Below are positions 1-64,000 of a stretch of DNA of 64,000 nucleotides, in pieces. Position 1 is the first letter of the stretch, and the number at the start of each line of letters is the position of its first letter. The translations under genes and the position numbers were made by a program. The DNA is from Anaerolineae bacterium (GTDB lineage: Bacteria; Chloroflexota; Anaerolineae; VGOG01): assembly GCA_049589355.1 (NCBI GenBank), contig JBAWAP010000434.1, positions 177-64,176 of the forward strand. Reading direction: 5' to 3'. Under the pieces are notes generated by a model. The model worked only from the letters and a program-made list of their open reading frames with translations, had not been told where the DNA came from and did no database searches.

Positions 1-3000
1 ACCAATGCTCGTCGGATTGGCCACAACGTTAACGTAGACCGGCGGCCCAATAGTGAAGACCACATCAACCCACCCGATTGCTGAGCCAGAAATGGCAGTG
101 ACCCTAGCTGTACCAATGTCGTCTTCGGAGATCAGTGTGGTCCCAGCCACCCCCTCGATCGTGGTATTGGAGGAAGGCGACAAGGTTCCGAGGGTGGTGG
201 TGAAGACTACATTGGTTCCATTCGTTACATTGTTGCCATACTGATCTTTCACAGTAGCGGTGATGCTCGAAGTAGCTCCGCCAATAGGGATGTGGGTTGG
301 ATTAGCTGTAACATTTATGCTAGAGGGCGGCCCTGCAGCGATTTTAACAATCGCCGTATCGGACTTGGAGTCGGCGGTGGCTGTAATGTGGGCCACACCA
401 GACGTTAGTCCCGAGGTCAGCGTTGCCATAGCCACGCCGCTGACCGTAGTCCGGGTGACTGTGGTGCTGCCAAGGCTGCCAAAGTCAGTGGTGAAGACTA
501 CAGGCGTACCGTTGGCCACCGCGTAGCCGCCGATGTCCGTCACTGTTGCCGTGATCGTGGCTGTATTACCCCCCACTTCAATAGTGGGAGGCCACGACTC
601 CGCAGTAACGGTGTAAGGCGCCCCGACAGTGAAAATCACCTGGGTTTGCCCTACCACCGAATCAGAAGTGGCAGAGACATTTGCCGTGCCAATGATTAAG
701 CCGGAGGTCAAGGTAGCCTTGGCCACCCCGTTGACAGTGGTCTTCACGACGCTGCTCGAACCAACGCTACCCAAATCCGTAGTAAAGGTCACCTCTGTCC
801 CATTGGCCACCATGTTACCATACAGGTCCTTGACCGTGGCGGTGATCGTCGAGGTGAACCAACCGATGGGAATGCTCGTCGGATAAGCCCTTACTGCCAC
901 CGTGTAGGGCGGGCCAGGGTTAAAAGTCACATTGGCCGTGGCATATTTCGAGTCTGCCGTAGCTGTAACCAATGCCGTGCCAGCCACTTGGGAAGTCAGA
1001 TTAGCGGTGGCCACCCCACTGGTGGTCACCTTGGTAACCAATTTGCTTCCCACATCGCCCAGGCTGGTAGTGAAGGTCACAACAGTTCCGTCGGCCACGT
1101 TGTTGTTGTACTGATCCTTCACTGTGGCCGTAAGCGACGAAGAGTTACCAGCGGTGGGGCTCGTAGGATAGGCCACCAAGGTCACCGTATAAGGCGAACC
1201 ATGCTCAAACTTGACTGTGGTTGTAGCAACCTTGGAATCCGACGTGGCCGTGATCGTTGCCATGCCTGGGATTTGGGAGGTCAACGTAGCTGTAGTTACT
1301 CCGTTGGCCGTGGTCTTAGTAACCGTAACGCTGCCCAAGCTCCCCAAACTGGTCTCGAAGGTAACCACCGTGCCATTGGCCACGTTGTTGTTGTACTGAT
1401 CCTTCACCGTGGCCGTGAGCGCCGAGGTGCTCCCGACAATCAGACTCGTCGGATAGGCTATCAACGTCACGGTGTAGGGTACATCGGGCCTGAAAGTGAC
1501 AGTGGTCGTAGCGACTTTGGAATCTGACGCGGCTGTTACCACTGCCGCGCCCGCTGTATTGCCCGAGGTCAACGTGGCTGTAGCCACTCCGCTGGCCGTG
1601 GTCTTGGTGACTGTACCACCATCCAGGCTTCCCAAACTGGTCGCGAGAGTCACCACCGTCCCATCGGTCACATTGTTATTTAACTGATCGGTCACGGTGA
1701 CCGTGAGCGTTGAGGTGAAGCCGCCAACCAGGATGCTCGTCGGATTGGCTGTCAACGTAACTGTATAGGGTAGGCCGGCTTTGAAAGTCACGTTCACAGT
1801 GCCAGAGACAGAGTCGGCGGTGGCGGTAACAGTCGCGGTGCCCGGAACCTGAGAAGTCAAAGTAGCTGTAGCCACACCATTGGTTGTACCCCTGGTAATC
1901 GTGACGCTGCCCAAGCTCCCCAGGCTGGTCTCAAAAGTGACCACCGTGCCATTGGCCACATTGTTATTGTACCGATCCTGCACCGTAGCCGTGAGCATCG
2001 AGGTGCCCCCCACGGTCAGATTAGTCGGATAAGCCACCAGGGTCACTGTGTAGGGTGAGAGAGGCGTGAATTTCACTGTAGTTGTGGCAACCTTGGAATC
2101 AGACGTAGCCGTGACGATAGCTGTACCCGCCGTGGTCTCCGAAGTCAAAACAGCCGTGGCTACTCCACTGATGGTTGTCTTGGTGACTGGGCCGCTCCCC
2201 AACCTGCCCAGGCTGGTGGTGAAGGTTACCAGTGTCCCATTGCTCACAGCGTTGTTGCATTTATCCTTTACCGTCGCCGTAAGGGTGGAGGTATAACCAG
2301 CAATGGGGATGCTTGTCGGATAAGCTTCCAAGGTCACCGTGGAGGGTAAGCCAACGTTGAAGACCACGGTTTCGGTATCGGATATTGAACCTGCTGTAGC
2401 CGTGATAGCCGCTGTCCCAGGCAATTGAGAGGTCAGCGTCGCCGTAGCTATGCCTCCGGTGGTGGTCTTACTAACCGTAGTGCTCCCCAGACTGCCCCAA
2501 CTTGTCGTGAAGCTCACCAGCGTCCCATTAGCCACATTGTTGTTATACTGATCCTTTACTGTAGCCGTAAGCGTCGAACTATCCCCTACTGTTAGAATCA
2601 TCGGATAGGCCGCCAAGGTCAGCGTGTAAGGCAGGCCAGGTTGGAATGTCACCTCAGTCGTACCATACTTCGAATCTGCCGTAGCTGTAACCGATGCCGT
2701 GCCAGCCACTTGGGAAGTCAGTATGGCGGTGACCACTCCACTGGTGGTCGTTTTGGTAACCCAGTTGCTTCCCACGTTGCCCAGGTTGGTAGTGAAGGTC
2801 ACAACAGTTCCATTGACCACGTTGTTGTTGCCCAGATCCTTCACCGTGGCCGTAAGCGACGAGCTATTCTCTACCGTAAGGGTCATCGGATAAGCTACTA
2901 ATGTCACAGTATAGGGCGGACCGACTGTGAAGGTCACAGTGACCGTGCCAGTGGCCGTGTCAACCCCGGAACCGGCTGTGGCCGTGATGGTTGCCGTACC

Positions 3001-6000
3001 TGGGGTGTTCGACGAGGTCAAAACGGCCTTAGCTATCCCGCTAATGGTGGTTTTGGTGATGGTAGTACTGCCGACACTACCTAAGTTTGTAGTAAAGGTC
3101 ACCGCCGTCCCATCAACTACGAAGTGTCCAAACTGATCATTAACTGTAGCGGTGAGATTGGATGTGTATCCACCTACCTGGATACTGGTGGGGTTAGCTA
3201 CCAGTTGCACATCCCAGGCAACGCCTACCATGTCCACGTAAGTGGTTCCTGTCAGAGAATCTACCGTCACCGTGACATTCGCTCTGCGTGATGAGCATCC
3301 CGATCTCAGCGGCGCCGTAGCTATACCATTACAGTTCGTGGTCTTGGTGATGCTGAGCGTCGTAGTGGGGGGAGGTTCGAAGCTGCCGAGATCTGTGGTA
3401 AATGTAACTATCCTGTTGCAGACGGGGTTCTCGCAGGAGTCCTTCACCGTAGCCGTAATGATAGCGGTGGCCAACCCATCAGCCAAGATGGTGGTAGGTG
3501 CGCGGGTGACGGTTAGTAGAGCGGGAGAGCCTGCCGAGACAGTGAGGTTTGAGGTGTCAGTGCCTCGAGGATAAACCCCGGCGACACGCCCCTCGATAAT
3601 CCCGGTTCCCGCCTCGTAGCCATGGAATATCACACTACCAACACCATTGGTGACAACAACAGAGGTAGTGGGTGTAAAAACACCGTATAGCGTGCTGGTA
3701 AAGTTCACCGTCACTGCCGTAGGAACCACAGTTCCCACTACGTTGCTATACTGATCGGTCACTGTGAACTGAAGAGTGCTGGTGACACAGCAGGTGATGG
3801 AGACATCGGTAGGCGTAATGGTCAAGGTGTACGGATCACCGGCCGTAATGGTGATGAGCCCTGTATTTGTAACCGTACTCCCTATAGCCGCAGCCTTAAT
3901 CGTCGCCACCCCCGGCTGCGTCCCAGAGGTCGCCGTGGCCGTGGCCCCGCCGCCTGAGGTAGTCGTACCAGAGCGGAAAGCATCAAGTTCGGTATCACTG
4001 CCTCCTGGTGCAGTCTTTACCGTTACGGTTACTTTCCGGGAGGCAAAACTCAAACCAGTGGTGATTACCCTCTCAATCCAGGCATCAGGCCCTGACATGT
4101 CTATGGTTCTGGTATATGCAGGGTTATTGATAGTAACAGTGACCGCACCTCTGGTGGGATCCTGGTGATAAACGAAGGAGACCGCCGTTCCTGTGAAGTT
4201 CCAAGACGCCCAGGCACCTACAGTATCTGTATGGATGTAAGTAACCCCACCAGCGGTAGCCACCGACCATCCTGGCGCTGTCACTTTGGCCCCATTTTCC
4301 GCTTCCACATACTCGTATGGAACCGAGGCTCTGATCGTAGGAGTGATAGTGAAGCCCACCATGACACCATTGGGCGCAGGATCACCGAAACCGTCATCCA
4401 CATCGGCGGTGAGGGTAGAAGTATATCCGCTAACCTTTATCTTATCGGGATTGGCTGTGACTGTCAGGGTATAAACATGCCGCCCGAAGGTAACACTGGT
4501 TGTGCCCGATACAGGACAGCTAGCACCAGTGACGGTGATATAAGCCGTCTGCGTCGGCACCCCTGCCGGCAACTGCTCCGAAGTAAGCGTCGCCGTGACT
4601 CGGCCACTGATGGTGGTCTTAGTGACCGTCTTGCTACTCAGGTCGCCCAAGCTGGTGGTTAAGGTCACCATCGTGCCATCCTGCACAGGATTGCCGCACT
4701 TATCTTTCACCTCAGCGGTTATAGTCGAGGTGTAGCGGAAGTTAGTCAGTAGAGAGGTGTTCGTATCGGTAACGTAGATCCGTGTCGGGTTGGCATTAAT
4801 CGTCAGGGTATAGCAAGAAGCCGTGGTGACGGTTAGGTTAGACGTGTCAGTAACACTGTATCCGCGGACCGTGCCGGTGATAGTCCCTGTTCCCGAAACC
4901 CAGCCATGGAATATCACACTCCCAGCACCATTTGTGACCACAACGCTGGTAGGCGTAAAGATACCGGATGGCTTGCTGGTGAAATCTACCGTCAGAGTTC
5001 TAGGAACCACCAGCCCTACCTGGTTATTATATCGGTCCGTCACCGTGAACTGGAGGGTGCTGGTGACACAGCAGGTGATGGAGACGTTACTAGGCGTGAT
5101 GGTCAAGGTGTACGGATTGCCAGACGTGAGGGTGATGGGCACTCTATCTGTCACCACCCTGGCGGTTTCACAGCACGGCCTTCCCACACCCGTGGCCTCA
5201 ACTATCACTACCCCTGCCTGCGTCCCCGAAGTCAGCACAGCCGTGGCCTTCCCTCCTGAGGTACTCACACCAGAGCGGAAGGCGTCTACGTAGACGCGCT
5301 TATCCGTGCCCCCGGTCACAGTGTACCCAGCTACCGTCACCGTTATGACGTGTGGTCCGGACTTTAAGGCGTGGGTGATAACATGCTCAACTTGATATTG
5401 TGGCGACGAGGTGTACATGTCAATGGTGATGGGCAAGCCGCTATCAACGGTGACAGTGGCGACACCGGCATCAGACAACTTTGGATACATCAGGGAAACC
5501 GCCGTCCCTGTGAAGTTCCAACTGGCGGTAGCTCCGGCAGTGGTGCTAGAGATGACTTCTCCACCGTGATAGAGGGGATTGGTGCCCGTGCTCCACGAGC
5601 TCGATTTGATCACCTCAGGGTCTTCACCCTCCACCAGCTCGTATGGAAGGGTGATCCAGGCACTGTTCTCATCGGTCACGATGAAGCTAACCATGGTACA
5701 ATTGGGCACATATTCGCCAAACTGATCCCTTACTGTAGCTTCAAGGGTGGAGGTAGAAGTCCTATCTGCCGCAATCTGATTGGGATTGGCTGTGACCGTC
5801 ACGCTGTTAGGAAAACTCGCCGTCATCTTAACCAACTTCGTGCCAGTTATCATGTAGGGAATAGAGGGGTCACCGCTAAGAGCGGTCACCGTAGCGTCTT
5901 CCGATCCGCATGACAAAAGAGTCGAGGTCAGGGTAGCCGTGCCTTGGCCATTCGCATCAGTCGTGGCCCCGCAGCGGAAGGCATCGACCCGAATGCAGGT

Positions 6001-6651
6001 TCCCAATCCAACTGGGGATCGAGTTAGATATTTCACGGTTATAATATGCGACCCAGAACCCAAACCAGCAGTTATCACCCTCTCCGCCGCCACTTTAGTG
6101 CCAGCGTACATGTCCACAGTGATGGCCATACTGCCATCTATCTGGACCTCAGCAACACCGCCATCGGCATCTTTAACATATAACATGGAAATCGCGGTTG
6201 CCATGAAGGTCCAGCTCAAATTGGCGTTCGGGTGCGTTGTGCCACACGTCCTGGCATACTGCCCTCCGCTAGCCCCAGGGTAGCCCTCAATAGTCCAATC
6301 GCCGGGCGACTTATTCACCGAAGCGTCTTCCGCCTCAACGTAGCAATATTGGTCAATCGTGCCCAGGGTAGTGGTGAAAGCGATAAAAGCCCCGGGCACC
6401 CCCAAGCCGTCCGAATCCTTCACCGTACCCGTGATAGTCGAATTGGAGTCGCCATCGGCCCGGATTTCAGTCGGAGAGGCATCCACTTCCACTACATGTG
6501 GGGGGCCAGCAACCAGAGCGCTGCCTCCATCTTGCTCCACATCTTCCATGGCAACCGCAGGCCCCGCACCAGCAAGGACCACCATCACCAGTACCAAGCC
6601 AAGCATGCCAACAACTATACTCAGCACGATCTTCGCCAGTTTTGTTGTCAT
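1..6651 (-). CDS. Giant secreted cell-surface protein with >20 tandem ~95-aa Ig-like (Big/invasin-type) repeats; 5' part only, continues off the window
   Basis: Minus-strand ATG at 6651..6649 preceded by GGGGGAA RBS. N-terminal signal/anchor MTTKLAKIVLSIVVGMLGLVLVMVVLAGAGPAVA. Then ~290-nt periodic repeats of the form ...TATVKDQYNNNVANGTVVTFTTSLGSLGS..., plus three copies of a larger module (WNFTGTAVSL.Y ... ID.Y ... VDAFR.G). No minus-strand stop-bounded ORF is listed in 1-6651, consistent with one open frame running off the edge. Plus-strand ORFs here are V/T/A-rich shadow frames. Confidence 0.75.
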   Translation of the reverse strand, partial: MTTKLAKIVLSIVVGMLGLVLVMVVLAGAGPAVAMEDVEQDGGSALVAGPPHVVEVDASPTEIRADGDSNSTITGTVKDSDGLGVPGAFIAFTTTLGTIDQYCYVEAEDASVNKSPGDWTIEGYPGASGGQYARTCGTTHPNANLSWTFMATAISMLYVKDADGGVAEVQIDGSMAITVDMYAGTKVAAERVITAGLGSGSHIITVKYLTRSPVGLGTCIRVDAFRCGATTDANGQGTATLTSTLLSCGSEDATVTALSGDPSIPYMITGTKLVKMTASFPNSVTVTANPNQIAADRTSTSTLEATVRDQFGEYVPNCTMVSFIVTDENSAWITLPYELVEGEDPEVIKSSSWSTGTNPLYHGGEVISSTTAGATASWNFTGTAVSLMYPKLSDAGVATVTVDSGLPITIDMYTSSPQYQVEHVITHALKSGPHVITVTVAGYTVTGGTDKRVYVDAFRSGVSTSGGKATAVLTSGTQAGVVIVEATGVGRPCCETARVVTDRVPITLTSGNPYTLTITPSNVSITCCVTSTLQFTVTDRYNNQVGLVVPRTLTVDFTSKPSGIFTPTSVVVTNGAGSVIFHGWVSGTGTITGTVRGYSVTDTSNLTVTTASCYTLTINANPTRIYVTDTNTSLLTNFRYTSTITAEVKDKCGNPVQDGTMVTLTTSLGDLSSKTVTKTTISGRVTATLTSEQLPAGVPTQTAYITVTGASCPVSGTTSVTFGRHVYTLTVTANPDKIKVSGYTSTLTADVDDGFGDPAPNGVMVGFTITPTIRASVPYEYVEAENGAKVTAPGWSVATAGGVTYIHTDTVGAWASWNFTGTAVSFVYHQDPTRGAVTVTINNPAYTRTIDMSGPDAWIERVITTGLSFASRKVTVTVKTAPGGSDTELDAFRSGTTTSGGGATATATSGTQPGVATIKAAAIGSTVTNTGLITITAGDPYTLTITPTDVSITCCVTSTLQFTVTDQYSNVVGTVVPTAVTVNFTSTLYGVFTPTTSVVVTNGVGSVIFHGYEAGTGIIEGRVAGVYPRGTDTSNLTVSAGSPALLTVTRAPTTILADGLATAIITATVKDSCENPVCNRIVTFTTDLGSFEPPPTTTLSITKTTNCNGIATAPLRSGCSSRRANVTVTVDSLTGTTYVDMVGVAWDVQLVANPTSIQVGGYTSNLTATVNDQFGHFVVDGTAVTFTTNLGSVGSTTITKTTISGIAKAVLTSSNTPGTATITATAGSGVDTATGTVTVTFTVGPPYTVTLVAYPMTLTVENSSSLTATVKDLGNNNVVNGTVVTFTTNLGNVGSNWVTKTTTSGVVTAILTSQVAGTASVTATADSKYGTTEVTFQPGLPYTLTLAAYPMILTVGDSSTLTATVKDQYNNNVANGTLVSFTTSWGSLGSTTVSKTTTGGIATATLTSQLPGTAAITATAGSISDTETVVFNVGLPSTVTLEAYPTSIPIAGYTSTLTATVKDKCNNAVSNGTLVTFTTSLGRLGSGPVTKTTISGVATAVLTSETTAGTAIVTATSDSKVATTTVKFTPLSPYTVTLVAYPTNLTVGGTSMLTATVQDRYNNNVANGTVVTFETSLGSLGSVTITRGTTNGVATATLTSQVPGTATVTATADSVSGTVNVTFKAGLPYTVTLTANPTSILVGGFTSTLTVTVTDQLNNNVTDGTVVTLATSLGSLDGGTVTKTTASGVATATLTSGNTAGAAVVTAASDSKVATTTVTFRPDVPYTVTLIAYPTSLIVGSTSALTATVKDQYNNNVANGTVVTFETSLGSLGSVTVTKTTANGVTTATLTSQIPGMATITATSDSKVATTTVKFEHGSPYTVTLVAYPTSPTAGNSSSLTATVKDQYNNNVADGTVVTFTTSLGDVGSKLVTKVTTSGVATANLTSQVAGTALVTATADSKYATANVTFNPGPPYTVAVRAYPTSIPIGWFTSTITATVKDLYGNMVANGTEVTFTTDLGSVGSSSVVKTTVNGVAKATLTSGLIIGTANVSATSDSVVGQTQVIFTVGAPYTVTAESWPPTIEVGGNTATITATVTDIGGYAVANGTPVVFTTDFGSLGSTTVTRTTVSGVAMATLTSGLTSGVAHITATADSKSDTAIVKIAAGPPSSINVTANPTHIPIGGATSSITATVKDQYGNNVTNGTNVVFTTTLGTLSPSSNTTIEGVAGTTLISEDDIGTARVTAISGSAIGWVDVVFTIGPPVYVNVVANPTSIG

Positions 6652-6911
6652 CGGAGCATTCCCCCTTTCAGAGTAACTCCCAAGCCAGCCCATTCAAAAC
6701 AAGACGCCAACGCCAGGCGCTCATAAGTGGCGCCAGGGTTGGCGTGCGCTGATAAACTATGGATACGATGTCCGCCCCTAGCTCTTTTATACTTAGGCAG
6801 CTTCCGGCATCACACGTCGGATGACTCGTTTGCATACCAACTCCTTTGCAAAACGTCAACGACTGGCCGAATCGCTCAGAATCCACACCCTCTGAAAGAG
6901 CTAAATAGGAA

Positions 6912-8585
6912 CTATGATTCCTTGAACAGCAAAGGCAGGTAGTTTCTCCAGCACTGCGAGGGATAGATAACGGTTACCGCTATCGTTTGCGGGTTGTTCA
7001 CGTAACTGGTCATTGTACTGGTAGCGGTGATGGGCGCGGTATAAAGGCCGTAACCTGGCAAACTGTCTTTATCTATGGAGACCGTTACTGAAGATGGCGT
7101 GTAGCCCTCACAGGGGCTGATGGAAAGCCAGGAAGCTTTCGCTGTGGCGCTCCACGTGGAACAGCTTGTATTAGGATTGGTGATCTTCCGCGACGGGGGA
7201 TCACAATCATCACAGACGAGGAAGTAAAGGCCATCATCGGGTTCTATTTCAAGATAGTGGGTCGTTGCCATCACAGCGGCTCTGGCATCAATGCGTCCGT
7301 GGCCGAACTTTTCATCCCAGCCGGACTCGCCCAGGTCAACAGCGGTGGACTCGATGATGTTTTCTACCTCGTCGTTAGTCAAAGTAGGGTTAACCGACCA
7401 GATCAGTGCTGCCAATCCCGATACGTGGGGAGCGGCCGAATGAGTGCTAGAGAATTTACAATAGACGTCTCCTAAACAGAGGCCCAAGATATCCCGTCCA
7501 GGTGCGGCGATGTCTACCTTGTCATTGTAAGTTGAGAAATCAGAGTGTCCATCGTCACGGTTAGTGGCAGCAACGGAAACAACGTGATCAAGAGCTGCTG
7601 GATATTCTATGGTCCTAGTGAAACTATCCCCTGCGGCAGCAACAACAAGAGCGCCCTTGGAGTAAGCATAATTCACTGCAGCCTGCAACGGCTGGGGATA
7701 GTCGGAGCTGGTAAGTGTCCAGCTTAGGTTTATGATCTTTGCCCTGTTATTAGCGGCATATTCGATCCCGCCCGCTGTGTGCCAATGGTACGAGCGACCT
7801 TGGTTATCTATAACTTTGATGGGCATGATCTCAGCTCCCCAGGATACTCCTGCTATCCCATTGCTGTTGTTTGTCACGGCCGCAGCGATGCTGCTCACAA
7901 AAGTACCATGCCAGTAGTCGTCCTGGGGTTCGCCGCGCCAATTGACAAAATCCCAGCCATGCACATCGTCTACATAGCCATTCCCATCGTCATCTATCCC
8001 ATTGCCCGGTATCTCGCCCGGGTTCGTCCATATCTTGTCCTTTAGCTCGGGGTGATCAAGATCAACGCCCGAGTCAACAAAAGCAATAATCACTCTATCG
8101 CTGCCAGTGGTGATGTCCCAAGCGGCGGGGGCTTCAATATTCACGAGGTTCCACTGAGAAGGGTAACTTGGATCATTGGGAATGACATCTGGGGCACGGA
8201 GACTGTAATGGGGCTCGACCGCGATAGTATTTGCAACCTGAACAGCGTAATTTGGCTCGGCGTACTCCACCAGAGGGTTGCGCTTTAGCTCCTCTATCTT
8301 CTCTAGCTCCTGGCCCTTGGGCACGGAGAGCAGCATGAGGCCGAGGTTTTCCATCTCGTCCAATACCTCCACATCCTCAGAGAGGAGCAAAGACTGGACA
8401 CTGGCTTGCGGAACGCCCTCTCTGAATTTGACAATGATCTCACCTGCCTCGAACTCCATCGCGCCACAGGCCGGGTCAGTGGTCGTCGGTATAGGCTCTT
8501 CGGCGAAAGAAAAACAGGGGAGAAGGAGGAAAAGGACAACCAGGAGAAAATGCAAAGTGCTTTTAATCATTGATGCGCCCTTCAT
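6912..8585 (-). CDS. Subtilisin-like serine protease (peptidase S8) with signal peptide and propeptide
   Basis: Asp/His/Ser catalytic motifs: DDDGNGYVDDVHGWDF, HGTFVSSIAAA, SSTHSAAPHVSGLAALIWS. Start chosen at MKGASMIKSTLHFLLVVLFLLLPCFSFA (ATG 8585, RBS GGGGGAAG) rather than the ORF-track start at 8663. Confidence 0.88.
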   Translation of the reverse strand: MKGASMIKSTLHFLLVVLFLLLPCFSFAEEPIPTTTDPACGAMEFEAGEIIVKFREGVPQASVQSLLLSEDVEVLDEMENLGLMLLSVPKGQELEKIEELKRNPLVEYAEPNYAVQVANTIAVEPHYSLRAPDVIPNDPSYPSQWNLVNIEAPAAWDITTGSDRVIIAFVDSGVDLDHPELKDKIWTNPGEIPGNGIDDDGNGYVDDVHGWDFVNWRGEPQDDYWHGTFVSSIAAAVTNNSNGIAGVSWGAEIMPIKVIDNQGRSYHWHTAGGIEYAANNRAKIINLSWTLTSSDYPQPLQAAVNYAYSKGALVVAAAGDSFTRTIEYPAALDHVVSVAATNRDDGHSDFSTYNDKVDIAAPGRDILGLCLGDVYCKFSSTHSAAPHVSGLAALIWSVNPTLTNDEVENIIESTAVDLGESGWDEKFGHGRIDARAAVMATTHYLEIEPDDGLYFLVCDDCDPPSRKITNPNTSCSTWSATAKASWLSISPCEGYTPSSVTVSIDKDSLPGYGLYTAPITATSTMTSYVNNPQTIAVTVIYPSQCWRNYLPLLFKES

Positions 8586-8871
8586 CAGTTCTTCCCCCTC
8601 GCGCCAGCTATCTACTAGAAGCTTCTCTACTGGTTCTTTATCCACACATAAATGATACCACAAGATACCATTTGTGTCAACAACCCGTTAGTCGTGTCCC
8701 TTATCCAGTATTCATGTCAAGAAGCCAGTATTTGCGTCCGTTTAAGCTTATATGACCAGATTGTACGAAGGGGAGTAGACTCCCTACTCCCCTCACATAA
8801 GCTTTATCCACCTGAGCTACCACATTCACTACTGGCGATGACAGCTCACCAAGTTACATCATTGAACATCT

Positions 8872-9654
8872 TTAATGTTGGTTCTTGAATACCGAGGGCA
8901 AATAAACTCCATAATTCACCTGCCAATAGGCCACTTGGTCAGCATATCCCCCCTTATATATGAGACTACTGTATACACCAGCAGGGAAGGCCTCCCCCAA
9001 ATGTGGGTGGCGTATAAGGAAATAACCTTCCCCCGATCCCGAATAGTTTTCGCTCCGGTCGATTATGCATCCCGTCTCCAATTCTGTAACCTCCCTGACA
9101 CATACCCCTATCTCGTCTTCCTCCGGGAGATTTTCATAGTCGAACACCGCATAGACAGTTTGGGTGCCGGGAGGGAATTCGGTCATGGGTTGTCCATCGG
9201 GCGAGTCGCTCATATATAGATTCGTGATTTGACCAGGTGTATCTGCGCGCACATGCCACAGCTTGATCTTGCTGGGATACAGGCCAGCGTATATCCCCGT
9301 TCGATAAGTGTCGGGAGGAATCGGGCCGGAGGTATGGGTTACAGTTATGCACTCAGTGGCCGACCCTGTGTACGAATGGCTTGTGTCGTATAAGGTGACA
9401 TCGTCGGTGACGGCGATTCGCCACTCTTCCCCTTGCATATCAGAGTAGTCAAAGACCACGTATACAGTCTGCGTGTCAGTAGGGAATAGGATCATATCGG
9501 GACCATCGCACGAGTCGCTCATGTGAAGGTTCGTAATCGTGCCTTGCTGAGTTGCAAGGGAGCTCGCAACCTTGGCGGCCACCGCTCCTATCAGCACCAC
9601 AGTCAACGCCAGTGCAATAACAGCGGCAACTAACACTACTCTTTTCGGTTTCAT
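8872..9654 (-). CDS. Signal-anchored secreted protein with two copies of an unrecognised ~95-aa domain (ITNLHMSDS.DG...VY.VFDY.DM.GE...YTGSG); paralog of 10246..10767 and 10806..12170
   Basis: Start MKPKRVVLVAAVIALALTVVLIGAV at ATG 9654 with AAAGGAG RBS. Internal duplication of the domain. The N-terminal domain is near-identical to that of 10806..12170. Confidence 0.6.
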   Translation of the reverse strand: MKPKRVVLVAAVIALALTVVLIGAVAAKVASSLATQQGTITNLHMSDSCDGPDMILFPTDTQTVYVVFDYSDMQGEEWRIAVTDDVTLYDTSHSYTGSATECITVTHTSGPIPPDTYRTGIYAGLYPSKIKLWHVRADTPGQITNLYMSDSPDGQPMTEFPPGTQTVYAVFDYENLPEEDEIGVCVREVTELETGCIIDRSENYSGSGEGYFLIRHPHLGEAFPAGVYSSLIYKGGYADQVAYWQVNYGVYLPSVFKNQH

Positions 9655-9689
9655 TCTTGAGACTCCTTTCGGTTTTGTTAGTCGAATTT

Positions 9690-10220
9690 TTACTTCTCGA
9701 CGGGGTATCCCGCCTGCTGCCAACGGGAGAATTCTACCTTCAAGGCCTTAACATCTCTGAACCCCTTGTCCTGGAGAAACTGTGCCGCACGGGCACCGTC
9801 GTCTGGAGGAGGTCAACAGCGGGCGCAATAGGTGATGATCTCTTTATCCCGAGGAAGCTCAGTATAACGATCCTCTATCTCCTCCCAAGGGATTGAGACG
9901 GCCCCTATTATGTGGCCCTCACCGAAATCTTCTTTGCTGCGCACATCAACGATGACTATGTCAGCCCCAGCATCCAGCTTTTCTTTCAACTGCTCCAGGC
10001 TAACACGAGGTACGTCAGATTCGCTATCTGGAACACTAGGTGAGGTAGAAGGCTCCCATAATTGTCGTATCTGGCGAACGACGGTAGAGCCAAACTCTTG
10101 GATGGTAACTGCTCCTGGACCACCGGCTGCAGAATACAGTCTGCCCAGCCATACCCCCACCGCGAAGACGGCCACAATCCCCAGAACGCCCAGTACTCTG
10201 TAAATGATTTTCCTGGTCAT
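9690..10220 (-). CDS. Membrane-anchored rhodanese-domain sulfurtransferase interrupted by an in-frame UGA (9813..9815) at the catalytic-Cys position; candidate selenoprotein or nonsense pseudogene
   Basis: ATG 10220 with GGAGG RBS, N-terminal TM. Rhodanese fold ...GHIIGAVSIPWEEI...KEIITYCARC then UGA. The same frame continues for 40 codons as PPPDDGARAAQFLQDKGFRDVKALKVEFSRWQQAGYPVEK, the conserved rhodanese C-terminus (A.AA.FL...GF.NV..L.GG...W..AG.PV), to TAA 9692..9690. The ORF track stops at the UGA. Confidence 0.6.
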
Positions 10221-10245
10221 TAAGACTCCTCCTTGGGAAGGATAG

Positions 10246-10767
10246 CTAACGAGCAGTCAACACCCGGTAAATGGCCCAGACAACAAGTATGATCAGCACT
10301 ATTGCAGCGGCCGGGACAGCAAAGTCCTTCGCCTGGCTATAGACCTTGGCAACGGGCGACGTTGTTGGCGTGGCAACAGGCCTTGCTACTGGCTCGCCAA
10401 CATCCCATATTATGGTCCTACTTACGTATTCACCATAGTAAAAATTGGTGACATACCGACCATCGGGAAAGACCCCCTCCTTGGGCGAAGTCGCCACGGA
10501 CTCTGTCCCAGATCCGGTGTAGGCTTGGGTCTGCTCGAAGAGAATGCTGCCGAAATTGTCATAGACCCTTACTTTTATCTGTTCCCCAGCCATATCAGCG
10601 TAATCGAAGATAGCATAGACGACGGCTATACCTGAGGGAAACTGGGTCATGGCCTGCCCATCGGGAGCATCGCTCAGATGGATGTTAGCCAGGCTCTGGG
10701 CCATAGCGATACTGACTAACAAGATGGTCAAGGATAAAGCTATAGCGATAGGAACAAGGCGTTTCAT
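10246..10767 (-). CDS. Secreted protein with one copy of the same unrecognised domain plus a C-terminal TM anchor
   Basis: Signal peptide MKRLVPIAIALSLTILLVSIAMA, AGGAG RBS. Domain NIHLSDAPDGQAMTQFPSGIAVVYAIFDYADMAGE...YTGSGTE. C-terminal hydrophobic segment followed by a basic tail. Confidence 0.6.
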   Translation of the reverse strand: MKRLVPIAIALSLTILLVSIAMAQSLANIHLSDAPDGQAMTQFPSGIAVVYAIFDYADMAGEQIKVRVYDNFGSILFEQTQAYTGSGTESVATSPKEGVFPDGRYVTNFYYGEYVSRTIIWDVGEPVARPVATPTTSPVAKVYSQAKDFAVPAAAIVLIILVVWAIYRVLTAR

Positions 10768-10805
10768 TGGTTAACACTCCTTTCACAAGATAATCTTTGG
10801 GAGAA

Positions 10806-12170
10806 TCAAGAAGACCGTCTCTGCCAAAGCAACAAAGCCAAGAGGACCAATACCACTGCTACAAAAACATAACCTGCGATAACCCAAAAAGGTCTTGTAC
10901 CCTCCGTGGTGCCTGAAGTGGCAGTGGGTACGGGGGTAAACATTGGCATCAGTGCGGTTGTCGGTGTTGGCAATACTGTTGCCGGAGTGATAGATGGTGA
11001 CGTCACCGCGGCTGTAGCTGGCATTAGGGTGGTTGTAGGCAGAGCTGTGGCCAAGGTTGGCGTTAGTGATACCTCTGTGGCCGTCGGCAGCGCTGGAGTC
11101 GGTGTCAGTGTCGGCTGTTCCGGTGCCAGTGTTGGTGTAGGCGGCATCGGGGTTGGATATGGCTGCTCCGGTGTAAGTGTCGGCGTCGGAGGCACTGGAG
11201 TTGGCGTCGGCTGCCCCGGCGCTAGTGTTGGCGTAGGTGACGCCGACGTTGGAGTAGGCGTAGGCAGCACCGGATAGGGGTTTGCTGGCCCTGGTGTCGG
11301 TGTAGGAGGCATCGGTGTCGCCGTAGTCGTTGCTGGAATGGATGTAGGGGTGAGAGTCACTGGTGTCGCCGTAGCCGTTGCTGGAATGGGCGTAGGCGTG
11401 GAAGTTGCCTCCTCAGTGGCTGGACTTGCCGAAATAACTGACCAACTTACAATACCGTCAACAGACCCGTCCTTCACGACGAGAGTTCTATACTTGTCTA
11501 CGGGAAAACCAGTCATTAGGTAGTGGGTTATGCTGATGGCCTTCGTCCCTGAGCCAGTAAGAGAAGCCCCCGTGCTGATAACATCCGCATAACCACCATC
11601 TTCTTTCCGAACATCGATCCCTACTACATTTCCTACCATGCCAGCATAATCGAAAATCGCCCAAACGGTCCGAGTCCGAATGCCTTCAATGAACACTGTC
11701 TCTGATGGCCCATCAGGCGCAATGCTCATGCGAAGATTCGTGATTTCGCCTGGCCCACCTGGACGCACGTACCACAATAGAGTCTTGACAGGAAAAAGCC
11801 CAGAATGTATCTGCGTCTGAAAAGCACCGGAAGGAATAGGCCCAGAGGTGTGAGTTATGGTAATGCACTTAGTGCCCGACCCTGTGTACGAATGGGTTTC
11901 GTCATATAAAGCGACACCGCCGGTGTCCCTGACCGCGATTCGCCACTCTTCCCCTTGCATATCAGAGTAATCGAAGACCACGTATACGGTCTCCGTGTCA
12001 ACCGGGAAGAGGATCATATTGGTGCCGTCGCATGAGTCACTCATGTGAAGATTCGTGATCATGCCTTGCTGAGCTGCAAGAGAACTCGCACCCTTCGCCG
12101 CTAGCCCTGCTATCAGCACCACAGTCAACGCCAGTGCTAATCCAACAGTCCGAGAAACCAATCGCCTCAT
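10806..12170 (-). CDS. Membrane-anchored surface protein: two copies of the unrecognised domain, a long Pro/Thr-rich linker and a C-terminal TM anchor
   Basis: Start MRRLVSRTVGLALAL at ATG 12170. Domains at ITNLHMSDSCDG... and ITNLRMSIAPDG.... PT-rich linker of about 150 aa. C-terminal ...FWVIAGYVFVAVVLVLLALLLWQRRSS. Confidence 0.6.
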   Translation of the reverse strand: MRRLVSRTVGLALALTVVLIAGLAAKGASSLAAQQGMITNLHMSDSCDGTNMILFPVDTETVYVVFDYSDMQGEEWRIAVRDTGGVALYDETHSYTGSGTKCITITHTSGPIPSGAFQTQIHSGLFPVKTLLWYVRPGGPGEITNLRMSIAPDGPSETVFIEGIRTRTVWAIFDYAGMVGNVVGIDVRKEDGGYADVISTGASLTGSGTKAISITHYLMTGFPVDKYRTLVVKDGSVDGIVSWSVISASPATEEATSTPTPIPATATATPVTLTPTSIPATTTATPMPPTPTPGPANPYPVLPTPTPTSASPTPTLAPGQPTPTPVPPTPTLTPEQPYPTPMPPTPTLAPEQPTLTPTPALPTATEVSLTPTLATALPTTTLMPATAAVTSPSITPATVLPTPTTALMPMFTPVPTATSGTTEGTRPFWVIAGYVFVAVVLVLLALLLWQRRSS

Positions 12171-12268
12171 AGAATCCCCATTCCCTCCAAACTTGATGCC
12201 AGAACACGATGTCAAGACTCTGGGGCCAAACAACGCATATTATACCATTTTAGCCAAGAGGTGTCAAC

Positions 12269-12706
12269 TTAGGCCAGCCTCATCAGCAAGGCTTCTAATC
12301 CCAAGACGTAGCTTTGCCAGCCGAAGCCCGCTATCTGGCCGAGGCATACGGGGGCGATGACGGAGAGATGCCGAAAATCCTCGCGAGCCTGGATGTTGGA
12401 GAGGTGGACTTCAACGGTAGGCAAGCCAACAGCCGCGATAGCATCGCGAATGGCATAGCTATAATGGGTATAAGCACCAGGGTTGATAACCAAACCATCG
12501 GCCCAGCCAACCGCTTGTTGGATAGTGTCAATGATAGCCCCTTCGTGGTTCGACTGGAAGGTGCGCACTTCGATACCCTTGTCAGCAGCGTAAGCCTGCA
12601 ATCGCTCGTTGATCTCCTCTAGAGTGACCGAGCCGTAAACCTCTGGCTCCCGCGTGCCCAACAAGTTTAGGTTAGGGCCGTGGATAATAAGGATTGTAGT
12701 GCTCAT
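12269..12706 (-). CDS. aroQ: 3-dehydroquinate dehydratase, type II
   Basis: [25 protein letters not shown]...HEGAIID...[16 protein letters not shown]...VEVHLSNI, the type II DHQase signature. Internal ATG start preferred over the ORF-track start at 12847. Confidence 0.9.
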
Positions 12707-14298
12707 CTTTCCCTCAGCTTTTCTAAAACTTCTAAGACTGTTGCCTCTGGTACCTCGTCGGTGACCACGACCTGCCCAATAGCTCTGGGCAATACAAAAC
12801 GCAGCTTCTTTCCTCGCCTCTTTTTGTCGGTGGCCATGGCCTCCCAAACCTCTCTCGGCTTGTAACCTTCATAGTGGGTTGGTAAACCAAATCGTTGGAG
12901 AAGGGGGGCTAAACGCCCCTCAACCTTCTCGTCGCACAGGCCCAGGACGATGGCCGTCCTGGCCGCAGCCACCATGCCGATGCTCACCGCCTCACCGTGG
13001 CGGAGGGTGAAGCCGCTGAGCACCTCCAAGGCGTGGCCAAAGGTGTGGCCCAGGTTGAGCACAGCTCGCTGTCCTCTCTCGTAAGGGTCCTCCTCCACGA
13101 TGGCTACCTTAACTCGGATGGCCTCGGTGATGACATGGAGTGAGGGTTCGTCGCCTCTCTCCTCTAAGCGCTCAAAAAGGCTGGGCGAACCGATCACCCC
13201 TGCCTTGATCACCTCGGCCCACCCGGATCGCATCTCTGCTTCGTCCAGGGTGGTCAGAGCGAGAGAATCAATCAAAACCATCTCTGGCTGTTTGAAAGCG
13301 CCAATGAGATTTTTCCCCCTGGGGTGATCTACGGCCACCTTGCCCCCAATGCTGGCATCCACCATGGCCAGGAGGGTGGTGGGCAACTGTACCAGGGGCA
13401 CCCCTCGCATGTAGGTGGCTGCCGCGAAGCCTGCCATATCGCCGATCACGCCACCGCCCAGGGCCAGCACCGCACCGCTTCGATCCAGCCCACCTTTGAT
13501 GAACTGATCGTACAGGGAGCCGACGGTGTCCAGGGTCTTGTAGGCCTCTCCATCAGGCACCTGGCAGATGGCTGGCTCGAAGCCCGCTTTCTGCAAGCTT
13601 CCGATAACGGTACGGGCGTAAAGATCGCCGACCGTTGGATTGGTGACCAGGGCCACTCTACCCCGCAGTCCCTGCTCGCGCACCAACTCACCAACCCGCG
13701 CCAGAAGCCCCTCGCCCAAATGGATCCTGTAACTTCCCGTTGGCGTCCGCACCGCTATCTTTTCTACAGTCGCCTCACCCCAATCACCTAACAACCTGAT
13801 CACTCTCTCTGCTACCTCCTCCACCGTCAAGCCTGTGGTGTCAATCTGGTGAGGGATGCGGCTATAGGCTTCGCGCCGCTGGGCCAGCAGGGACTCGATG
13901 CGCTCTCTCCGATCAGCCGCGTCCAGGAGCGGCCTGTCTTCTACCTGGGCCAGACGCCGCAAGATTTCCCCAACATCGCAGGTCAGGCATACGAGCAACC
14001 CGCTCGTGCCCAAGGCCTGGCGGCTCTCCTCAGGGATCAGCGCTCTGCCACCAGTGGCGATGACTAGCCCGTGCCTTGTGGCCAACTCCTGGCAAAGCTG
14101 TCGCTCCTGTTGGCGAAAGAACCCCTCGCCCTGTTGAGCGAAGATCTCAGGGATAGCCATACCCACCCGCTCCTCGATGAGGGGGTCCATATCCACAAAC
14201 TCCCGGCCCAACCGCCGGGCCAATTCCAACCCCACCTTCGATTTACCGGTGCCCATGAAGCCGGTGATAACGATGTTTGCACCCCTGTTCACTTCCAC
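12703..14298 (-). CDS. aroK-aroB: Bifunctional shikimate kinase / 3-dehydroquinate synthase (fusion)
   Basis: N-terminal P-loop shikimate kinase ([16 protein letters not shown]). C-terminal DHQ synthase ([45 protein letters not shown]...[11 protein letters not shown]). GTG start. Confidence 0.9.
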
Positions 14299-15467
14299 CT
14301 CGACTTCATCTCCTCGATGCTATCTCCCCCGAGCTTCTCCATCAATGCGTCGGCGATCACCCAGGCGACCATGGCCTCGCCGACTATCGAAGCAGCAGGC
14401 ACGGCACAGACATCAGAGCGCTGATACTGAGTAGTGGCCGGCTCTCCTGTGGCCAGGTCCACCGAACGCAGAGGTGTCACGGTAGTAGGGATAGGTTTCA
14501 TGGCTGCCCGCACCACGATGGGCTGCCCGTTGCTCATCCCACCCTCAATGCCGCCAGCCCTATTGGAGTGACGAGTAACGAGTAACGAGTAACGAGTTTC
14601 CTCATCTCTCATTTCTCGTTCCTCGTTACTCGTTACGAAGATTTCATCGTGCACCTCTGTTCCCAACCTACGAGCATTCTCGAAAGCCGGCCCGATCTCC
14701 AACCCTTTGATGGCCGGAATGCTCATCACCGCGCCAGCCAGGCGAGCGTCCAGGCGACGGTCCCATTGGACGTGGCTACCCAGGCCGACAGGCACGCCGG
14801 TGGCAACGACAACGAAAACGCCGCCCAGGGAGTCCCCCCCTGTCTTGGCCTCGTCAATGCGCTGACGCATGGCCTCTGCGGCGACGGGATCGGGACAGCG
14901 AACGTCGGAGGCTTCTGCCCTCTCCCAGAGTTCGCCCCTCTCGCTCCCCCCCAAAAGTTGGGGGGGGCTGGGGGAGGGCGGGATCTCCGCCACCACGCCA
15001 CCGATTTCGGTCACGTAGCTGCCAACGGAGATGCTGAACTCGGAAAGCAACTGCTTAGCCACTGCCCCCACTGCCACCCGAGCTGCTGTCTCACGAGCAC
15101 TGGCTCGCTCAGCTACCAACCGCAGATCGCCTAGGTTGTACTTGATGGCCCCCGCCAGATCGGCATGGCCTGGCCGAGGTACCGTCCAAGGCGGGATATC
15201 CCTGTCCTTCCAGTTGGCCCAGTCCTTGTTCTCGATGCGTAAGGCGATAGGCGTACCGATGGTCAGGCCCTTGGATACTCCGCTAAGAATCTCGACCTGG
15301 TCACGCTCGATCTTCATGCGCTGACCGCGTCCATAGCCCCCCTGGCGGCGGCGTAGATCAACGTTGATCTCTTCTTCGCTTAGATGAAGCCCAGCCGGCA
15401 TTCCCTCGATGATGGCTGTGAGACAAGGCCCATGAGACTCGCCAGCGGTCAAAAAACGCAACGCCAT
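14289..15467 (-). CDS. aroC: Chorismate synthase, carrying two in-frame palindromic insertions
   Basis: [27 protein letters not shown]...[24 protein letters not shown]. Insertions are encoded by a 7-mer hairpin at 14570..14638 and a C7/G8 palindrome at 14946..14967. Confidence 0.9.
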
Positions 15468-15578
15468 CGCTTACCTCCTCAGAGTCTTAGGCATAATTCA
15501 TGAGACAAAGAGACCTGTTTGAGCAAGCAGCCTACGTGATGCGTAAAACGTGATGCGTGAAAACGGCTTGCTCACGCA

Positions 15579-16517
15579 TCACGGATCACGTTTCACGCAG
15601 AATCTTTGCAGCAGCAAGCCTAAAAGTGTCAAGGACGTTTCCTGCGATTCTGAACTATGCCAAGTTTTGCTAGCAGCCTCGTACATCGTCTCGACAGGTG
15701 CTTTCTCCCCCGTCCACAGTTCGAAAGCCGCAGCTCCCTGGTGGACCAGCATCCCCAAACCGCCGATGCCTTTCGCTCCTGCTTCTCTAGCCTGCCGCAG
15801 AAGCTTGGTCTGGCGAGGATTGTATACCAGGTCGAAGACGGTCAGATGGCCGGGGAAGGCCAGGTCTTCCGGCCAGGGGGATTTGTCTACTTCAGGCCAC
15901 ATGCCGACAGGCGTGGCATTGACCAATAAGTGGGATTCAGTTGCCCGCTCTTTCAATATTTGTAGTGTGAGAGGGAGGGAGAGGAGGGAAAGAGAGGGAA
16001 ACAAGGGGGAGAAATCTTGAACCAGGGCGTGAGCACGGGATGGAGTGCGATTCAGAGCAGTCACCTGCGCCCCGCCCTGGGCCAGGGCGTAGACTACGGC
16101 CCTGGCAGCGCCACCAGCCCCCAGAACCACAGCCCGCTTGCCCTGAGGATCGAAGCCAACCTCGCTTAAGGCAGTCAGGAAGCCTTGCCAGTCGCTGTTG
16201 TACCCGATGCCCTGCCCCTCACGCACCACGATGGTATTGACTGCCCCGATAGCTTGCGCCTCCGGTGTGACTTCGTCGAGATAGGATATCACCGCCTCTT
16301 TGTGAGGTACAGTAACATTGGCCCCCACGAAGTTCAGAGCCCGCAGGCCAGCAACCGCTTCCCCCAACTGCTCAGGATGCACAGGCAAGGGCAGGTAGCA
16401 CCAGTTCAGGTTGAGCGCGGCAAAGGCGCTATTGTGCATGGCTGGCGAGAGGCTGTGCTCGATTGGATAACCTATCAATCCTACGAGCTTCGTCTGGCCA
16501 TTGATGTCCAGTGGCAT
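15579..16517 (-). CDS. aroE: Shikimate dehydrogenase
   Basis: MPLDINGQTKLVGLIGYPIEHSLSPAMHNSAF...NATPVGMWP, AGGAG RBS. The C-terminal residues and stop codon are supplied by the 7-mer hairpin repeat at 15534..15600. Confidence 0.9.
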   Translation of the reverse strand: MPLDINGQTKLVGLIGYPIEHSLSPAMHNSAFAALNLNWCYLPLPVHPEQLGEAVAGLRALNFVGANVTVPHKEAVISYLDEVTPEAQAIGAVNTIVVREGQGIGYNSDWQGFLTALSEVGFDPQGKRAVVLGAGGAARAVVYALAQGGAQVTALNRTPSRAHALVQDFSPLFPSLSLLSLPLTLQILKERATESHLLVNATPVGMWPEVDKSPWPEDLAFPGHLTVFDLVYNPRQTKLLRQAREAGAKGIGGLGMLVHQGAAAFELWTGEKAPVETMYEAASKTWHSSESQETSLTLLGLLLQRFCVKRDP

Positions 16518-16530
16518 GGCTCGCTCTCCT

Positions 16531-17871
16531 TCAGCTCATTAAGGCTCTCAAGATCTCCTCGAAGCCTGGGAATGAATCTGCGATACATTCCGCTCCCTCG
16601 ATTGTTGTTTCCCCTTCGGCTACTAGGCCAGCTATGGCCAGGGACATGGCCAGGCGGTGATCGCCGTGACTGTTGACCTGGGTTCCCACTAGTGTCGTCG
16701 GTCCTTCCACCACGAAGCCGTCATCCCTCTCCTTGATACATGCCCCAAGCTTCCTCAGCTCAGCTACCATGGCCGCGATGCGGTCGGTCTCCTTGACTCT
16801 GAGTTCCGCTGCGTCGCGCACTATCGTCTCCCCCTCCGCCTGGCTGGCAACCACAGCCAAGATGGGGAATTCATCAATCATCCTGGGCACCTGATCACCC
16901 CTCACCTCTATGCCCCTTAGGGCCGAGACCCCGCGCCCTGCCCGCACAACGGCGTCGGCTACTGGCTCGCCGCTGACCTCCTGCTGATTCTCTATCAGGA
17001 TGTCCGCTCCCATCTCCCTCAGCGCGTCCAAGAGGCCCGTGCGGGTGGGGTTAACACCGACGCCTTCGACAACGACTTCCCCCTCCTCTTTTCCCCCCCC
17101 ATGGGGAGGGATGAGGCAAGCGGCAGCGATGAAGTAAGCTGCTGAGGAGATATCCCCTGGCACAACAACGTTCAGAGATGACAACCCTACGCCTCCACGT
17201 AGAGTTATCGTGGAACTTTGAACTTTGAACTTTGAACTTTGAACTTCAATACTTGCGCCCATTGCGGCCAGCATCCGCTCGGTGTGGTCGCGGGCGGGGC
17301 CTGGCTCGTGGATCACCGTTGGGCCATCGGCGTAGAGGCCTGCCAGTAAAATGGCTGACTTCACCTGAGCGCTGGCTACGGGCAGCCTGTACTCGATGCC
17401 GTGCAGATTTCCGCCCAGTATGGTCAAGGGAGGCAGGCGGCCATCGTCGCGACCTAACACAGTTGCCCCCATCCGTCTCAGAGGCTCGACGATGCGGCCC
17501 ATGGGCCGTCGGCGGAGTTGCTCGTTTCCCGTCAGCACGCTGTAGAAGGGCTGGCCAGCCAGAATCCCCGCCAACAAACGCATGGTCGTACCCGAACCAG
17601 CACAGTCCAGGATATCTTTCGGCTCCGTCAAACCATGCAAGCCCTGCCCGTGCACGATCAACTCCGTCTCGGATAGTCTATCTACCTCGACACCTAGCGC
17701 TTGCACACAAGCTAAGGTAGCCAGGCAATCTGCCGCTGGCAGGAAATTCCGGATCCTGGTCGTGCCCTCGGCTATCGCACCCAGCAGCAGAGCGCGATGG
17801 GAAATGGATTTGTCGCCCGGGACTTTGACCCGACCACTCAGACCTCTAGCTTGTTCAACAGTCAGCCTCAT
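16531..17871 (-). CDS. aroA: 3-phosphoshikimate 1-carboxyvinyltransferase (EPSP synthase), with two in-frame repeat-derived insertions
   Basis: MRLTVEQARGLSGRVKVPGDKSISHRALLLGAIAEGTTRI.... Insertions: VQSSKFKVQSS from (GAACTTT)n at 17213..17244, and GGGKEEGEV from a poly-C/poly-G palindrome at about 17089..17125. Confidence 0.9.
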   Translation of the reverse strand: MRLTVEQARGLSGRVKVPGDKSISHRALLLGAIAEGTTRIRNFLPAADCLATLACVQALGVEVDRLSETELIVHGQGLHGLTEPKDILDCAGSGTTMRLLAGILAGQPFYSVLTGNEQLRRRPMGRIVEPLRRMGATVLGRDDGRLPPLTILGGNLHGIEYRLPVASAQVKSAILLAGLYADGPTVIHEPGPARDHTERMLAAMGASIEVQSSKFKVQSSTITLRGGVGLSSLNVVVPGDISSAAYFIAAACLIPPHGGGKEEGEVVVEGVGVNPTRTGLLDALREMGADILIENQQEVSGEPVADAVVRAGRGVSALRGIEVRGDQVPRMIDEFPILAVVASQAEGETIVRDAAELRVKETDRIAAMVAELRKLGACIKERDDGFVVEGPTTLVGTQVNSHGDHRLAMSLAIAGLVAEGETTIEGAECIADSFPGFEEILRALMS

Positions 17872-17884
17872 AGAACTTCAAACC

Positions 17885-18781
17885 CTAAACTTTAAACTTT
17901 AAACCTTGAACTCTGAACTTTGAAGTTTGAAGTTTGACCTTTAAAGTTTGAACGTCGTCCGTCTCTAGCAGGTGGGCGATAGCGTCGAGTTGACGGGCGA
18001 AGCGGGACAACGTCTCTCCCACCGCCTGGCGGTTAGTGAGCAGGATGTCCAGCATCATGGTAACGTCGCTGGCTGCCAGGCGCGAGGTGTCGCGAAAGCC
18101 GCTGGCGGTCAGTCCCCAGACCAGCTCGTCCTCCGCTGCTACCTCCTCAGCGGCAGCCACCAGACCCACCGACAGGAGATAGGGAAGGTGGCTGACAGCG
18201 GCCACCAGGCGGTCGTGGCGCTCGGCGTCCATCAACAAAGGCTGCGCACCTATGGCCTCGACTAGCTCTTGGGCTAGCATTAGCGCTTCCGAACTGGTCC
18301 GCCGCAGGGCTTGCCCTGAGCCCTGTCGAAGGGGAGTAAGCACAAAGGTCGCCCCCTCGTAGAGGTCAGCCTCTGCAGCTTCGATCCCCGACGCCTCCTT
18401 GCCACACATGGGGTGGCCGCCGACGGCTTGAAGGTAGGATGGCAACGCTTTCATGGCTTCGACAATCCTGGCCTTGGTGCTGCCCAAATCCATCAGCAAA
18501 CAGCCAGCGGAAGCAAGGGACCCCACCTGAGGTATAAGCTCCAAGTTGGTCCGCACTGGAGTGGCCAGCACGATCAGGTCGGCTTGCTCCACCCCCTCGG
18601 CCAGGTCACAGGTGCCCACATTGATGAAACCGCGCCTCATGGCTTTCTCGATGGTTTCCTCTCGTCGGGCCACCCCCCATACCTCTCGACAGGAACCTCG
18701 CTTCTTCAAGGCCCCGGCCAGAGACCCACCCATCAGGCCCAGCCCGACGATTGTTACCTGCGCATCTTTCAAACACACCAC
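17885..18781 (-). CDS. tyrA: Prephenate/arogenate dehydrogenase
   Basis: VTIVGLGLMGGSLAGAL...GGHPMCGKE.... GTG start 18781 with GGAGG 5 nt upstream. The ORF-track extension to 18817 and the C-terminal ...KFRVQGLKFKV both come from heptamer repeat DNA. Confidence 0.8.
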   Translation of the reverse strand: MVCLKDAQVTIVGLGLMGGSLAGALKKRGSCREVWGVARREETIEKAMRRGFINVGTCDLAEGVEQADLIVLATPVRTNLELIPQVGSLASAGCLLMDLGSTKARIVEAMKALPSYLQAVGGHPMCGKEASGIEAAEADLYEGATFVLTPLRQGSGQALRRTSSEALMLAQELVEAIGAQPLLMDAERHDRLVAAVSHLPYLLSVGLVAAAEEVAAEDELVWGLTASGFRDTSRLAASDVTMMLDILLTNRQAVGETLSRFARQLDAIAHLLETDDVQTLKVKLQTSKFRVQGLKFKV

Positions 18782-18841
18782 GTTAACCTCCAACTTCCAA
18801 CCTCCAAAGAAGGCCACAGTTTAAGGTTTGAAGTTTGAAGT

Positions 18842-19855
18842 TTAAAGTTTGCGGTCCACTGCTTCTGCCACTCTCCGCAGCTCTCTCACTAACTGGGCAA
18901 ACCTCTCTGGTTTTAGCGATTGGGCTCCGTCGGAGAGGGCTTGCTGGGGATGGGGATGCACTTCGATAAGCAATCCATCGGCGCCGGCGGCCACAGCAGC
19001 TCTGGCTACGGGCCCCACCAACTCCCATCTGCCAGTACCGTGGCTGGGATCAACGATGACCGGCAAGTGGGTCAGTCCCTTAAGGACGGGTACGGCGTTG
19101 ATGTCCAGGGTGTTGCGGGTATACTTTTCGAAGGTGCGGATGCCCCGTTCGCAGAGCATGACCCGGTAGTTGTCGTGGGAGAGGATGTGTTCAGCCGCCA
19201 TGAGAAGTTCCTCCAGAGTGGACATCATCCCTCGCTTGAGGAGGACGGGCATCTTCGACTCGCCCACGGCGTTCAGGAGGCTGAAGTTCTGCATGTTTCG
19301 GGCCCCGACCTGGAGGATGTCGGCATAGCGGGCCACCAGGGGCACGTCTTCGGGGGTCATGACCTCCGTGACGACAGCCAGCCCAGTCTCCTCCTTGACC
19401 TCGGCCAGGATCTCTAAGCCCTCCTTCCCCAGGCCCTGGAAGCTATAGGGGGAGGTGCGCGGTTTGAAGGCTCCGCCGCGCAGAATTCGGACACCCGTCT
19501 CCTTGACCGCCCAAGCCGTCTCTAACAGTTGCTCTCGGCTCTCCACGGCACAGGGCCCGGCCATGACTGTCACTTCCCGTGAGCCGATCTGCATCCCGTT
19601 GATGGGGATGACGGTGTCCTCGGGCTTGAAGTCACGGCTGGCCAGCTTGAAGGGCTGGAGGATGGGCACCGTCCTCTCCACTCCCTCCATCAGTTCGAAG
19701 ACGTGAGGGCTGACAGGCCGCTCATCGCCGATGACGCCGATGATGGTCCGCTCCTCGCCACGGGAGAGGTGGGCCCGAAACCCCATTTCCTCTATCTGAC
19801 CCACTACTCCCCGTATCTCCTCCTCTCCGGCCCCCATTTTCATGATGATGATCAT
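18842..19855 (-). CDS. aroF: 3-deoxy-7-phosphoheptulonate (DAHP) synthase, class I-beta, with an N-terminal regulatory (ACT/ferredoxin-like) domain
   Basis: KDO8PS-like core: [47 protein letters not shown] ... [10 protein letters not shown]. About 80 aa of N-terminal extension, as in Thermotoga-type DAHPS. ATG 19855, AGGAGG RBS. Confidence 0.85.
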
Positions 19856-19937
19856 GATGACCTCCTATCCCAATTGGGATCTGGAGCGCAGGCGCAAGCC
19901 TGCGGACCTGCGTCCGCGCTCTAGCGAGTTTTCCCAT

Positions 19938-20306
19938 CTACCGATGATTTGAAATATCAGGTCGCAACGCTTTCGCTCCCTTGATGTACACGTGTACGAC
20001 TTCATCCTGCCGCTTGTCCGTGTTCCAGTGAATGAGAACCCGGATGCACCTCTCCAAGCTGCCCGGTACGGGAATCTCCTGGGCATCGAGGAGGGCCACA
20101 TCGCGCCAGCCCAGTTCCCGCGCCGCTTGGGCCGGGAAGGCAGCCGTCAGGTCGGGCGTGGTGGTGAAGATGGCGCTGGCTACGTCTTCCACCTTCAAGT
20201 CGTTGGCCTCGACGATGAGCTCCAGGAGCTCCCTGGTGGCGGTCAGAATGGCCTCGGCCGTATTCTTTTCTGCGGTGGTTGCTCCGCGAATGCCTCGGCA
20301 ATACAT
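19938..20306 (-). CDS. aroH: Chorismate mutase, AroH class
   Basis: [32 protein letters not shown]...[31 protein letters not shown] resembles B. subtilis AroH. ATG 20306 with GGGGGG RBS. Confidence 0.85.
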
Positions 20307-20321
20307 CTTTACCCCCCAGAT

Positions 20322-20357
20322 AATCAAAAAAGCGTGGGGCTGTCTGCTCCACGCTTT
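20322..20357 (-). terminator. Intrinsic terminator (attenuator) between the leader peptide and aroH
   Basis: Minus-strand RNA AAAGCGUGG-AGCAGACAGCC-CCACGCUUUUUU: 6-bp GC stem plus A-U extension, then a U6 tract, 15 nt before the aroH start. Confidence 0.7.
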
Positions 20358-20388
20358 CCAAATGCTATTTATGAATCGTTACGATTTA

Positions 20389-20517
20389 ATGATGTGGCGT
20401 CTTCCGGGCATGGAGCAGCTTGCCTGATGCCTTGGCATAGGCGTAATAGTAGGCAAAGTAATCCTCATGCCCAAAGAAACTGAGTTCGATAGCCTCGTCT
20501 CGCAGCTTATTAGCCAT
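20389..20517 (-). CDS. Leader peptide rich in Phe/Tyr (43 aa) of the aromatic amino acid operon
   Basis: MANKLRDEAIELSFFGHEDYFAYYYAYAKASGKLLHARKTPHH has 8 aromatic residues in a 14-residue stretch. AGAGGGG RBS. Lies downstream of the promoter at 20545..20573 and upstream of the terminator. The longer ORF-track version (start 20694) begins upstream of that promoter. Confidence 0.6.
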
Positions 20518-20544
20518 CTCCACCCCTCTCTCAAATCTGGATAT

Positions 20545-20573
20545 ATGATAGCATAAAGGAGGATAAAAGTCAA
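20545..20573 (-). promoter_or_regulatory. Sigma70-like promoter of the attenuated aro operon (TTGACT-N17-TATCAT)
   Basis: Minus strand: -35 TTGACT (20573..20568), 17-nt spacer, -10 TATCAT (20550..20545), about 30 nt upstream of the leader peptide ATG. Confidence 0.55.
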
Positions 20574-20582
20574 ACCTGCGTA

Positions 20583-20990
20583 TTAGTTCACGCCAAGAAC
20601 TACCTCGAAATCCCGAGGCGCACTTGTAACACGCTTGCCAGGATCGGGGACTTGTGGCATACCCCCAGTGCCCGATCTGAACCCAGATTGCCACACTGCG
20701 GGTAGAGTTGCCTTGCCGAGATCATCCACTCGTGAGTGGACCTCATCCAGTGCCAACAGCGACCAAAGCATCGGCACCCAGGAAAAGGCGGCCAGGCAGG
20801 CGGTGGGCCAATCGTGGCCGGCCAGCCAGAAGAAGACGACGGCGCAGCCGATCAGCCAGACGAGGAAAGCCGCGGTGCGCAGTGGGCCAGTGAGGGTCAC
20901 TTCGAAAAAGAAGAGGATCACTACCAGGGCGTATCCCAGCCAGGGGGCTGACCAGCGGGGCCAGCGCCGCCACCAGGCATAAGTGGTCAC
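20583..20990 (-). CDS. Hypothetical membrane protein, possibly truncated at its N-terminus by repeat copy 1
   Basis: Hydrophobic ORF (LGYALVVILFFFEVTL..., FLVWLIGCAVVFFWLAG). The start abuts the repeat at 21004. Confidence 0.3.
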   Translation of the reverse strand: MTTYAWWRRWPRWSAPWLGYALVVILFFFEVTLTGPLRTAAFLVWLIGCAVVFFWLAGHDWPTACLAAFSWVPMLWSLLALDEVHSRVDDLGKATLPAVWQSGFRSGTGGMPQVPDPGKRVTSAPRDFEVVLGVN

Positions 20991-21003
20991 CGCCAGGCAG
21001 ATG

Positions 21004-21096
21004 ACAGTGGAAACCCTTGCAAGTCAACCACCAGTATGATGCCCAGCCCGAAAAGCAAGAGCGGGGGGTGTCTTAGACCTCCCGCTTTGGTTTTAG
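21004..21096 (-). repeat. Terminator-promoter repeat, copy 1 (degenerate: -35 and an imperfect hairpin only)
   Basis: aaacccttgcaagtcaaccaccagtatgatgcccagcccgaaaagcaagagcggggggtgtcttagacctcccgctttggtttt aligns with the other copies but lacks the TATAAT half. Confidence 0.6.
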
Positions 21097-21282
21097 CCCC
21101 TTTTCAGCGAGGCCAGAATTGGACCTGAAAGGATCGGGATTGAAATCATCCGATTGCACCACAAGAACAGGCCGGCGATACCCTGGCTCTGAACCCACTG
21201 GCTCAGGCAGCGTGGCCCACCAGATCTCCCCGCGCCGAATCACCACGTTTCCCCCACAGAAGCCAGTTGGATGTGTACCCAA
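21073..21282 (-). pseudogene. MazF/PemK-family toxin fragment, C-terminally truncated with tail ...KREV supplied by repeat copy 1
   Basis: RRGEIWWATLPEPVGSEPGYRRPVLVVQSDDFN is the MazF N-terminal half. The ORF ends inside the repeat, only about 69 aa against ~110 for MazF. Confidence 0.55.
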
Positions 21283-21473
21283 GCTGGGTCCATAGCCGAG
21301 GGCTCAGTAGCATACACTCGGTTGAGCGTCTCCGTGATCTCGCTGCGCTGGTGTGCAGTCACGTAAGCAGCCACCGCAGCCGTATAGAGCTCACTGAGCG
21401 ACATACCGAGCGTTTGCGCGAGTTGCTCAGCCGCTTCCGAGATCGGACGGGGAATAGCGATCTCTGCTTTCAT
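21240..21473 (-). CDS. Putative RHH/MazE-like antitoxin
   Basis: MKAEIAIPRPISEAAEQLAQTLGMSLSELYTAAVAAYV..., small, directly upstream of and overlapping the MazF fragment. Confidence 0.5.
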   Translation of the reverse strand: MKAEIAIPRPISEAAEQLAQTLGMSLSELYTAAVAAYVTAHQRSEITETLNRVYATEPSAMDPAWVHIQLASVGETW

Positions 21474-21919
21474 CAGAACTTATCCTTTGGCTTGTCAAGT
21501 TCAGCAAGATCGGGCGGGGGGTGTTCACCCACCGCATACAGTATTCGCCGTAGATTGACTAACCCCGCCTTGTTTAAGTGTAGTGTCTCAACGGTAGCAC
21601 GGCCTGTTGGTGTCATCCCAATAATGAGCGTGCAGTCATCGTTCCACGCAAAATGCTCAGCCCATTGCTGACGACGGGGATGGTAAAGGGGAACAATTCG
21701 CCCACTGCCTGGGTCCATCCCCTCCGTTTTGGTATATTTGTGGTTGTTGCAACTTTGACAAGACAGTGCCAGATTATCCAGCGTAGTTTGTCCACCTTGA
21801 CTTTGGGGAATGATATGCTCAATGGAAAATGGTTGGTTCGTGAAGCGTAGCTGGCTATGGCAATATTCACAGCAGCCGCGCTCGACTGATAACGATGCGT
21901 TTCTGTTGGGCGGTAACAC
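21473..21919 (-). CDS. HNH endonuclease
   Basis: CEYCHSQ...IEHIIPQSQGG...NLALSCQSCNNHK is an HNH motif. Confidence 0.7.
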   Translation of the reverse strand: MLPPNRNASLSVERGCCEYCHSQLRFTNQPFSIEHIIPQSQGGQTTLDNLALSCQSCNNHKYTKTEGMDPGSGRIVPLYHPRRQQWAEHFAWNDDCTLIIGMTPTGRATVETLHLNKAGLVNLRRILYAVGEHPPPDLAELDKPKDKF

Positions 21920-21924
21920 GTTTG

Positions 21925-22329
21925 CTAGACAACGGCCGGCACCTGTATCCCCAAGTCTTCCATTAAGGCGGGCAGCGAAGTCTGGCGCAGGCGGGCCAAC
22001 TCAGCCAGGTACTCAAGACGCTGCACATTTAGCTCACCAAGCTGGTCTGTCAGGTGCATCAACTCCTCACGCTCACCAGGCGTAAGGGTTTCTTCCTGGC
22101 GTTTGGCCACTAATGCGTCACACCGTGCTTGAAGGTTAACCGGAAATGCACTCTGATTGATTTTGAGCAAAAGTTCAGCCTCTCTACGGGGCAGGACGGG
22201 AGCCCGCCGTCGCGCCAGGAGCCTAACGATTTGTTGGGCAAACTGTTCCAGGTCCGGTAAACTCAACTGCTCAACAGCTTTCAATAGTTCATCAGAAGGT
22301 AACTCCATTGTAATTTGAATAGTGGGCAT
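21925..22329 (-). CDS. Hypothetical protein in a cassette with the HNH nuclease
   Basis: Start MPTIQITMELPSDELLKAVEQLS at ATG 22329 with AAAGGGGAAAGGA RBS. I do not recognise a family. Confidence 0.4.
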   Translation of the reverse strand: MPTIQITMELPSDELLKAVEQLSLPDLEQFAQQIVRLLARRRAPVLPRREAELLLKINQSAFPVNLQARCDALVAKRQEETLTPGEREELMHLTDQLGELNVQRLEYLAELARLRQTSLPALMEDLGIQVPAVV

Positions 22330-22430
22330 ATCCTTTCCCCTTTCAGAAGGTTTATTATGCAAGAATCTCGTCCGTCTAGCAAACTTGCCACAACGGGGCA
22401 GGGTAGGCATGATCAGGAACTTCTTAATCG

Positions 22431-22643
22431 CTATATCTCTGTCAGTTCTGGAACATGTTCGTCCTCATACTTTTCAATCAGCACGCCAATCACTTCCATC
22501 AACGAGGCTAAGGGATGACTTTCATTCTCACCTACTATGTCAATCAAAGTGTCAAGTAAAGCCACGAGCCGTTGGTATTCACTCTCAGCATGAGGAACAA
22601 ATACGACTGGTTCTAGCAATGTGCATCTGCCGTTCCTACTCAT
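22431..22643 (-). CDS. HigA-like antitoxin N-terminal fragment (no HTH domain)
   Basis: ...SEYQRLVALLDTLIDIVGENESHPLASLMEVIGVLIEKYEDEHVPEL resembles the N-terminal region of HigA-family antitoxins and ends before any HTH. Confidence 0.35.
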   Translation of the reverse strand: MSRNGRCTLLEPVVFVPHAESEYQRLVALLDTLIDIVGENESHPLASLMEVIGVLIEKYEDEHVPELTEI

Positions 22644-22695
22644 TTATGTACGTGTTATTGCTCTCTGGATTTGCTTTTCACGTTGCGCCTAATTA

Positions 22696-22711
22696 GTGGA
22701 CATCTGTCCAC
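22696..22711. promoter_or_regulatory. Perfect palindrome GTGGACA-TC-TGTCCAC in the leader of the cassette, candidate operator
   Basis: 7-bp inverted arms with a 2-nt spacer, between the copy-2 promoter and the HigA-like gene. Confidence 0.3.
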
Positions 22712-22758
22712 CTAGCCACCCGATTTGGGATACTAGGCAGACATTGTAATGCGCAAGC

Positions 22759-22899
22759 AAGGCTTTTGCGGAAACCCGTGGGACTTCCCTTGTTGCTCGT
22801 TATTATACAGCAGAAGCCCTTGCAGGTCAACCACCAGTACGATGGCTAGTCCGAAAAGCAAAAGCGGGGGGCTTCTTAGACCTCCCGCTTTGCTTCTAC
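22759..22899 (-). repeat. Terminator-promoter repeat, copy 2
   Basis: Minus strand: hairpin (GAAGCAAAGCGGGAGG ... CCCCCCGCTTTTGCTTTTC) then TTGACC (22830..22825), N17, TATAAT (22807..22802). Supplies the KREV-stop tail of gene 22876..23337. Confidence 0.8.
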
Positions 22900-23337
22900 G
22901 TTGTCCAATTCCAAAAGGCGCACGTCTTCCAGATCCTGTTCCCGTCCCGCCGCCCGTTTGGAAGCTATCAAATCCACTTTGGATACCACGTAGAACTCTT
23001 GTCCTTGATACATCATCGTTTCACGGCGTTGCCACGCGGTCTCGAAGACTAAGCCGGGGGTACTCGTTTGTACATCAATCCGCACCCAATCTTTGAAAAC
23101 CGTGATTTCGTGGGCCAGTATGCCTTGCGCAGAAGTAAGCGCGGCAGTGCCGAATCTTTCTTCTAGCAGTGCGTCCAATAGACGTTGGGCATTCTCTGGT
23201 GTGGCTTCAATGAGAATGTCCAGATCAAAGGTCACGCGGGGCACGCCGTGTAACACCGCCGCGATACCGCCGATAACAACATACTTGACGTTATGCCGGT
23301 GTAAGGACGCGAACACGCCCTGCAAGCGGTTGAGCAT
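22876..23337 (-). CDS. Nucleotidyltransferase-like protein (MNT/AbiEii-like fold)
   Basis: MLNRLQGVFASLHRHNVKYVVIGGIAAVLHGVPRVTFDLDILIEATPENAQRLLDAL. ATG 23337. C-terminus ...EAKREV is encoded by repeat copy 2. Confidence 0.45.
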   Translation of the reverse strand: MLNRLQGVFASLHRHNVKYVVIGGIAAVLHGVPRVTFDLDILIEATPENAQRLLDALLEERFGTAALTSAQGILAHEITVFKDWVRIDVQTSTPGLVFETAWQRRETMMYQGQEFYVVSKVDLIASKRAAGREQDLEDVRLLELDNVEAKREV

Positions 23338-23494
23338 CTTTCTGCTCCACAATATGCGGGTTCACGGTCAATATCAAATCCGTGAAGAGGCACAATAGTT
23401 CCATACGCTCAGCCAGGGGCAATGCTTGAAACCAACGAGCTTTGGCTTCAATGGTCTCTTCCTGATAGCTGTGAGAAATAGCTTGATCTATCAT
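23291..23494 (-). CDS. Small hypothetical protein, possible partner of the nucleotidyltransferase
   Basis: MIDQAISHSYQEETIEAKARWFQALPLAERMELL..., ATG 23494 with GGAG 9 nt upstream. First gene after the copy-3 promoter. Confidence 0.35.
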   Translation of the reverse strand: MIDQAISHSYQEETIEAKARWFQALPLAERMELLCLFTDLILTVNPHIVEQKDAQPLAGRVRVLTPA

Positions 23495-23532
23495 CCACGC
23501 AACTCCGACACGAAGCATATCCTACTTGATGA

Positions 23533-23765
23533 AAGGCTTTTTGCAGAAGCCCGCGGGACAATCCCTCGTTACTCGTATTATACAGCAGAAGCCCTTGCAG
23601 GTCAACCACCAGTGCGATGCCCGGCACACAAGCAAAAGCGGGAGGCGCTTACTACCTCCCGCTCTGCTTCTAGACAAGTGTGCAGTTACCGTTCGGCTGA
23701 TGGTTCATCAGGCATGTCCTGAGCCCCGCTCCATAGCCACCTGCTTGGCGAACGGATCGCAGAGT
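23533..23765 (-). repeat. Terminator-promoter repeat, copy 3 (long form with ~95-nt 3' extension shared with copy 4)
   Basis: Minus strand: 17-bp hairpin (GAAGCAGAGCGGGAGG-TAGTAAGCG-CCTCCCGCTTTTGCTT), then TTGACC (23605..23600), N17, TATAAT (23582..23577). The extension holds a CTGATG-GTT-CATCAG hairpin. Confidence 0.8.
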
Positions 23766-23791
23766 GAGCTGTTAGCCGCCCTTACCCATCC

Positions 23792-26614
23792 TTATACTCC
23801 CACCGCACACCGCGCCAGAATATCCTGAATGTCCCCCGGCTGCCGCGCCACCGCCCACCGCCAGCGGCCAAATCCGCCGTGGGCGTTGACGGCGTTTACC
23901 CACTCGTCCAGAAACCGCCGTTTGACGCGATCTTGCTCGGTATCCCGCCCCTTGGTCTCCAGAATCAGCATCTCCTCAGTGTTCAGGTGGATCAGGAAAT
24001 CAGGTCGGTATTTGCGCACTACGCCACGATAGATGTACAGCACTTCAAAGCCCAGGTGGTCGTTCTTGACCCACGCCACGACCCCCGGATGGTGGTCCAG
24101 CACATACGCATCGGAGGCCTCCCACGTGCTGTCATACACGCAGAAGTTGATGTGAGACTTTTTCGTCCTCTCGCACGGCTTGCCGGTGTACCAGGTGCTC
24201 ATATCGCCGGTGGCGCGGATGGGATGGTCGCGGTCAAAGACCGGCTCCAGCCGCTCGGTGTTCTCAAAACGCACGGCATCCCAGATGTGCTGCACCACTT
24301 TGGTCATATTGAGCGTGATGATCAGGCGGCGACGCAGCTCGTCCTGGTAGAACAGCGGCGGGTGGATGGCAATCTTGTCGGAGTGGATAAACTGCTCCAC
24401 CAGGCGCACCAACTGCGCCAGCAGCAGCTCCTTGCTCCCCTTCCAGGTGTGCTGCATCTGGTCGTAGACATCGCGCGCCGTCACAAAGACGATGCGCTGG
24501 GTACGGAACTCGCGCGCCAGCCGTTCGAGTTCGATGCGATCCACCTGCGTTACGTCCGGCTTGCCTTCTAGGATGGGGGCCAGTTCGGCCACTTGCGCGG
24601 TGCGGGCGGCGTCCAGTTCCAGCGGCTGGACGCGGTCCCAGTCCAGCGTCAGGGTGGGCCGGTACACGTGGTCAATGCGCACGACGTTGGGCCAGCGAAT
24701 CTCGTACTGCGACTTGGCCGGGTCTGGTTCGATGGGGGTCTTGGGCTGCGGCGGAGGCGGGACAACTCCCTCGCCGCCCTCGTGCGGCAGGAAGGTGAAC
24801 GGCACGCCAAAGATGTTGACGTACTCAGGATCGAACAGGCCGGTCTCCGGGTTGACCTCGTAGGTGGTGCGACGCAGCCCCCGCCCGACCACCTGCTCGC
24901 ACAGGAGTTGGCTGGTAAAGGCGCGCAGGCCCATGATGTGCGTCACTGTCTTGGCATCCCACCCCTCACTGAGCATCCCCACCGAGATGACGCTCTGCAC
25001 CTTCTCACCGGGCTGGCCAACACGCCCAATCGTGTCCACCATCTGGCGCAGCAACTCCGCCTGTTCGCTCTTGGTCAGCTTGCGGACCGGCGCGGCGTCC
25101 TCCTCTTCCGCTTCGTCTTCCGGGTTGAGTTCCACCGGGACAAGCGGCTCTTCCCGCGCCTCGGCCTCGGCCAGCACCTTTGAATCAATGTGCAGGATGC
25201 GCTCCGGGTCACACAGTTCGTCAATGTGCACTTTCTTGTGGTCAAAGGCGTGTTTGACCCGCGCCGCCGTCTCGGTGCGGTTGCCGACGGTGATCATCAC
25301 CGGCGGGGTGGGCAGGCCGGCTCTCTCCCATTCCCGCGCCGTCTCGCGCCAATCGTAGCCCAGCAGGTAATAGCCGTTGAGCACCAGGTCGGGCAGCGGC
25401 TCGTGCGCTCGGGCGCGGCGGTTCAGGTCGTCCTTCACCTCCGGGTCGTTGTAGATGTGGTAGAGGCGCGATTTGTAGGTTTTGGCGTCCGGCACGGCGT
25501 CGTCGCGCACCACCACGCGCGGCGTCTTGACCAGGCCCGACTCGATGGCGTCGTTCAGCCCGAAATCGCTCACAATCCAGCCGAACAGCGCCTCCTCTGT
25601 GGTCTGTTTGCCGGACGGCGAAAACGGCGTGGCGGAGAAGTCGTAGCAGGTCAGAATCCCCCGCGTGCGATGCAGGCGGTCCAGGCCGCCGACCCAGATG
25701 GTGGCTTCCTGGGCGCTGTCCTTCATGTCGCGCGTGCGCAGGTACTTGCCGACGGCTTCCACGTTCACGCGCCAGGCGTGGTGCGCTTCGTCGTTGATGA
25801 CCAATAGATTGCGGGCCTTGGCCATCTCACCCAGTATCTCGCGGGTGTAGGCCTCGTCGCTCTTGGCCCCGCGCTTGTCCACGCTGCGCTTGCGGGCGAT
25901 CTGCTCCTCACTCTCCCAGTTGAGGACGTGCCAGTTGCGCACCAGCACCCGCCCCTGGCGCAGTTTGTCCAACAGCGCCGAGGGCACGATGCGAAACGCC
26001 TCGTAGTAGTTGCCCGGCGCCGACGGTATCAGCACCGCCAGGCGGCTTTTGACCGTCAGCCCAGGCGCGATGACCAGCACGTTTTTGGCAAAGCGGGCGT
26101 CCTGCGGATAAGTGACCTTGTTCAGGATGTGCCAGGCGATGGTCATGGCCATGACGATGGTCTTGCCGGCGCCGGTGGCCATCTTGCAGCAGCGGCGCAG
26201 AAACTCCCCGCCGTCGGAGGGGATGTCAATGCCCACCCGCTCGGCGGCGGGCGCTTCGGTCAGCCAGATCAGCGTCTCCACCGCTTCCAGTTGGCAGAAG
26301 AAAAAACGCCGCGCCTCGTATTCCTCCGGGTCGGTCCAGTGCTCCAGCAGGCGACTGGTGATGCTGCTCACGCCGGGATAGCCCGCCTCGCGCCAGGCCT
26401 TGACGCGCGGGCGAATCTGGTTGACCAGCGGGATTGGCACAAAGATGCCGGGATCGTCGAAGGCTTTGGAACTCTCCGAGGCCACGACGTACCCCGCCGG
26501 GCGGCGGCCTTCTTCCAACGAGAACAGGCGCGTCTCGCGGTCGTAGCGCCAGTGGCGCGTCGGCTCCGCGTAGGGCGTGTTGATGATGAGGCGGTCAATA
26601 GTGGTCTGGGCCAT
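23792..26614 (-). CDS. res: Type III restriction enzyme, Res subunit (SF2 helicase)
   Basis: 940 aa. DEAH box VINDEAHH, ATP-binding MATGAGKT, N-terminus typical of type III Res. Confidence 0.85.
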   Translation of the reverse strand: MAQTTIDRLIINTPYAEPTRHWRYDRETRLFSLEEGRRPAGYVVASESSKAFDDPGIFVPIPLVNQIRPRVKAWREAGYPGVSSITSRLLEHWTDPEEYEARRFFFCQLEAVETLIWLTEAPAAERVGIDIPSDGGEFLRRCCKMATGAGKTIVMAMTIAWHILNKVTYPQDARFAKNVLVIAPGLTVKSRLAVLIPSAPGNYYEAFRIVPSALLDKLRQGRVLVRNWHVLNWESEEQIARKRSVDKRGAKSDEAYTREILGEMAKARNLLVINDEAHHAWRVNVEAVGKYLRTRDMKDSAQEATIWVGGLDRLHRTRGILTCYDFSATPFSPSGKQTTEEALFGWIVSDFGLNDAIESGLVKTPRVVVRDDAVPDAKTYKSRLYHIYNDPEVKDDLNRRARAHEPLPDLVLNGYYLLGYDWRETAREWERAGLPTPPVMITVGNRTETAARVKHAFDHKKVHIDELCDPERILHIDSKVLAEAEAREEPLVPVELNPEDEAEEEDAAPVRKLTKSEQAELLRQMVDTIGRVGQPGEKVQSVISVGMLSEGWDAKTVTHIMGLRAFTSQLLCEQVVGRGLRRTTYEVNPETGLFDPEYVNIFGVPFTFLPHEGGEGVVPPPPQPKTPIEPDPAKSQYEIRWPNVVRIDHVYRPTLTLDWDRVQPLELDAARTAQVAELAPILEGKPDVTQVDRIELERLAREFRTQRIVFVTARDVYDQMQHTWKGSKELLLAQLVRLVEQFIHSDKIAIHPPLFYQDELRRRLIITLNMTKVVQHIWDAVRFENTERLEPVFDRDHPIRATGDMSTWYTGKPCERTKKSHINFCVYDSTWEASDAYVLDHHPGVVAWVKNDHLGFEVLYIYRGVVRKYRPDFLIHLNTEEMLILETKGRDTEQDRVKRRFLDEWVNAVNAHGGFGRWRWAVARQPGDIQDILARCAVGV

Positions 26615-27020
26615 CGGTTCCCTCGCTCTCTACCGCCGCGCTCACCTGCTCTTCTGCCCAGCGGCGCACGTCTGCGACCACACTCGCCGCATCGGATAGC
26701 GAGGTGAGTTCGATCTCCATATCGTCGTAACGGAAGGTGACGGCAAAGGGATTCAAGCGGCGCAGTTGACCCTCCGGGACCGGCAACACGATGCCGCGCT
26801 CGCTCAACAATCGCGCCAGTTTGACCAGGTCGTGTACGCGCTCGAACTCGATCCGGCGCGAGAACAAGACCGCCTTGAGCGATTTTTCCACGGCCTGTTG
26901 GGCGTGGAAACAGATCATCGAAATGTGAACTTCTGGCCTTGCTCTGAGCGCGTCGAAAGCCTGGATGTCGCGGTCTGCCAGACGCAGCGACCGCCAAGCT
27001 TCTTCAATGTGCGGCTTCAT
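26595..27020 (-). CDS. HEPN-domain protein (toxin-like) embedded between mod and res
   Basis: ...ICFHAQQAVEKSLKAVL...RVHDLVKLARLL is HEPN-like. Overlaps the MNT gene by 17 nt and the res start by 20 nt. Confidence 0.7.
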   Translation of the reverse strand: MKPHIEEAWRSLRLADRDIQAFDALRARPEVHISMICFHAQQAVEKSLKAVLFSRRIEFERVHDLVKLARLLSERGIVLPVPEGQLRRLNPFAVTFRYDDMEIELTSLSDAASVVADVRRWAEEQVSAAVESEGTDGPDHY

Positions 27021-27324
27021 ATAAGGCTCTCCCTTCCTTGCGCGCCCAATACAGCACGGTACCCGGCACCTGGCTGCGTCGCCGGTATTCTGCTTCCGAA
27101 TACACCAGCACGTCCACCCCCAAGCCGATATGGCTTACCGCTTCGTGCAGGCGGATCATCTCGGCATACTGGTCGGGTACTTCCGGCTCAATTACCATGA
27201 GGTCCAGGTCCGAACCGGCGTCGGCGTCGCCGCGCCCATAGGAACCGAACAGGATCACGCGGCTGGGTTGCGCCGCCGCGACGATGCGCTTCACGACTTC
27301 TTGCAGGGTTTGCTCGTCAATCAT
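27004..27324 (-). CDS. Minimal nucleotidyltransferase (MNT), partner of the HEPN protein
   Basis: GSYGRGDADAGSDLDLMV is the NTase motif GS..RG......SD.DL. Start overlaps the mod stop. Confidence 0.75.
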   Translation of the reverse strand: MIDEQTLQEVVKRIVAAAQPSRVILFGSYGRGDADAGSDLDLMVIEPEVPDQYAEMIRLHEAVSHIGLGVDVLVYSEAEYRRRSQVPGTVLYWARKEGRALYEAAH

Positions 27325-29915
27325 GCTTCCACCTCCAACACCTTGAGGCTCTCAATGCCCCGGTCGTCCACGATCTTGATGGCGATGCGCCGGTGCTTCC
27401 CCGGCTCGAAGGGCAGCGAGACCGTGCCGCGATAGGCTTCGATCAGGTCGGGGTCGATCTCGGCCTTGAGGTTGCGGGCCAGTTTCGCCCAGCCTTCGTT
27501 TTCGCCCGCTATTGGGAAAAAGACCTGGCGCGGAAAGAGGCTGCGCCCATCGTAATCCGTATCCAGCAGCCACACGGCGATCTTGTCCGCGCCGCCGGAT
27601 TCGATGTCGCCGGTCTTGGTGTTGTAATAGTCAAAGCCGTGGACGGAGACGCGAACCTTGCCCTTGTCCGCGCCTTTGGCGAGGCGTTCCACTTGCACAT
27701 CGGGCTGGCCGATGAGCCAGAACGATTCGTTGCTGGCGCGTTTCTTCTTCAGGTCGTCGGTCAGCAGGTCGGCGTTCATCTGGGCCTTGAGCAGGGTGAC
27801 GCCGGGCCAGCGGGTCTCGTCAATGTCTTTGGCCGCTTCGGGGTCGAACTGGAAGGCGGCAAAGATGATCAGTTTGGGCCGGGGGACCAGGGTCTGCGCT
27901 TCTTCCAGCGCGCTGGCTACCTGGCGCTGTTCCAGGGGGGCGTGTTCCGGGCCAAAGGAGACCACGGTGCGCATCGGGTTGTAGGCGGGGGCGTCCTCGC
28001 GCACCGAATCGGCGCCCTCCGCGCTGGGGCGGGTCTCGCCGTCGGCGTGCAGCCAGCGGCAGCCGGGCAGCGGCTCCAGGCGGGCAAAGCGGATGTGCTG
28101 GCCAGCCTTGCCGCGCAGGCCGGTCTTGAGCAGTTCGTCGCGCCATTCGGCCTGGCGCAGCGTCTCGCCGGAGCGGGCCACCGAGGTGTCGGCTCCCTCA
28201 CCCCCGGCCCCTCTCCCAGGGGGCGAGGAGAGCAGCAGGTCGTCCACCGATTGTACCGCCGGGGCGGGAACGGCCTCCACGGTGAAGGGGCCGCTGACGC
28301 GGGTGATCTTGCGGTCCACGGTGGGCTGATCGTAGAGCGTTTCCTGGGCGGGCGGCTCGTCGTTGGCGATGGATTTGAGGGTGACGTGGGGCACGGTCTT
28401 GTACTCGAAGCCGCTGCCCACGCCCTCTTGTGGGTGGGCTAACTCGTAGTAGTCGTAGACCGCCGTCATCAGGCGGGTGCGGGCCAGGGTGAGGGCCACG
28501 CGCGAGGTGTCGCAGGTGATCCAGCGCCGGCCCCACTGTTCGGCCACGTAGGCTGTGGTGCCGCTGCCGCAAGTCGGATCAAACACCAGGTCGCCGGGGT
28601 CGGTGGTCATCAGGAGACAGCGCTCGATGACTTTCTGGGCGGTCTGAACCACATATCGCAAGTCCATTTCGCCCCGAGTGTCATCCCACAGGTTTGTAAT
28701 CGTAATCATCGGGAAATCGTCGAAATACCTGATGAACCCTATACGTCTCTCGGTTGCGTCAATCCGATTGGCCTCTATCAACCGCCGGATTCCATCCTCA
28801 TTGGTCTTCCATCCACCGGAGCTCAATGTAAAGGTCTTTCCACCAAACTCGATGGGAAACCTGCTTTTCGGCCCTCCGCTTTGGCTGTTCAACGCATGCA
28901 GTCCAAATAGCTTGGCGCCTGCCGGGATTAGTTCGGGATTCCGCCTCTCTGAAGCCGTCAAGTTTCGTCTTGTGCCATCGGGCAACTCAACGTTTTGATA
29001 GTTCGACAATCCGCTCTTCGATATCGCTTTCGGCTCATAGAGTTGACGATACTTCAGCAACCCCTGGTCCTTGGCGTACCAGACAAGATAGTCACCGACT
29101 TCATCCAAGCCCTGGGACATAAGCGCCCCTGTTTTCCTAAAGTGGATCAAGCGAACGAAATTCCCCACCCCAAACACCTCATCCATAAGGTTCCGGACAA
29201 GATGCACGTTCTCGTCGCTGATCTGCACAAACACGCTGCCGGATTCGGTGAGCAGTTCGCGGGCCAGCAGCAGGCGGTCGCGCAGGTAGCTCAGGTAGGA
29301 GTGGATGCCCAGCTCCCAGGTGTCGCGGAAGGCGCGGATCTGCTCCGGCTCGGCGGTCAGGTCTTCGTCCTTGCCGTCCTTCACGTCGCGCTTGTTGACA
29401 AAGGGCTGAAAGTTGGAGCCGTACTTGATGCCGTAGGGCGGGTCAATGTAGATCATCTGCACCTGCCCGCCCAGCCCCTCTTTTTCCAGCAAGCTGTTCA
29501 TCACCAGTAAACTGTCGCCAGCCACCAGGCGGTTGGACCAGCCGTGCTTGTGGCGGTAGAACTCGATGGCCTGGCGGATGGGCGGGTTCTCCTGGGGCGT
29601 CTGGAACAGGGAGAGCTGCATCGGGGTGTCGGGGTCGGGCTGGCGGCGGACGGCCTCGACGATGGTACGGGGGTCAATGCGCTCGTGGACATGGAGCGAG
29701 ACGGTGGGCACCTCGAAGGAGGTGTGCTCGTCCTTGCCCGCCCATTGCAGTTGCGGGTCGAGGTGGGGGTCGTGGGCGTAGGTTTGCTGCTGCCCGGCGT
29801 CGGGGTCGGTGTCAGGCGTCACCAGGCCCACGGGCGGGTTGTTGACCCGCTCCTTGTCGGCGTGCTGGTAGGATTCAATCGGGCGTTTGGTTTTGGTTGA
29901 TTTTCGTCGTGCCAT
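27321..29915 (-). CDS. mod: Type III DNA methyltransferase, Mod subunit (N6-adenine/N4-cytosine class), with a low-GC target-recognition domain
   Basis: IYIDPPYG (motif IV DPPY), FDPTCGSGTTAYVAEQWGRRWITCD (motif I). ATG 29915 with GGGGAG RBS. The central region (about 28690..29230) drops to roughly 50% GC. Confidence 0.85.
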   Translation of the reverse strand: MARRKSTKTKRPIESYQHADKERVNNPPVGLVTPDTDPDAGQQQTYAHDPHLDPQLQWAGKDEHTSFEVPTVSLHVHERIDPRTIVEAVRRQPDPDTPMQLSLFQTPQENPPIRQAIEFYRHKHGWSNRLVAGDSLLVMNSLLEKEGLGGQVQMIYIDPPYGIKYGSNFQPFVNKRDVKDGKDEDLTAEPEQIRAFRDTWELGIHSYLSYLRDRLLLARELLTESGSVFVQISDENVHLVRNLMDEVFGVGNFVRLIHFRKTGALMSQGLDEVGDYLVWYAKDQGLLKYRQLYEPKAISKSGLSNYQNVELPDGTRRNLTASERRNPELIPAGAKLFGLHALNSQSGGPKSRFPIEFGGKTFTLSSGGWKTNEDGIRRLIEANRIDATERRIGFIRYFDDFPMITITNLWDDTRGEMDLRYVVQTAQKVIERCLLMTTDPGDLVFDPTCGSGTTAYVAEQWGRRWITCDTSRVALTLARTRLMTAVYDYYELAHPQEGVGSGFEYKTVPHVTLKSIANDEPPAQETLYDQPTVDRKITRVSGPFTVEAVPAPAVQSVDDLLLSSPPGRGAGGEGADTSVARSGETLRQAEWRDELLKTGLRGKAGQHIRFARLEPLPGCRWLHADGETRPSAEGADSVREDAPAYNPMRTVVSFGPEHAPLEQRQVASALEEAQTLVPRPKLIIFAAFQFDPEAAKDIDETRWPGVTLLKAQMNADLLTDDLKKKRASNESFWLIGQPDVQVERLAKGADKGKVRVSVHGFDYYNTKTGDIESGGADKIAVWLLDTDYDGRSLFPRQVFFPIAGENEGWAKLARNLKAEIDPDLIEAYRGTVSLPFEPGKHRRIAIKIVDDRGIESLKVLEVEA

Positions 29916-30046
29916 GTTGTGACTCCCCTTTTGTCGGGATGCTAAACGCTGGCGCGAGGGCGGCTGACGGCGGAGTTCAGCGGCGCGGGATGGGACGAGT
30001 AAACATGCCCACACTGAACCCTTGACCGTCGAGATCCCCGATCAGG

Positions 30047-30327
30047 TCTTCATCGTTGCTTGATATTATACAGCAGAAGCCCTTGCAGGTCAACCACCAG
30101 CACAATGCCAGCCCGAAAAGCAAAAGCGGGAGACGCTTACTACCTCCCGCTTTGCTTTTAGACAAGTATGCAGTTACCGTTCGGCTGATGGTTCGTCAGG
30201 CATGTCCTGAGCCTCGCTCCATAGCCACCTGCTTGGGGCATCGCCGCTTTCGGCTAGCAGTTTATCCCCCACGCTTTGGGCGAACGAATCGCAGCGCGTG
30301 GTTTTGAGCGAACGGATCGCAGAAACG
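30047..30327 (-). repeat. Terminator-promoter repeat, copy 4 (long form; the extension carries a 45-nt insertion and a short duplication relative to copy 3)
   Basis: Minus strand: hairpin (AAAAGCAAAGCGGGAGG-TAGTAAGCG-TCTCCCGCTTTTGCTTTTC), then TTGACC (30093..30088), N17, TATAAT (30070..30065). Sits 150 nt upstream of the mod ATG. Confidence 0.8.
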
Positions 30328-30345
30328 CTGGTTACGCCAGTGCCG

Positions 30346-31380
30346 CTAGAACGGTATCTCATTGTCAAGATCGAACCCGCCGGTCTCTTCTCCGGTCACC
30401 TTGGTCAAGCCACGGCTCACCAGCAGATCGTTGAGCGAATCAAGAGCAGCGCCTCCAGCAAAGACGGTAGAAGTGGCAGCGCCCTCTCGCAGCCTCTCGA
30501 GATACGCGTCCGGCAAGTCCTCGATCTCTGCCAGGTGCTCAAGCTTCTTCAGGGCTTCCGCCTCATTCACGGACTGAAGCGTGGCGTCGACTAGGCAGGT
30601 GAGTATTCGCCCTCGCGTCTTGGGCGATGCGACGAGGATTCGAAATACCTCGTGTGCGACCTCTGCGACCGTCTTGCCGTTTGCGTGAAAGCCTTGGTAC
30701 TTGCCAATGAAACCGTAGGGATTGAGACCGCGGATGATCGGGACAATCAACACCCCCCGGCCCAAGGCGTAACCGACTTCCTGGTCAGTCCAATTGCTCT
30801 CTTTGAAGCCCGGCACTAGAACTGCCGCCAGAGCATCCATCGACGCAAGGCCGGCCTCAATCTCATCCTGCCATTCCTTGGTCGGCTCAATGTCCACGTG
30901 GGCCACGAACGCCGAGATACCGTAGTGTCGAAGTGTAGACTGAAGTGCGGCGATCTTCTTCTTGGATGAGGACAGATGACTAATGAAGAGCCGAAAGTGG
31001 TGTTGCTCCCAAAACGTCGCCTCGACCGCGTGACTATCGGGCATTACAGCGTACTCGTGAGGAATCTCGAGTTCGTCGGCAATGCGGAGAATGACGTCAT
31101 CGGGAACGTCCGCGAGAAGTTCCTTCGTGTAGACCCACTTGCTGTTCACGCCTGACGTGGGCTTGGTAACATCAACACCATGGGCTTGCAGGTAGACGTC
31201 GATGTCGGCATACGTCATTCGTGCCTGAAGCTCACGACCGATGCGGTCGACTAGACTCAGACGGCCAAGGTTGTTCAACTGCCCCCCTTCCTGAAGTCGG
31301 CCATCGCGGTAAGACTGCCAGTCACCCCACAGCCCCCGCACAGATCCCGGCGTGCGGTTTTCTCGTACCGGGCTCTTCAC
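30346..31380 (-). CDS. TIR-domain-containing protein with N- and C-terminal domains I do not recognise (defence-associated)
   Basis: Central TIR-like region: FISHLSSSKKKIAALQSTLRHYGISAFVAHVDIEPTKEWQDEIEAGLASMDALAAVLVPGFKESNWTDQEVGYALGRG. GTG start. Located in the cassette island. Confidence 0.55.
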   Translation of the reverse strand: MKSPVRENRTPGSVRGLWGDWQSYRDGRLQEGGQLNNLGRLSLVDRIGRELQARMTYADIDVYLQAHGVDVTKPTSGVNSKWVYTKELLADVPDDVILRIADELEIPHEYAVMPDSHAVEATFWEQHHFRLFISHLSSSKKKIAALQSTLRHYGISAFVAHVDIEPTKEWQDEIEAGLASMDALAAVLVPGFKESNWTDQEVGYALGRGVLIVPIIRGLNPYGFIGKYQGFHANGKTVAEVAHEVFRILVASPKTRGRILTCLVDATLQSVNEAEALKKLEHLAEIEDLPDAYLERLREGAATSTVFAGGAALDSLNDLLVSRGLTKVTGEETGGFDLDNEIPF

Positions 31381-31558
31381 CCGGCTGCACTGGTTGCCTG
31401 CTACGTGGCCCGCTGGCGGTTACCACGACCGGACTTTCCACCGGCTAGCCGTTGACAGCTTCAGGACACACCAGCGCGCGGTTAGTGCAGCGAAATACCT
31501 CATAAGGCGCATCTCCTATTGAAGTTTCGCTTCTCTTGCTTTCGCACGCTCGAAATTG

Positions 31559-31912
31559 TCAGACAAGGTCATAGATTTTAGCGACAGATTCGGCGAAATA
31601 CTCAGCTTCGATGCTAGCACATTTCTTGAAAGCGTTCAAAACAATCACCGCTTTGTCTATATTCTCTGCAAAGCCTTCTGCCGTTGAGTAAAATTGTGCG
31701 ATACCCGTCACCACCATGATTTCTTGACCGAGGAATTTCTCACCGCAATCTCGCTCAAACCAGGATTGTTCGCTAAGTAAACGTTGTCCGAGAGTTGAGT
31801 CATCAAGTGGCTCTGTTTCCTGGAGAATTTGTTTCCAATGCTCACGTGCCCGTTCATAGAGTTCCAAGATGCCGGGATCGCCATTCATCAATGCTTCAAT
31901 TGTCTGCTGCAT
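31559..31912 (-). CDS. Hypothetical 117-aa protein in a low-GC patch, co-cassette with the TIR protein
   Basis: ATG 31912 with GGAGG RBS. About 45% GC. First gene downstream of the copy-5 promoter. Confidence 0.4.
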   Translation of the reverse strand: MQQTIEALMNGDPGILELYERAREHWKQILQETEPLDDSTLGQRLLSEQSWFERDCGEKFLGQEIMVVTGIAQFYSTAEGFAENIDKAVIVLNAFKKCASIEAEYFAESVAKIYDLV

Positions 31913-32156
31913 TTTGCTCCTCCTTATTTGTGTTCTAATCTATGCGAAAAAGCTTAAGCAAGAAGAATTTGCATACTCGTGAAAATCCCCTTTGCTCTGC
32001 CGCTGCTGAGTAATATCTGTAAGGCGTTGATGAACACGCCAACACGGCGATTCCGATGCCGCGCCTGACTGTAGTTGTGCTATATGGCAGGTACTGTAGA
32101 ATTACGGGGGAGAGATACCCAATTCAACGGGAGGCTGCCAGATGATATGACAAAAT

Positions 32157-32276
32157 CAACCTTGTCATTGGTGCTCAACATTATACACCAGAAGCCCTTG
32201 CAGGTCAACCACCGACGATGCCCAGCCCGAAAAGCAAAAACGGGAGGCGATTCAGACCTCCCGCTCTTGCTCTTGA
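32157..32276 (-). repeat. Terminator-promoter repeat, copy 5
   Basis: Minus strand: hairpin (GAGCAAGAGCGGGAGG-TCTGAATCG-CCTCCCGTTTTTGCTTTTC), then TTGACC (32208..32203), N17, TATAAT (32185..32180). Confidence 0.8.
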
Positions 32277-32288
32277 TTATGCCAGTGA

Positions 32289-33248
32289 CTACAACCTGCC
32301 CTCTGTCCCGAAGTATCGTTTCGAGAGAATGATCAAGCCTAGAGTAAGGAGAAGCGGTATTCCAATGAACGCTGCCAAATGCCAACCTTGAAATGGCAGT
32401 CCTTGTAAAGCCTCCATTTCCGTTGGCGCAAACTTCATCCTGGACAAGATGTCGGACAGACTAGACCTGCAAAGGGTTAGAATCGAGGAGGATGTGATCA
32501 AGCCGAAATAGATCACAGAACCCCACCAGGCCCAGGTTCGTAACCTGAATGTGCCCCAGATGAGACAGGCCAAACAGACGATCAAGATGTCAAGTAGAAG
32601 AATCCCCTGAATGTCAACTAGCAAGACGCCAAAAAGCGGAAAGATGCCGTTGAAGAAGATGAGTATGTGCAGCACGATGATGTAGAACAAATACAGAGAA
32701 CACAGTACCAGCACTGGTATCGGGAATCGCTCCACCCAATAGGTCTTCGGGTCTTTGGTCTCAAAGGTCAACCTGACGTTTCGGCTGCGGTAAAACCAAA
32801 TGAGCAATCCTGGGGCGACCAGATAGGACAACGCCAGGACGACGAGCATGATCAGGACAACCGCTAAAGACAGGTCTTTGGCAGTCACTGCCACAAATAA
32901 GAACGCGACGATCAAAGGCACACCGACCACAAGCCAGAATCCGAGCAAGGCCAAAGCGAGTGTTCTGGCCCAACGGCGTATTTTCAGGTGTCCGTAACCC
33001 AGAGGAATGAACACGATGGCGATAAGATAATAACCCACGATTTGACTGGCAATGTTGCCAAACATGAAAGAGCCGAATCCAAAGCCCTCATAGTGAAACC
33101 GGCCACCCTCAGAGAAGAGGTAGAAGCAATACATTTCAAGTGGCCCCAACAAAGCGGCAGCTATGCCAATGAGTAGTAGAAGACCTCCGATGACAGCAAG
33201 AATCGGACGGCGATCTCGATAAACCGCATCGTTTATAGCTTCTTTCAT
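32289..33248 (-). CDS. Polytopic membrane protein, unknown function
   Basis: Start MKEAINDAVYRDRRPILAVIGGLLLLIGIAAALL at ATG 33248. About 8 predicted TM segments. The ORF-track start at 33425 overlaps the upstream gene. Confidence 0.5.
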   Translation of the reverse strand: MKEAINDAVYRDRRPILAVIGGLLLLIGIAAALLGPLEMYCFYLFSEGGRFHYEGFGFGSFMFGNIASQIVGYYLIAIVFIPLGYGHLKIRRWARTLALALLGFWLVVGVPLIVAFLFVAVTAKDLSLAVVLIMLVVLALSYLVAPGLLIWFYRSRNVRLTFETKDPKTYWVERFPIPVLVLCSLYLFYIIVLHILIFFNGIFPLFGVLLVDIQGILLLDILIVCLACLIWGTFRLRTWAWWGSVIYFGLITSSSILTLCRSSLSDILSRMKFAPTEMEALQGLPFQGWHLAAFIGIPLLLTLGLIILSKRYFGTEGRL

Positions 33249-33271
33249 TGCTCTGGCTTCTTTCGTATTCG

Positions 33272-34288
33272 CTACGCTGCCCGCGGCCGCAGCCTTTGGG
33301 CCACCAGCCCAACCGCCGGGCCGAAAGCCAGTATTGCCAAGCCGACTGCCAGCAGGATCAAGGGCTGTCCGGTCTGGCCGTGGCTCAACCGCCATGGCCA
33401 GAAGACGCCGTACTCGATGCCCCACATCGTCCCCAGGCAGAGGAGCCCACCAACGGCCAGCAACGCCGCCCGCCGTGCTGGCGGTCCGGTCACGAAGCCG
33501 TATATCAACCCGCCATAGATCAGACCCAGCGGCCCAACCAGTAGCCCAACGTCCAGACGATTGATGGGAGGGTTTGAGGCCCAGGAGACCACCACCAGGC
33601 TGAGGATCATAGTCGTGCTCAGCCCGGCCAGTCCGCCCAGCAACGGCCCACGCCAGCCGACTGCCCCCAGCGCTGCCCCTAACAGCAACAACAGGGCCAT
33701 CATGATCAGCACGTCAATCACCGGGGACACGAGGTACGGCAGGTCGTCAGCGGCAACCATTAGCGCAAACACGATGACCATGACCGCGGTTCCGACCCAG
33801 GTGTATCCCCAAAGCGGCAGCCGCCGCGCCACGGCGACCACGCCGCCGATCACCAAGATCAGCGCGGCCAGCACCAAGGCGCCGATGCAGACCATCATCC
33901 CTCCCGTAATGATGCCGGGGCTGTAATGGATGCGCGTCGGGCCGCCGATCACCAACCGGCTCAGGGGCGCTCTGAGCAGTAAGGAAATGGCGATGCTCAG
34001 ACCGAGGAGCACCGGCGGCAATGCTGCCAGCAATGCGTCTCGCCTCGTCGCCCCGCCGTGCACCTGCTTTAACTCCCGGCCCACCTCGGCCGGATCACCC
34101 AATGCTTCCATCGCCTTTTCCATGCTTGCCTCCTCCGTAAGCCCATGCAGCATCAGCCAGCGGGCCTTATCTTCAAAGTGACCACTGATCTCAGCCACGA
34201 TCTCCTGCCGCCGGGCCTCTTCGAGCCGGCCCAGCGCGGCCTCCATGGTCATTAGATAGCTATGGCTCAAATCCATCTCCAAACCCAC
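33272..34288 (-). CDS. Membrane protein with a DUF1700-like N-terminal domain and a polytopic C-terminal region
   Basis: N-terminus ...EISGHFEDKARWLMLHGLTEEASMEKAMEALGDPAEVGRELKQVHG, then about 8 hydrophobic segments. Confidence 0.45.
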   Translation of the reverse strand: MGLEMDLSHSYLMTMEAALGRLEEARRQEIVAEISGHFEDKARWLMLHGLTEEASMEKAMEALGDPAEVGRELKQVHGGATRRDALLAALPPVLLGLSIAISLLLRAPLSRLVIGGPTRIHYSPGIITGGMMVCIGALVLAALILVIGGVVAVARRLPLWGYTWVGTAVMVIVFALMVAADDLPYLVSPVIDVLIMMALLLLLGAALGAVGWRGPLLGGLAGLSTTMILSLVVVSWASNPPINRLDVGLLVGPLGLIYGGLIYGFVTGPPARRAALLAVGGLLCLGTMWGIEYGVFWPWRLSHGQTGQPLILLAVGLAILAFGPAVGLVAQRLRPRAA

Positions 34289-34692
34289 CTGGCAATGTTC
34301 AGACCGCTACAAAGTCTTATTGCTTTTTCGACGCTGTATTGACACATGCAGGTACTTACATTGCATGGACTCGGACATAGCTTCTCCGTACGTAGCAGCT
34401 TTTCAAGAGATGGTAAGGCTTGTTTATCTCCAATCTCCCCCAAAGCCCATATTGCCTGGTTTCTCTCTTCAAAGGTATGTCGATCTGAATTTGCATGTGC
34501 AATCAACGCTTCGACACAATCGCCTCCGAATTCCTGACGAGCCTCGCGGCAAGCAGCTCTGACGTCGGAACTGATCCAGTGCATTGTCAGCCATAGGACA
34601 AAAGCTCCGATTACAACGATGGCTATCAAACTGTATAGAATGACCCTTCTCCATTCAACACCACGTCTCTGAGAACCTTCCCTTTTCTGCAT
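34267..34692 (-). CDS. HEAT/PBS-lyase-repeat protein with an N-terminal TM anchor
   Basis: MQKREGSQ... at ATG 34692 with GGAGG RBS. TM segment VILYSLIAIVVIGAFVLWL. HEAT motif NQAIWALGEIGDKQALPSLEKLL. Confidence 0.45.
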   Translation of the reverse strand: MQKREGSQRRGVEWRRVILYSLIAIVVIGAFVLWLTMHWISSDVRAACREARQEFGGDCVEALIAHANSDRHTFEERNQAIWALGEIGDKQALPSLEKLLRTEKLCPSPCNVSTCMCQYSVEKAIRLCSGLNIARWVWRWI

Positions 34693-34757
34693 GATCTGCC
34701 TCCTTGTCGTTTTGAAGTGAGCGCCTTCCCAATCCACCAGTTTCCCAATCTACCAAT

Positions 34758-35543
34758 TTACCAGCCTGGCTGCGGCGGTGGGCCAGCGTCTTCGGGGATG
34801 GGCGGACCATCAGGTAGGTTGTGCAGGTAATCGCAGGAGACGAATTTCACGTCTTCCCAAACGTACCCCTCGGCCTCAAAGGTAAGAATGTCCTTGATCC
34901 AGCGTTTCTGACCATCCTCCAGGGCGTAGATGTGAGGGCTGCCCTCACACTTAAGGAGCACGTGGATGGGGCGGCCTTTCTCGAATTTCTCCAGGAAGCT
35001 GTCATCAACAACGTGCACCTGATCCCAGCGGTAACCGAAAAACTCAAAAGCATCCAGGCTGCTAATCCACCGTAGCTTGTTGTCCTCCAGGACGAATATA
35101 TCCGAGCCGCTGCCCTTGAGCACCAGACCGTCGCGGATGACCAGGGCAGCGGTGTCGGGCATGATGCGGGCCAGGCTGGTGCCGTAGCGGGTGATGGGAA
35201 CGTTAATCACCACCACCAGCACCACCAGGACGAGCAGCAGACGGCCCAGAGTACGGCCCAGGTTGATGCTGGGCAGAGGCGGCGGGGGTACCCAGTCCTC
35301 CTCGCCGGCCCAAGGGTCCCCGGTCGGCTTGGCAGCGGCAATGGGCTCCGGCGCCGAGGGCTCCACCGTTGGCTGCGGGGCCGGGGAAGGCGGCGTCACT
35401 TGATCCAGACCGGGCTCCTCTTGAGCCTGACGGACGGCCTGCCGCTCCAGTAAAGCCTCCAACAGCAGGTCCAGAATTTGCTCTGTGGCGGAAGGCTCCG
35501 TGTTCGCTGATTCGCTGATTCGCTGATTCACTGATTCCCTCAT
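34758..35543 (-). CDS. Membrane-anchored protein with an acidic, Pro-rich N-terminal region; unknown function
   Basis: Internal TM segment LGRLLLVLVVLVVVINV. The N-terminal (ESANxRIS) tail is encoded by an 8-mer tandem repeat at 35497..35528. Confidence 0.4.
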   Translation of the reverse strand: MRESVNQRISESANTEPSATEQILDLLLEALLERQAVRQAQEEPGLDQVTPPSPAPQPTVEPSAPEPIAAAKPTGDPWAGEEDWVPPPPLPSINLGRTLGRLLLVLVVLVVVINVPITRYGTSLARIMPDTAALVIRDGLVLKGSGSDIFVLEDNKLRWISSLDAFEFFGYRWDQVHVVDDSFLEKFEKGRPIHVLLKCEGSPHIYALEDGQKRWIKDILTFEAEGYVWEDVKFVSCDYLHNLPDGPPIPEDAGPPPQPGW

Positions 35544-35553
35544 GAACTGCCTC

Positions 35554-36243
35554 CTATTTCACCACCACGAAGCCCAAAATCTCACCGATGCTGACCAGGA
35601 TGTTGGCGTAGAAGTTGCCGCCGAGCTGACGGAATAGCTCGAACTTCATGCTGGGGGCACCGATGAAAGGTCGCAGCGTCCAGGCCATCTGACTGCCCAC
35701 AAAGGCGTAGACCAGGATCCAGAGACGGAGCACCCAGCGGCGGGCGCTGTTCCCTTCCTTGCCTGAGGCCGAGACTACCCGCATCCCCTGGCTGAGGAAG
35801 ACCACTCCCATGCTGCCAGCGATGGTGAAGACGGCTACGTTCAGCAGCTTGAAGAACTGGTAATGACTGGTGGTCAGCAGGAAGAAGAGGGTGATGGGGG
35901 CAAAGCTGAGCAACAATACCGCTGTGACGGTGATGGCCGTCAGGATGAGAGCGATGTTTTGGGTCAGGCTCTGGTTGGAGCCGAAGAGGACGTTGAAGAA
36001 ATACAGGGTAGGGGAGCAGACGATGAGAGTGGCCAGGAAGAGGAGAGGCAGCTTGGCGGCAGAGCTGAGGGTCTGCCACAGGCTGTGGGTGGAGCCCATC
36101 ACCGCCCCGTAGAGGGCCAGGAAGGCGATGCTGGACACCAGCATGGCCCGCATTTTTTCCGGCAGGCCGATGCCCTCGCGTATCTCGTTGAAAAAGTGAT
36201 GCCGGTTGCGAAGGATGGTTTCAATGATAGCCAGGTCTTTCAT
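35554..36243 (-). CDS. Yip1-like polytopic membrane protein
   Basis: Start MKDLAIIETIL at ATG 36243 with GGAGG 7 nt upstream. Five hydrophobic segments. Confidence 0.45.
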   Translation of the reverse strand: MKDLAIIETILRNRHHFFNEIREGIGLPEKMRAMLVSSIAFLALYGAVMGSTHSLWQTLSSAAKLPLLFLATLIVCSPTLYFFNVLFGSNQSLTQNIALILTAITVTAVLLLSFAPITLFFLLTTSHYQFFKLLNVAVFTIAGSMGVVFLSQGMRVVSASGKEGNSARRWVLRLWILVYAFVGSQMAWTLRPFIGAPSMKFELFRQLGGNFYANILVSIGEILGFVVVK

Positions 36244-36263
36244 TGGATACCTCCGAAATGTTA

Positions 36264-36749
36264 CTACCAGCGTAGGGCAGGCCAGGTGGAGAAGACCACA
36301 GTGATGGCCCAGAAGAAAACCCAGGTCATCAGGGCATAGCGCCAACGGCCAAATCTGAGCAAGGGCACTAGAAGAGCCGTGGCTGCTATCACCCAGAAAG
36401 TCGGGCGGGTGAGCAACTGCGGCCAGCCCAGGGCGGTGCCGTCAGGGGCGAAGACCAGCCAACGCAGCACCAGGGCACACACCACCGGCAGCCCGGCGGC
36501 GATGACGGCATCGGCGGTGCCCCAGCCGATGTGAACTTGTTGTAATTCAACACCCACTTCTTCCAGGCCAAAACGGGCTGCTGCCTCCGCCAGCGCAGCC
36601 TGTTCGTCTAGTCCCCGTGCCCGGGCCGCTGCCACCGCCTCCTCCAGGTGGGAGTTGATCTCCTCCAACACCTCGTGTTCGGTCTCGCTATCCAGGTCCA
36701 TCTGGGCCCGAATGTGGGCCAATACTTGCTCTATCCCCGCAGCGCTCAT
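36264..36749 (-). CDS. DUF1700-like membrane protein, partner of the PadR regulator
   Basis: ...HEVLEEINSHLEEAVAAARARGLDEQAALAEAAARFG... followed by TM segments. Immediately downstream of padR. Confidence 0.5.
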   Translation of the reverse strand: MSAAGIEQVLAHIRAQMDLDSETEHEVLEEINSHLEEAVAAARARGLDEQAALAEAAARFGLEEVGVELQQVHIGWGTADAVIAAGLPVVCALVLRWLVFAPDGTALGWPQLLTRPTFWVIAATALLVPLLRFGRWRYALMTWVFFWAITVVFSTWPALRW

Positions 36750-36757
36750 GTTCCCCC

Positions 36758-37117
36758 CTAGCCAGGCATAGATTCAGGCTCGACATGGCCATGCCCCCTG
36801 ATCATTCCCATCAGCTTCTCAGTGAACGTCGTCCATTCCGCCGCCGACTTAGCCAGCACTTTGCGGCCTTCCTCGGTGATGAAATAGTATTTACGCTGCC
36901 TCGAGCCCTCCACTCTTCGCCACTCGCTCCTGAGCAAGCCATCTTGCTCCATGCGGTGTAGAGCAGGATAGAGGAGGCCCTCTTTCATGTCGAAGTAGCC
37001 CTCGCTGCGCCGCTGCAGTTCCTGCGTGATCTGATAACCATACATGGGCTCTCCGCTTAGCAAAGACAGGATCAGAGTGCTGGTGCTTCCTTTTCGAATC
37101 TGATCATAAAGACCCAC
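36758..37117 (-). CDS. PadR-family transcriptional regulator
   Basis: STLILSLLSGEPMYGYQITQELQRRSEGYFDMKEGLLYPALHRMEQDGLLRSEW is a PadR wHTH. GTG start with GGAGGAGGTGA RBS. Confidence 0.85.
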   Translation of the reverse strand: MGLYDQIRKGSTSTLILSLLSGEPMYGYQITQELQRRSEGYFDMKEGLLYPALHRMEQDGLLRSEWRRVEGSRQRKYYFITEEGRKVLAKSAAEWTTFTEKLMGMIRGHGHVEPESMPG

Positions 37118-37158
37118 AATTCACCTCCTCCCAGTTATACCTAATGTTATTATGCATA

Positions 37159-37187
37159 AGTATATCATAACTCTACTACTTTGTCAA
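37159..37187 (-). promoter_or_regulatory. Sigma70-like promoter TTGACA-N17-TATACT upstream of padR
   Basis: Minus strand: -35 at 37187..37182, -10 at 37164..37159, in an AT-rich intergenic region. Adjacent TTATGCATAA palindrome. Confidence 0.45.
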
Positions 37188-37289
37188 GGGCTTGAAGCTT
37201 AAAATTTCTCCGGTAAGCGAAGAGGATGCCTTCGTTACGATGGCATCCCCGTTGCGTGTCTGCGTTCTTGTGTAGGATTTAGCTCCCCG

Positions 37290-38087
37290 CTACCAGAGGT
37301 GGATCCCAAGACTGGGTCGGAATCTGATGATCAGGAAGGCGATAAGTGAGACGGCGAAAAGGGGCAAGCAGACCTTGTCCGCCGGGCCGAGTCTCAACTC
37401 CCTCAGATACGTCCGCCTGGTTCCTGACTGGAATCCTCGCGCGGCGAGAGCCATGGAGAGGCTGTCGGCCAAGCGCAGGGCCGTGACGATGACGGCCACC
37501 AAGATTGGCAGATACGACTTGATACGCCGGACGAAGTTTCCTTCGCCAATTACCCACCCTCGTGCTTGCTGGGCCTCGCTCACGGTGGCGTATATCCCGT
37601 AGAGGGTCGGCAGGTAGCGCAGAGCAATGGCTAAGGTCAATCCCCATTCGTAGGGCAATCCCAGCTTCACCAGGCCCCGTACCAAACGAGCCTGATCGGT
37701 GGAGAAGAGCAAAACCAGGAAGGCGAAGGCTAATGCATCTACTCGCAGGGCCGTGCTCAGACCCTGCAACAGGCTCTGAGTTGTGATTCTAACCCGCCAC
37801 ACTTGCAAAAGAACCTCGTCCCCTTGGGGGTAAAAAATGGGCCATAGGAAGAGAATAAGAAAAGTAATGGGCCACATTCTCTGCCAGGCCCAGCGTAGAC
37901 GACTTGCCGGGACTTTGCCAGACCAAAGAATACCGTGGATTCCCAATAAAAAGGTGGCTGAGATAAGGGGGTGGCTGAAATTCAGCAGCACGATGCTGCT
38001 CAGGACCACAAAAGCGAGCTTAGTCCGCGGGTCTAGCCGATGCAGCCAGGAGGGACGGTCTATGTATAAATCGAAGACGAAGCTCAT
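37290..38087 (-). CDS. ecfT: ECF transporter transmembrane (T) component (CbiQ/EcfT family)
   Basis: ...RLDPRTKL..., multi-TM, conserved ARG..G motif region ...MALAARGFQSG. Confidence 0.75.
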   Translation of the reverse strand: MSFVFDLYIDRPSWLHRLDPRTKLAFVVLSSIVLLNFSHPLISATFLLGIHGILWSGKVPASRLRWAWQRMWPITFLILFLWPIFYPQGDEVLLQVWRVRITTQSLLQGLSTALRVDALAFAFLVLLFSTDQARLVRGLVKLGLPYEWGLTLAIALRYLPTLYGIYATVSEAQQARGWVIGEGNFVRRIKSYLPILVAVIVTALRLADSLSMALAARGFQSGTRRTYLRELRLGPADKVCLPLFAVSLIAFLIIRFRPSLGIHLW

Positions 38088-38090
38088 CTC

Positions 38091-39908
38091 TCATCCCCCC
38101 TGGCCAAGCTGGCGTAATGCCGTGTACTCCTGGTAAAACTCTTCTAGTGTCAAGCTGCCACCTCTCAGGCCATAGGGCTGCATCCGTCGAGCCAGTGCGG
38201 TGATGGGAGGCAGGGTCAGGAAGGCTTGCCGCAGGATTGCCTCCTGCTGAAACAACTGCCTGGTGGGTCCGTGGGCCAAAATCCGCCCCTCGTCCAGAAC
38301 CAGGACTTTGCGAGCGAACTCGGCCACTAGCTTCATGTCGTGGGTGACCAGGATGATAGTGTGGCCTTGGCTGTTGAGGTTAGTTACCTCTTCCATCAAG
38401 GTGCAGGTGCCGCGCCAATCCAGGCCCACTGTCGGCTCATCCAACACCAGGATCTGGGGGCGCATAGCCCAGACCGCCGCCAGGGTTACCTGCCGCCTTA
38501 AGCCATATCCAAGGATAGCTGGAGGGGTTTCAGCTTGGTCTCCGAGCTCAAAGAGAGCCAAGGCCTCAGTTGTGCGGTCTGCCACCTCACCTTCCGAGAA
38601 ACCTAAATTGCGAGGGCCAAAAGCTACCTCTTCCCAGACCGTGGGAGCGAAGATCTGATGATCGGGATTCTGGAAGAGGTAACCGACTTTCCGTGCCAAC
38701 TGCCCCACGCTCTGATCCGCTGTGTCCTGACCCAAGACGAGGACTCGTCCACGGGCGGGACGCAGCAGGCCATTGAAGTGTTTGACCAAAGTGGTCTTGC
38801 CGGAACCGTTCTGGCCGACCACGGCCAGGAACTCACTGGCCTCGACGCTGAGATTTACCCCCGCCAGGGCCAAGGGCCCATCGTCATAGCGGTACCATAG
38901 ATCCTCCACTTCGATGGCTGGCGAGTGGTCAACTGGAGTTTGGACAAGGTGAGAGAAACCAGGTTTTTCGCCCAAGAGTGCTTCTCGGGCTATTGAAGAT
39001 GCCGGCAATCGCGCACATTTGTGATGCAAAGGTTTCAAAAACCTGGTTTCTGGCAGCTCGTCCGCCAGTGCAGAACAAGCTTCGTCCTCGGTGATGAAGT
39101 GAAAGGATGTCCCCTGTCGTCGGTTGAAGAGGTGAGCCAACTCGCTCATTTGGGTGACAGCCAGGCCCCAGCCGTGTAACGACTCTACCTGGGAGAATAC
39201 CTGGCGGGGCGATCCTTCGAGCACCAGGTGCCCTCCTTCCATGACCACCACTCGGTCGGCCCAGGCCATCACTGCCTCCGCATCCTGCTCCACCATGACG
39301 ACAGTGGCCTCTTCTTCTCTTTTTAGCTCCTCAACCACAGAGAGCACCTCATGTCGGCCCAGGGGGTCCAGCCCAGTTACCGGTTCATCCAACACCAGCA
39401 CCTGGGGACGCATGGCCAGCACCGTGGCAATGGCCAGTCGTTTTTTCTGGCCACCCGACAACTGAAGCGGGGAGCGTTTGCGCAGTCCTGGCAACCTGAC
39501 CACCTCCAAAGCCCAGGCGATGCGCTCCTCCATCTCAGATGGTGACAGCCCCAAGCTTTCCAGGCCGAAGGCCACCTCGTCCTCGACGGTCATGTTGAAG
39601 AGCTGGCTCTCGGGATCCTGGAATACGAGCCCTACTTGGCGGCTCATCTGGCCGGGGCCATGCTCTCTGGTGTCCATCCCGGCCACCACGACCCTCCCCT
39701 CGAGGGTGCCTCCCCTGAGGTGGGGCAAGATGCCGTTGAGGGTCAGGCAGAGGGTGGTCTTGCCCGCCCCGGTGGGCCCCATGAGGGCCAGGAACTCGCC
39801 TCTCCGCACTCGCAAATCAACCCCCTTGAGCACAGGAAGCGGTTCTCCTCCCGGCGTCAAGGGGGGATAAGCATAGTGGAGGTCCTCCACGATTACGATG
39901 TCATCCAC
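38091..39908 (-). CDS. ecfA: ECF transporter duplicated ATPase (EcfA1-EcfA2 fusion)
   Basis: Two ABC domains, each with Walker A (GPTGAGKTT / GQNGSGKTT), LSGGQ and Walker B motifs. Confidence 0.8.
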   Translation of the reverse strand: MDDIVIVEDLHYAYPPLTPGGEPLPVLKGVDLRVRRGEFLALMGPTGAGKTTLCLTLNGILPHLRGGTLEGRVVVAGMDTREHGPGQMSRQVGLVFQDPESQLFNMTVEDEVAFGLESLGLSPSEMEERIAWALEVVRLPGLRKRSPLQLSGGQKKRLAIATVLAMRPQVLVLDEPVTGLDPLGRHEVLSVVEELKREEEATVVMVEQDAEAVMAWADRVVVMEGGHLVLEGSPRQVFSQVESLHGWGLAVTQMSELAHLFNRRQGTSFHFITEDEACSALADELPETRFLKPLHHKCARLPASSIAREALLGEKPGFSHLVQTPVDHSPAIEVEDLWYRYDDGPLALAGVNLSVEASEFLAVVGQNGSGKTTLVKHFNGLLRPARGRVLVLGQDTADQSVGQLARKVGYLFQNPDHQIFAPTVWEEVAFGPRNLGFSEGEVADRTTEALALFELGDQAETPPAILGYGLRRQVTLAAVWAMRPQILVLDEPTVGLDWRGTCTLMEEVTNLNSQGHTIILVTHDMKLVAEFARKVLVLDEGRILAHGPTRQLFQQEAILRQAFLTLPPITALARRMQPYGLRGGSLTLEEFYQEYTALRQLGQGG

Positions 39909-39914
39909 TGGAGT

Positions 39915-40442
39915 CTATTGCTTCCTCCAAGAGCCCATTTGAGTGATGGGGGGATAGGCTCTGCGCACCAAGAGAAACAAAGGGACACCTCCGATGATGC
40001 CAAACAGCCCTTGTAGGCCATTCCAAGGCAACTCGAAGAGAGCCGCTCCTACTCCCATTAGGATACTTTGGACTACGAAGTAGCCGCCTGCTACGATGAG
40101 CTGGCCAATAACTGCCGCTATGACCATGATGGGCCATGGTTTACGCCAACCGAGATAGCCAACGACCAGCCCCTGCAAGCCGTGGATGATGAGGGTAGGC
40201 ACGATGTAGAGCGGGAAACCTATGGCATCGGCTATGGCCATCCCTACACCAGAGGCCACCATGCCAACCCAAGGGCCAAAGGCCAAGGCAGTGAAGTTGG
40301 CTGCTGTGTCGCCCAAGTGAATATAGCCCTGGGTGGGCGGGATGTACAGAATCCTCCCCCACATGGTCAAGACGCAGACCACCGCCATCATGATGGCCGT
40401 CACAGCTATCGTCCTAGCATCAATTCCTCCCTTAGTCGTCAT
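39915..40442 (-). CDS. ECF transporter substrate-specific (S) component, substrate unknown
   Basis: 175-aa, 5-6 TM protein directly upstream of ecfA/ecfT. GGAAGGGAG RBS. Confidence 0.5.
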   Translation of the reverse strand: MTTKGGIDARTIAVTAIMMAVVCVLTMWGRILYIPPTQGYIHLGDTAANFTALAFGPWVGMVASGVGMAIADAIGFPLYIVPTLIIHGLQGLVVGYLGWRKPWPIMVIAAVIGQLIVAGGYFVVQSILMGVGAALFELPWNGLQGLFGIIGGVPLFLLVRRAYPPITQMGSWRKQ

Positions 40443-40479
40443 TGGATCATCTCCCTTCCTTTAAAAGAGTCAAAAGAGT

Positions 40480-40507
40480 CAAAAGGCCCACCTTGGCGAT
40501 GAGGTGG
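40480..40507 (-). terminator. Intrinsic terminator after rsmE
   Basis: Minus-strand RNA AAGCCCACC-UCAUCGCCAA-GGUGGGCUU followed by UUUUGACUCUUUUGACUCUUUU. Confidence 0.6.
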
Positions 40508-40512
40508 GCTTA

Positions 40513-41292
40513 CTAGCTTAAGTCTCCCAGTTCATAAAAGATAGCCGCCGTGGCCACCAAGCCGGCCGTCTCAGCCCGCAGAATGCGGGGGCCCAGGGTG
40601 ATAGGGACGATGCCGTACCGTCGAGCCAATGTCACCTCCTCGGAGGTGAAGCCCCCCTCTGGCCCGACAAAGAGGTTGATGGAAAAGGGCCTGGAAGGAA
40701 ATGACGGAGCCTCTTTCCCCCTCGTCTCTTTTCTTTCCTTCCCAAATACTCGCTTCAGGTTGACACTGTTCTCTTCCTCCCAGGGCACTAATGAGAGTCC
40801 TCCTGTCCGCTTCGACCGTTCACAGGCCTGGGAAAAGAGCATGGCCATTTGGAGGTGGGGGAGCCTGCCACGCCTACTTTGCTCTGCTGCTTCTTGAATG
40901 ATGCGTTGCCAACGCCCCCGCTTCTTGTTTACGTCATCCAGGCCGGCGATGGTGCAGCGCTGACTGATGAGGGGCACGAATTCCACGATGCCCAATTCCG
41001 TGCCCTTCTGCAAGACTAGCTCAAAATGGCTGCCCTTGAGCACGCCCTGATAGAGAGAGACCTTGGTGCGGGGTTCGCCGGTAGCAAGAGTCTTGCTTAG
41101 CACCTTGCTTACTACCTGCTCTTGGCCCACCGCGACGATTTCTACCTCCCGCTCCCAGCCGGAGTTGTCCAGGACGACGATGTGGTCGCCAGGGCTTAGG
41201 CGCAGGACGTTTTTGATCTGGTGGACTGCTGGCCCGCTAATGGCAACTTTGTCATTCTCAAACTGATCGGGCGATACAAAAAAGCGGTGCAT
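40513..41292 (-). CDS. rsmE: 16S rRNA (uracil1498-N3)-methyltransferase
   Basis: MHRFFVSP...LRLSPGDHIVVLDNSGWE...LYQGVLKG...FVGPEGGFTSEE is the RsmE signature. Confidence 0.8.
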   Translation of the reverse strand: MHRFFVSPDQFENDKVAISGPAVHQIKNVLRLSPGDHIVVLDNSGWEREVEIVAVGQEQVVSKVLSKTLATGEPRTKVSLYQGVLKGSHFELVLQKGTELGIVEFVPLISQRCTIAGLDDVNKKRGRWQRIIQEAAEQSRRGRLPHLQMAMLFSQACERSKRTGGLSLVPWEEENSVNLKRVFGKERKETRGKEAPSFPSRPFSINLFVGPEGGFTSEEVTLARRYGIVPITLGPRILRAETAGLVATAAIFYELGDLS

Positions 41293-41371
41293 AACCTGAA
41301 TTCTCCTTTGGAAGTTGGAAGGTAGAGGTTGGAAGTTAGAAGTTGGAAGCTAGAAGATCAACCTCCAATCT

Positions 41372-42265
41372 CTAATTTCCAACTTCCAATCTCCAACCTC
41401 CAACCAAAGTCACCCAATCCTTGTCCTGCCGACGTTCGACGATCTCTACCCTGTGCTTTCTTAAAGCTACCGTTACCTCCGCCTCCTGCTCTTCGATGAT
41501 GCCCGCTACGATCATCAGGCCGGTCGGTAGAACTCGATCCGTCAGCCCTTGACCGGCGAGCTCAATGATCACCTTGGCCAGGATGTTGACGAGCAATAGC
41601 TCGAACTTCTCTGTTGCCTTGTTCAGCGAGCCAAGCTCGATGGTGACGGTGTTTTGCACTCCATTGGACTGCACGTTGGCCTGGGCCGCTCTTACGGCCA
41701 CCGGATCGTTGTCCAGGGCCAGGACGGAGCCTGCTCCCAGCTTGGCCGCGGCTATAGCCAGGATACCTGAGCCTGTGCCCAGATCTAGGACCTTAGCTCC
41801 CGGCTCCAGGTGCTCCTCTAGAGCCTGCAGGCACATCTGTGTAGTGGGGTGCAAGCCCGTGCCGAAGGCCATACCTGGATCCAGTTCGATGACTACCTCT
41901 TCGGGCCGTGGCTTGTACTCTTCCCACGGTGGCTTTATCACGATGCGCTGACCAACCCGCACGACATGGTAGTGCTTCTTCCAAGCGTTAGCCCAATCGT
42001 CTTCGGTGAGCTCACGGAATTGAGGTGCTGGGAGATGGTAAATCTGGCTAAGATGCCAGAGGGCCTCCTCTATGTGCTGCCGAGTTTTTAGCCCTTCCTC
42101 GTCTAAAAGCAGGTAGGTTTTGACGGTGACAACGGCTGCGTTGCTTAATTCGTCGCCAAACTCCGTTGACAGCACCGCCCCGCCACGCCCGTAGCGGTTA
42201 AACACTTCGCTTACCGCCTCAGCAGCTTCACCGTCTACCTGTACACTGGCTTCCAGCCAACTCAA
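41372..42265 (-). CDS. prmA: Ribosomal protein L11 methyltransferase
   Basis: ...KVLDLGTGSGILAIAAAKLGA...VLALDNDPVAV.... The C-terminal residues are encoded by the heptamer hairpin at 41307..41405. Confidence 0.8.
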   Translation of the reverse strand: MSWLEASVQVDGEAAEAVSEVFNRYGRGGAVLSTEFGDELSNAAVVTVKTYLLLDEEGLKTRQHIEEALWHLSQIYHLPAPQFRELTEDDWANAWKKHYHVVRVGQRIVIKPPWEEYKPRPEEVVIELDPGMAFGTGLHPTTQMCLQALEEHLEPGAKVLDLGTGSGILAIAAAKLGAGSVLALDNDPVAVRAAQANVQSNGVQNTVTIELGSLNKATEKFELLLVNILAKVIIELAGQGLTDRVLPTGLMIVAGIIEEQEAEVTVALRKHRVEIVERRQDKDWVTLVGGWRLEVGN

Positions 42266-42876
42266 CCCTGTTCCTCCAGCGCTTTAGCTATCTCCTCGGC
42301 GAACCCGGCTGATGCCTTGGGCCCGTTGGCGGTGATGATCAGCCCGTCGCGCTCAACGCTAGCGCCAGTGTAACTGGCCCCACACGCCTTCAATTCCTCC
42401 GCCTCAGAGGAGAAGGCCGTCGCCTTCTTGTCCTTAAGCACCCCAGCCTTGGCCAGGGTGGTCGGGGCAATGCAGATAGCTGCCAGCACCTTGCCCTGAG
42501 CGCCCGCCTCCTGGGCGATAGCGTGGGCCACAGGGTCGTTCCAGTACTCCTGAGCCCCTGGGCCGCCAACGAAGACGATAGCGTCGTAATCGCCCACGAC
42601 AGCGTCCTTTAACAGGAGGTCGGGCTTGACCTGAGCGCCCAGCGCGCCTTTGGCTACCTCGAGAGAGGAGGAAGCAACGCTGACCATAGCTCCCCTGGCC
42701 TCGAAGACCTGGCGCGGCTCTTTATACTCCTCGTCGCGGAAGTCCCGGTGGGCGATGATCATCAGGATGCTTTTGCCTTGCAAGGCTGGCGCCGCCTCTG
42801 GCGTCGGTGTGGGCCTCCCGCAGGCGTAGCTTCCCAAAAGAAGAAAGACAATTAGCGACAAAGATAACTTTTTCAT
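42262..42876 (-). CDS. DJ-1/PfpI-family protein with lipoprotein-type signal peptide
   Basis: MKKLSLSLIVFLLLGSYACG..., class I glutamine amidotransferase-like fold (AICIAPTTLAKAGVL). Confidence 0.65.
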   Translation of the reverse strand: MKKLSLSLIVFLLLGSYACGRPTPTPEAAPALQGKSILMIIAHRDFRDEEYKEPRQVFEARGAMVSVASSSLEVAKGALGAQVKPDLLLKDAVVGDYDAIVFVGGPGAQEYWNDPVAHAIAQEAGAQGKVLAAICIAPTTLAKAGVLKDKKATAFSSEAEELKACGASYTGASVERDGLIITANGPKASAGFAEEIAKALEEQG

Positions 42877-42885
42877 CGCTTCCCC

Positions 42886-43389
42886 CTACTCGATTATGCT
42901 TTCGGCTGGTGTAACTTCACCTTGCTCAAGCTTCTGGAGCATCATTGAGGCATCCACCACTTCAAAAGCTTCCGTTTTGAGTTCACGCAGGAAGTCCCTA
43001 TTCTCGGAGACCAAGAACTTTGCTCCAACCCACTCCGCGAAGCCACCGATAAAGGCATCCTCCTCGGAGAGGCCCAGATCGAGGTATTTCAGCCACAATT
43101 CTTCTGGCGGTTCGTCATAAGACCTCACCATATGTACTGAAGGATCGTTAAGAAGACCGTAGAACATCCTGGGAAGCGTCGAGCTTATTGCCGCAAGATT
43201 GCTGGTGACCTCCTGCACGACTATTGCTGGAACGATGACCACGTAATCCTTGATCGCCTTCAGGAGATCTGCCGAGTCACTATGCGGGTCGGCGAAGCCA
43301 AAGATGTACTCGTTGCTATCCAGGATGAGTATATCGCCGACTATACTCGGTCTCCCATAGGCGCTTTCGAGTGCTTCGGAGTTCGGCAA
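42886..43389 (-). CDS. PIN-domain protein (VapC-like toxin)
   Basis: ...VGDILILDSNEYIFG...KFLVSENRDF has the PIN acidic residues. TTG start with GGAGG RBS. Overlaps the upstream antitoxin-like ORF by about 74 nt. Confidence 0.55.
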   Translation of the reverse strand: MPNSEALESAYGRPSIVGDILILDSNEYIFGFADPHSDSADLLKAIKDYVVIVPAIVVQEVTSNLAAISSTLPRMFYGLLNDPSVHMVRSYDEPPEELWLKYLDLGLSEEDAFIGGFAEWVGAKFLVSENRDFLRELKTEAFEVVDASMMLQKLEQGEVTPAESIIE

Positions 43390-43588
43390 TTATTTCCTCC
43401 CTTGTCTTGTTCACTCCACCAGCCTCTTGAATTTCCCTCTGAATCTCCTCGATGCGTTCTTCCCATGTTACGGAACGCAATACATCCCGCAGGAGACTTT
43501 CGATATACTCCGAGGAAAGTATCCCCGCCTCTTGAGCGTCTCGATATAGCTCTTCAGGCAAGGTAAGGGTGATCTCTTTAACAGCCAT
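43316..43588 (-). CDS. Putative antitoxin partner of the PIN protein
   Basis: MAVKEITLTLPEELYRDAQEAGILSSEYIESLLRDVL..., small, upstream of and overlapping the PIN gene. Confidence 0.45.
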   Translation of the reverse strand: MAVKEITLTLPEELYRDAQEAGILSSEYIESLLRDVLRSVTWEERIEEIQREIQEAGGVNKTREEIIAELRSTRKRLWETEYSRRYTHPG

Positions 43589-43601
43589 CTCTTTAGCCTC
43601 C

Positions 43602-44726
43602 CTATGTTTTCAGGAAATCCATCATCTTCTCGAAAAAGCTCTTTTCTTCCTGGGGGATAACCTCTTTGCCCAACGTCTTGGCCAAATCCTTGAACAGTCG
43701 CTTCTGTTCGTCGCTCAATTCGGTGGGAATCGCTACCTGTACTATCACTAACTGGTCGCCCCGGCCATTGCGTCTGAGGTAGGGCACACCTTTGCCCCGC
43801 AGACGGAAGACCTTACCCGTCTGAGTGCCTGCGGGGATGACTAATATCTCGTCACCGTCCAGCGTAGGCACCATGACCTCATCACCCAAGGCTGCCTGAG
43901 CGACGTTGATGGCCAATTCCAGAATGATGTTGTTATCTTGGCGGCGGAAATAGTGATGGGGCTTAACTGAGACAATCACGTAGAGGTTGCCTGGCGGCCC
44001 GCCCCAAATTCCGGGCTCTCCCTCGCCGGCCAAGCGAATCTGTATCCCATTGTCTACCCCCGCCGGCACCTTGACAGAGATCGTGCGGGTCACTCGCACA
44101 CGCTTCTGGCCACGGCACTCGCTGCAAGGGGTGTTTACAACCTCCCCTTCCCCTCCGCAACGGGGGCAGATGGTCACGTTGATGAAAGACCCGAGGATGG
44201 ACTGTTGAGTCCGCCGCACCTCACCGGTCCCGTTGCATTGGGGGCAGCGGATGGGACTGGTACCCGGTTCAGCGCCGCTGCCACGACAGCGGGGACAGGT
44301 CTCGTAGCATGCAATTTCCAGTTCCCTCTCGCAACCGAAGACAGCTTCCTCAAAGGAGAGAGCTAGGTCGTAGCGCAGGTCAGTCCCTCGGCGTGGCGCG
44401 CGCCGAGTCCTGGTGCGAGGGCCGAAGCCAAAGAGGTCCTCGAAGATGTCACTGAAGCCACCAAAACCGAATCCAAAATCGCCGAAGTCACCCCAGCGCC
44501 CTTGTACGCCAGCATGGCCGAAGCGGTCGTAGGTGGCCCGCTTCTCCCGGTCAGACAGGACCTCGTAGGCCTCGTTTATCTCTTTGAACTTGCCTTCGGC
44601 GTCGGGGCTCTTATTGACATCAGGGTGATATTGGCGGGCCAGCCCCCGATAGGCCTTCTTTATCTCATCCTGGCTGGCCGAGTGGCCCACGCCGAGCACG
44701 TCGTAGTAGTCGCGCTTAGCGCTCAT
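43602..44726 (-). CDS. dnaJ: Molecular chaperone DnaJ
   Basis: J-domain [13 protein letters not shown]...HPD, G/F region, four CxxCxGxG zinc repeats. Confidence 0.95.
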
Positions 44727-45101
44727 TCAACTAATGGCCTCTCCCCATTGGCTCAAATACTCCAATCGGTTGCGCATGTCCTGAACCGAGAGCGACATCA
44801 ATAGGTTTAGCATCCGCCGTAATAGCTCGCCAATAGGGTATTGTTCCGAAACGATGATCCCACAATGCTGCCAACCATGCTCTGCATACCGTTTATGCAA
44901 TCTAGCGTAGTCGCCTCGGTTAAAAGTCAAAATGGCTCTGCCTTGTGAAGCAGCAAAAGCTAATTGTTCCTCATCCGGGGAACCTGACATCCCAGCCTCA
45001 ACTGTTGTGATTACATCGAAGCCCCGCTGTCGTAGTGCTTTTCCCAGCTTGGTATGCACATCTTCATTGAGAAAAAGCTTGATCACTTCTTTCGAGTTCA
45101 T
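44727..45101 (-). CDS. DUF5615-like (PIN-like) protein, toxin-like partner of DUF433
   Basis: ...GRAILTFNRGDYARLHKRYAEHGWQHCGIIVSEQ.... Overlaps the DUF433 gene stop. Confidence 0.45.
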   Translation of the reverse strand: MNSKEVIKLFLNEDVHTKLGKALRQRGFDVITTVEAGMSGSPDEEQLAFAASQGRAILTFNRGDYARLHKRYAEHGWQHCGIIVSEQYPIGELLRRMLNLLMSLSVQDMRNRLEYLSQWGEAIS

Positions 45102-45415
45102 GTCGAGTACTGTCCCGGCGGATACATCTTCATCAATCGCTCCTCTGAATCCGCCCCGATGTCTTGCTCTATCTCCTCTTGATGATCATAGTAATACGAG
45201 AGGGCGTCGTATATATGAACGGGCTTCAGATGCGGAAGGCCTTCTAGTATGTCCTCTACCGACATCCCCATCTTGTGATAGCCTACGATGGAGCGCACCG
45301 GCGTGCGCGTGCCAACGATGATCGGTCGCCTTCCGCAAATGCCTTCTACTCGCACGATAAAGGGGTGATTCGTCGTTATAATCTCTACCCTCTCTATTTC
45401 TACAATTGTCTTCAT
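45098..45415 (-). CDS. DUF433-domain protein (antitoxin-like)
   Basis: Start MKTIVEIERVEII at ATG 45415. ...MSVEDILEGLPHLKPVHIYDALSYYYDH. Confidence 0.5.
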   Translation of the reverse strand: MKTIVEIERVEIITTNHPFIVRVEGICGRRPIIVGTRTPVRSIVGYHKMGMSVEDILEGLPHLKPVHIYDALSYYYDHQEEIEQDIGADSEERLMKMYPPGQYST

Positions 45416-45422
45416 CACAGTT

Positions 45423-45656
45423 CTATCTCCCCCTATCTCTTCGTGGTGTCCTGATCTCAATCTTTGCTGCATTATTCAAGGTGACGAAACTTTCGGGAGC
45501 AAGTGTCACGCGCTTCAGGTCATTTCCCTTCCCAACTGCATCCAGAATCTCTATTCCTGCCAACCGTCCTTCGGCATCATAGTCGGCCGCAATGCCTTCG
45601 GCCAGGTGTTTGGTCGTCACCGTCGTCTCAATAAAGCGGATGTAGAACGCGTCCAC
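45423..45656 (-). CDS. DUF2283-like small protein
   Basis: MDAFYIRFIETTVTTKHLAEGIAADYDAEGRLAGIEILDA.... Confidence 0.4.
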   Translation of the reverse strand: MDAFYIRFIETTVTTKHLAEGIAADYDAEGRLAGIEILDAVGKGNDLKRVTLAPESFVTLNNAAKIEIRTPRRDRGR

Positions 45657-45710
45657 TTCCGAATCATACGTGTAATCCTCATCCGTCCATTTCTCCCCAG
45701 ACCGGGCACT

Positions 45711-45934
45711 CTACTTCAGCAAACTCACAAATTCATCCACGCTCAAACCCACCTGCCGAACGATGGCTCTCAGCGTGCCTCGGTCCTGCACTTTGTGGTC
45801 TGGCACAACGACCTGAGCAAAGGGCTCATCGCGCCGTAGAACCAGATGGCTGCCTGTCTGCCGCTTCAGATAGAAGCCTGCCCTTCAAGCGCCCGAACAC
45901 ACTTGCGCCCTGAAATCACAGGTAACTTGCTCAT
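45711..45934 (-). pseudogene. hicA: hicA toxin gene with a 1-nt frameshift
   Basis: MSKLPVISGRKCVRALE, then a frame change at about 45876..45886 (GAAGGGCAGGC). The next frame reads AGFYLKRQTGSHLVLRRDEPFAQVVVPDHKVQDRGTLRAIVRQVGLSVDEFVSLLK, a full HicA. ATG overlaps the hicB stop (ATGA). Confidence 0.7.
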
Positions 45935-46137
45935 ACAGCCACCGTCAGAAGTTCAAAGCGCTCCTCGGGAACGGTTAGGCCATCCTCTTCGAGGGCCGCA
46001 ATGTACGCATCAATTGCCTCACGGATGTTCTGAACAGCCTCTTCTTTGGTCTTGCCCTGGCTGATGCACCCAGGCAGCGTTGGGCATTCAGCCACCCAAT
46101 AGCCATCTTCTCCAGGATAAATGACCACTTGTCGCAT
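45931..46137 (-). CDS. hicB: HicB-family antitoxin
   Basis: MRQVVIYPGEDGYWVAECPTLPGCISQGKTKEEAVQNIREAIDAYIAALEEDG. Confidence 0.75.
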   Translation of the reverse strand: MRQVVIYPGEDGYWVAECPTLPGCISQGKTKEEAVQNIREAIDAYIAALEEDGLTVPEERFELLTVAV

Positions 46138-46259
46138 CGCGTTACCTCCATTTAGTCCAAGCCGCTGCCTCGCCCAGCGCCCTCAAGTAACCACCAATCC
46201 GCCCGGAGGGTAAAGGGCGAGGGACAGGTCCGTTGCCGCCCGTCCTTTCCCCCATTTCT

Positions 46260-48149
46260 CTACACCTCCCTGAACTCGCCCTCCACGGCCTCCCCGCCCT
46301 CAGGGGGCTTCTCCCCCTCGCCTGGCGGAGGCGGGGTGGGGCCAGCTTGCTCGTACATGCTAGCGCCGATCTGTTGCACGGCCATGCCTAGCTCCTGGGT
46401 CCTGCGGCGAATCTCGTTCACGTCCTTGCCCTGCAGGGCGGTGCGCAGGGCGGAAACTTTGCTCTCCACGTCACTTCTCACGTTGGCCGGCACCTTTTCG
46501 CCTTGCTCGCGCAGGGTCTTCTCTGCCACGTAGATGGCCGAGTCGGCGGCGTTACGAGCCTCGGCCTCTTCCTTGCGCTTTCTATCGTCAGCGGCAAACC
46601 GCTCGGCATCCTTGATCATGTGCTCCACCTCGTCCTTGGAGAGGCCGCTAGAGGCGGTGATGCGGATGGACTGCGCGCGGGCCGTGGCCTTGTCCTGTGC
46701 GCTGACGTTCAGGATGCCATCGGCGTCTATGTCGAAGGCCACTTCGATCTGGGGGATGCCCCGCGGTGCGGGGGGGATACCGTCCAAAAGGAAGCGCCCC
46801 AGAGTCTTGTTATCGCCGGCCATGGGCCGTTCGCCCTGCACTACATGGATCTCCACCCCGGTCTGGCCGTCGGCTGCCGTGGAGAAAACCTGGCTCTTGC
46901 GAGTGGGAATGGTGGTATTGCGCTCGATGAGGGCCGTGGCCACGCCGCCCAGGGTCTCGATGGAGAGGGTCAAGGGGGTCACGTCCAAGAGCAGCACGTC
47001 CCTGACCTCGCCGCCCAGGACACCGGCCTGGATGGCCGCCCCCACACCCACTACCTCGTCGGGGTTGACCCCCTTGTGGGGTTCTCTGCCGAAGATCCTC
47101 CTCACTGCCTCCTGGACAGCGGGTGTCCTGGTCTGTCCACCTACCAGGATGGCCTCATCTATGTCTTCAGGTTTGAGCTTAGCGTCAGCCAGGGCCTGTT
47201 GGCAGGGGCCAATGGAGCGCTCGATCAAATCCTCTACCAATTGCTCCAGCTTGGACCGGGTCAGCTTCATGGTCAGGTGCTTGGGCCCCGAGGCATCGGC
47301 GGTGATGAAGGGGAGGTTGATCTCTGTCTCCATCACCGTGGAGAGCTCAATCTTGGCCCTCTCCGCTGCTTCCTTGAGACGTTGCAGGGCCATCCTATCC
47401 TGGCGGAGGTCAATGCCTTGATCCCTCTTGTACTCGTCACAGATCCAATCTATGATCCTCTGATCAAAGTCGTCGCCGCCCAGGAAAGTGTCGCCATTAG
47501 TGGACTTGACCTCGAAGACCCCATCGCCCACGTCCAGGATAGAGATATCGAAGGTGCCGCCGCCCAAGTCGTAGATGGCGATGGTCTCGTCAATCTTCTT
47601 GTCCATACCATAGGCCAGGGATGAGGCGGTGGGCTCGTTGATGATACGCAGCACCTCCAGTCCCGCGATCCTGCCGGCATCTTTGGTGGCCTGGCGCTGA
47701 GAGTCATTGAAGTAGGCGGGCACGGTGATCACCGCCTGGGTGATGGGCTCTCCCAGAAAGGCCTCGGCGTCGGTCTTGATCTTCTGCAAGATCATGGCCG
47801 AGATCTCTGGCGGCGAGTACTCCTTGCCTCCCATTTCGACCCAGGCATCGCCGTTGGGTTTCTCGATGATCTTATAGGGCAATATCTTCTTGGCTCGCTG
47901 CATCTCAGGATCGTTGAACTTGCGTCCCATGAGGCGCTTGATGGAGAAGATAGTGTTATCGGGGTTGGTGACGGCCTGGCGTCGGGCTACCGTTCCCACC
48001 ATGCGTTCTCCCGTCTTGGGGCTAACGGCCACCACCGAGGGGAAGAGCCGTCCTCCCTCGGCGCTGGGGATCACTACTGGTTCACCAGCCTGCATCACCG
48101 CCGCGCAACAGAAAGTAGTTCCTAAATCAATACCGATTATTTTGCTCAT
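46260..48149 (-). CDS. dnaK: Molecular chaperone DnaK (Hsp70)
   Basis: [19 protein letters not shown]...IDLGGGTFD...[24 protein letters not shown]; 629 aa. Confidence 0.97.
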
Positions 48150-48227
48150 AGTTTGTTGTTCCTCCCTGTCAAAGTTAGAAAATTTCGAGTTTCGGGTTTG
48201 GGGTTTCGAGTTAAAGTCAAGCGAATC

Positions 48228-48482
48228 TCATGAGGTCAGAGTGCTTTCTTCCAGCGGTAAGACGCGCTCAGTCATTGCCCAAGCTGCGTAGCCGAGGGCC
48301 TGATAGATATCCTCCAACTCCAATTCAGGCCACTCTTCCAGAGCTTCCCCGACCGTCATCCCTGAAGCTAGGTAGCTGAGAAGAGACGTCACCGGCATCC
48401 GCAACCCCCGAATGCATGGCTTGCCGAAACACTTGTTGGGATCAATAGTGATGCGTTCATACTTGTAGTGATGCCATTCCAT
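48228..48482 (-). CDS. DUF433-domain protein inserted between grpE and dnaK
   Basis: ...[30 protein letters not shown]. Confidence 0.5.
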
Positions 48483-48503
48483 TTCAATACTCTCCTTGTC
48501 ACA

Positions 48504-49112
48504 TCAATCAGGACCACCTTCTTGCCCAGGTTCTGACGCCGGTTTCCCTTTGGCCACCCTCACCAGGGCGGGCCGCAGAACCCGGTCGCCGACCTTGTAG
48601 CCCTTCTGCACCTCGCCGATGATCTGGCCCTCCTTGTGCTCTGCGCTCTCCTCGTAGGTGACGGCCTCGTGCAATAGAGGATCGAAGCTCTGGCCTTCCG
48701 TCTCTACGAGAGTCAGTCCTTCCCCTTCCAGGATGGCCTGCAACCGCCGATAGATGAGGGCTACGCCGTCAATCCAGGTAAAGCTAAGCAAGCTCCTGGG
48801 CAGGGTCTGGAAAGCCCGCTCGAAGTCGTCGAAGATGGGTAGGAGCCTGGTGATGAGGGTTGCGCTGGCCAGTTTGAACATGTCTTGACGTTCCTGCTCG
48901 TTGCGCTTTTTGTAGTTGGCGAATTCGGCCCTCGCCCGCTGCCAGCCATCTAGATATTCAGCCGCCTGGGCTTTGGCCTCCTCCAGCTCTTGACGCAGAG
49001 CCTCCAGCTCAGAGACCTCCTCGACCTCAACGGCCTCTTCGATTTCTTCCGCAACCTTTTCTGCTACGGCAGCCTCCGCAGCGGCTTCTTCAACTTTTTC
49101 TTCCTTTGTCAC
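48504..49112 (-). CDS. grpE: Nucleotide exchange factor GrpE
   Basis: Coiled-coil N-terminus. ...KRNEQERQDMFKLASATLITRLLPIFDDFERA...GQIIGEVQKGYKVGDRVLRPALVRVAKG. Confidence 0.9.
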   Translation of the reverse strand: MTKEEKVEEAAAEAAVAEKVAEEIEEAVEVEEVSELEALRQELEEAKAQAAEYLDGWQRARAEFANYKKRNEQERQDMFKLASATLITRLLPIFDDFERAFQTLPRSLLSFTWIDGVALIYRRLQAILEGEGLTLVETEGQSFDPLLHEAVTYEESAEHKEGQIIGEVQKGYKVGDRVLRPALVRVAKGKPASEPGQEGGPD

Positions 49113-49130
49113 TCTATCGGACCTCCCTGA

Positions 49131-50162
49131 TCAGTATCCGTACAGCTCGTGAATCAATTCGCTCATCAGGTTAGATACGTAACGGACGGCGGAGATGGCT
49201 CTCCCGTAGGGCATGCGTCTGGGACCCAGAACCCCCAGGTCCCCCGTGGCGTGGCTGCTCACGCCGTACCGGGACAGTACCAGGCTGCAGTCGCTCAGCT
49301 CCTCCCAAGGCCCCTCTCCCCCGATGATAACCTGCACGCCGCCCACTGCCGCAGCCAGAACATCAGCTAGAATTGCCTCTAAGAAGCTGCTTTCTTCTAA
49401 AAGCCCGAATACCTGGCGAGCGCTTTGGCCCTCGGCGAACTCGGGCTGTTGCAGGATGTTGATCAGACCGTCACGGTATATCTCGCTGCGGGCACGACCA
49501 TCCAATCGCCCCATCATCTCCACCACAAGCTCCCCCACCTGGGCCTCCAAAGGGGTCAAGCGCGCGATCTGGGCCGTGACCCCATCGGCGGTTAAGCCAC
49601 CGAAGAGGTCGTTCAAGTGGGTTGCCATCTGGCTCAACTCCTCTTGAGATAGGGTCCGAGCCAAAGCCAGGGTTCGCTGCTTGACCGTTCCCCCCTGCAG
49701 GACTAGGACCACCAGGGCCAACGAATCGCGGATGGAAATCAGCTCTAAGTGTTTGAAAAGACATTGGGAAGCGGAGGGGGCCGTAATCCACGACACGCTG
49801 TGTGCAGCCTGAGCCAGTACTGACGCCGAGAGCTTCAGGCACTGGTCCATCTCGGGGCGCACCTGGTGAAATTGATGGCGGATCATGCGCCGCTCGGCCA
49901 AAGGCAACTCTGTCTCTCCCAAGAGGCGTTCGACGAAATAGCGGTAGCCTGTGTCAGTGGGGATACGTCCTGCCGAGGTGTGAGGGTGAGTCAAGTATCC
50001 GGACTCTTCTAAACGGGCCATCTCGTTGCGCACCGTGGCTGAACTGATGCCCAGGCCATAAGCCTCGACGATGGACTTTGAACTAACCGGCGTAGCTGTA
50101 TCCGTATATTCCCGTACCACCAAGCCCAATATGGCTTGCTGTCTAGCTGTCAAATCCTCCAT
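49131..50162 (-). CDS. hrcA: Heat-inducible transcription repressor HrcA
   Basis: MEDLTARQQAILGLVVREYTDTATPVSSKSIVEAYGLGISSATVRNEMARLEESGYLTHPHTSAGRIPTDTGYRYFV. Confidence 0.92.
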   Translation of the reverse strand: MEDLTARQQAILGLVVREYTDTATPVSSKSIVEAYGLGISSATVRNEMARLEESGYLTHPHTSAGRIPTDTGYRYFVERLLGETELPLAERRMIRHQFHQVRPEMDQCLKLSASVLAQAAHSVSWITAPSASQCLFKHLELISIRDSLALVVLVLQGGTVKQRTLALARTLSQEELSQMATHLNDLFGGLTADGVTAQIARLTPLEAQVGELVVEMMGRLDGRARSEIYRDGLINILQQPEFAEGQSARQVFGLLEESSFLEAILADVLAAAVGGVQVIIGGEGPWEELSDCSLVLSRYGVSSHATGDLGVLGPRRMPYGRAISAVRYVSNLMSELIHELYGY

Positions 50163-50187
50163 GTGCAGATCTCACCAAGGGGAGTTC

Positions 50188-50214
50188 TTAGCACTCTTGA
50201 TATTAGAGTGCTAA
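50188..50214 (-). promoter_or_regulatory. CIRCE operator (TTAGCACTC-N9-GAGTGCTAA), HrcA binding site
   Basis: Perfect consensus inverted repeat 26 nt upstream of the hrcA ATG. Confidence 0.9.
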
Positions 50215-50320
50215 AAGCAATGATACCACTAAGTACCTATCCTGTCAAGTGCTCTGGGGTGGGGAACAAAGGTATGGAGATAATGTACAAACACCACTCT
50301 GCTCCTCAGTTGAGGTGCGA

Positions 50321-50944
50321 TCAAACCCACTCCACGTCGCCGCATATTTCCGGCGAGCGCGGGCGGGCCATGAACGCTTCAAAGGCCGGCCGGACAGCAC
50401 CAATGGTGCTCTCCTCGCCGTGGCCGGGATAAAAAGTGGTATCGTTGGGCCAGGTAAAGACTTTGTCACGCAGGCTGGCGAGAATCTGGGCCAGAGCTTC
50501 GGGCGTCTTGGAGTGGCCCGGCCCGCCGGGGAACAACGTATCGCCGACGATGGCGCACTCCCCGAAACGGAAGCAGACGCTCCCCGGCGTGTGCCCCGGG
50601 GTGTGCACCACGGTCAATTCTCCACCCCCTAGCGTCAGAACGTCACCGTCACCGAGGTCGAAATCGCCGACGATGCCAAATTCGGCTGCGTCGGCTGGGT
50701 GGAGGCCCAGGGGCGCACCTGTGGCCTGGCACACCGCATCAAGGGCCTGAGCGTGATCGGGGTGGCTGTGGGTAAGCAAGATGGCTTTGACGGCTGTGCC
50801 CTCGGCAACAGCCAGGATACGGTCCGGCTCGGCGGCCGGGTCCACGATGATGCTCTCTCCACCGCTGATGAGCACGTAGCAGTTGGTGCTCCATTCGCCC
50901 AGAGACAGGGTAATCAGTTGAAAGGAGTACTCTTTCGCTCCCAT
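50321..50944 (-). CDS. MBL-fold metallo-hydrolase (glyoxalase II-like)
   Basis: ILLTHSHPDHAQAL (HxHxDH motif), ...GHTPGS.... Confidence 0.75.
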   Translation of the reverse strand: MGAKEYSFQLITLSLGEWSTNCYVLISGGESIIVDPAAEPDRILAVAEGTAVKAILLTHSHPDHAQALDAVCQATGAPLGLHPADAAEFGIVGDFDLGDGDVLTLGGGELTVVHTPGHTPGSVCFRFGECAIVGDTLFPGGPGHSKTPEALAQILASLRDKVFTWPNDTTFYPGHGEESTIGAVRPAFEAFMARPRSPEICGDVEWV

Positions 50945-52276
50945 CTATGCTCCCCAACCAGCAACGATTTGACGGGCCATCTCTCTCGCACGGGCGAAGA
51001 TCTCACCCTCATCGAGGGTCAGGAGTACGCGATCCCGCATCACGACCCGCCCATCAATGATGACCGTGCGCACATCGCTGGAATGGGCGGCATAAACCAG
51101 GTGCGAGGTAACGTTGTACACTGGCACCATGTGTGGCACGTCCAGGTCCAGAATGATCATGTCCCCACGCTTCCCAACCTCTAGCGAGCCCAGCCGATCA
51201 TCCAACCCCAGCACGCGAGCCGCTTCCAGGGTGGCCATGCTCAGCGCCTGACGGGCAGGCATCGCCGTGGGATCGCCAGCTATCATCTTGTGCACCTTGG
51301 CAGCGGTTCCCACTTCGCCAAACATGTCCAGGTCGTTGTTGCTGGCCGCGCCATCGGTCCCCAGCCCAACCTTGACGCCCGCCTCCAGCAGCTTGGGCAC
51401 TGGAGTGAAGCCAGAGGCTAGCTTCAACTGGCTCTCCGGGCAGTGGACCACGCCAGCGTTGTATTGAGCCAGCAGTTCGATGTCCTCGTCTGTCAAATGC
51501 ACGCCGTGAATGGCTACGGTGGTGGGCCCCAGGAGACCCAGGTCTGCCAGGCGACCCACAGGCGTGTGTCCGTACTTCTCGATGCTCTCCTGCACCTCGC
51601 TCTGGGTCTCCGATACGTGGAGCAGGTAGGGCGCACCGTACTGATCGGCCAGCGCCTTGGCCTGCTGCATCAGATCCGATGAGGCGGCATACGGACTATG
51701 CGGTTGGACCGAGGGAATCACCAGGGAATCATCATGCCATTCGCTCAGCAGGTGTTCTGTATAGTTGAGCTGATCCTCCGGGGTCTTACAATTGGCCGTT
51801 GGAAAGTCCACCAGCGCCTCCCCGATAACCACGCGAATACCGGCCTCCTTGCACGCTTCGGCGATGTCATCCTCGAAGTAATACATATCGCAAAACAGGA
51901 CAGTGCCAGAGCGAATCATCTCCGCCGCTGCAAGCTGAGTGCCCAGGCGAACGAAATCCGGGCTGAGCAATTTAGTCTCTGCGGGCCAGATGTACTTGTA
52001 CAACCAGGTCTCCAACGGAAGATCGTCGGCAATCCCCCGAAAGAGGGTCATCGGGGCATGGGTGTGGGCGTTGATAAGGCCAGGCATGACTAGCTTGTCG
52101 CTGGCATCTATCCGCTCCCGCCCGCGATATACCCGCTCTACCTCCTCGCGGGGCCCCAGGCCAACGATAGCTCCCCCGTCCACAGCCACCACCCCTGGGT
52201 CATAGATGTTCCAATCCCGATCAGCGGTCAACACGATACCGCCGACTACCACCAGATCAGCTTCGTGCGAAACCAT
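50945..52276 (-). CDS. Amidohydrolase, MtaD-like (5-methylthioadenosine/S-adenosylhomocysteine deaminase family); tandem duplicate, copy B
   Basis: ...PGLINAHTHAPMTLFRGIADDLPLETWL...HVSET.... Long near-identical protein stretches shared with 52342..53670. Confidence 0.7.
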   Translation of the reverse strand: MVSHEADLVVVGGIVLTADRDWNIYDPGVVAVDGGAIVGLGPREEVERVYRGRERIDASDKLVMPGLINAHTHAPMTLFRGIADDLPLETWLYKYIWPAETKLLSPDFVRLGTQLAAAEMIRSGTVLFCDMYYFEDDIAEACKEAGIRVVIGEALVDFPTANCKTPEDQLNYTEHLLSEWHDDSLVIPSVQPHSPYAASSDLMQQAKALADQYGAPYLLHVSETQSEVQESIEKYGHTPVGRLADLGLLGPTTVAIHGVHLTDEDIELLAQYNAGVVHCPESQLKLASGFTPVPKLLEAGVKVGLGTDGAASNNDLDMFGEVGTAAKVHKMIAGDPTAMPARQALSMATLEAARVLGLDDRLGSLEVGKRGDMIILDLDVPHMVPVYNVTSHLVYAAHSSDVRTVIIDGRVVMRDRVLLTLDEGEIFARAREMARQIVAGWGA

Positions 52277-52341
52277 TCATGAACCTCCCTATAGCGCTCG
52301 ATTTTCGATTGCCGATTGGCGATTTTCGATTCAGAAAGACG

Positions 52342-53670
52342 CTACCTCAACCCAGTAGCGATCTCACGGGCCATCTCCCTCGCCTGGACAAATATCTCTT
52401 CCTCATCCAGGGTCAAGAGTTCTCGATCCCGCATCACGACCCGCCCATCAATAATAACAGTGCGCACATCGCTGGAATGGGCGGCATAAACCAGGTGTGA
52501 AGTGACGTTGTACACTGGCACCATGTGCGGCACGTCCAGGTCCAGAATGATCATGTCCCCACGCTTCCCAACCCCCAGCGAGCCCAGCCGATCATCCAAG
52601 CCCAGCACGCGAGCCGCTTCCAGAGTAGCCATGCTCAGCGCCTGACGGGCAGGCATCGTCGTGGGGTCGCCAGCTATCATCTTGTGCACCTTGGCCGCCG
52701 TTCCCACTTCGCCAAACATGTCCAGGTCGTTGTTGCTGGCCGCGCCATCGGTTCCCAGCCCAACCTTCACCCCCGCCTCCAGCAGCTTCGGCACGGGAGT
52801 GAAGCCAGAGGCTAGCTTCAATTGACTCTCCGGGCAGTGAATCACGCCAGCATCGTGCTGAGCCAGTAGTTCGATGTCCTCGCCTGTCAAATGCACGCCG
52901 TGAATGGCTACGGTGGTGGGCCCCAGGAGACCCAGGTCTGCCAGGCGACCAATGGGTGTGCGCCCGTGCTTCTCGATGCTCTCCTGCACCTCGCTCTGGG
53001 TCTCCGACACGTGGAGCAGGTAGGGCACACCGTACCGATCAGCTAACTCTTTCCCTGCCCGCATTAGGCTCGACGAGGCAGCGTATGGACTGTGCGGCTG
53101 GATCGAAGGAATCACCAGCGAATCGTCACCCCATTTCTGTAGCAAGTACTCATTGCGTTCCAGCCCCTCCTCGGGGGTCTTGTAATCGGGATTGGGAAAG
53201 TCCACCAACCCCTCCCCGATAACCACGCGAAGGCCGGCCTCCTTGCACGCTTCGGCGATGTCGTCTTCGAAGAAGTACATGTCACAGAACAGGACGGTGC
53301 CAGAGCGGATCATCTCCGCCGCTGCAAGCTGAGTGCCCAGGCGGACGAAGTCCGGGCCGACCCATTTAGCCTCCGCAGGCCAGATGTAGTCATACAGCCA
53401 GGTCTCCAACGGAAGATCGTCGGCGATCCCCCGAAAAAGGGTCATCGGGGCATGGGTGTGGGCGTTGATCAGGCCAGGCATGACCAGCCTGCTGCTGGCG
53501 TCAATCCGCTCCCGCCCGCGATACGTCCGCTCTATCTCCTCCCGTGGCCCCAGGCCAACGATGGCTCCCCTGTCCACAGCCACCGCTCCTGGGTCATACA
53601 TGTTCCAATCCTGATCAGCGGTCAGCACCACGCCACCAGCTACCACCAGATCAACTTCTTGCAAAGCCAC
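52342..53670 (-). CDS. Amidohydrolase, MtaD-like; tandem duplicate, copy A
   Basis: Same motifs as copy B. Separated from it by the heptamer array (CGATTTT CGATTGC CGATTGG CGATTTT CGATTCA). Confidence 0.7.
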   Translation of the reverse strand: MALQEVDLVVAGGVVLTADQDWNMYDPGAVAVDRGAIVGLGPREEIERTYRGRERIDASSRLVMPGLINAHTHAPMTLFRGIADDLPLETWLYDYIWPAEAKWVGPDFVRLGTQLAAAEMIRSGTVLFCDMYFFEDDIAEACKEAGLRVVIGEGLVDFPNPDYKTPEEGLERNEYLLQKWGDDSLVIPSIQPHSPYAASSSLMRAGKELADRYGVPYLLHVSETQSEVQESIEKHGRTPIGRLADLGLLGPTTVAIHGVHLTGEDIELLAQHDAGVIHCPESQLKLASGFTPVPKLLEAGVKVGLGTDGAASNNDLDMFGEVGTAAKVHKMIAGDPTTMPARQALSMATLEAARVLGLDDRLGSLGVGKRGDMIILDLDVPHMVPVYNVTSHLVYAAHSSDVRTVIIDGRVVMRDRELLTLDEEEIFVQAREMAREIATGLR

Positions 53671-53742
53671 TCATTGGCCTCCCCATCTTCACGATCTTCG
53701 CGTTTGACGTTTCACGTCCCATCGGCAGCTCTGGTCTCATGT

Positions 53743-54660
53743 TCAAACAAGCACTCTTAGCGCCCGTGGGATTATCTGAAAAGTCGCTGGTGCCTCGCCT
53801 ATCAACTCCCCCTCAGCTTGGAGGAACATGCGCTCTCGGGCTTCGACATGGATCTCCCTGGCGTGGCAGAGGCTAACCTTGGGGTGAGTCAAGTGAGTGC
53901 CCTTGTAGAGCCGAGGTAGGTTCACAACGACCTCTAGCTTGTTCAGGTTGCCCAGGATGACCACGTCGAAGATGCCATCGTCGAGCGAGGCCCCGGGCGC
54001 AACGAACATGCCCCCGCCGAAGTAGCGCCCATTGCAAACGATAACCGAATTGAGCCGCCCCCTCAAGTGCTGGCCGTCGAAGGAAAGCTCTACGTTTTTG
54101 TTCCGATAGGTCACTAAACTGGTGAAGAGACACGCCAGGTAAGTGATAGTGCCTCCCAGAACCTTGGGGCTGCGGTTCGCCAACTCGGCCACCTCGCCGT
54201 CAAAGCCCAGGCCGGCCACATTGATGAAATAACGCTCCACTTCTTGCCCTTGGCGGAGGCAGGTTATTCTACCCAAGTCTACAAGGCGGGTCTCGAAACG
54301 CAGGAGTTGGCGACAGGCCCCCACGTAATCGCGGGGAATGCCCACTGTGCGCGAGAAGTCGGCTCCCGTGCCGCAGGGGATAATGCCCAGGGTTACCTCT
54401 GGGTCAACAGCTCCCTCCTCCACCAGGCCGTTGAGCACCTCGTTGACAGTGCCGTCCCCGCCCACGGCCACGATGGTTCGATAACCATCGTCCAGGGCCT
54501 GCCGAGCCAACCGTGTAGCATGTCCAGGCTCCTCAGTGAGAATGGCATCGAACTTGGCTCCCTCAGCCTGTAGGAAGTCGCATACGCGCGTCCAGTTCCT
54601 GCCCACAGCGCCGTTGGCCGCCACCGGGTTTACGATCAGTTTCATTTCTTCCCTCGCCAT
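53743..54660 (-). CDS. Diacylglycerol kinase-family lipid kinase (YegS/BmrU-like)
   Basis: Start MAREEMKLIVNPVAANG at ATG 54660 with GGAGG 8 nt upstream. ...VAVGGDGTVNEV... Confidence 0.75.
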   Translation of the reverse strand: MAREEMKLIVNPVAANGAVGRNWTRVCDFLQAEGAKFDAILTEEPGHATRLARQALDDGYRTIVAVGGDGTVNEVLNGLVEEGAVDPEVTLGIIPCGTGADFSRTVGIPRDYVGACRQLLRFETRLVDLGRITCLRQGQEVERYFINVAGLGFDGEVAELANRSPKVLGGTITYLACLFTSLVTYRNKNVELSFDGQHLRGRLNSVIVCNGRYFGGGMFVAPGASLDDGIFDVVILGNLNKLEVVVNLPRLYKGTHLTHPKVSLCHAREIHVEARERMFLQAEGELIGEAPATFQIIPRALRVLV

Positions 54661-54796
54661 CGCTCCACCTCCTAAGAACCCCACCAAAGACCTCCGAGGT
54701 TTCCTTAGTCGTGCTCGTTTGCGTCTTCCACTCCGCATTTTGCGCCACGATATGACCGAATCTGCGGTCAAAACCTCGGAGGTCTGGACACTTTTC

Positions 54797-55129
54797 TTAC
54801 GGCCGTTGGAAGAGGTTGAGGAATTTCATCACCAAGCCCACGTTGCCTTTGACTTTGATCCTGCCCATCATGAACGACCTCATGACGTCGAGTTCCCCCT
54901 TGACCAGGGCCACATAATCAGCGACAGCGAGGCTTATGGTTGCATCGGGATCAGCGACAATCCCTTCTTTGACCTGGCACTGCTGATTGGCGATCTCCAA
55001 CACCCAATTGCCACCGCCTTCGCCAGTTAACTCGAACTGATAAGTGGCCTTGAGGCCCTCGGCCCTCTCAGGCAGAAAAGCGCTAGGCATGGCCTCGATA
55101 ATCTCCTTGGCTGTATCAGGTATCGGCAC
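54797..55129 (-). CDS. SCP2 sterol-binding domain protein
   Basis: ...ATYQFELTGEGGGNWVLEI...MGRIKVKGNVGLVMKFLNLF. Confidence 0.65.
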   Translation of the reverse strand: MPIPDTAKEIIEAMPSAFLPERAEGLKATYQFELTGEGGGNWVLEIANQQCQVKEGIVADPDATISLAVADYVALVKGELDVMRSFMMGRIKVKGNVGLVMKFLNLFQRP

Positions 55130-55211
55130 CTTTCACCTCCCCGGATTTTGTGGTTTGGACTATCTATTGCGGAGAAGTATATCACGTATATGCCTTCGTT
55201 GTCAACCTGAA

Positions 55212-55240
55212 TTGACATCTGCCTAGGAGGATGATAAAAT
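55212..55240 (+). promoter_or_regulatory. Consensus sigma70-like promoter TTGACA-N17-TAAAAT
   Basis: -35 at 55212..55217, -10 at 55235..55240, 17-nt spacer, about 75 nt upstream of the ATG at 55317 (AAGGAGG RBS). Confidence 0.6.
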
Positions 55241-55316
55241 AAGGCTGGCCTGAGCCCTCTGATGCGTAGTGGGGCTGGCCAGACCAAGATCTAAACAATA
55301 AGGAGGCAAAAGTACG

Positions 55317-55751
55317 ATGGAAGCGAAGGAAACTAGCGAAGAGCTCAAGGCACCCTCCCGGGAAGTTTTCGGGAAGGTCGAGACCACCAGTGATGAGAGG
55401 ACGTGGGCTATATTGGCGCACGTGAGCATTCTCCTGGGAGCGATCACCGTCGGCCTTCTAGGGCCTGTGGCCGCTTTCGTCATCTGGTTGGTTAAGAAAG
55501 AGGAATCGGAGTACGTGGCCAAACAGGCCCTGCAGTCCTTGATCTATCAGATCGTGGTAGGGGTGCTGTCGTGGATCATGTGGGGCGCCATAGTGGTGCT
55601 TTCTATAGCTGTGATCGGCATCTGTTTAATACCTATAGGCCTGCTACTAGACCTGGCGGCCATTGGATATAGTTGCTATGGGGCCTACATTTGCTCCCTG
55701 GGCCAAGAGTTCAGGTATCCCATAATTTGGGACATGGTTGCAACCAAGTAG
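55317..55751 (+). CDS. DUF4870-like small membrane protein
   Basis: ...ERTWAILAHVSILLGAITVGLLGPVAAFVIWLV..., three TM segments. Confidence 0.5.
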   Translation: MEAKETSEELKAPSREVFGKVETTSDERTWAILAHVSILLGAITVGLLGPVAAFVIWLVKKEESEYVAKQALQSLIYQIVVGVLSWIMWGAIVVLSIAVIGICLIPIGLLLDLAAIGYSCYGAYICSLGQEFRYPIIWDMVATK

Positions 55752-55807
55752 CAACGCTACCCGGATTTTCAAACACTCAGCCATCGGCATCTGAAAGGGA
55801 ATTGCCG

Positions 55808-57514
55808 ATGAAACCCAAATGGCAGATAGCGCCGCCAGCGCCTCCAGATCACCTGGCCCGCTTTCCGCAACTCTCGCCCCTCATCGTCCAGTTGCTCTAT
55901 AACCGCGGCATCACCGCTCCCCAGGATGTACGGGATTTCCTGGCCGGTGCTTGCCCCGAGGGCAATCCATTTCGACTCAAAGGGATGAACGAGGCCGTGA
56001 CCCGCCTCCGCCAGGCCATTCGCCGTGGAGAACTTGTAGCCATCTACGGCGACTTTGACGCCGACGGGGTGGCGGCCACAGCCCTCCTTGTGGAGACGCT
56101 CTCGGCCCTTGGAGCCAAGGTAAAGCCCTACATCCCCCACCGAGTGGACGAGGGCTATGGCCTGCACACCGAGGCCCTGTGCCAACTGGCATCTCAGGGT
56201 ATCAGGGTGGTGGTCACCGTTGATTGCGGTATCCGCTCCATTGAGGAGGTCATCTACGGAAGAAAGCTGGGCCTGGATCTCATCATAACCGATCATCACT
56301 CGGTGGGCGAGGAGGCGCCTCCGGCTCTGGCGGTTATCAACCCCAAACAACACGACTGCCCCTATCCCTTCAAGGACTTAGCAGGGGTAGGGGTGGCCTT
56401 CAAGCTGGCTCAGGCCCTCCTGCAGACCAATCGCCAGGTGCCTGTGGCAAAGGGCGAGGTCAGTGTAAACGAGGGGGATTTGCTAGGCCTGGTCGCCTTA
56501 GGCACGGTGACTGACCTCGCCCCATTACTGGGAGAGAATAGAAGCTTGGTCAAGCGGGGACTGGAGAGGTTGAACTCCACCAAGCGCCTGGGCTTGCAGG
56601 CCATGATCGCCCAAGCAGGGCTGAAGCTGGGCCAGATTGATGCAACAACCATCAGTTTCGTCTTAGGGCCGCGCCTCAACGCCGCCGGGCGCATAGATGA
56701 TGCCATCATGAGCTACGATCTCCTCCTCTGCCGCTCTCCAATCCAGGCCGAAAACCTGGCCCGGATGCTAGAGGAGCAAAATCAGCATCGTCAACGCCTG
56801 ACTGCAGAGACACTTGAGCGAGCGCGAGAGCAGGTGCTGATGGCTGGTGAGAGCGAGAAGCTCTTCTTTGCGGCCGCCAAGGACTTCCTGGCGGGCATCG
56901 TTGGCCTGGTGGCCCACCGTCTGACCGAGGAGTTCTACCGCCCCAGCCTGGTCGTTGAGCTGGGTCCAGAGGAAAGCCGAGGCTCGGCTCGCAGCATCCC
57001 CGAGTTCAACATCACCGCCGCCTTGGATCAATGCAGCGACCTCCTTATCAGGTACGGCGGCCACGCGGCAGCCGCTGGCTTTACCGTAGCCAATGACAAT
57101 CTGCAGGCTCTGCAAGAACGCTTGAGGGAGCTGGCCGCTGAGCAGCTTGAGGGAGTGGAGCTAACACCTACGCTCCTCATTGACGCTGAGGTCGAGCTAT
57201 CCGAAGTAGATTGGGCTACCCAGGCCCTGCTGACCCAGTTAGAACCTTGCGGTTATGCTAATCCCTCCCCTCTACTATTGAGTCGCCAGGCCATCGTGAA
57301 GGACGCCCGCGCTGTGGGCACGGAGGAACGCCACCTCAAGCTTACCCTGAGCGATGGGCGGATCGTCTGGGACGCTATCGCTTTCCACCAAGGCCAATCG
57401 GCTGACCAGCTTCCTCGTCACATTGACGTCGTCTACTCCCTGGAAGTCCACGAGTGGAACAGGGAGAAGAGATTGCAACTCAACGTGAAAGACCTGCGGC
57501 CTTCGGTAGTGTAA
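55808..57514 (+). CDS. recJ: Single-stranded-DNA-specific exonuclease RecJ
   Basis: Start MKPKWQIAPPAPPDHLARFPQLSPLIVQLLYNRGI at ATG 55808. DHH motifs (IYGDFDADGVAATALL, ITDHH), DHHA1 domain. Confidence 0.85.
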   Translation: MKPKWQIAPPAPPDHLARFPQLSPLIVQLLYNRGITAPQDVRDFLAGACPEGNPFRLKGMNEAVTRLRQAIRRGELVAIYGDFDADGVAATALLVETLSALGAKVKPYIPHRVDEGYGLHTEALCQLASQGIRVVVTVDCGIRSIEEVIYGRKLGLDLIITDHHSVGEEAPPALAVINPKQHDCPYPFKDLAGVGVAFKLAQALLQTNRQVPVAKGEVSVNEGDLLGLVALGTVTDLAPLLGENRSLVKRGLERLNSTKRLGLQAMIAQAGLKLGQIDATTISFVLGPRLNAAGRIDDAIMSYDLLLCRSPIQAENLARMLEEQNQHRQRLTAETLERAREQVLMAGESEKLFFAAAKDFLAGIVGLVAHRLTEEFYRPSLVVELGPEESRGSARSIPEFNITAALDQCSDLLIRYGGHAAAAGFTVANDNLQALQERLRELAAEQLEGVELTPTLLIDAEVELSEVDWATQALLTQLEPCGYANPSPLLLSRQAIVKDARAVGTEERHLKLTLSDGRIVWDAIAFHQGQSADQLPRHIDVVYSLEVHEWNREKRLQLNVKDLRPSVV

Positions 57515-57695
57515 ACGAGACCCCTTCGACTGGGCTCAGGGCAAGCTTGGCTCAGGGCAGGCCCCGTGGCTGGGGCTGGTGGGGCTGGCTTCCCTCGCCG
57601 CCCTCATGGTTGCGCTAGTCAGGAGGCGCAGAAGTACCTGAGGATCAAAATGCTAGACCTGATGGGTTTTCGAAAACCCGTCAGGTCTTCCAAGG

Positions 57696-57736
57696 CAGAA
57701 GGTTCTGGTGGATGGTTCACCAGAACCTTCTGTTTT
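57696..57736 (+). terminator. Intrinsic terminator after recJ (15-bp perfect stem plus TTTT), preceded by a second 14-bp hairpin at 57656..57687
   Basis: CAGAAGGTTCTGGTG-GATGGTT-CACCAGAACCTTCTG TTTT. Confidence 0.65.
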
Positions 57737-57799
57737 GAGTGCCTTGGGCTGGACAAAAGCAGCCAGGTGGGATATAATTTCTTCAGAGGAGAACAAACG

Positions 57800-58321
57800 T
57801 TGAAGAAAGCACTCCCAGCCTTAGTCTGCCTTGTATTATTGACCCCACATATCTGGACTGACAAGCCGGCCTCCGCCTCAGCGCCACCTGACCCTCGCTT
57901 CGGGGCGGTGGAGGCTTATGAAGCCCCCGATCAAGCAACTTTGGCCGGCGTGGGCTGGGAACGGATACTCTTCTGGTGGTATCAACTGCAACCCAACGGG
58001 CCAGAGGATTGGAACGACCAGTACTTCCCCGATGAAATCCTGGATAGGGAACGTGCCCAGGGCCGAGAGGTGGTGGGCCTGCTCAATAACACTCCCCACG
58101 CCCACCGCTACGCCGACGACCACACTCACTCCTATGCCCACCGCTACTATAACACAGCTACCCACCCCTACGCCCACAGCAACAAACCTGCCGACGCCGA
58201 CAGCAACGAACACTCCTTTCCCTACTTCCACCCTCACCCCCTCCCCTACAGCCACCGCTACCAGTTCCCTTGCCTAATCCCCCTCGGCGGCGTCCTCATC
58301 TGGTGGCGGAGGCGGCGCTGA
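57800..58321 (+). CDS. Secreted hypothetical protein with a His/Tyr/Pro-rich linker and C-terminal hydrophobic anchor with basic tail (...LIPLGGVLIWWRRRR)
   Basis: TTG start 57800 with GAGGAG RBS. Signal peptide LKKALPALVCLVLL. Strong C bias at third codon positions supports this frame. The PT-rich ORF 57918..58277 is a shadow frame. Confidence 0.45.
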   Translation: MKKALPALVCLVLLTPHIWTDKPASASAPPDPRFGAVEAYEAPDQATLAGVGWERILFWWYQLQPNGPEDWNDQYFPDEILDRERAQGREVVGLLNNTPHAHRYADDHTHSYAHRYYNTATHPYAHSNKPADADSNEHSFPYFHPHPLPYSHRYQFPCLIPLGGVLIWWRRRR

Positions 58322-58366
58322 CCAGTTACCACTGACCATGGACCACCTGACCAAGGACATGAAGGC

Positions 58367-58958
58367 ATGACCATCCTTAACCCAGCAATCTATATAGACG
58401 AGTCCGGCAATTTAACCGCCCCGAACGCCCCTTTCGTGGTAGTGGCAGCGTTGGTTGCCGAGCAACACGATGCTAAACTGATAAAGGATTATCAGCAAGG
58501 AAAGACGAAGACTTCGTATGGCTAAGGGCGAGCAGAAGAAGGAGAGGAAGGTAGCCGAATTCAAATTTCGTTCGATTGGAGATAGGACGAGGCAAAGGAT
58601 TCTAGTACGCTTGGGGGGACAGAAGGTAGAGCTGTTCTTATTTATCTTGGAGAAAGGGGATAGGATTATAGCGGATACGCCGAAAAACTATGCCAGGCTT
58701 GTGTGGCAGCTCTTAGCAGAGTGTTTGAAGCAATACCCCAAAGCGCCGGTGATCATTGATTCCCACTTTGACTTGGCCGAAAGAAGGGAAGCCTTTGATG
58801 CCTTTATCGCCGAGAAGGCGGGCAGACCGGTAGCGATCACACATGGCGACAGCAATCTCGATGCAGGGGTGGAATTGGCGGATTTTTTAGTGGGGCAGTC
58901 TTGTATCGCTGTAGGCAAGGAGACAGCCGCTTTGAGGAAATGTTCAGGGAAAAAGTAG
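58367..58958 (+). pseudogene. DUF3800-family gene split by a frameshift
   Basis: ORF A (58367..58525) MTILNPAIYIDESGNLTAPNAPFVVVAALV is the DUF3800 N-terminus. ORF B (58518..58958) ...VIIDSHFD...ITHGDSNLDAGVELADFLVGQ is the DUF3800 C-terminus in another frame. Low-GC patch. Confidence 0.5.
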
Positions 58959-59127
58959 TCTGGGAAAGTAGCGGGAAATGGAAAAAGAAATGGTGAGAAA
59001 CCCGGAAGGCCCGTTCCTTGGATTCCCAAGTGAACCGCTGCAAGCAGCCGTCCAGCCTTACCCCGGATTTACTTCTCACCATCGCTATCTAATAACATAA
59101 TTTCCTTAAATTGTCAAGGAGGCAGAA

Positions 59128-60468
59128 ATGCTCATCACCAATAGCACGCTCATCACCTTTGGCGAGAAGAACCAGGTCATATCCGATGGGGCTATCCTCA
59201 TCACCGGCGAGCACATAGCCGATTTGGGCTCGACGGCGGAGCTCACGGCAAAATACCCCGCTGAGGAGATCCTCGACGCCCAGGGCAAACTGGCGATGCC
59301 CGGCCTGATCTGTGCCCACACTCACTTCTACGGCGCTTTCGCCCGAGGGATGGCCATCCCTGGCGAAGCCCCCCAGAACTTTCCGGAGATTCTGGAGAAG
59401 CTGTGGTGGCAACTCGACAAAGCCCTCCTTTGGCAAGACATTCGCTACAGTGCCCTGGTCTGCCTGATAGATGCCATCCGCCACGGCACCACCACCCTCA
59501 TAGATCACCACGCCTCTCCCAACGCTATTGATGGTTCACTGGACATCATCGCTAAAGCGGTGGAGGAGGCCGGAGTGCGCGCCTGCCTGTGCTACGAGGT
59601 GAGTGACCGGGACGGGAAGGATAAGGCAATGGCGGGGATCAGGGAGAATGAGCGATTTATCAGGGGAGCAAGGGAGCAAGGGAGCAAGGGAGCAGGAGGG
59701 GCAATTGCGGGAACATTTGGCTTGCACGCTTCGATGACGCTTTCCGATGAGACGTTGGAGCAGGCGGTGGAGGTGGCCAATGGGTTGGGCGTAGGTTTCC
59801 ATATCCACGTGGCGGAGGATATGGCCGACGTGCGGGATAGCCTGAAGAAATCGGGCCTGCGGGTCGTCGAGAGGTTGAGCAAGTTCGGTGTATTGGGCCC
59901 CCAGACCATCGCCGCCCATTGCGTGCATGTGGACGCCTACGAGAAGGAGATCCTGCAAGAGACGGGCACGCGGGTAGTCCACAATCCCCGCTCCAACATG
60001 AACAACGCCGTGGGCGTGGCCGACGTGCCAGGCATGCTGAAACGCGGGATTGACGTGGGCCTGGGCAACGACGGTTTCTCCAATAACATGTTCACTGAGA
60101 TGCATACCGCTTACCTCTTGCACAAGCTGAACAAGGGTGATCCGCGAGTCATGGGCGCCGACCAGATGATGCAAATGGCGTTTCAGAACAACGCCCAGAT
60201 AGCTAACCTGTTCTTCGCTGACCCTCTGGGGCAGCTCTCCGTAGGCGCACTGGCCGATGTGGTTCTGGTGGATTACAAGCCGACCACCCCCTTGACCGAA
60301 GGCAACTTCCCCTGGCACATCATCTTCGGCGTGGACGGCACGGGAGTGGACACGACCATCGTCGGCGGTCAAGTGCTGATGCAGAACAAGGAGCTTTTGA
60401 GCCTGGACGAGGAAGAAGTCTGTGTCAAATCGCAGGAGCTGGCAGGTAGGCTCTGGAAGAGATTATGA
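59128..60468 (+). CDS. ssnA: SsnA-like putative aminohydrolase (chlorohydrolase/deaminase family)
   Basis: ...PGLICAHTHFYGAFARGM..., 446 aa, AGGAGG RBS. Carries an in-frame (GGGAGCAA)n 8-mer repeat insertion at 59675..59708. Confidence 0.65.
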   Translation: MLITNSTLITFGEKNQVISDGAILITGEHIADLGSTAELTAKYPAEEILDAQGKLAMPGLICAHTHFYGAFARGMAIPGEAPQNFPEILEKLWWQLDKALLWQDIRYSALVCLIDAIRHGTTTLIDHHASPNAIDGSLDIIAKAVEEAGVRACLCYEVSDRDGKDKAMAGIRENERFIRGAREQGSKGAGGAIAGTFGLHASMTLSDETLEQAVEVANGLGVGFHIHVAEDMADVRDSLKKSGLRVVERLSKFGVLGPQTIAAHCVHVDAYEKEILQETGTRVVHNPRSNMNNAVGVADVPGMLKRGIDVGLGNDGFSNNMFTEMHTAYLLHKLNKGDPRVMGADQMMQMAFQNNAQIANLFFADPLGQLSVGALADVVLVDYKPTTPLTEGNFPWHIIFGVDGTGVDTTIVGGQVLMQNKELLSLDEEEVCVKSQELAGRLWKRL

Positions 60469-60469
60469 T

Positions 60470-60715
60470 ATGTCCTCGTGGATTGATGGTACCCTGTATC
60501 CCGATACAGAGCCTCCCGAAACACTGGACACTCTGGCCGACCGGGTGGACTTTTTGGCCCGGCTGTGCGCGGCGTGGGACTTTGGGGTGTTGCCCTACCC
60601 AGAGACCGTGGCCGAGGTTCGCCGCCCGGAATGGCGGGAGGCGGTAGACGCTTGTTGCCTCCTGACCTCTCCGGCTTACCACCTGTTGCGAACCTGGCAC
60701 AACCTGGAACCTTAG
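60470..60715 (+). CDS. Small hypothetical protein between ssnA and ygfK
   Basis: MSSWIDGTLYPDTEPPETLDTLADRVDFLARLCAAWDFGVLPYPETVAEVRRPEW.... Start 2 nt after the ssnA stop. Confidence 0.35.
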   Translation: MSSWIDGTLYPDTEPPETLDTLADRVDFLARLCAAWDFGVLPYPETVAEVRRPEWREAVDACCLLTSPAYHLLRTWHNLEP

Positions 60716-60816
60716 CCCTACCTGGGAGCGCGCCTGGCCTACATCTGGGAGGACCCCAATCTGAAGTATATCTAGCCCGCCGCTCGGCCCACGTTTACTG
60801 AAAGGAATGAAGAAAC

Positions 60817-63800
60817 GTGTCTGATACCATGAAGGTCCAATCCTTTGAAGTCCTTCTCAACTGGATTCTGAAAGAGCTTGAGCGGAATCAGTCCATCTTT
60901 GGGATCCATCGCTCTCTTTTCTATATCCCCAAAAAGGACAGCCCCTACGCCATCCCGGACCTCTTTGGGCATTACCTGGCCACTCCCATCGGACCGGGGG
61001 CCGGCCCCCATACCCAATTGACACAGAACATCATCTGTGCCTGGCTCTCCGGTGGCCGATTCATCGAACTGAAGACCGTGCAAATCATGGACGAACTGGA
61101 GATCACCAGGCCCTGCATTGACATGGAGGATGAAGGCTATAACGTCGAATGGTCTCAGGAGCTGAAGCTGGATCAGTCTGCCAGCGAGTATGTCAAATCC
61201 TGGGCCTTGATCCACATCCTCCGCCGGGTCCTTGGCTTCGAGGACCTTTCCTTTGGCACGATTTTCAACATGAGCGTCGGCTACAACCTGGAGGGGATTC
61301 AGAGCCCACCCATGACCCGTTTCATGGACAAACTGGAGGACGCCTCCGAGGAAATCGCCGCAATCCAGGCGCTTCTGAGAGAGAAGTTCTCCCAGTTCAG
61401 CGATATCGAGATTCCGGCTCGTGTCACCAACAACGTCACTCTCTCCACCATGCACGGTTGCCCCCCGGACGAAATCGAACGGATCGGCAGGTATCTGCTG
61501 GAAGAAAGGGGGCTGCACACCGCGGTTAAGCTGAATCCCACTCTGCTGGGCAAAGAGGAGGTGATGCGCATCCTCCACGACCACCTCGGCTTCAGGGAGA
61601 TCCATATCCCCGACCGCGTGTTCGAGCACGATCTGCAATACGACCGGGCGGTGGAATTGATCAAGACATTGAGCGGGGTTGCCGCAGAGCGGGGCCTGAC
61701 CTTTGGGATCAAATTGAGCAACACCCTAGCCATGGCCAACCACAAGGGCATCCTCCCTGGCGACGAAATGTACATGTCGGGACGCGCCCTCTACCCCGTT
61801 ACCGTTAACCTCTTCCACAGGCTCTCCCAGGAATTCGGCGGCGACCTGAACGTCTCTTTCTCTGCCGGAGCCGATGCCTTCAATCTGACGGGGATCCTGG
61901 CTGCCGGTGCCCGGCCTGTCACCGTAGTCTCCGACCTGCTGAAGCCGGGTGGCTATTCCAGGATGCTTCAATACCTGGAGAATCTGGAAAGGGATATGGA
62001 GAGGCTGGGGGCACAGAGCCTGGAGGAACTGGCCCAAGACAAGCTGACTAATCTGGAACGAGAGGCCGCCCGGGCCCTGGACGACCCCCGCTACAAGAAG
62101 GGCTACCACCCCTACGGCCTGCCCAAGGTCGAATCGAAACTGGGCCTTTTCGATTGCATCGCTGCTCCCTGTGTGGAGAAGTGCGCCATCCACCAAGACG
62201 TGCCCGAATACGCCTGGCTGACCTCCCGCCAGAAATACGACCAGGCACTGGAGGTCATCCTCTCCCGCAACCCCCTGCCTGGGGTCACCGGCTACGTCTG
62301 CAATCACCTGTGCCAGACCCGATGCACCCGTAACAACTACGACCAGCCCGTCGCTATCCGCGCCCTCAAACGGTTTGCCGCCGAACACGGGAACGTGCCC
62401 CAAATTGAAAATCGCAAATCGCAAATCGCAAATCGCAGAGTGGCCGTGATTGGCAGCGGCCCCTCGGGGCTGGCTGTGGCCTATTCCCTGGCGCTGAACG
62501 GTGTCGAGGCGACCATCTATGAAGCCAAGGACAGGGCTGGAGGGATGCTGGCCATCGCCCCCACTTTCAGGCTGCCCCAGGCTGTCGTTCAGGAGGACAT
62601 TGACCGAATCACCAATTTGGGAGTGAAGATCGAACTTTCCCATCCCATCACATCCCCCCCGGAGGAGCTTCTGGCAGACGGGTTTGATGCCGTCTACATT
62701 GCCTCGGGCGCTCAGAAGGATGCCCGTCTGGGCATCGAAGGCGAAGAAGGCGAAGGCGTCCACCATGCGCTTGGTTTACTCGACCAGGTGCGGTGGGGTG
62801 AAAGAGTCGAATTGGGCAGCAGGGTCTTGGTCATCGGCGGAGGGAACTCGGCTATGGATGCCGCCAGGACGGCCAAGCGGCTTACGAGCGGCTTGGTGAC
62901 CATCGTCTATCGTCGGACACGGAGCGAGATGCCGGCCGACGAGGAGGAGATCGAAGACACTCTGGTGGAGGGCGTGGTTTTGGAGGAACTGACTTCCCCC
63001 ACCAGGATCATCCTGCAAGAGAGCCGGGTCGTCGCCCTGGAGTGTGTACGGAACGAGCTGGGAGAGCCTGGTCGAGACGGGAGGAGAAGGCCGATTCCCA
63101 TCGAAGGTAGCGAGTTTCAGATCGAGGCGGATTCCATCATCGTGGCCATCGGCCAGGTGCCGGACGTTTCCTTTCTCGACCGAAGCGTGATCACTCTTCG
63201 CGAGGATGCGACCATCGCCGTTGCCCCCGAGACCGGGCTTGCGGGAGAAGAACGGGTCTATGCGGGGGGGGATGCGGTGCGAGGACCCGCCACCATCGTC
63301 GAGGCGTGCGCCGACGGCCGGCGGGCCGCCGAGGCGATTTGCCAGCAGTTGGGTGTGCCGTTTGAACGGCCGTCCGTCAACCTTCCCATGCTCTCTGAGG
63401 AAGAAATCGCGCAAGTCAAGCGTGTCCGAGCTAGGAAGGCGGCACAGCACGAGGCAGCAATGCTCCCGCCCGGTGAGCGTGGCGGCTTCGACTTGGTCGA
63501 AGCGACCCTGACGGAGGAGGCGGCCCTGACCGAGGCGACCCGCTGTCTGCAGTGCTCGACCCTGTGCGACAAATGTGTGGAGGTGTGCCCCAACCGAGCC
63601 AATTACACCTTCTTCGTCGCCCCTGTCAGCCTGACGCTGCCCAAGGTCTCATGCCAGCAGAGAGGCTTGGCCGTAGCTGGGAAGGAGCTCTTCCGGCTCG
63701 AGCAATCTCGGCAGATCCTCCACGTGGACGACTTCTGCAATGAATGCGGCAACTGCGAGACCTTCTGCGTCCACGAGGGCAAACCCTATCTGGACAAGCC

Positions 63801-64000
63801 CAGGCTCTTCCTCAAGGAAAGCGACTTTGAGCAGGAAGAGAACAACGCCTTCTACGTCGAGAGAGGTACAAAAGGCTGGACCATCAGAAGGCGGGAGAGC
63901 GGGAAGGAGTCGCGTCTATCTATGGAAAACGGCAGCGATGAGGTAAACTTTGAAAACGATCTGCTGAGAATGACGATCTCGTCCGCTGATTTTCAGATTA
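60817..64000 (+). CDS. ygfK: YgfK-like putative selenate reductase subunit / Fe-S oxidoreductase; 3' end outside the window
   Basis: N-terminus ATPIGPGAGPHTQLTQNIICAWLSGGRFIELKTVQIMDELEITRPCIDMEDEGYNVEWSQE matches E. coli YgfK. C-terminal half is glutamate-synthase-small-subunit-like (VAVIGSGPSGLAVAY, GGGNSAMDAART, Cys clusters). No stop before 64000. Carries an in-frame (AAATCGC)n insertion at 62404..62437. Confidence 0.8.
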   Translation, partial: MSDTMKVQSFEVLLNWILKELERNQSIFGIHRSLFYIPKKDSPYAIPDLFGHYLATPIGPGAGPHTQLTQNIICAWLSGGRFIELKTVQIMDELEITRPCIDMEDEGYNVEWSQELKLDQSASEYVKSWALIHILRRVLGFEDLSFGTIFNMSVGYNLEGIQSPPMTRFMDKLEDASEEIAAIQALLREKFSQFSDIEIPARVTNNVTLSTMHGCPPDEIERIGRYLLEERGLHTAVKLNPTLLGKEEVMRILHDHLGFREIHIPDRVFEHDLQYDRAVELIKTLSGVAAERGLTFGIKLSNTLAMANHKGILPGDEMYMSGRALYPVTVNLFHRLSQEFGGDLNVSFSAGADAFNLTGILAAGARPVTVVSDLLKPGGYSRMLQYLENLERDMERLGAQSLEELAQDKLTNLEREAARALDDPRYKKGYHPYGLPKVESKLGLFDCIAAPCVEKCAIHQDVPEYAWLTSRQKYDQALEVILSRNPLPGVTGYVCNHLCQTRCTRNNYDQPVAIRALKRFAAEHGNVPQIENRKSQIANRRVAVIGSGPSGLAVAYSLALNGVEATIYEAKDRAGGMLAIAPTFRLPQAVVQEDIDRITNLGVKIELSHPITSPPEELLADGFDAVYIASGAQKDARLGIEGEEGEGVHHALGLLDQVRWGERVELGSRVLVIGGGNSAMDAARTAKRLTSGLVTIVYRRTRSEMPADEEEIEDTLVEGVVLEELTSPTRIILQESRVVALECVRNELGEPGRDGRRRPIPIEGSEFQIEADSIIVAIGQVPDVSFLDRSVITLREDATIAVAPETGLAGEERVYAGGDAVRGPATIVEACADGRRAAEAICQQLGVPFERPSVNLPMLSEEEIAQVKRVRARKAAQHEAAMLPPGERGGFDLVEATLTEEAALTEATRCLQCSTLCDKCVEVCPNRANYTFFVAPVSLTLPKVSCQQRGLAVAGKELFRLEQSRQILHVDDFCNECGNCETFCVHEGKPYLDKPRLFLKESDFEQEENNAFYVERGTKGWTIRRRESGKESRLSMENGSDEVNFENDLLRMTISSADFQI

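Follow-up and report, generated by a model that had tools for sequence, protein, structure and literature searches.

Gene-less integron cassettes with promoter activity are already known from Vibrio superintegrons (PMC11014356) and from oral Treponema-type arrays (PMC6557892). They are non-coding, lie between gene cassettes, carry a sense-strand promoter able to drive the downstream cassette and are bounded by integron recombination junctions, all of which applies to the repeat described here, whose promoter function is predicted. Promoter-early stem-loops (PeSLs) of T4-like phages (PMC2839356, PMC4122927) are likewise composites of about 100 bp that join a sigma-70 promoter to a stem-loop terminator; they flank accessory ORFs in hyperplastic regions and include chimeric copies, with recombination between copies explaining indels and swaps. 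Sedentary chromosomal integrons and CALIN (attC clusters without an integrase; PMC4889954) comprise arrays of co-oriented toxin-antitoxin, restriction-modification and defence cassettes whose chromosomal position is fixed, and Chloroflexi are known to carry integrons. Group IIC-attC introns that have outward promoters (PMC3001079) bring a mobile non-cassette sequence and a promoter for downstream cassettes to attC. In Neisseria, minimal mobile elements exchange cassettes by homologous recombination between conserved flanks (PMC3082526, PMC1538595), and Correia elements are repeats bearing both promoters and terminators (PMC2649163).

We analysed a 64-kb stretch of DNA (the window) in which the initial annotation had described five co-oriented copies of a repeat. 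All five were recovered on the minus strand, which is also, as had been stated, the strand of every flanking gene, and none lies elsewhere within the 64 kb; a 23-nt core matched five times, with zero matches expected from 100 shuffles. The core of the element (~110 nt) is a stable hairpin with a U tract followed by TTGACC-N17-TATAAT. Copy 5 (32167–32274; nhmmer model positions 2–111) has its −35 at 32203–32208 and its −10 at 32180–32185, folds at −29.8 kcal/mol (z −4.85) and scored 11/12 in the promoter scan. The same hairpin and boxes are found in copy 4 (30052–30159; −35 30088–30093, −10 30065–30070), copy 3 (23565–23671; 23600–23605 and 23577–23582) and copy 2 (22788–22897; 22825–22830 and 22802–22807). 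The GC-rich hairpins of copies 2–5 have folding energies between −25 and −30 kcal/mol, with z from −3.7 to −4.9, and their promoter motif, reported to be invariant, is exact in all four and provides the four top promoter-like sites in the 14.5 kb scanned. Copy 1 (21004–21094, model positions 3–93) is degenerate, as had been noted: it retains a weaker hairpin (−19 kcal/mol, z −0.5) and the −35, stops at model position 93 without a −10, and abuts the 3′ fragment of a membrane-protein gene (20583–21005, minus strand). This gene is intact in related loci L004 and L025, and the fragment is what an illegitimate deletion left behind where the array ends. From these signals we infer terminator and promoter activity; the core would be a Rho-independent, bidirectional-looking terminator with a consensus sigma-70-type promoter ~25 nt further on.

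The genes next to the copies, all on the minus strand, are diverse. Upstream of copy 5, a conserved 378-aa membrane protein gene (32289–33425) has its stop 14 nt before the modelled core and about 25 nt before the GC-rich stem. Then follows a cassette (30346–31912) with a 117-aa ORF (31559–31912) and a TIR-domain protein (30346–31380; Pfam TIR_2, 5.6e-13). Between copies 4 and 3 lies a Type III R-M system (23792–29950; Pfam N6_N4_Mtase, NTP_transf_2, HEPN, ResIII) in which MNT (27004–27324) and HEPN (26595–27020) genes are nested between Mod (about 27321–29950) and Res (23792–26614). The next cassette (22876–23518), a 75-aa ORF and a DUF6036 nucleotidyltransferase, recurs together with its junction in L009, L039, L043, L047, L067, L072 and L076. 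The last block (21073–22643) contains a 70-aa ORF, a 161-aa ORF, an HNH nuclease (21473–21919), a 77-aa ORF and a MazF-like ORF (21073–21282), which is truncated since its match covers only profile positions 1–33 of 109. The earlier claim that two ORFs take their KREV-stop ends from the repeat held up: the nucleotidyltransferase ends in the copy 2 hairpin and the MazF-like ORF inside copy 1, both within the left hairpin arm.

The sequences on either side of the cores are also modular, again on the minus strand. The copy 5 leader (class 1; 32063–32166) is common to 11 loci with differing downstream genes; it has a conserved imperfect hairpin (consensus GTTGTCG...GCACAAC), a 4-nt spacer and a degenerate core site, GTCAGGC, after which an unrelated cassette begins. 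The copy 4 leader (29959–30051) terminates within the Mod 5′ UTR in a palindromic L′-spacer-R′-like site, GCCGCTGAAC-TCCGCC-GTCAGCCGCC (29959–29984), a junction also present in L002, L024 and L031. The copy 2 leader (22685–22787), with a class a start and a class 3 end, ends in ...GATGTCCACTAATTAGGC. A remnant of a ~52-nt linker (CCGATCCTTTCAGGTCCAATTCTGGCCTCGCTGAAAAGG; 21095–21145), which in relatives connects the attC R′ site to the hairpin, is fused here to the truncated mazF. Copies 3 and 4 do carry the extension ascribed to them, a module of ~105 and ~180 nt, respectively, that lies on the plus-strand 3′ side and, read along the gene strand, precedes the hairpin. In copy 4 this module (U2; 30160–30337), defined by an alignment of nine copies with different upstream genes, is non-coding, begins right after GCGTAAC and contains an internal direct repeat; in copy 3 (23672–23775) it is a short form with an internal deletion that begins after GGCTAAC. 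U2 matched neither Rfam nor the attC HMM, and its fold gave a z of −1.35.

About 130 copies of the element were found in 78 related Anaerolineae/Chloroflexota contigs, co-oriented within each locus and with different neighbours, which supports the proposal of a portable unit at cassette boundaries. Exact TTGACN-N17-TATAAT is present in 93/102 copies. The sample is biased, as loci were retrieved with a pattern demanding an intact promoter. Hairpin cells are 91% paired across copies, and most one-sided stem changes replace A-U by G-U, a pair that only the transcript of the gene strand tolerates. The element strand holds 327 genes of 100 aa or more and the other strand 106, and the cassette contents (R-M, TA, TIR, NACHT, HNH, GNAT) are typical of chromosomal integrons. 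The 86 junctions comprise 25 upstream and 32 downstream classes in 57 combinations, a count that could be inflated by misjoining of short-read contigs at repeats. One and the same 378-aa gene or histidine-kinase end precedes differing cassettes, as for the 378-aa gene in L007, L054, L052 and L023. Several copies directly abut gene ends (histidine kinase, 378-aa gene, nucleotidyltransferase) without attC or linker. Copies are chimeric: variation in the left arm and the loop follows the upstream class (z 4–12), variation past the −10 follows the downstream class (z 3–7), and the ~80-nt centre shows linkage to neither.

The integron-type context of the array had escaped the initial annotation. 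Relatives carry a canonical attC family of ~130 nt with an R box, an unpaired spacer and a bulged L box, and compensatory changes occur in 8 of the 15 predicted pairs of its fold. In related loci a covariance model (R1) gave 30 matches with E ≤ 0.01. Excluding a partial match in L071, there are 29 attC-like sites, of which 28 are on the element strand and 12 end 51–54 nt before a hairpin. The chromosomal locus of the window itself bears attC in L071 and L025/L004. Where copies with unrelated genes downstream have a leader in common, this leader stops abruptly at a G|TTRRRY-like junction, and by our reading of the alignment 18 of the 29 distinct junctions have an exact GTT and 11 a one-mismatch variant. 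In class 1, the conserved leader hairpin is followed by TATA and G|TT. The attC model does not pick up the leaders, and an R″-like box, GAGCAAC, pairs with R′ through AAC/GTT only. No attC was detected in the window (best E 0.45, no R1 match), nor any intI or other recombinase there, and no recombinase family was matched repeatedly by 143 representative neighbouring proteins, in a tally that mainly covered families matched by two or more of them. In relatives, intI remnants adjoin half-copies at two loci (L036 and L047) and L082 has an intI-Pc-attI platform, which speaks for an integron context. The integron reading rests on the relatives, and the array of the window is read as an eroded derivative.

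We favour, with a probability of roughly 55%, the view that the repeat is a gene-less terminator-plus-promoter module belonging to a decayed chromosomal cassette array of integron type in an uncultured lineage of Anaerolineae. Its complete form, as seen in relatives, starts where the attC of the cassette before it has its G|TT crossover point and continues through the ~52-nt linker, the hairpin, the promoter and a presumably transcribed leader of 90–300 nt. The leader ends in an attC-like foot (an L″/L′-like imperfect hairpin, a short spacer and G|TTRRRY) past which unrelated gene cassettes begin. Such a module is predicted to halt read-through from the upstream cassette and to restart transcription for the next, so that distal cassettes would be expressed independently of a single Pc promoter. 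It may have spread, at least in the past, by integron-integrase recombination at G|TT junctions, with homologous recombination in its nearly invariant ~80-nt centre yielding chimeric copies and illegitimate deletions truncating some copies and fusing genes to the hairpin. On this view the array in the window has lost its attC sites and is probably frozen, and its cassettes would retain their own promoters. The initial observation is confirmed and its interpretation partly supported. The repeat indeed matches no Rfam family; to call it an undescribed kind is too strong, because the family sits in integron-type arrays and gene-less promoter cassettes have been described (PMC11014356, PMC6557892).

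The intI remnants allow a different history, in which each copy is a unit-integron boundary left after deletion of intI from a platform. The original unit would have consisted of an array-end terminator, a convergent intI, a Pc promoter and attI; the leader would serve as an attI-type site, and the array would be made up of successive mini-integrons, every one having its own promoter and cassette-insertion point. Indeed, hairpin-half copies in L036 and L047 (model positions 3–59 and 3–65) directly precede an opposite-strand intI pseudogene, which is followed by a sigma-70-like promoter, a region ending G|TT and a cassette. L082, an intI-Pc-attI platform whose array ends in attC, linker and hairpin, has the identical layout. 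Remnants of intI with many different internal deletions are common, which fits progressive loss, and class-2 leaders have GATTCCGTATA and then G|TT in common with the attI region of L082 and L036. However, there are only three such examples, their promoter differs in sequence from that of the element, and the similarity of leaders to the attI regions beside intI remnants is not significant (z ≤ 2.5). The class-1 leader resembles attC more than attI, and the upstream bound of the element is a G|TT junction in the fashion of a cassette; we consider this history possible but unlikely. Somewhat more doubtful is a pure homology module of the PeSL type (PMC2839356, PMC4122927), without integrase chemistry, whose attC neighbours would be coincidental residents of a shared hotspot and which would spread and shuffle cassettes through nothing but RecA-dependent recombination, illegitimate recombination facilitated by homology, and transformation. 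Polymorphisms in the ~80-nt core centre are linked to neither the upstream nor the downstream class, partial copies break at varied points, histidine-kinase 3′ fragments of 95–270 nt are kept upstream of the element, genes are fused to the hairpin, and the window is devoid of attC and intI, all as such a module would have it; transformation-driven cassette shuffling has moreover been reported in chromosomal integrons (PMC12614218). Yet the fixed attC-to-hairpin distance, the sharp leader ends and the intI remnants beside half-copies would be unexpected from homology-driven exchange alone.

That all copies in the window fall within one 11-kb locus between core genes, with copy 5 right after the conserved 378-aa gene, could suggest an ordinary intergenic region, a native terminator and promoter between this gene and the aromatic amino-acid operon, copied in tandem with no special mobility. 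The comparative data largely refute this very improbable account: the element adjoins histidine-kinase, ABC-transporter, sugar-transporter and gltD-like genes in other contigs, it occurs in the many junction combinations given above, and the promoter of the aro operon (20545–20573) is a different one. A non-autonomous transposable element (MITE, REP/BIME or Correia-like) that incidentally bears a promoter and a terminator is the least credible origin. The repeat is short, intergenic and hairpin-bearing, and Correia elements offer a parallel (PMC2649163), but we found no terminal inverted repeats, no target-site duplication and no transposase nearby. Its single hairpin is at one end, its edges are the foot of that hairpin and a point just past the −10, and each genome has a few clustered copies rather than many dispersed ones. 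The missing terminal repeats and target duplications and the low copy number mark it as neither an IS nor a MITE.

Neisseria minimal mobile elements and Correia elements belong to different organisms and differ in sequence, and Correia elements have the terminal repeats and target duplications that the element lacks. Group IIC-attC introns insert within attC, whereas the element follows attC and has neither intron RNA structure nor a reverse transcriptase. Phage PeSLs may be regarded as a functional analogue; the element is chromosomal, with zero matches in viral contigs and no sequence relation to PeSLs, its hairpin is upstream of the −35 rather than inside or overlapping the promoter, and it is associated with attC sites and intI remnants. 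As in sedentary chromosomal integrons, relatives have intI pseudogenes and attC sites of one homogeneous family of ~130 nt; the array of the window falls outside the CALIN definition because it has no detectable attC, and, in contrast to these systems, cassettes reach up to four genes and about 6 kb and many junctions are terminator-promoter elements in place of attC. Relative to gene-less promoter cassettes, the attC sites are gone from the window and the 3′ site is non-canonical and missed by the lineage's attC model. The element also begins a fixed 52 nt past the preceding attC, couples a predicted strong intrinsic terminator with its promoter, and forms one sequence family, which has several copies in an array and is conserved in more than one species.

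The initial annotation had described a repeat of five co-oriented copies, and both a repeat search and an alignment bear this out. A 112-column profile placed the copies, all on the minus strand, at 21004-21094 (copy 1, model positions 3-93), 22788-22897 (copy 2), 23565-23671 (copy 3), 30052-30159 (copy 4) and 32167-32274 (copy 5). An invariant 23-mer, GGTGGTTGACCTGCAAGGGCTTC, had five minus-strand matches in the window with up to three mismatches and none in 100 shuffles. Read along the gene strand (minus), a full copy consists of stem arms GCGGGAGG and CCTCCCGC enclosing a loop, an extension of A/U pairs, UUUUGCUUUU, about 25 nt, and TTGACC-N17-TATAAT. The transcribed strand has a GC-rich stem followed by a U tract, and hairpin folding energies lie between −25 and −30 kcal/mol, with z between −3.7 and −4.9 and a weaker fold in copy 1; by these structural features the element is a predicted intrinsic (Rho-independent) terminator. 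The four window promoters, which match the consensus at 11 of 12 positions, were the top sigma-70-like sites within the 14.5 kb scanned. Two genes do end in ...KREV-stop, as had been claimed, and the MazF-like ORF spans just profile positions 1-33 of 109. The element contains no protein-coding gene, its core being 110 nt of hairpin and promoter; ORF clusters across it, including the recurrent cluster 'C2', were rejected as read-through artefacts, no frame being conserved.

Searches of the window against Rfam returned no family at the gathering threshold, and in E-value mode the interval 30030-30360 gave only chance miRNA matches (E > 5). No tRNA or tmRNA genes were found in the window, and the idea of an attachment site at such a gene was dropped. 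A dif/Xer-like site in the −10 region was likewise rejected, since inspection found no matching arms. The motif CTGGTGG, conserved just 5' of the −35 box, reads GCTGGTGG in some copies, including copy 4 (30093-30100, minus strand). GCTGGTGG is the E. coli Chi octamer; that it promotes recombination in this lineage is purely speculative.

When one genome per species was scanned with an exact pattern, six Anaerolineae/Chloroflexota MAGs proved to carry the element, and a metagenome scan yielded 67 further loci. Among 2.9 million viral contigs scanned there was no match, and a phage origin was discarded; the flanks of the array are housekeeping bacterial genes. With nhmmer about 130 copies were collected, in one orientation per locus and in arrays of two to five, and pairwise extension delimited a common core from the hairpin foot to just past the −10 box. 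Of 102 copies, 93 kept the promoter pattern TTGACN-N17-TATAAT, the two hexamers being exactly 17 nt apart. Stem cells were paired in 91% of cases and one-sided changes mainly turned A-U into G-U pairs, consistent with a structure that works in the transcript of the gene strand. Hairpin covariation was not significant among copies, as these are too alike.

Canonical attC sites of about 130 nt were found in relatives by folding the sequence upstream of L'-spacer-R' motifs; they have an R box and a bulged L box, their spacer is unpaired and their terminal structure varies. The site in the related contig L051 (892-1030, minus strand; −33.5 kcal/mol) combines an R''/R' box, an unpaired spacer, an L box with an extrahelical base and a variable terminal structure; L069, L071, L066 and L075 fold in the same way. 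In an alignment of ten sites, compensatory changes were seen in 8 of 15 predicted pairs. R1, a covariance model specific to the lineage, gave 30 matches at E ≤ 0.01 in related loci, with up to three per locus (L047 and L013), and 29 of these were tallied as attC-like after one partial match in L071 was left out. The element strand carries 28 of the 29. The hairpin foot lies 51-54 nt after the attC end at 12 of the 29 sites, and at the remaining sites the next gene follows directly. In L047, genes end 5-17 nt before the attC sites at 4183-4313 and 5258-5391. The element hairpin was itself considered as a canonical attC and rejected: at 43 nt it is too short, and AAC/GTT boxes are absent. A crude attC scan returned eight sites, none at the element; a stricter four-box scan returned none and was too brittle, missing even the true L051 attC.

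The window shares its chromosomal locus with the attC-bearing L071 and L025/L004. In the window itself, R1 with filters off found no site at E ≤ 0.01 (best E 0.45) and nhmmer found none. The window thus falls outside the IntegronFinder definition of a CALIN, which asks for two or more same-strand attC sites within a few kb (PMC4889954). The top R1 match (9.6 bits, E 0.45, non-significant), GCCCAACAAA-N-CGTTAGGC at 22218-22242 (minus strand) inside the 161-aa ORF, resembles an R''/R' pair without its interior.

In relatives, the linker of about 52 nt between attC and hairpin starts at G|TTAGGCC and is preceded by the L'-spacer-R' motifs; in the window only a remnant of it survives, at copy 1. 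On the other side of the core, the transcribed leaders following the −10 box fall into classes of 90-300 nt that are common to copies with unrelated genes after them, and they end at G|TTAGGC, TTATGC, TTGGGC or TTAGCC. An integron cassette junction between unrelated sequences would fall at G|TTRRRY; by manual reading, exact GTT stands at 18 of 29 distinct leader-end junctions and a one-mismatch variant at the other 11. In the window every junction is degenerate: GTCAGGC (copy 5), ATTAGGC (copy 2) and GTCAGCC (29968). Class-1 leaders, which include that of window copy 5, share a conserved imperfect hairpin, GTTGTCG...GCACAAC, followed by TATA and G|TT, an arrangement that seems attC-like in its resemblance to an L box (L''/L'-like) plus R'. 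Leaders were not detected by R1, and leader ends were unpaired in single-sequence folds.

Several other elements recur around the junctions. In the 5' UTR of mod (29959-29984, minus strand) there is a palindromic GCCGCTGAAC-TCCGCC-GTCAGCCGCC, built like the L'-spacer-R' half of an attC; L002, L024 and L031 conserve it. Class-a leaders (e.g. 22740-22790 and 23530-23570, minus strand) begin with GAGCAACAAGGG and contain a pair of small conserved hairpins (GGGTTTCCGCAAAAGCCC and GCGGAAGGATTCCGT); the motif GATTCCGT, in the second of these, recurs in the attI region next to the intI remnants of L082 and L036. The long-form copies 3 and 4 carry U2, a non-coding module of about 190 nt between stop codon and hairpin (23672-23775 and 30160-30337, minus strand) with an internal direct repeat, CTGCGATCCGTTCGCTCGAAA / CTGCGATTCGTTCGCCCAAAG. 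U2 follows directly on an R''-like GGCTAAC or GCGTAAC and recurs after unrelated genes in at least nine loci. Neither Rfam nor the attC HMM matched it, and its fold was not significant; its interpretation as a decayed attC, for which the R''-like start was the sole support, was abandoned.

Every gene between about 6.9 and 48 kb of the window lies on the minus strand. One side of the array holds membrane-protein genes (encoding a 378-aa protein, a Pfam HAAS-domain protein and a weak Yip1-like match), and the opposite side a shikimate/aromatic amino-acid operon with its own distinct promoter at 20545-20573. The cassettes are a 117-aa ORF with a TIR protein; a Type III Mod-MNT-HEPN-Res block; a 75-aa ORF with a DUF6036 nucleotidyltransferase; and a 70-aa ORF, the 161-aa ORF, HNH, a 77-aa ORF and a truncated MazF. 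The MNT/HEPN pair (nucleotidyltransferase plus HEPN; 26595-27324, minus strand) is nested between the Type III R-M mod and res genes, and the order MNT-HEPN-res also occurs on two further contigs, L080 and L081. Copy 1, itself truncated, is joined to a fragment of a membrane gene that is intact in L004 and L025, and mazF is cut at the linker; the window array is probably an eroded derivative of an integron-type array, its attC sites having been lost. The interval 20583-21005 (minus strand) corresponds to a gene that is intact in L004/L025, where it adjoins homologues of window 34017-36721, and marks a deletion or rearrangement scar. On L022, a 3.2-kb contig, the variable locus in its entirety measures only about 2.5 kb, running from the sequence ahead of chorismate mutase as far as the window 34768 homologue; this shows that array content differs greatly among close relatives.

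Profile and protein searches found no tyrosine recombinase in the window, and hence no intI next to the array. A complete integron has intI divergent from the cassettes, Pc and attI; the window lacks this arrangement, and intI was found as pseudogenes only, in L036, L047 and L082. The remnants in L036 (2456-2698, minus strand) and L047 (6280-6441, minus strand) come directly after hairpin-half copies, on the opposite strand. L082, from the same MAG as L003, has its remnant at 10001-10204 (plus strand) in an intI'-Pc-attI platform whose small array ends with attC, linker and hairpin. These remnants, like proteins P0001-P0035, consist of an N-terminal SAM-like segment fused to the last ~25 residues (...TTMIYTHVLNRGG.AVRSPLD). 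The 55-aa L036 remnant as query returned 1448 proteins, and the ten full-coverage ones that were read (57-92 aa) each had a different deletion junction, which suggests that intI repeatedly suffers internal deletion. No recombinase recurred among the 25 Pfam families listed for 143 cluster representatives, a list without most single-protein families, and phmmer with approximate query sequences (XerD, IntI1, Cre, Hin and Tn3 resolvase) gave a single match, in L036.

Among 86 junctions with enough flank, in loci retrieved by promoter pattern and from short-read assemblies that may mis-join at repeats, 25 upstream and 32 downstream classes occur in 57 combinations; identical junctions recur across independent samples (L009/L072/L076 and L040/L065/L078). 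The end of the 378-aa gene precedes different cassettes in the window, L007, L054, L052 and L023, and a histidine-kinase 3' end precedes eight downstream classes. Position-wise association reveals a chimeric pattern in which the left arm and loop go with the upstream flank (z 4-12), the bases after the −10 box with the downstream flank (z 3-7), and variable positions of the ~80-nt centre with neither. Partial copies, with the hairpin alone or the promoter alone, were found, and gene 3' fragments of varied lengths remain upstream of the element. Together, the chimeric linkage, partial copies and retained fragments indicate that homologous recombination in the ~80-nt centre plus illegitimate events probably reshuffled the element.

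With a probability of roughly 0.55, we read the element as a gene-less terminator-plus-promoter module of an integron-type array, bounded by G|TT in its complete form. Its terminator and promoter would insulate and express the downstream cassette, and its reshuffling would have involved both integrase chemistry, at any rate in the past, and homologous recombination in the conserved centre. The intI remnants beside hairpin halves bring to mind an integrase-deleted Pc-attI platform. The element would then be a mobile, integrase-less 'mini-platform' of terminator, promoter and attI-like insertion site, bounded by G|TT, a platform behaving as a cassette, and arrays would be chains of self-expressed mini-integrons, each with a new insertion point for cassettes that an integrase encoded elsewhere in the genome would serve in trans. 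By-eye alignment of leaders with the attI regions beside the intI remnants was convincing, yet their similarity was non-significant in a shuffle test (z ≤ 2.5), and we regard this reading as unlikely. A purely homology-driven module akin to the promoter-early stem-loops (PeSLs) of T4-like phages, which the chimeric linkage recalls and the attC sites and G|TT junctions do not, is a little more doubtful still. A local duplication of a native intergenic region is very improbable. The least credible candidate is a MITE or REP-like element: unlike MITE, Correia or REP sequences, the copies have a single hairpin at one end, one edge at the foot of that hairpin and the other shortly past the −10 box, and a clustered rather than dispersed distribution, with five copies in 11 kb of the 64-kb window. 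Terminal inverted repeats and target-site duplications, features of a known IS or MITE that by the initial annotation would have overturned its view, are absent.

The favoured reading, a gene-less module of an integron-type array, bears on how chromosomal integrons express cassettes that lie at a distance from Pc or in clusters without an integrase. In this Anaerolineae lineage, many cassettes appear to be followed by one standard terminator-plus-promoter spacer; such a spacer would insulate and self-express each of them and supply ~80 identical nt at which copies could recombine. If this is borne out, regulatory cassettes would reach a distant phylum, an integron array would have a route to outlast loss of its attC sites and integrase, and a compact natural insulator part would be at hand.

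Chloroflexi are known to harbour integrons, and CALINs occur commonly (PMC4889954). Integron cassettes have recently been reported to carry defence systems (10.1101/2024.07.02.601719), and the defence genes of the window array (Type III R-M with nested HEPN/MNT, TIR and HNH) fit that report. Gene-less promoter cassettes have been described in Vibrio and oral integrons (PMC11014356, PMC6557892). The element shares with them the lack of a coding gene and, in relatives, a unit start right after the previous attC; such cassettes end with their own attC, and at that end the element has leaders that R1 does not detect but that, in class 1, seem attC-like. PeSLs are phage regulatory units (PMC2839356, PMC4122927), and in function the element would resemble both them and the gene-less cassettes. 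Like PeSLs, the element combines a predicted sigma-70 promoter and stem-loop terminator in about 100 bp and is repeated in a variable region. PeSL copies recombine into chimeras and mini-circles; for the element, a chimeric linkage pattern was seen. PeSLs reside in T4-like phage genomes, and the element had no match among the viral contigs scanned and is flanked by housekeeping bacterial genes. What appears to be new is the persistence of an element family in an array without its attC sites, and one standardised terminator-plus-promoter family, present several times per array and across species, at a fixed 52 nt after attC.
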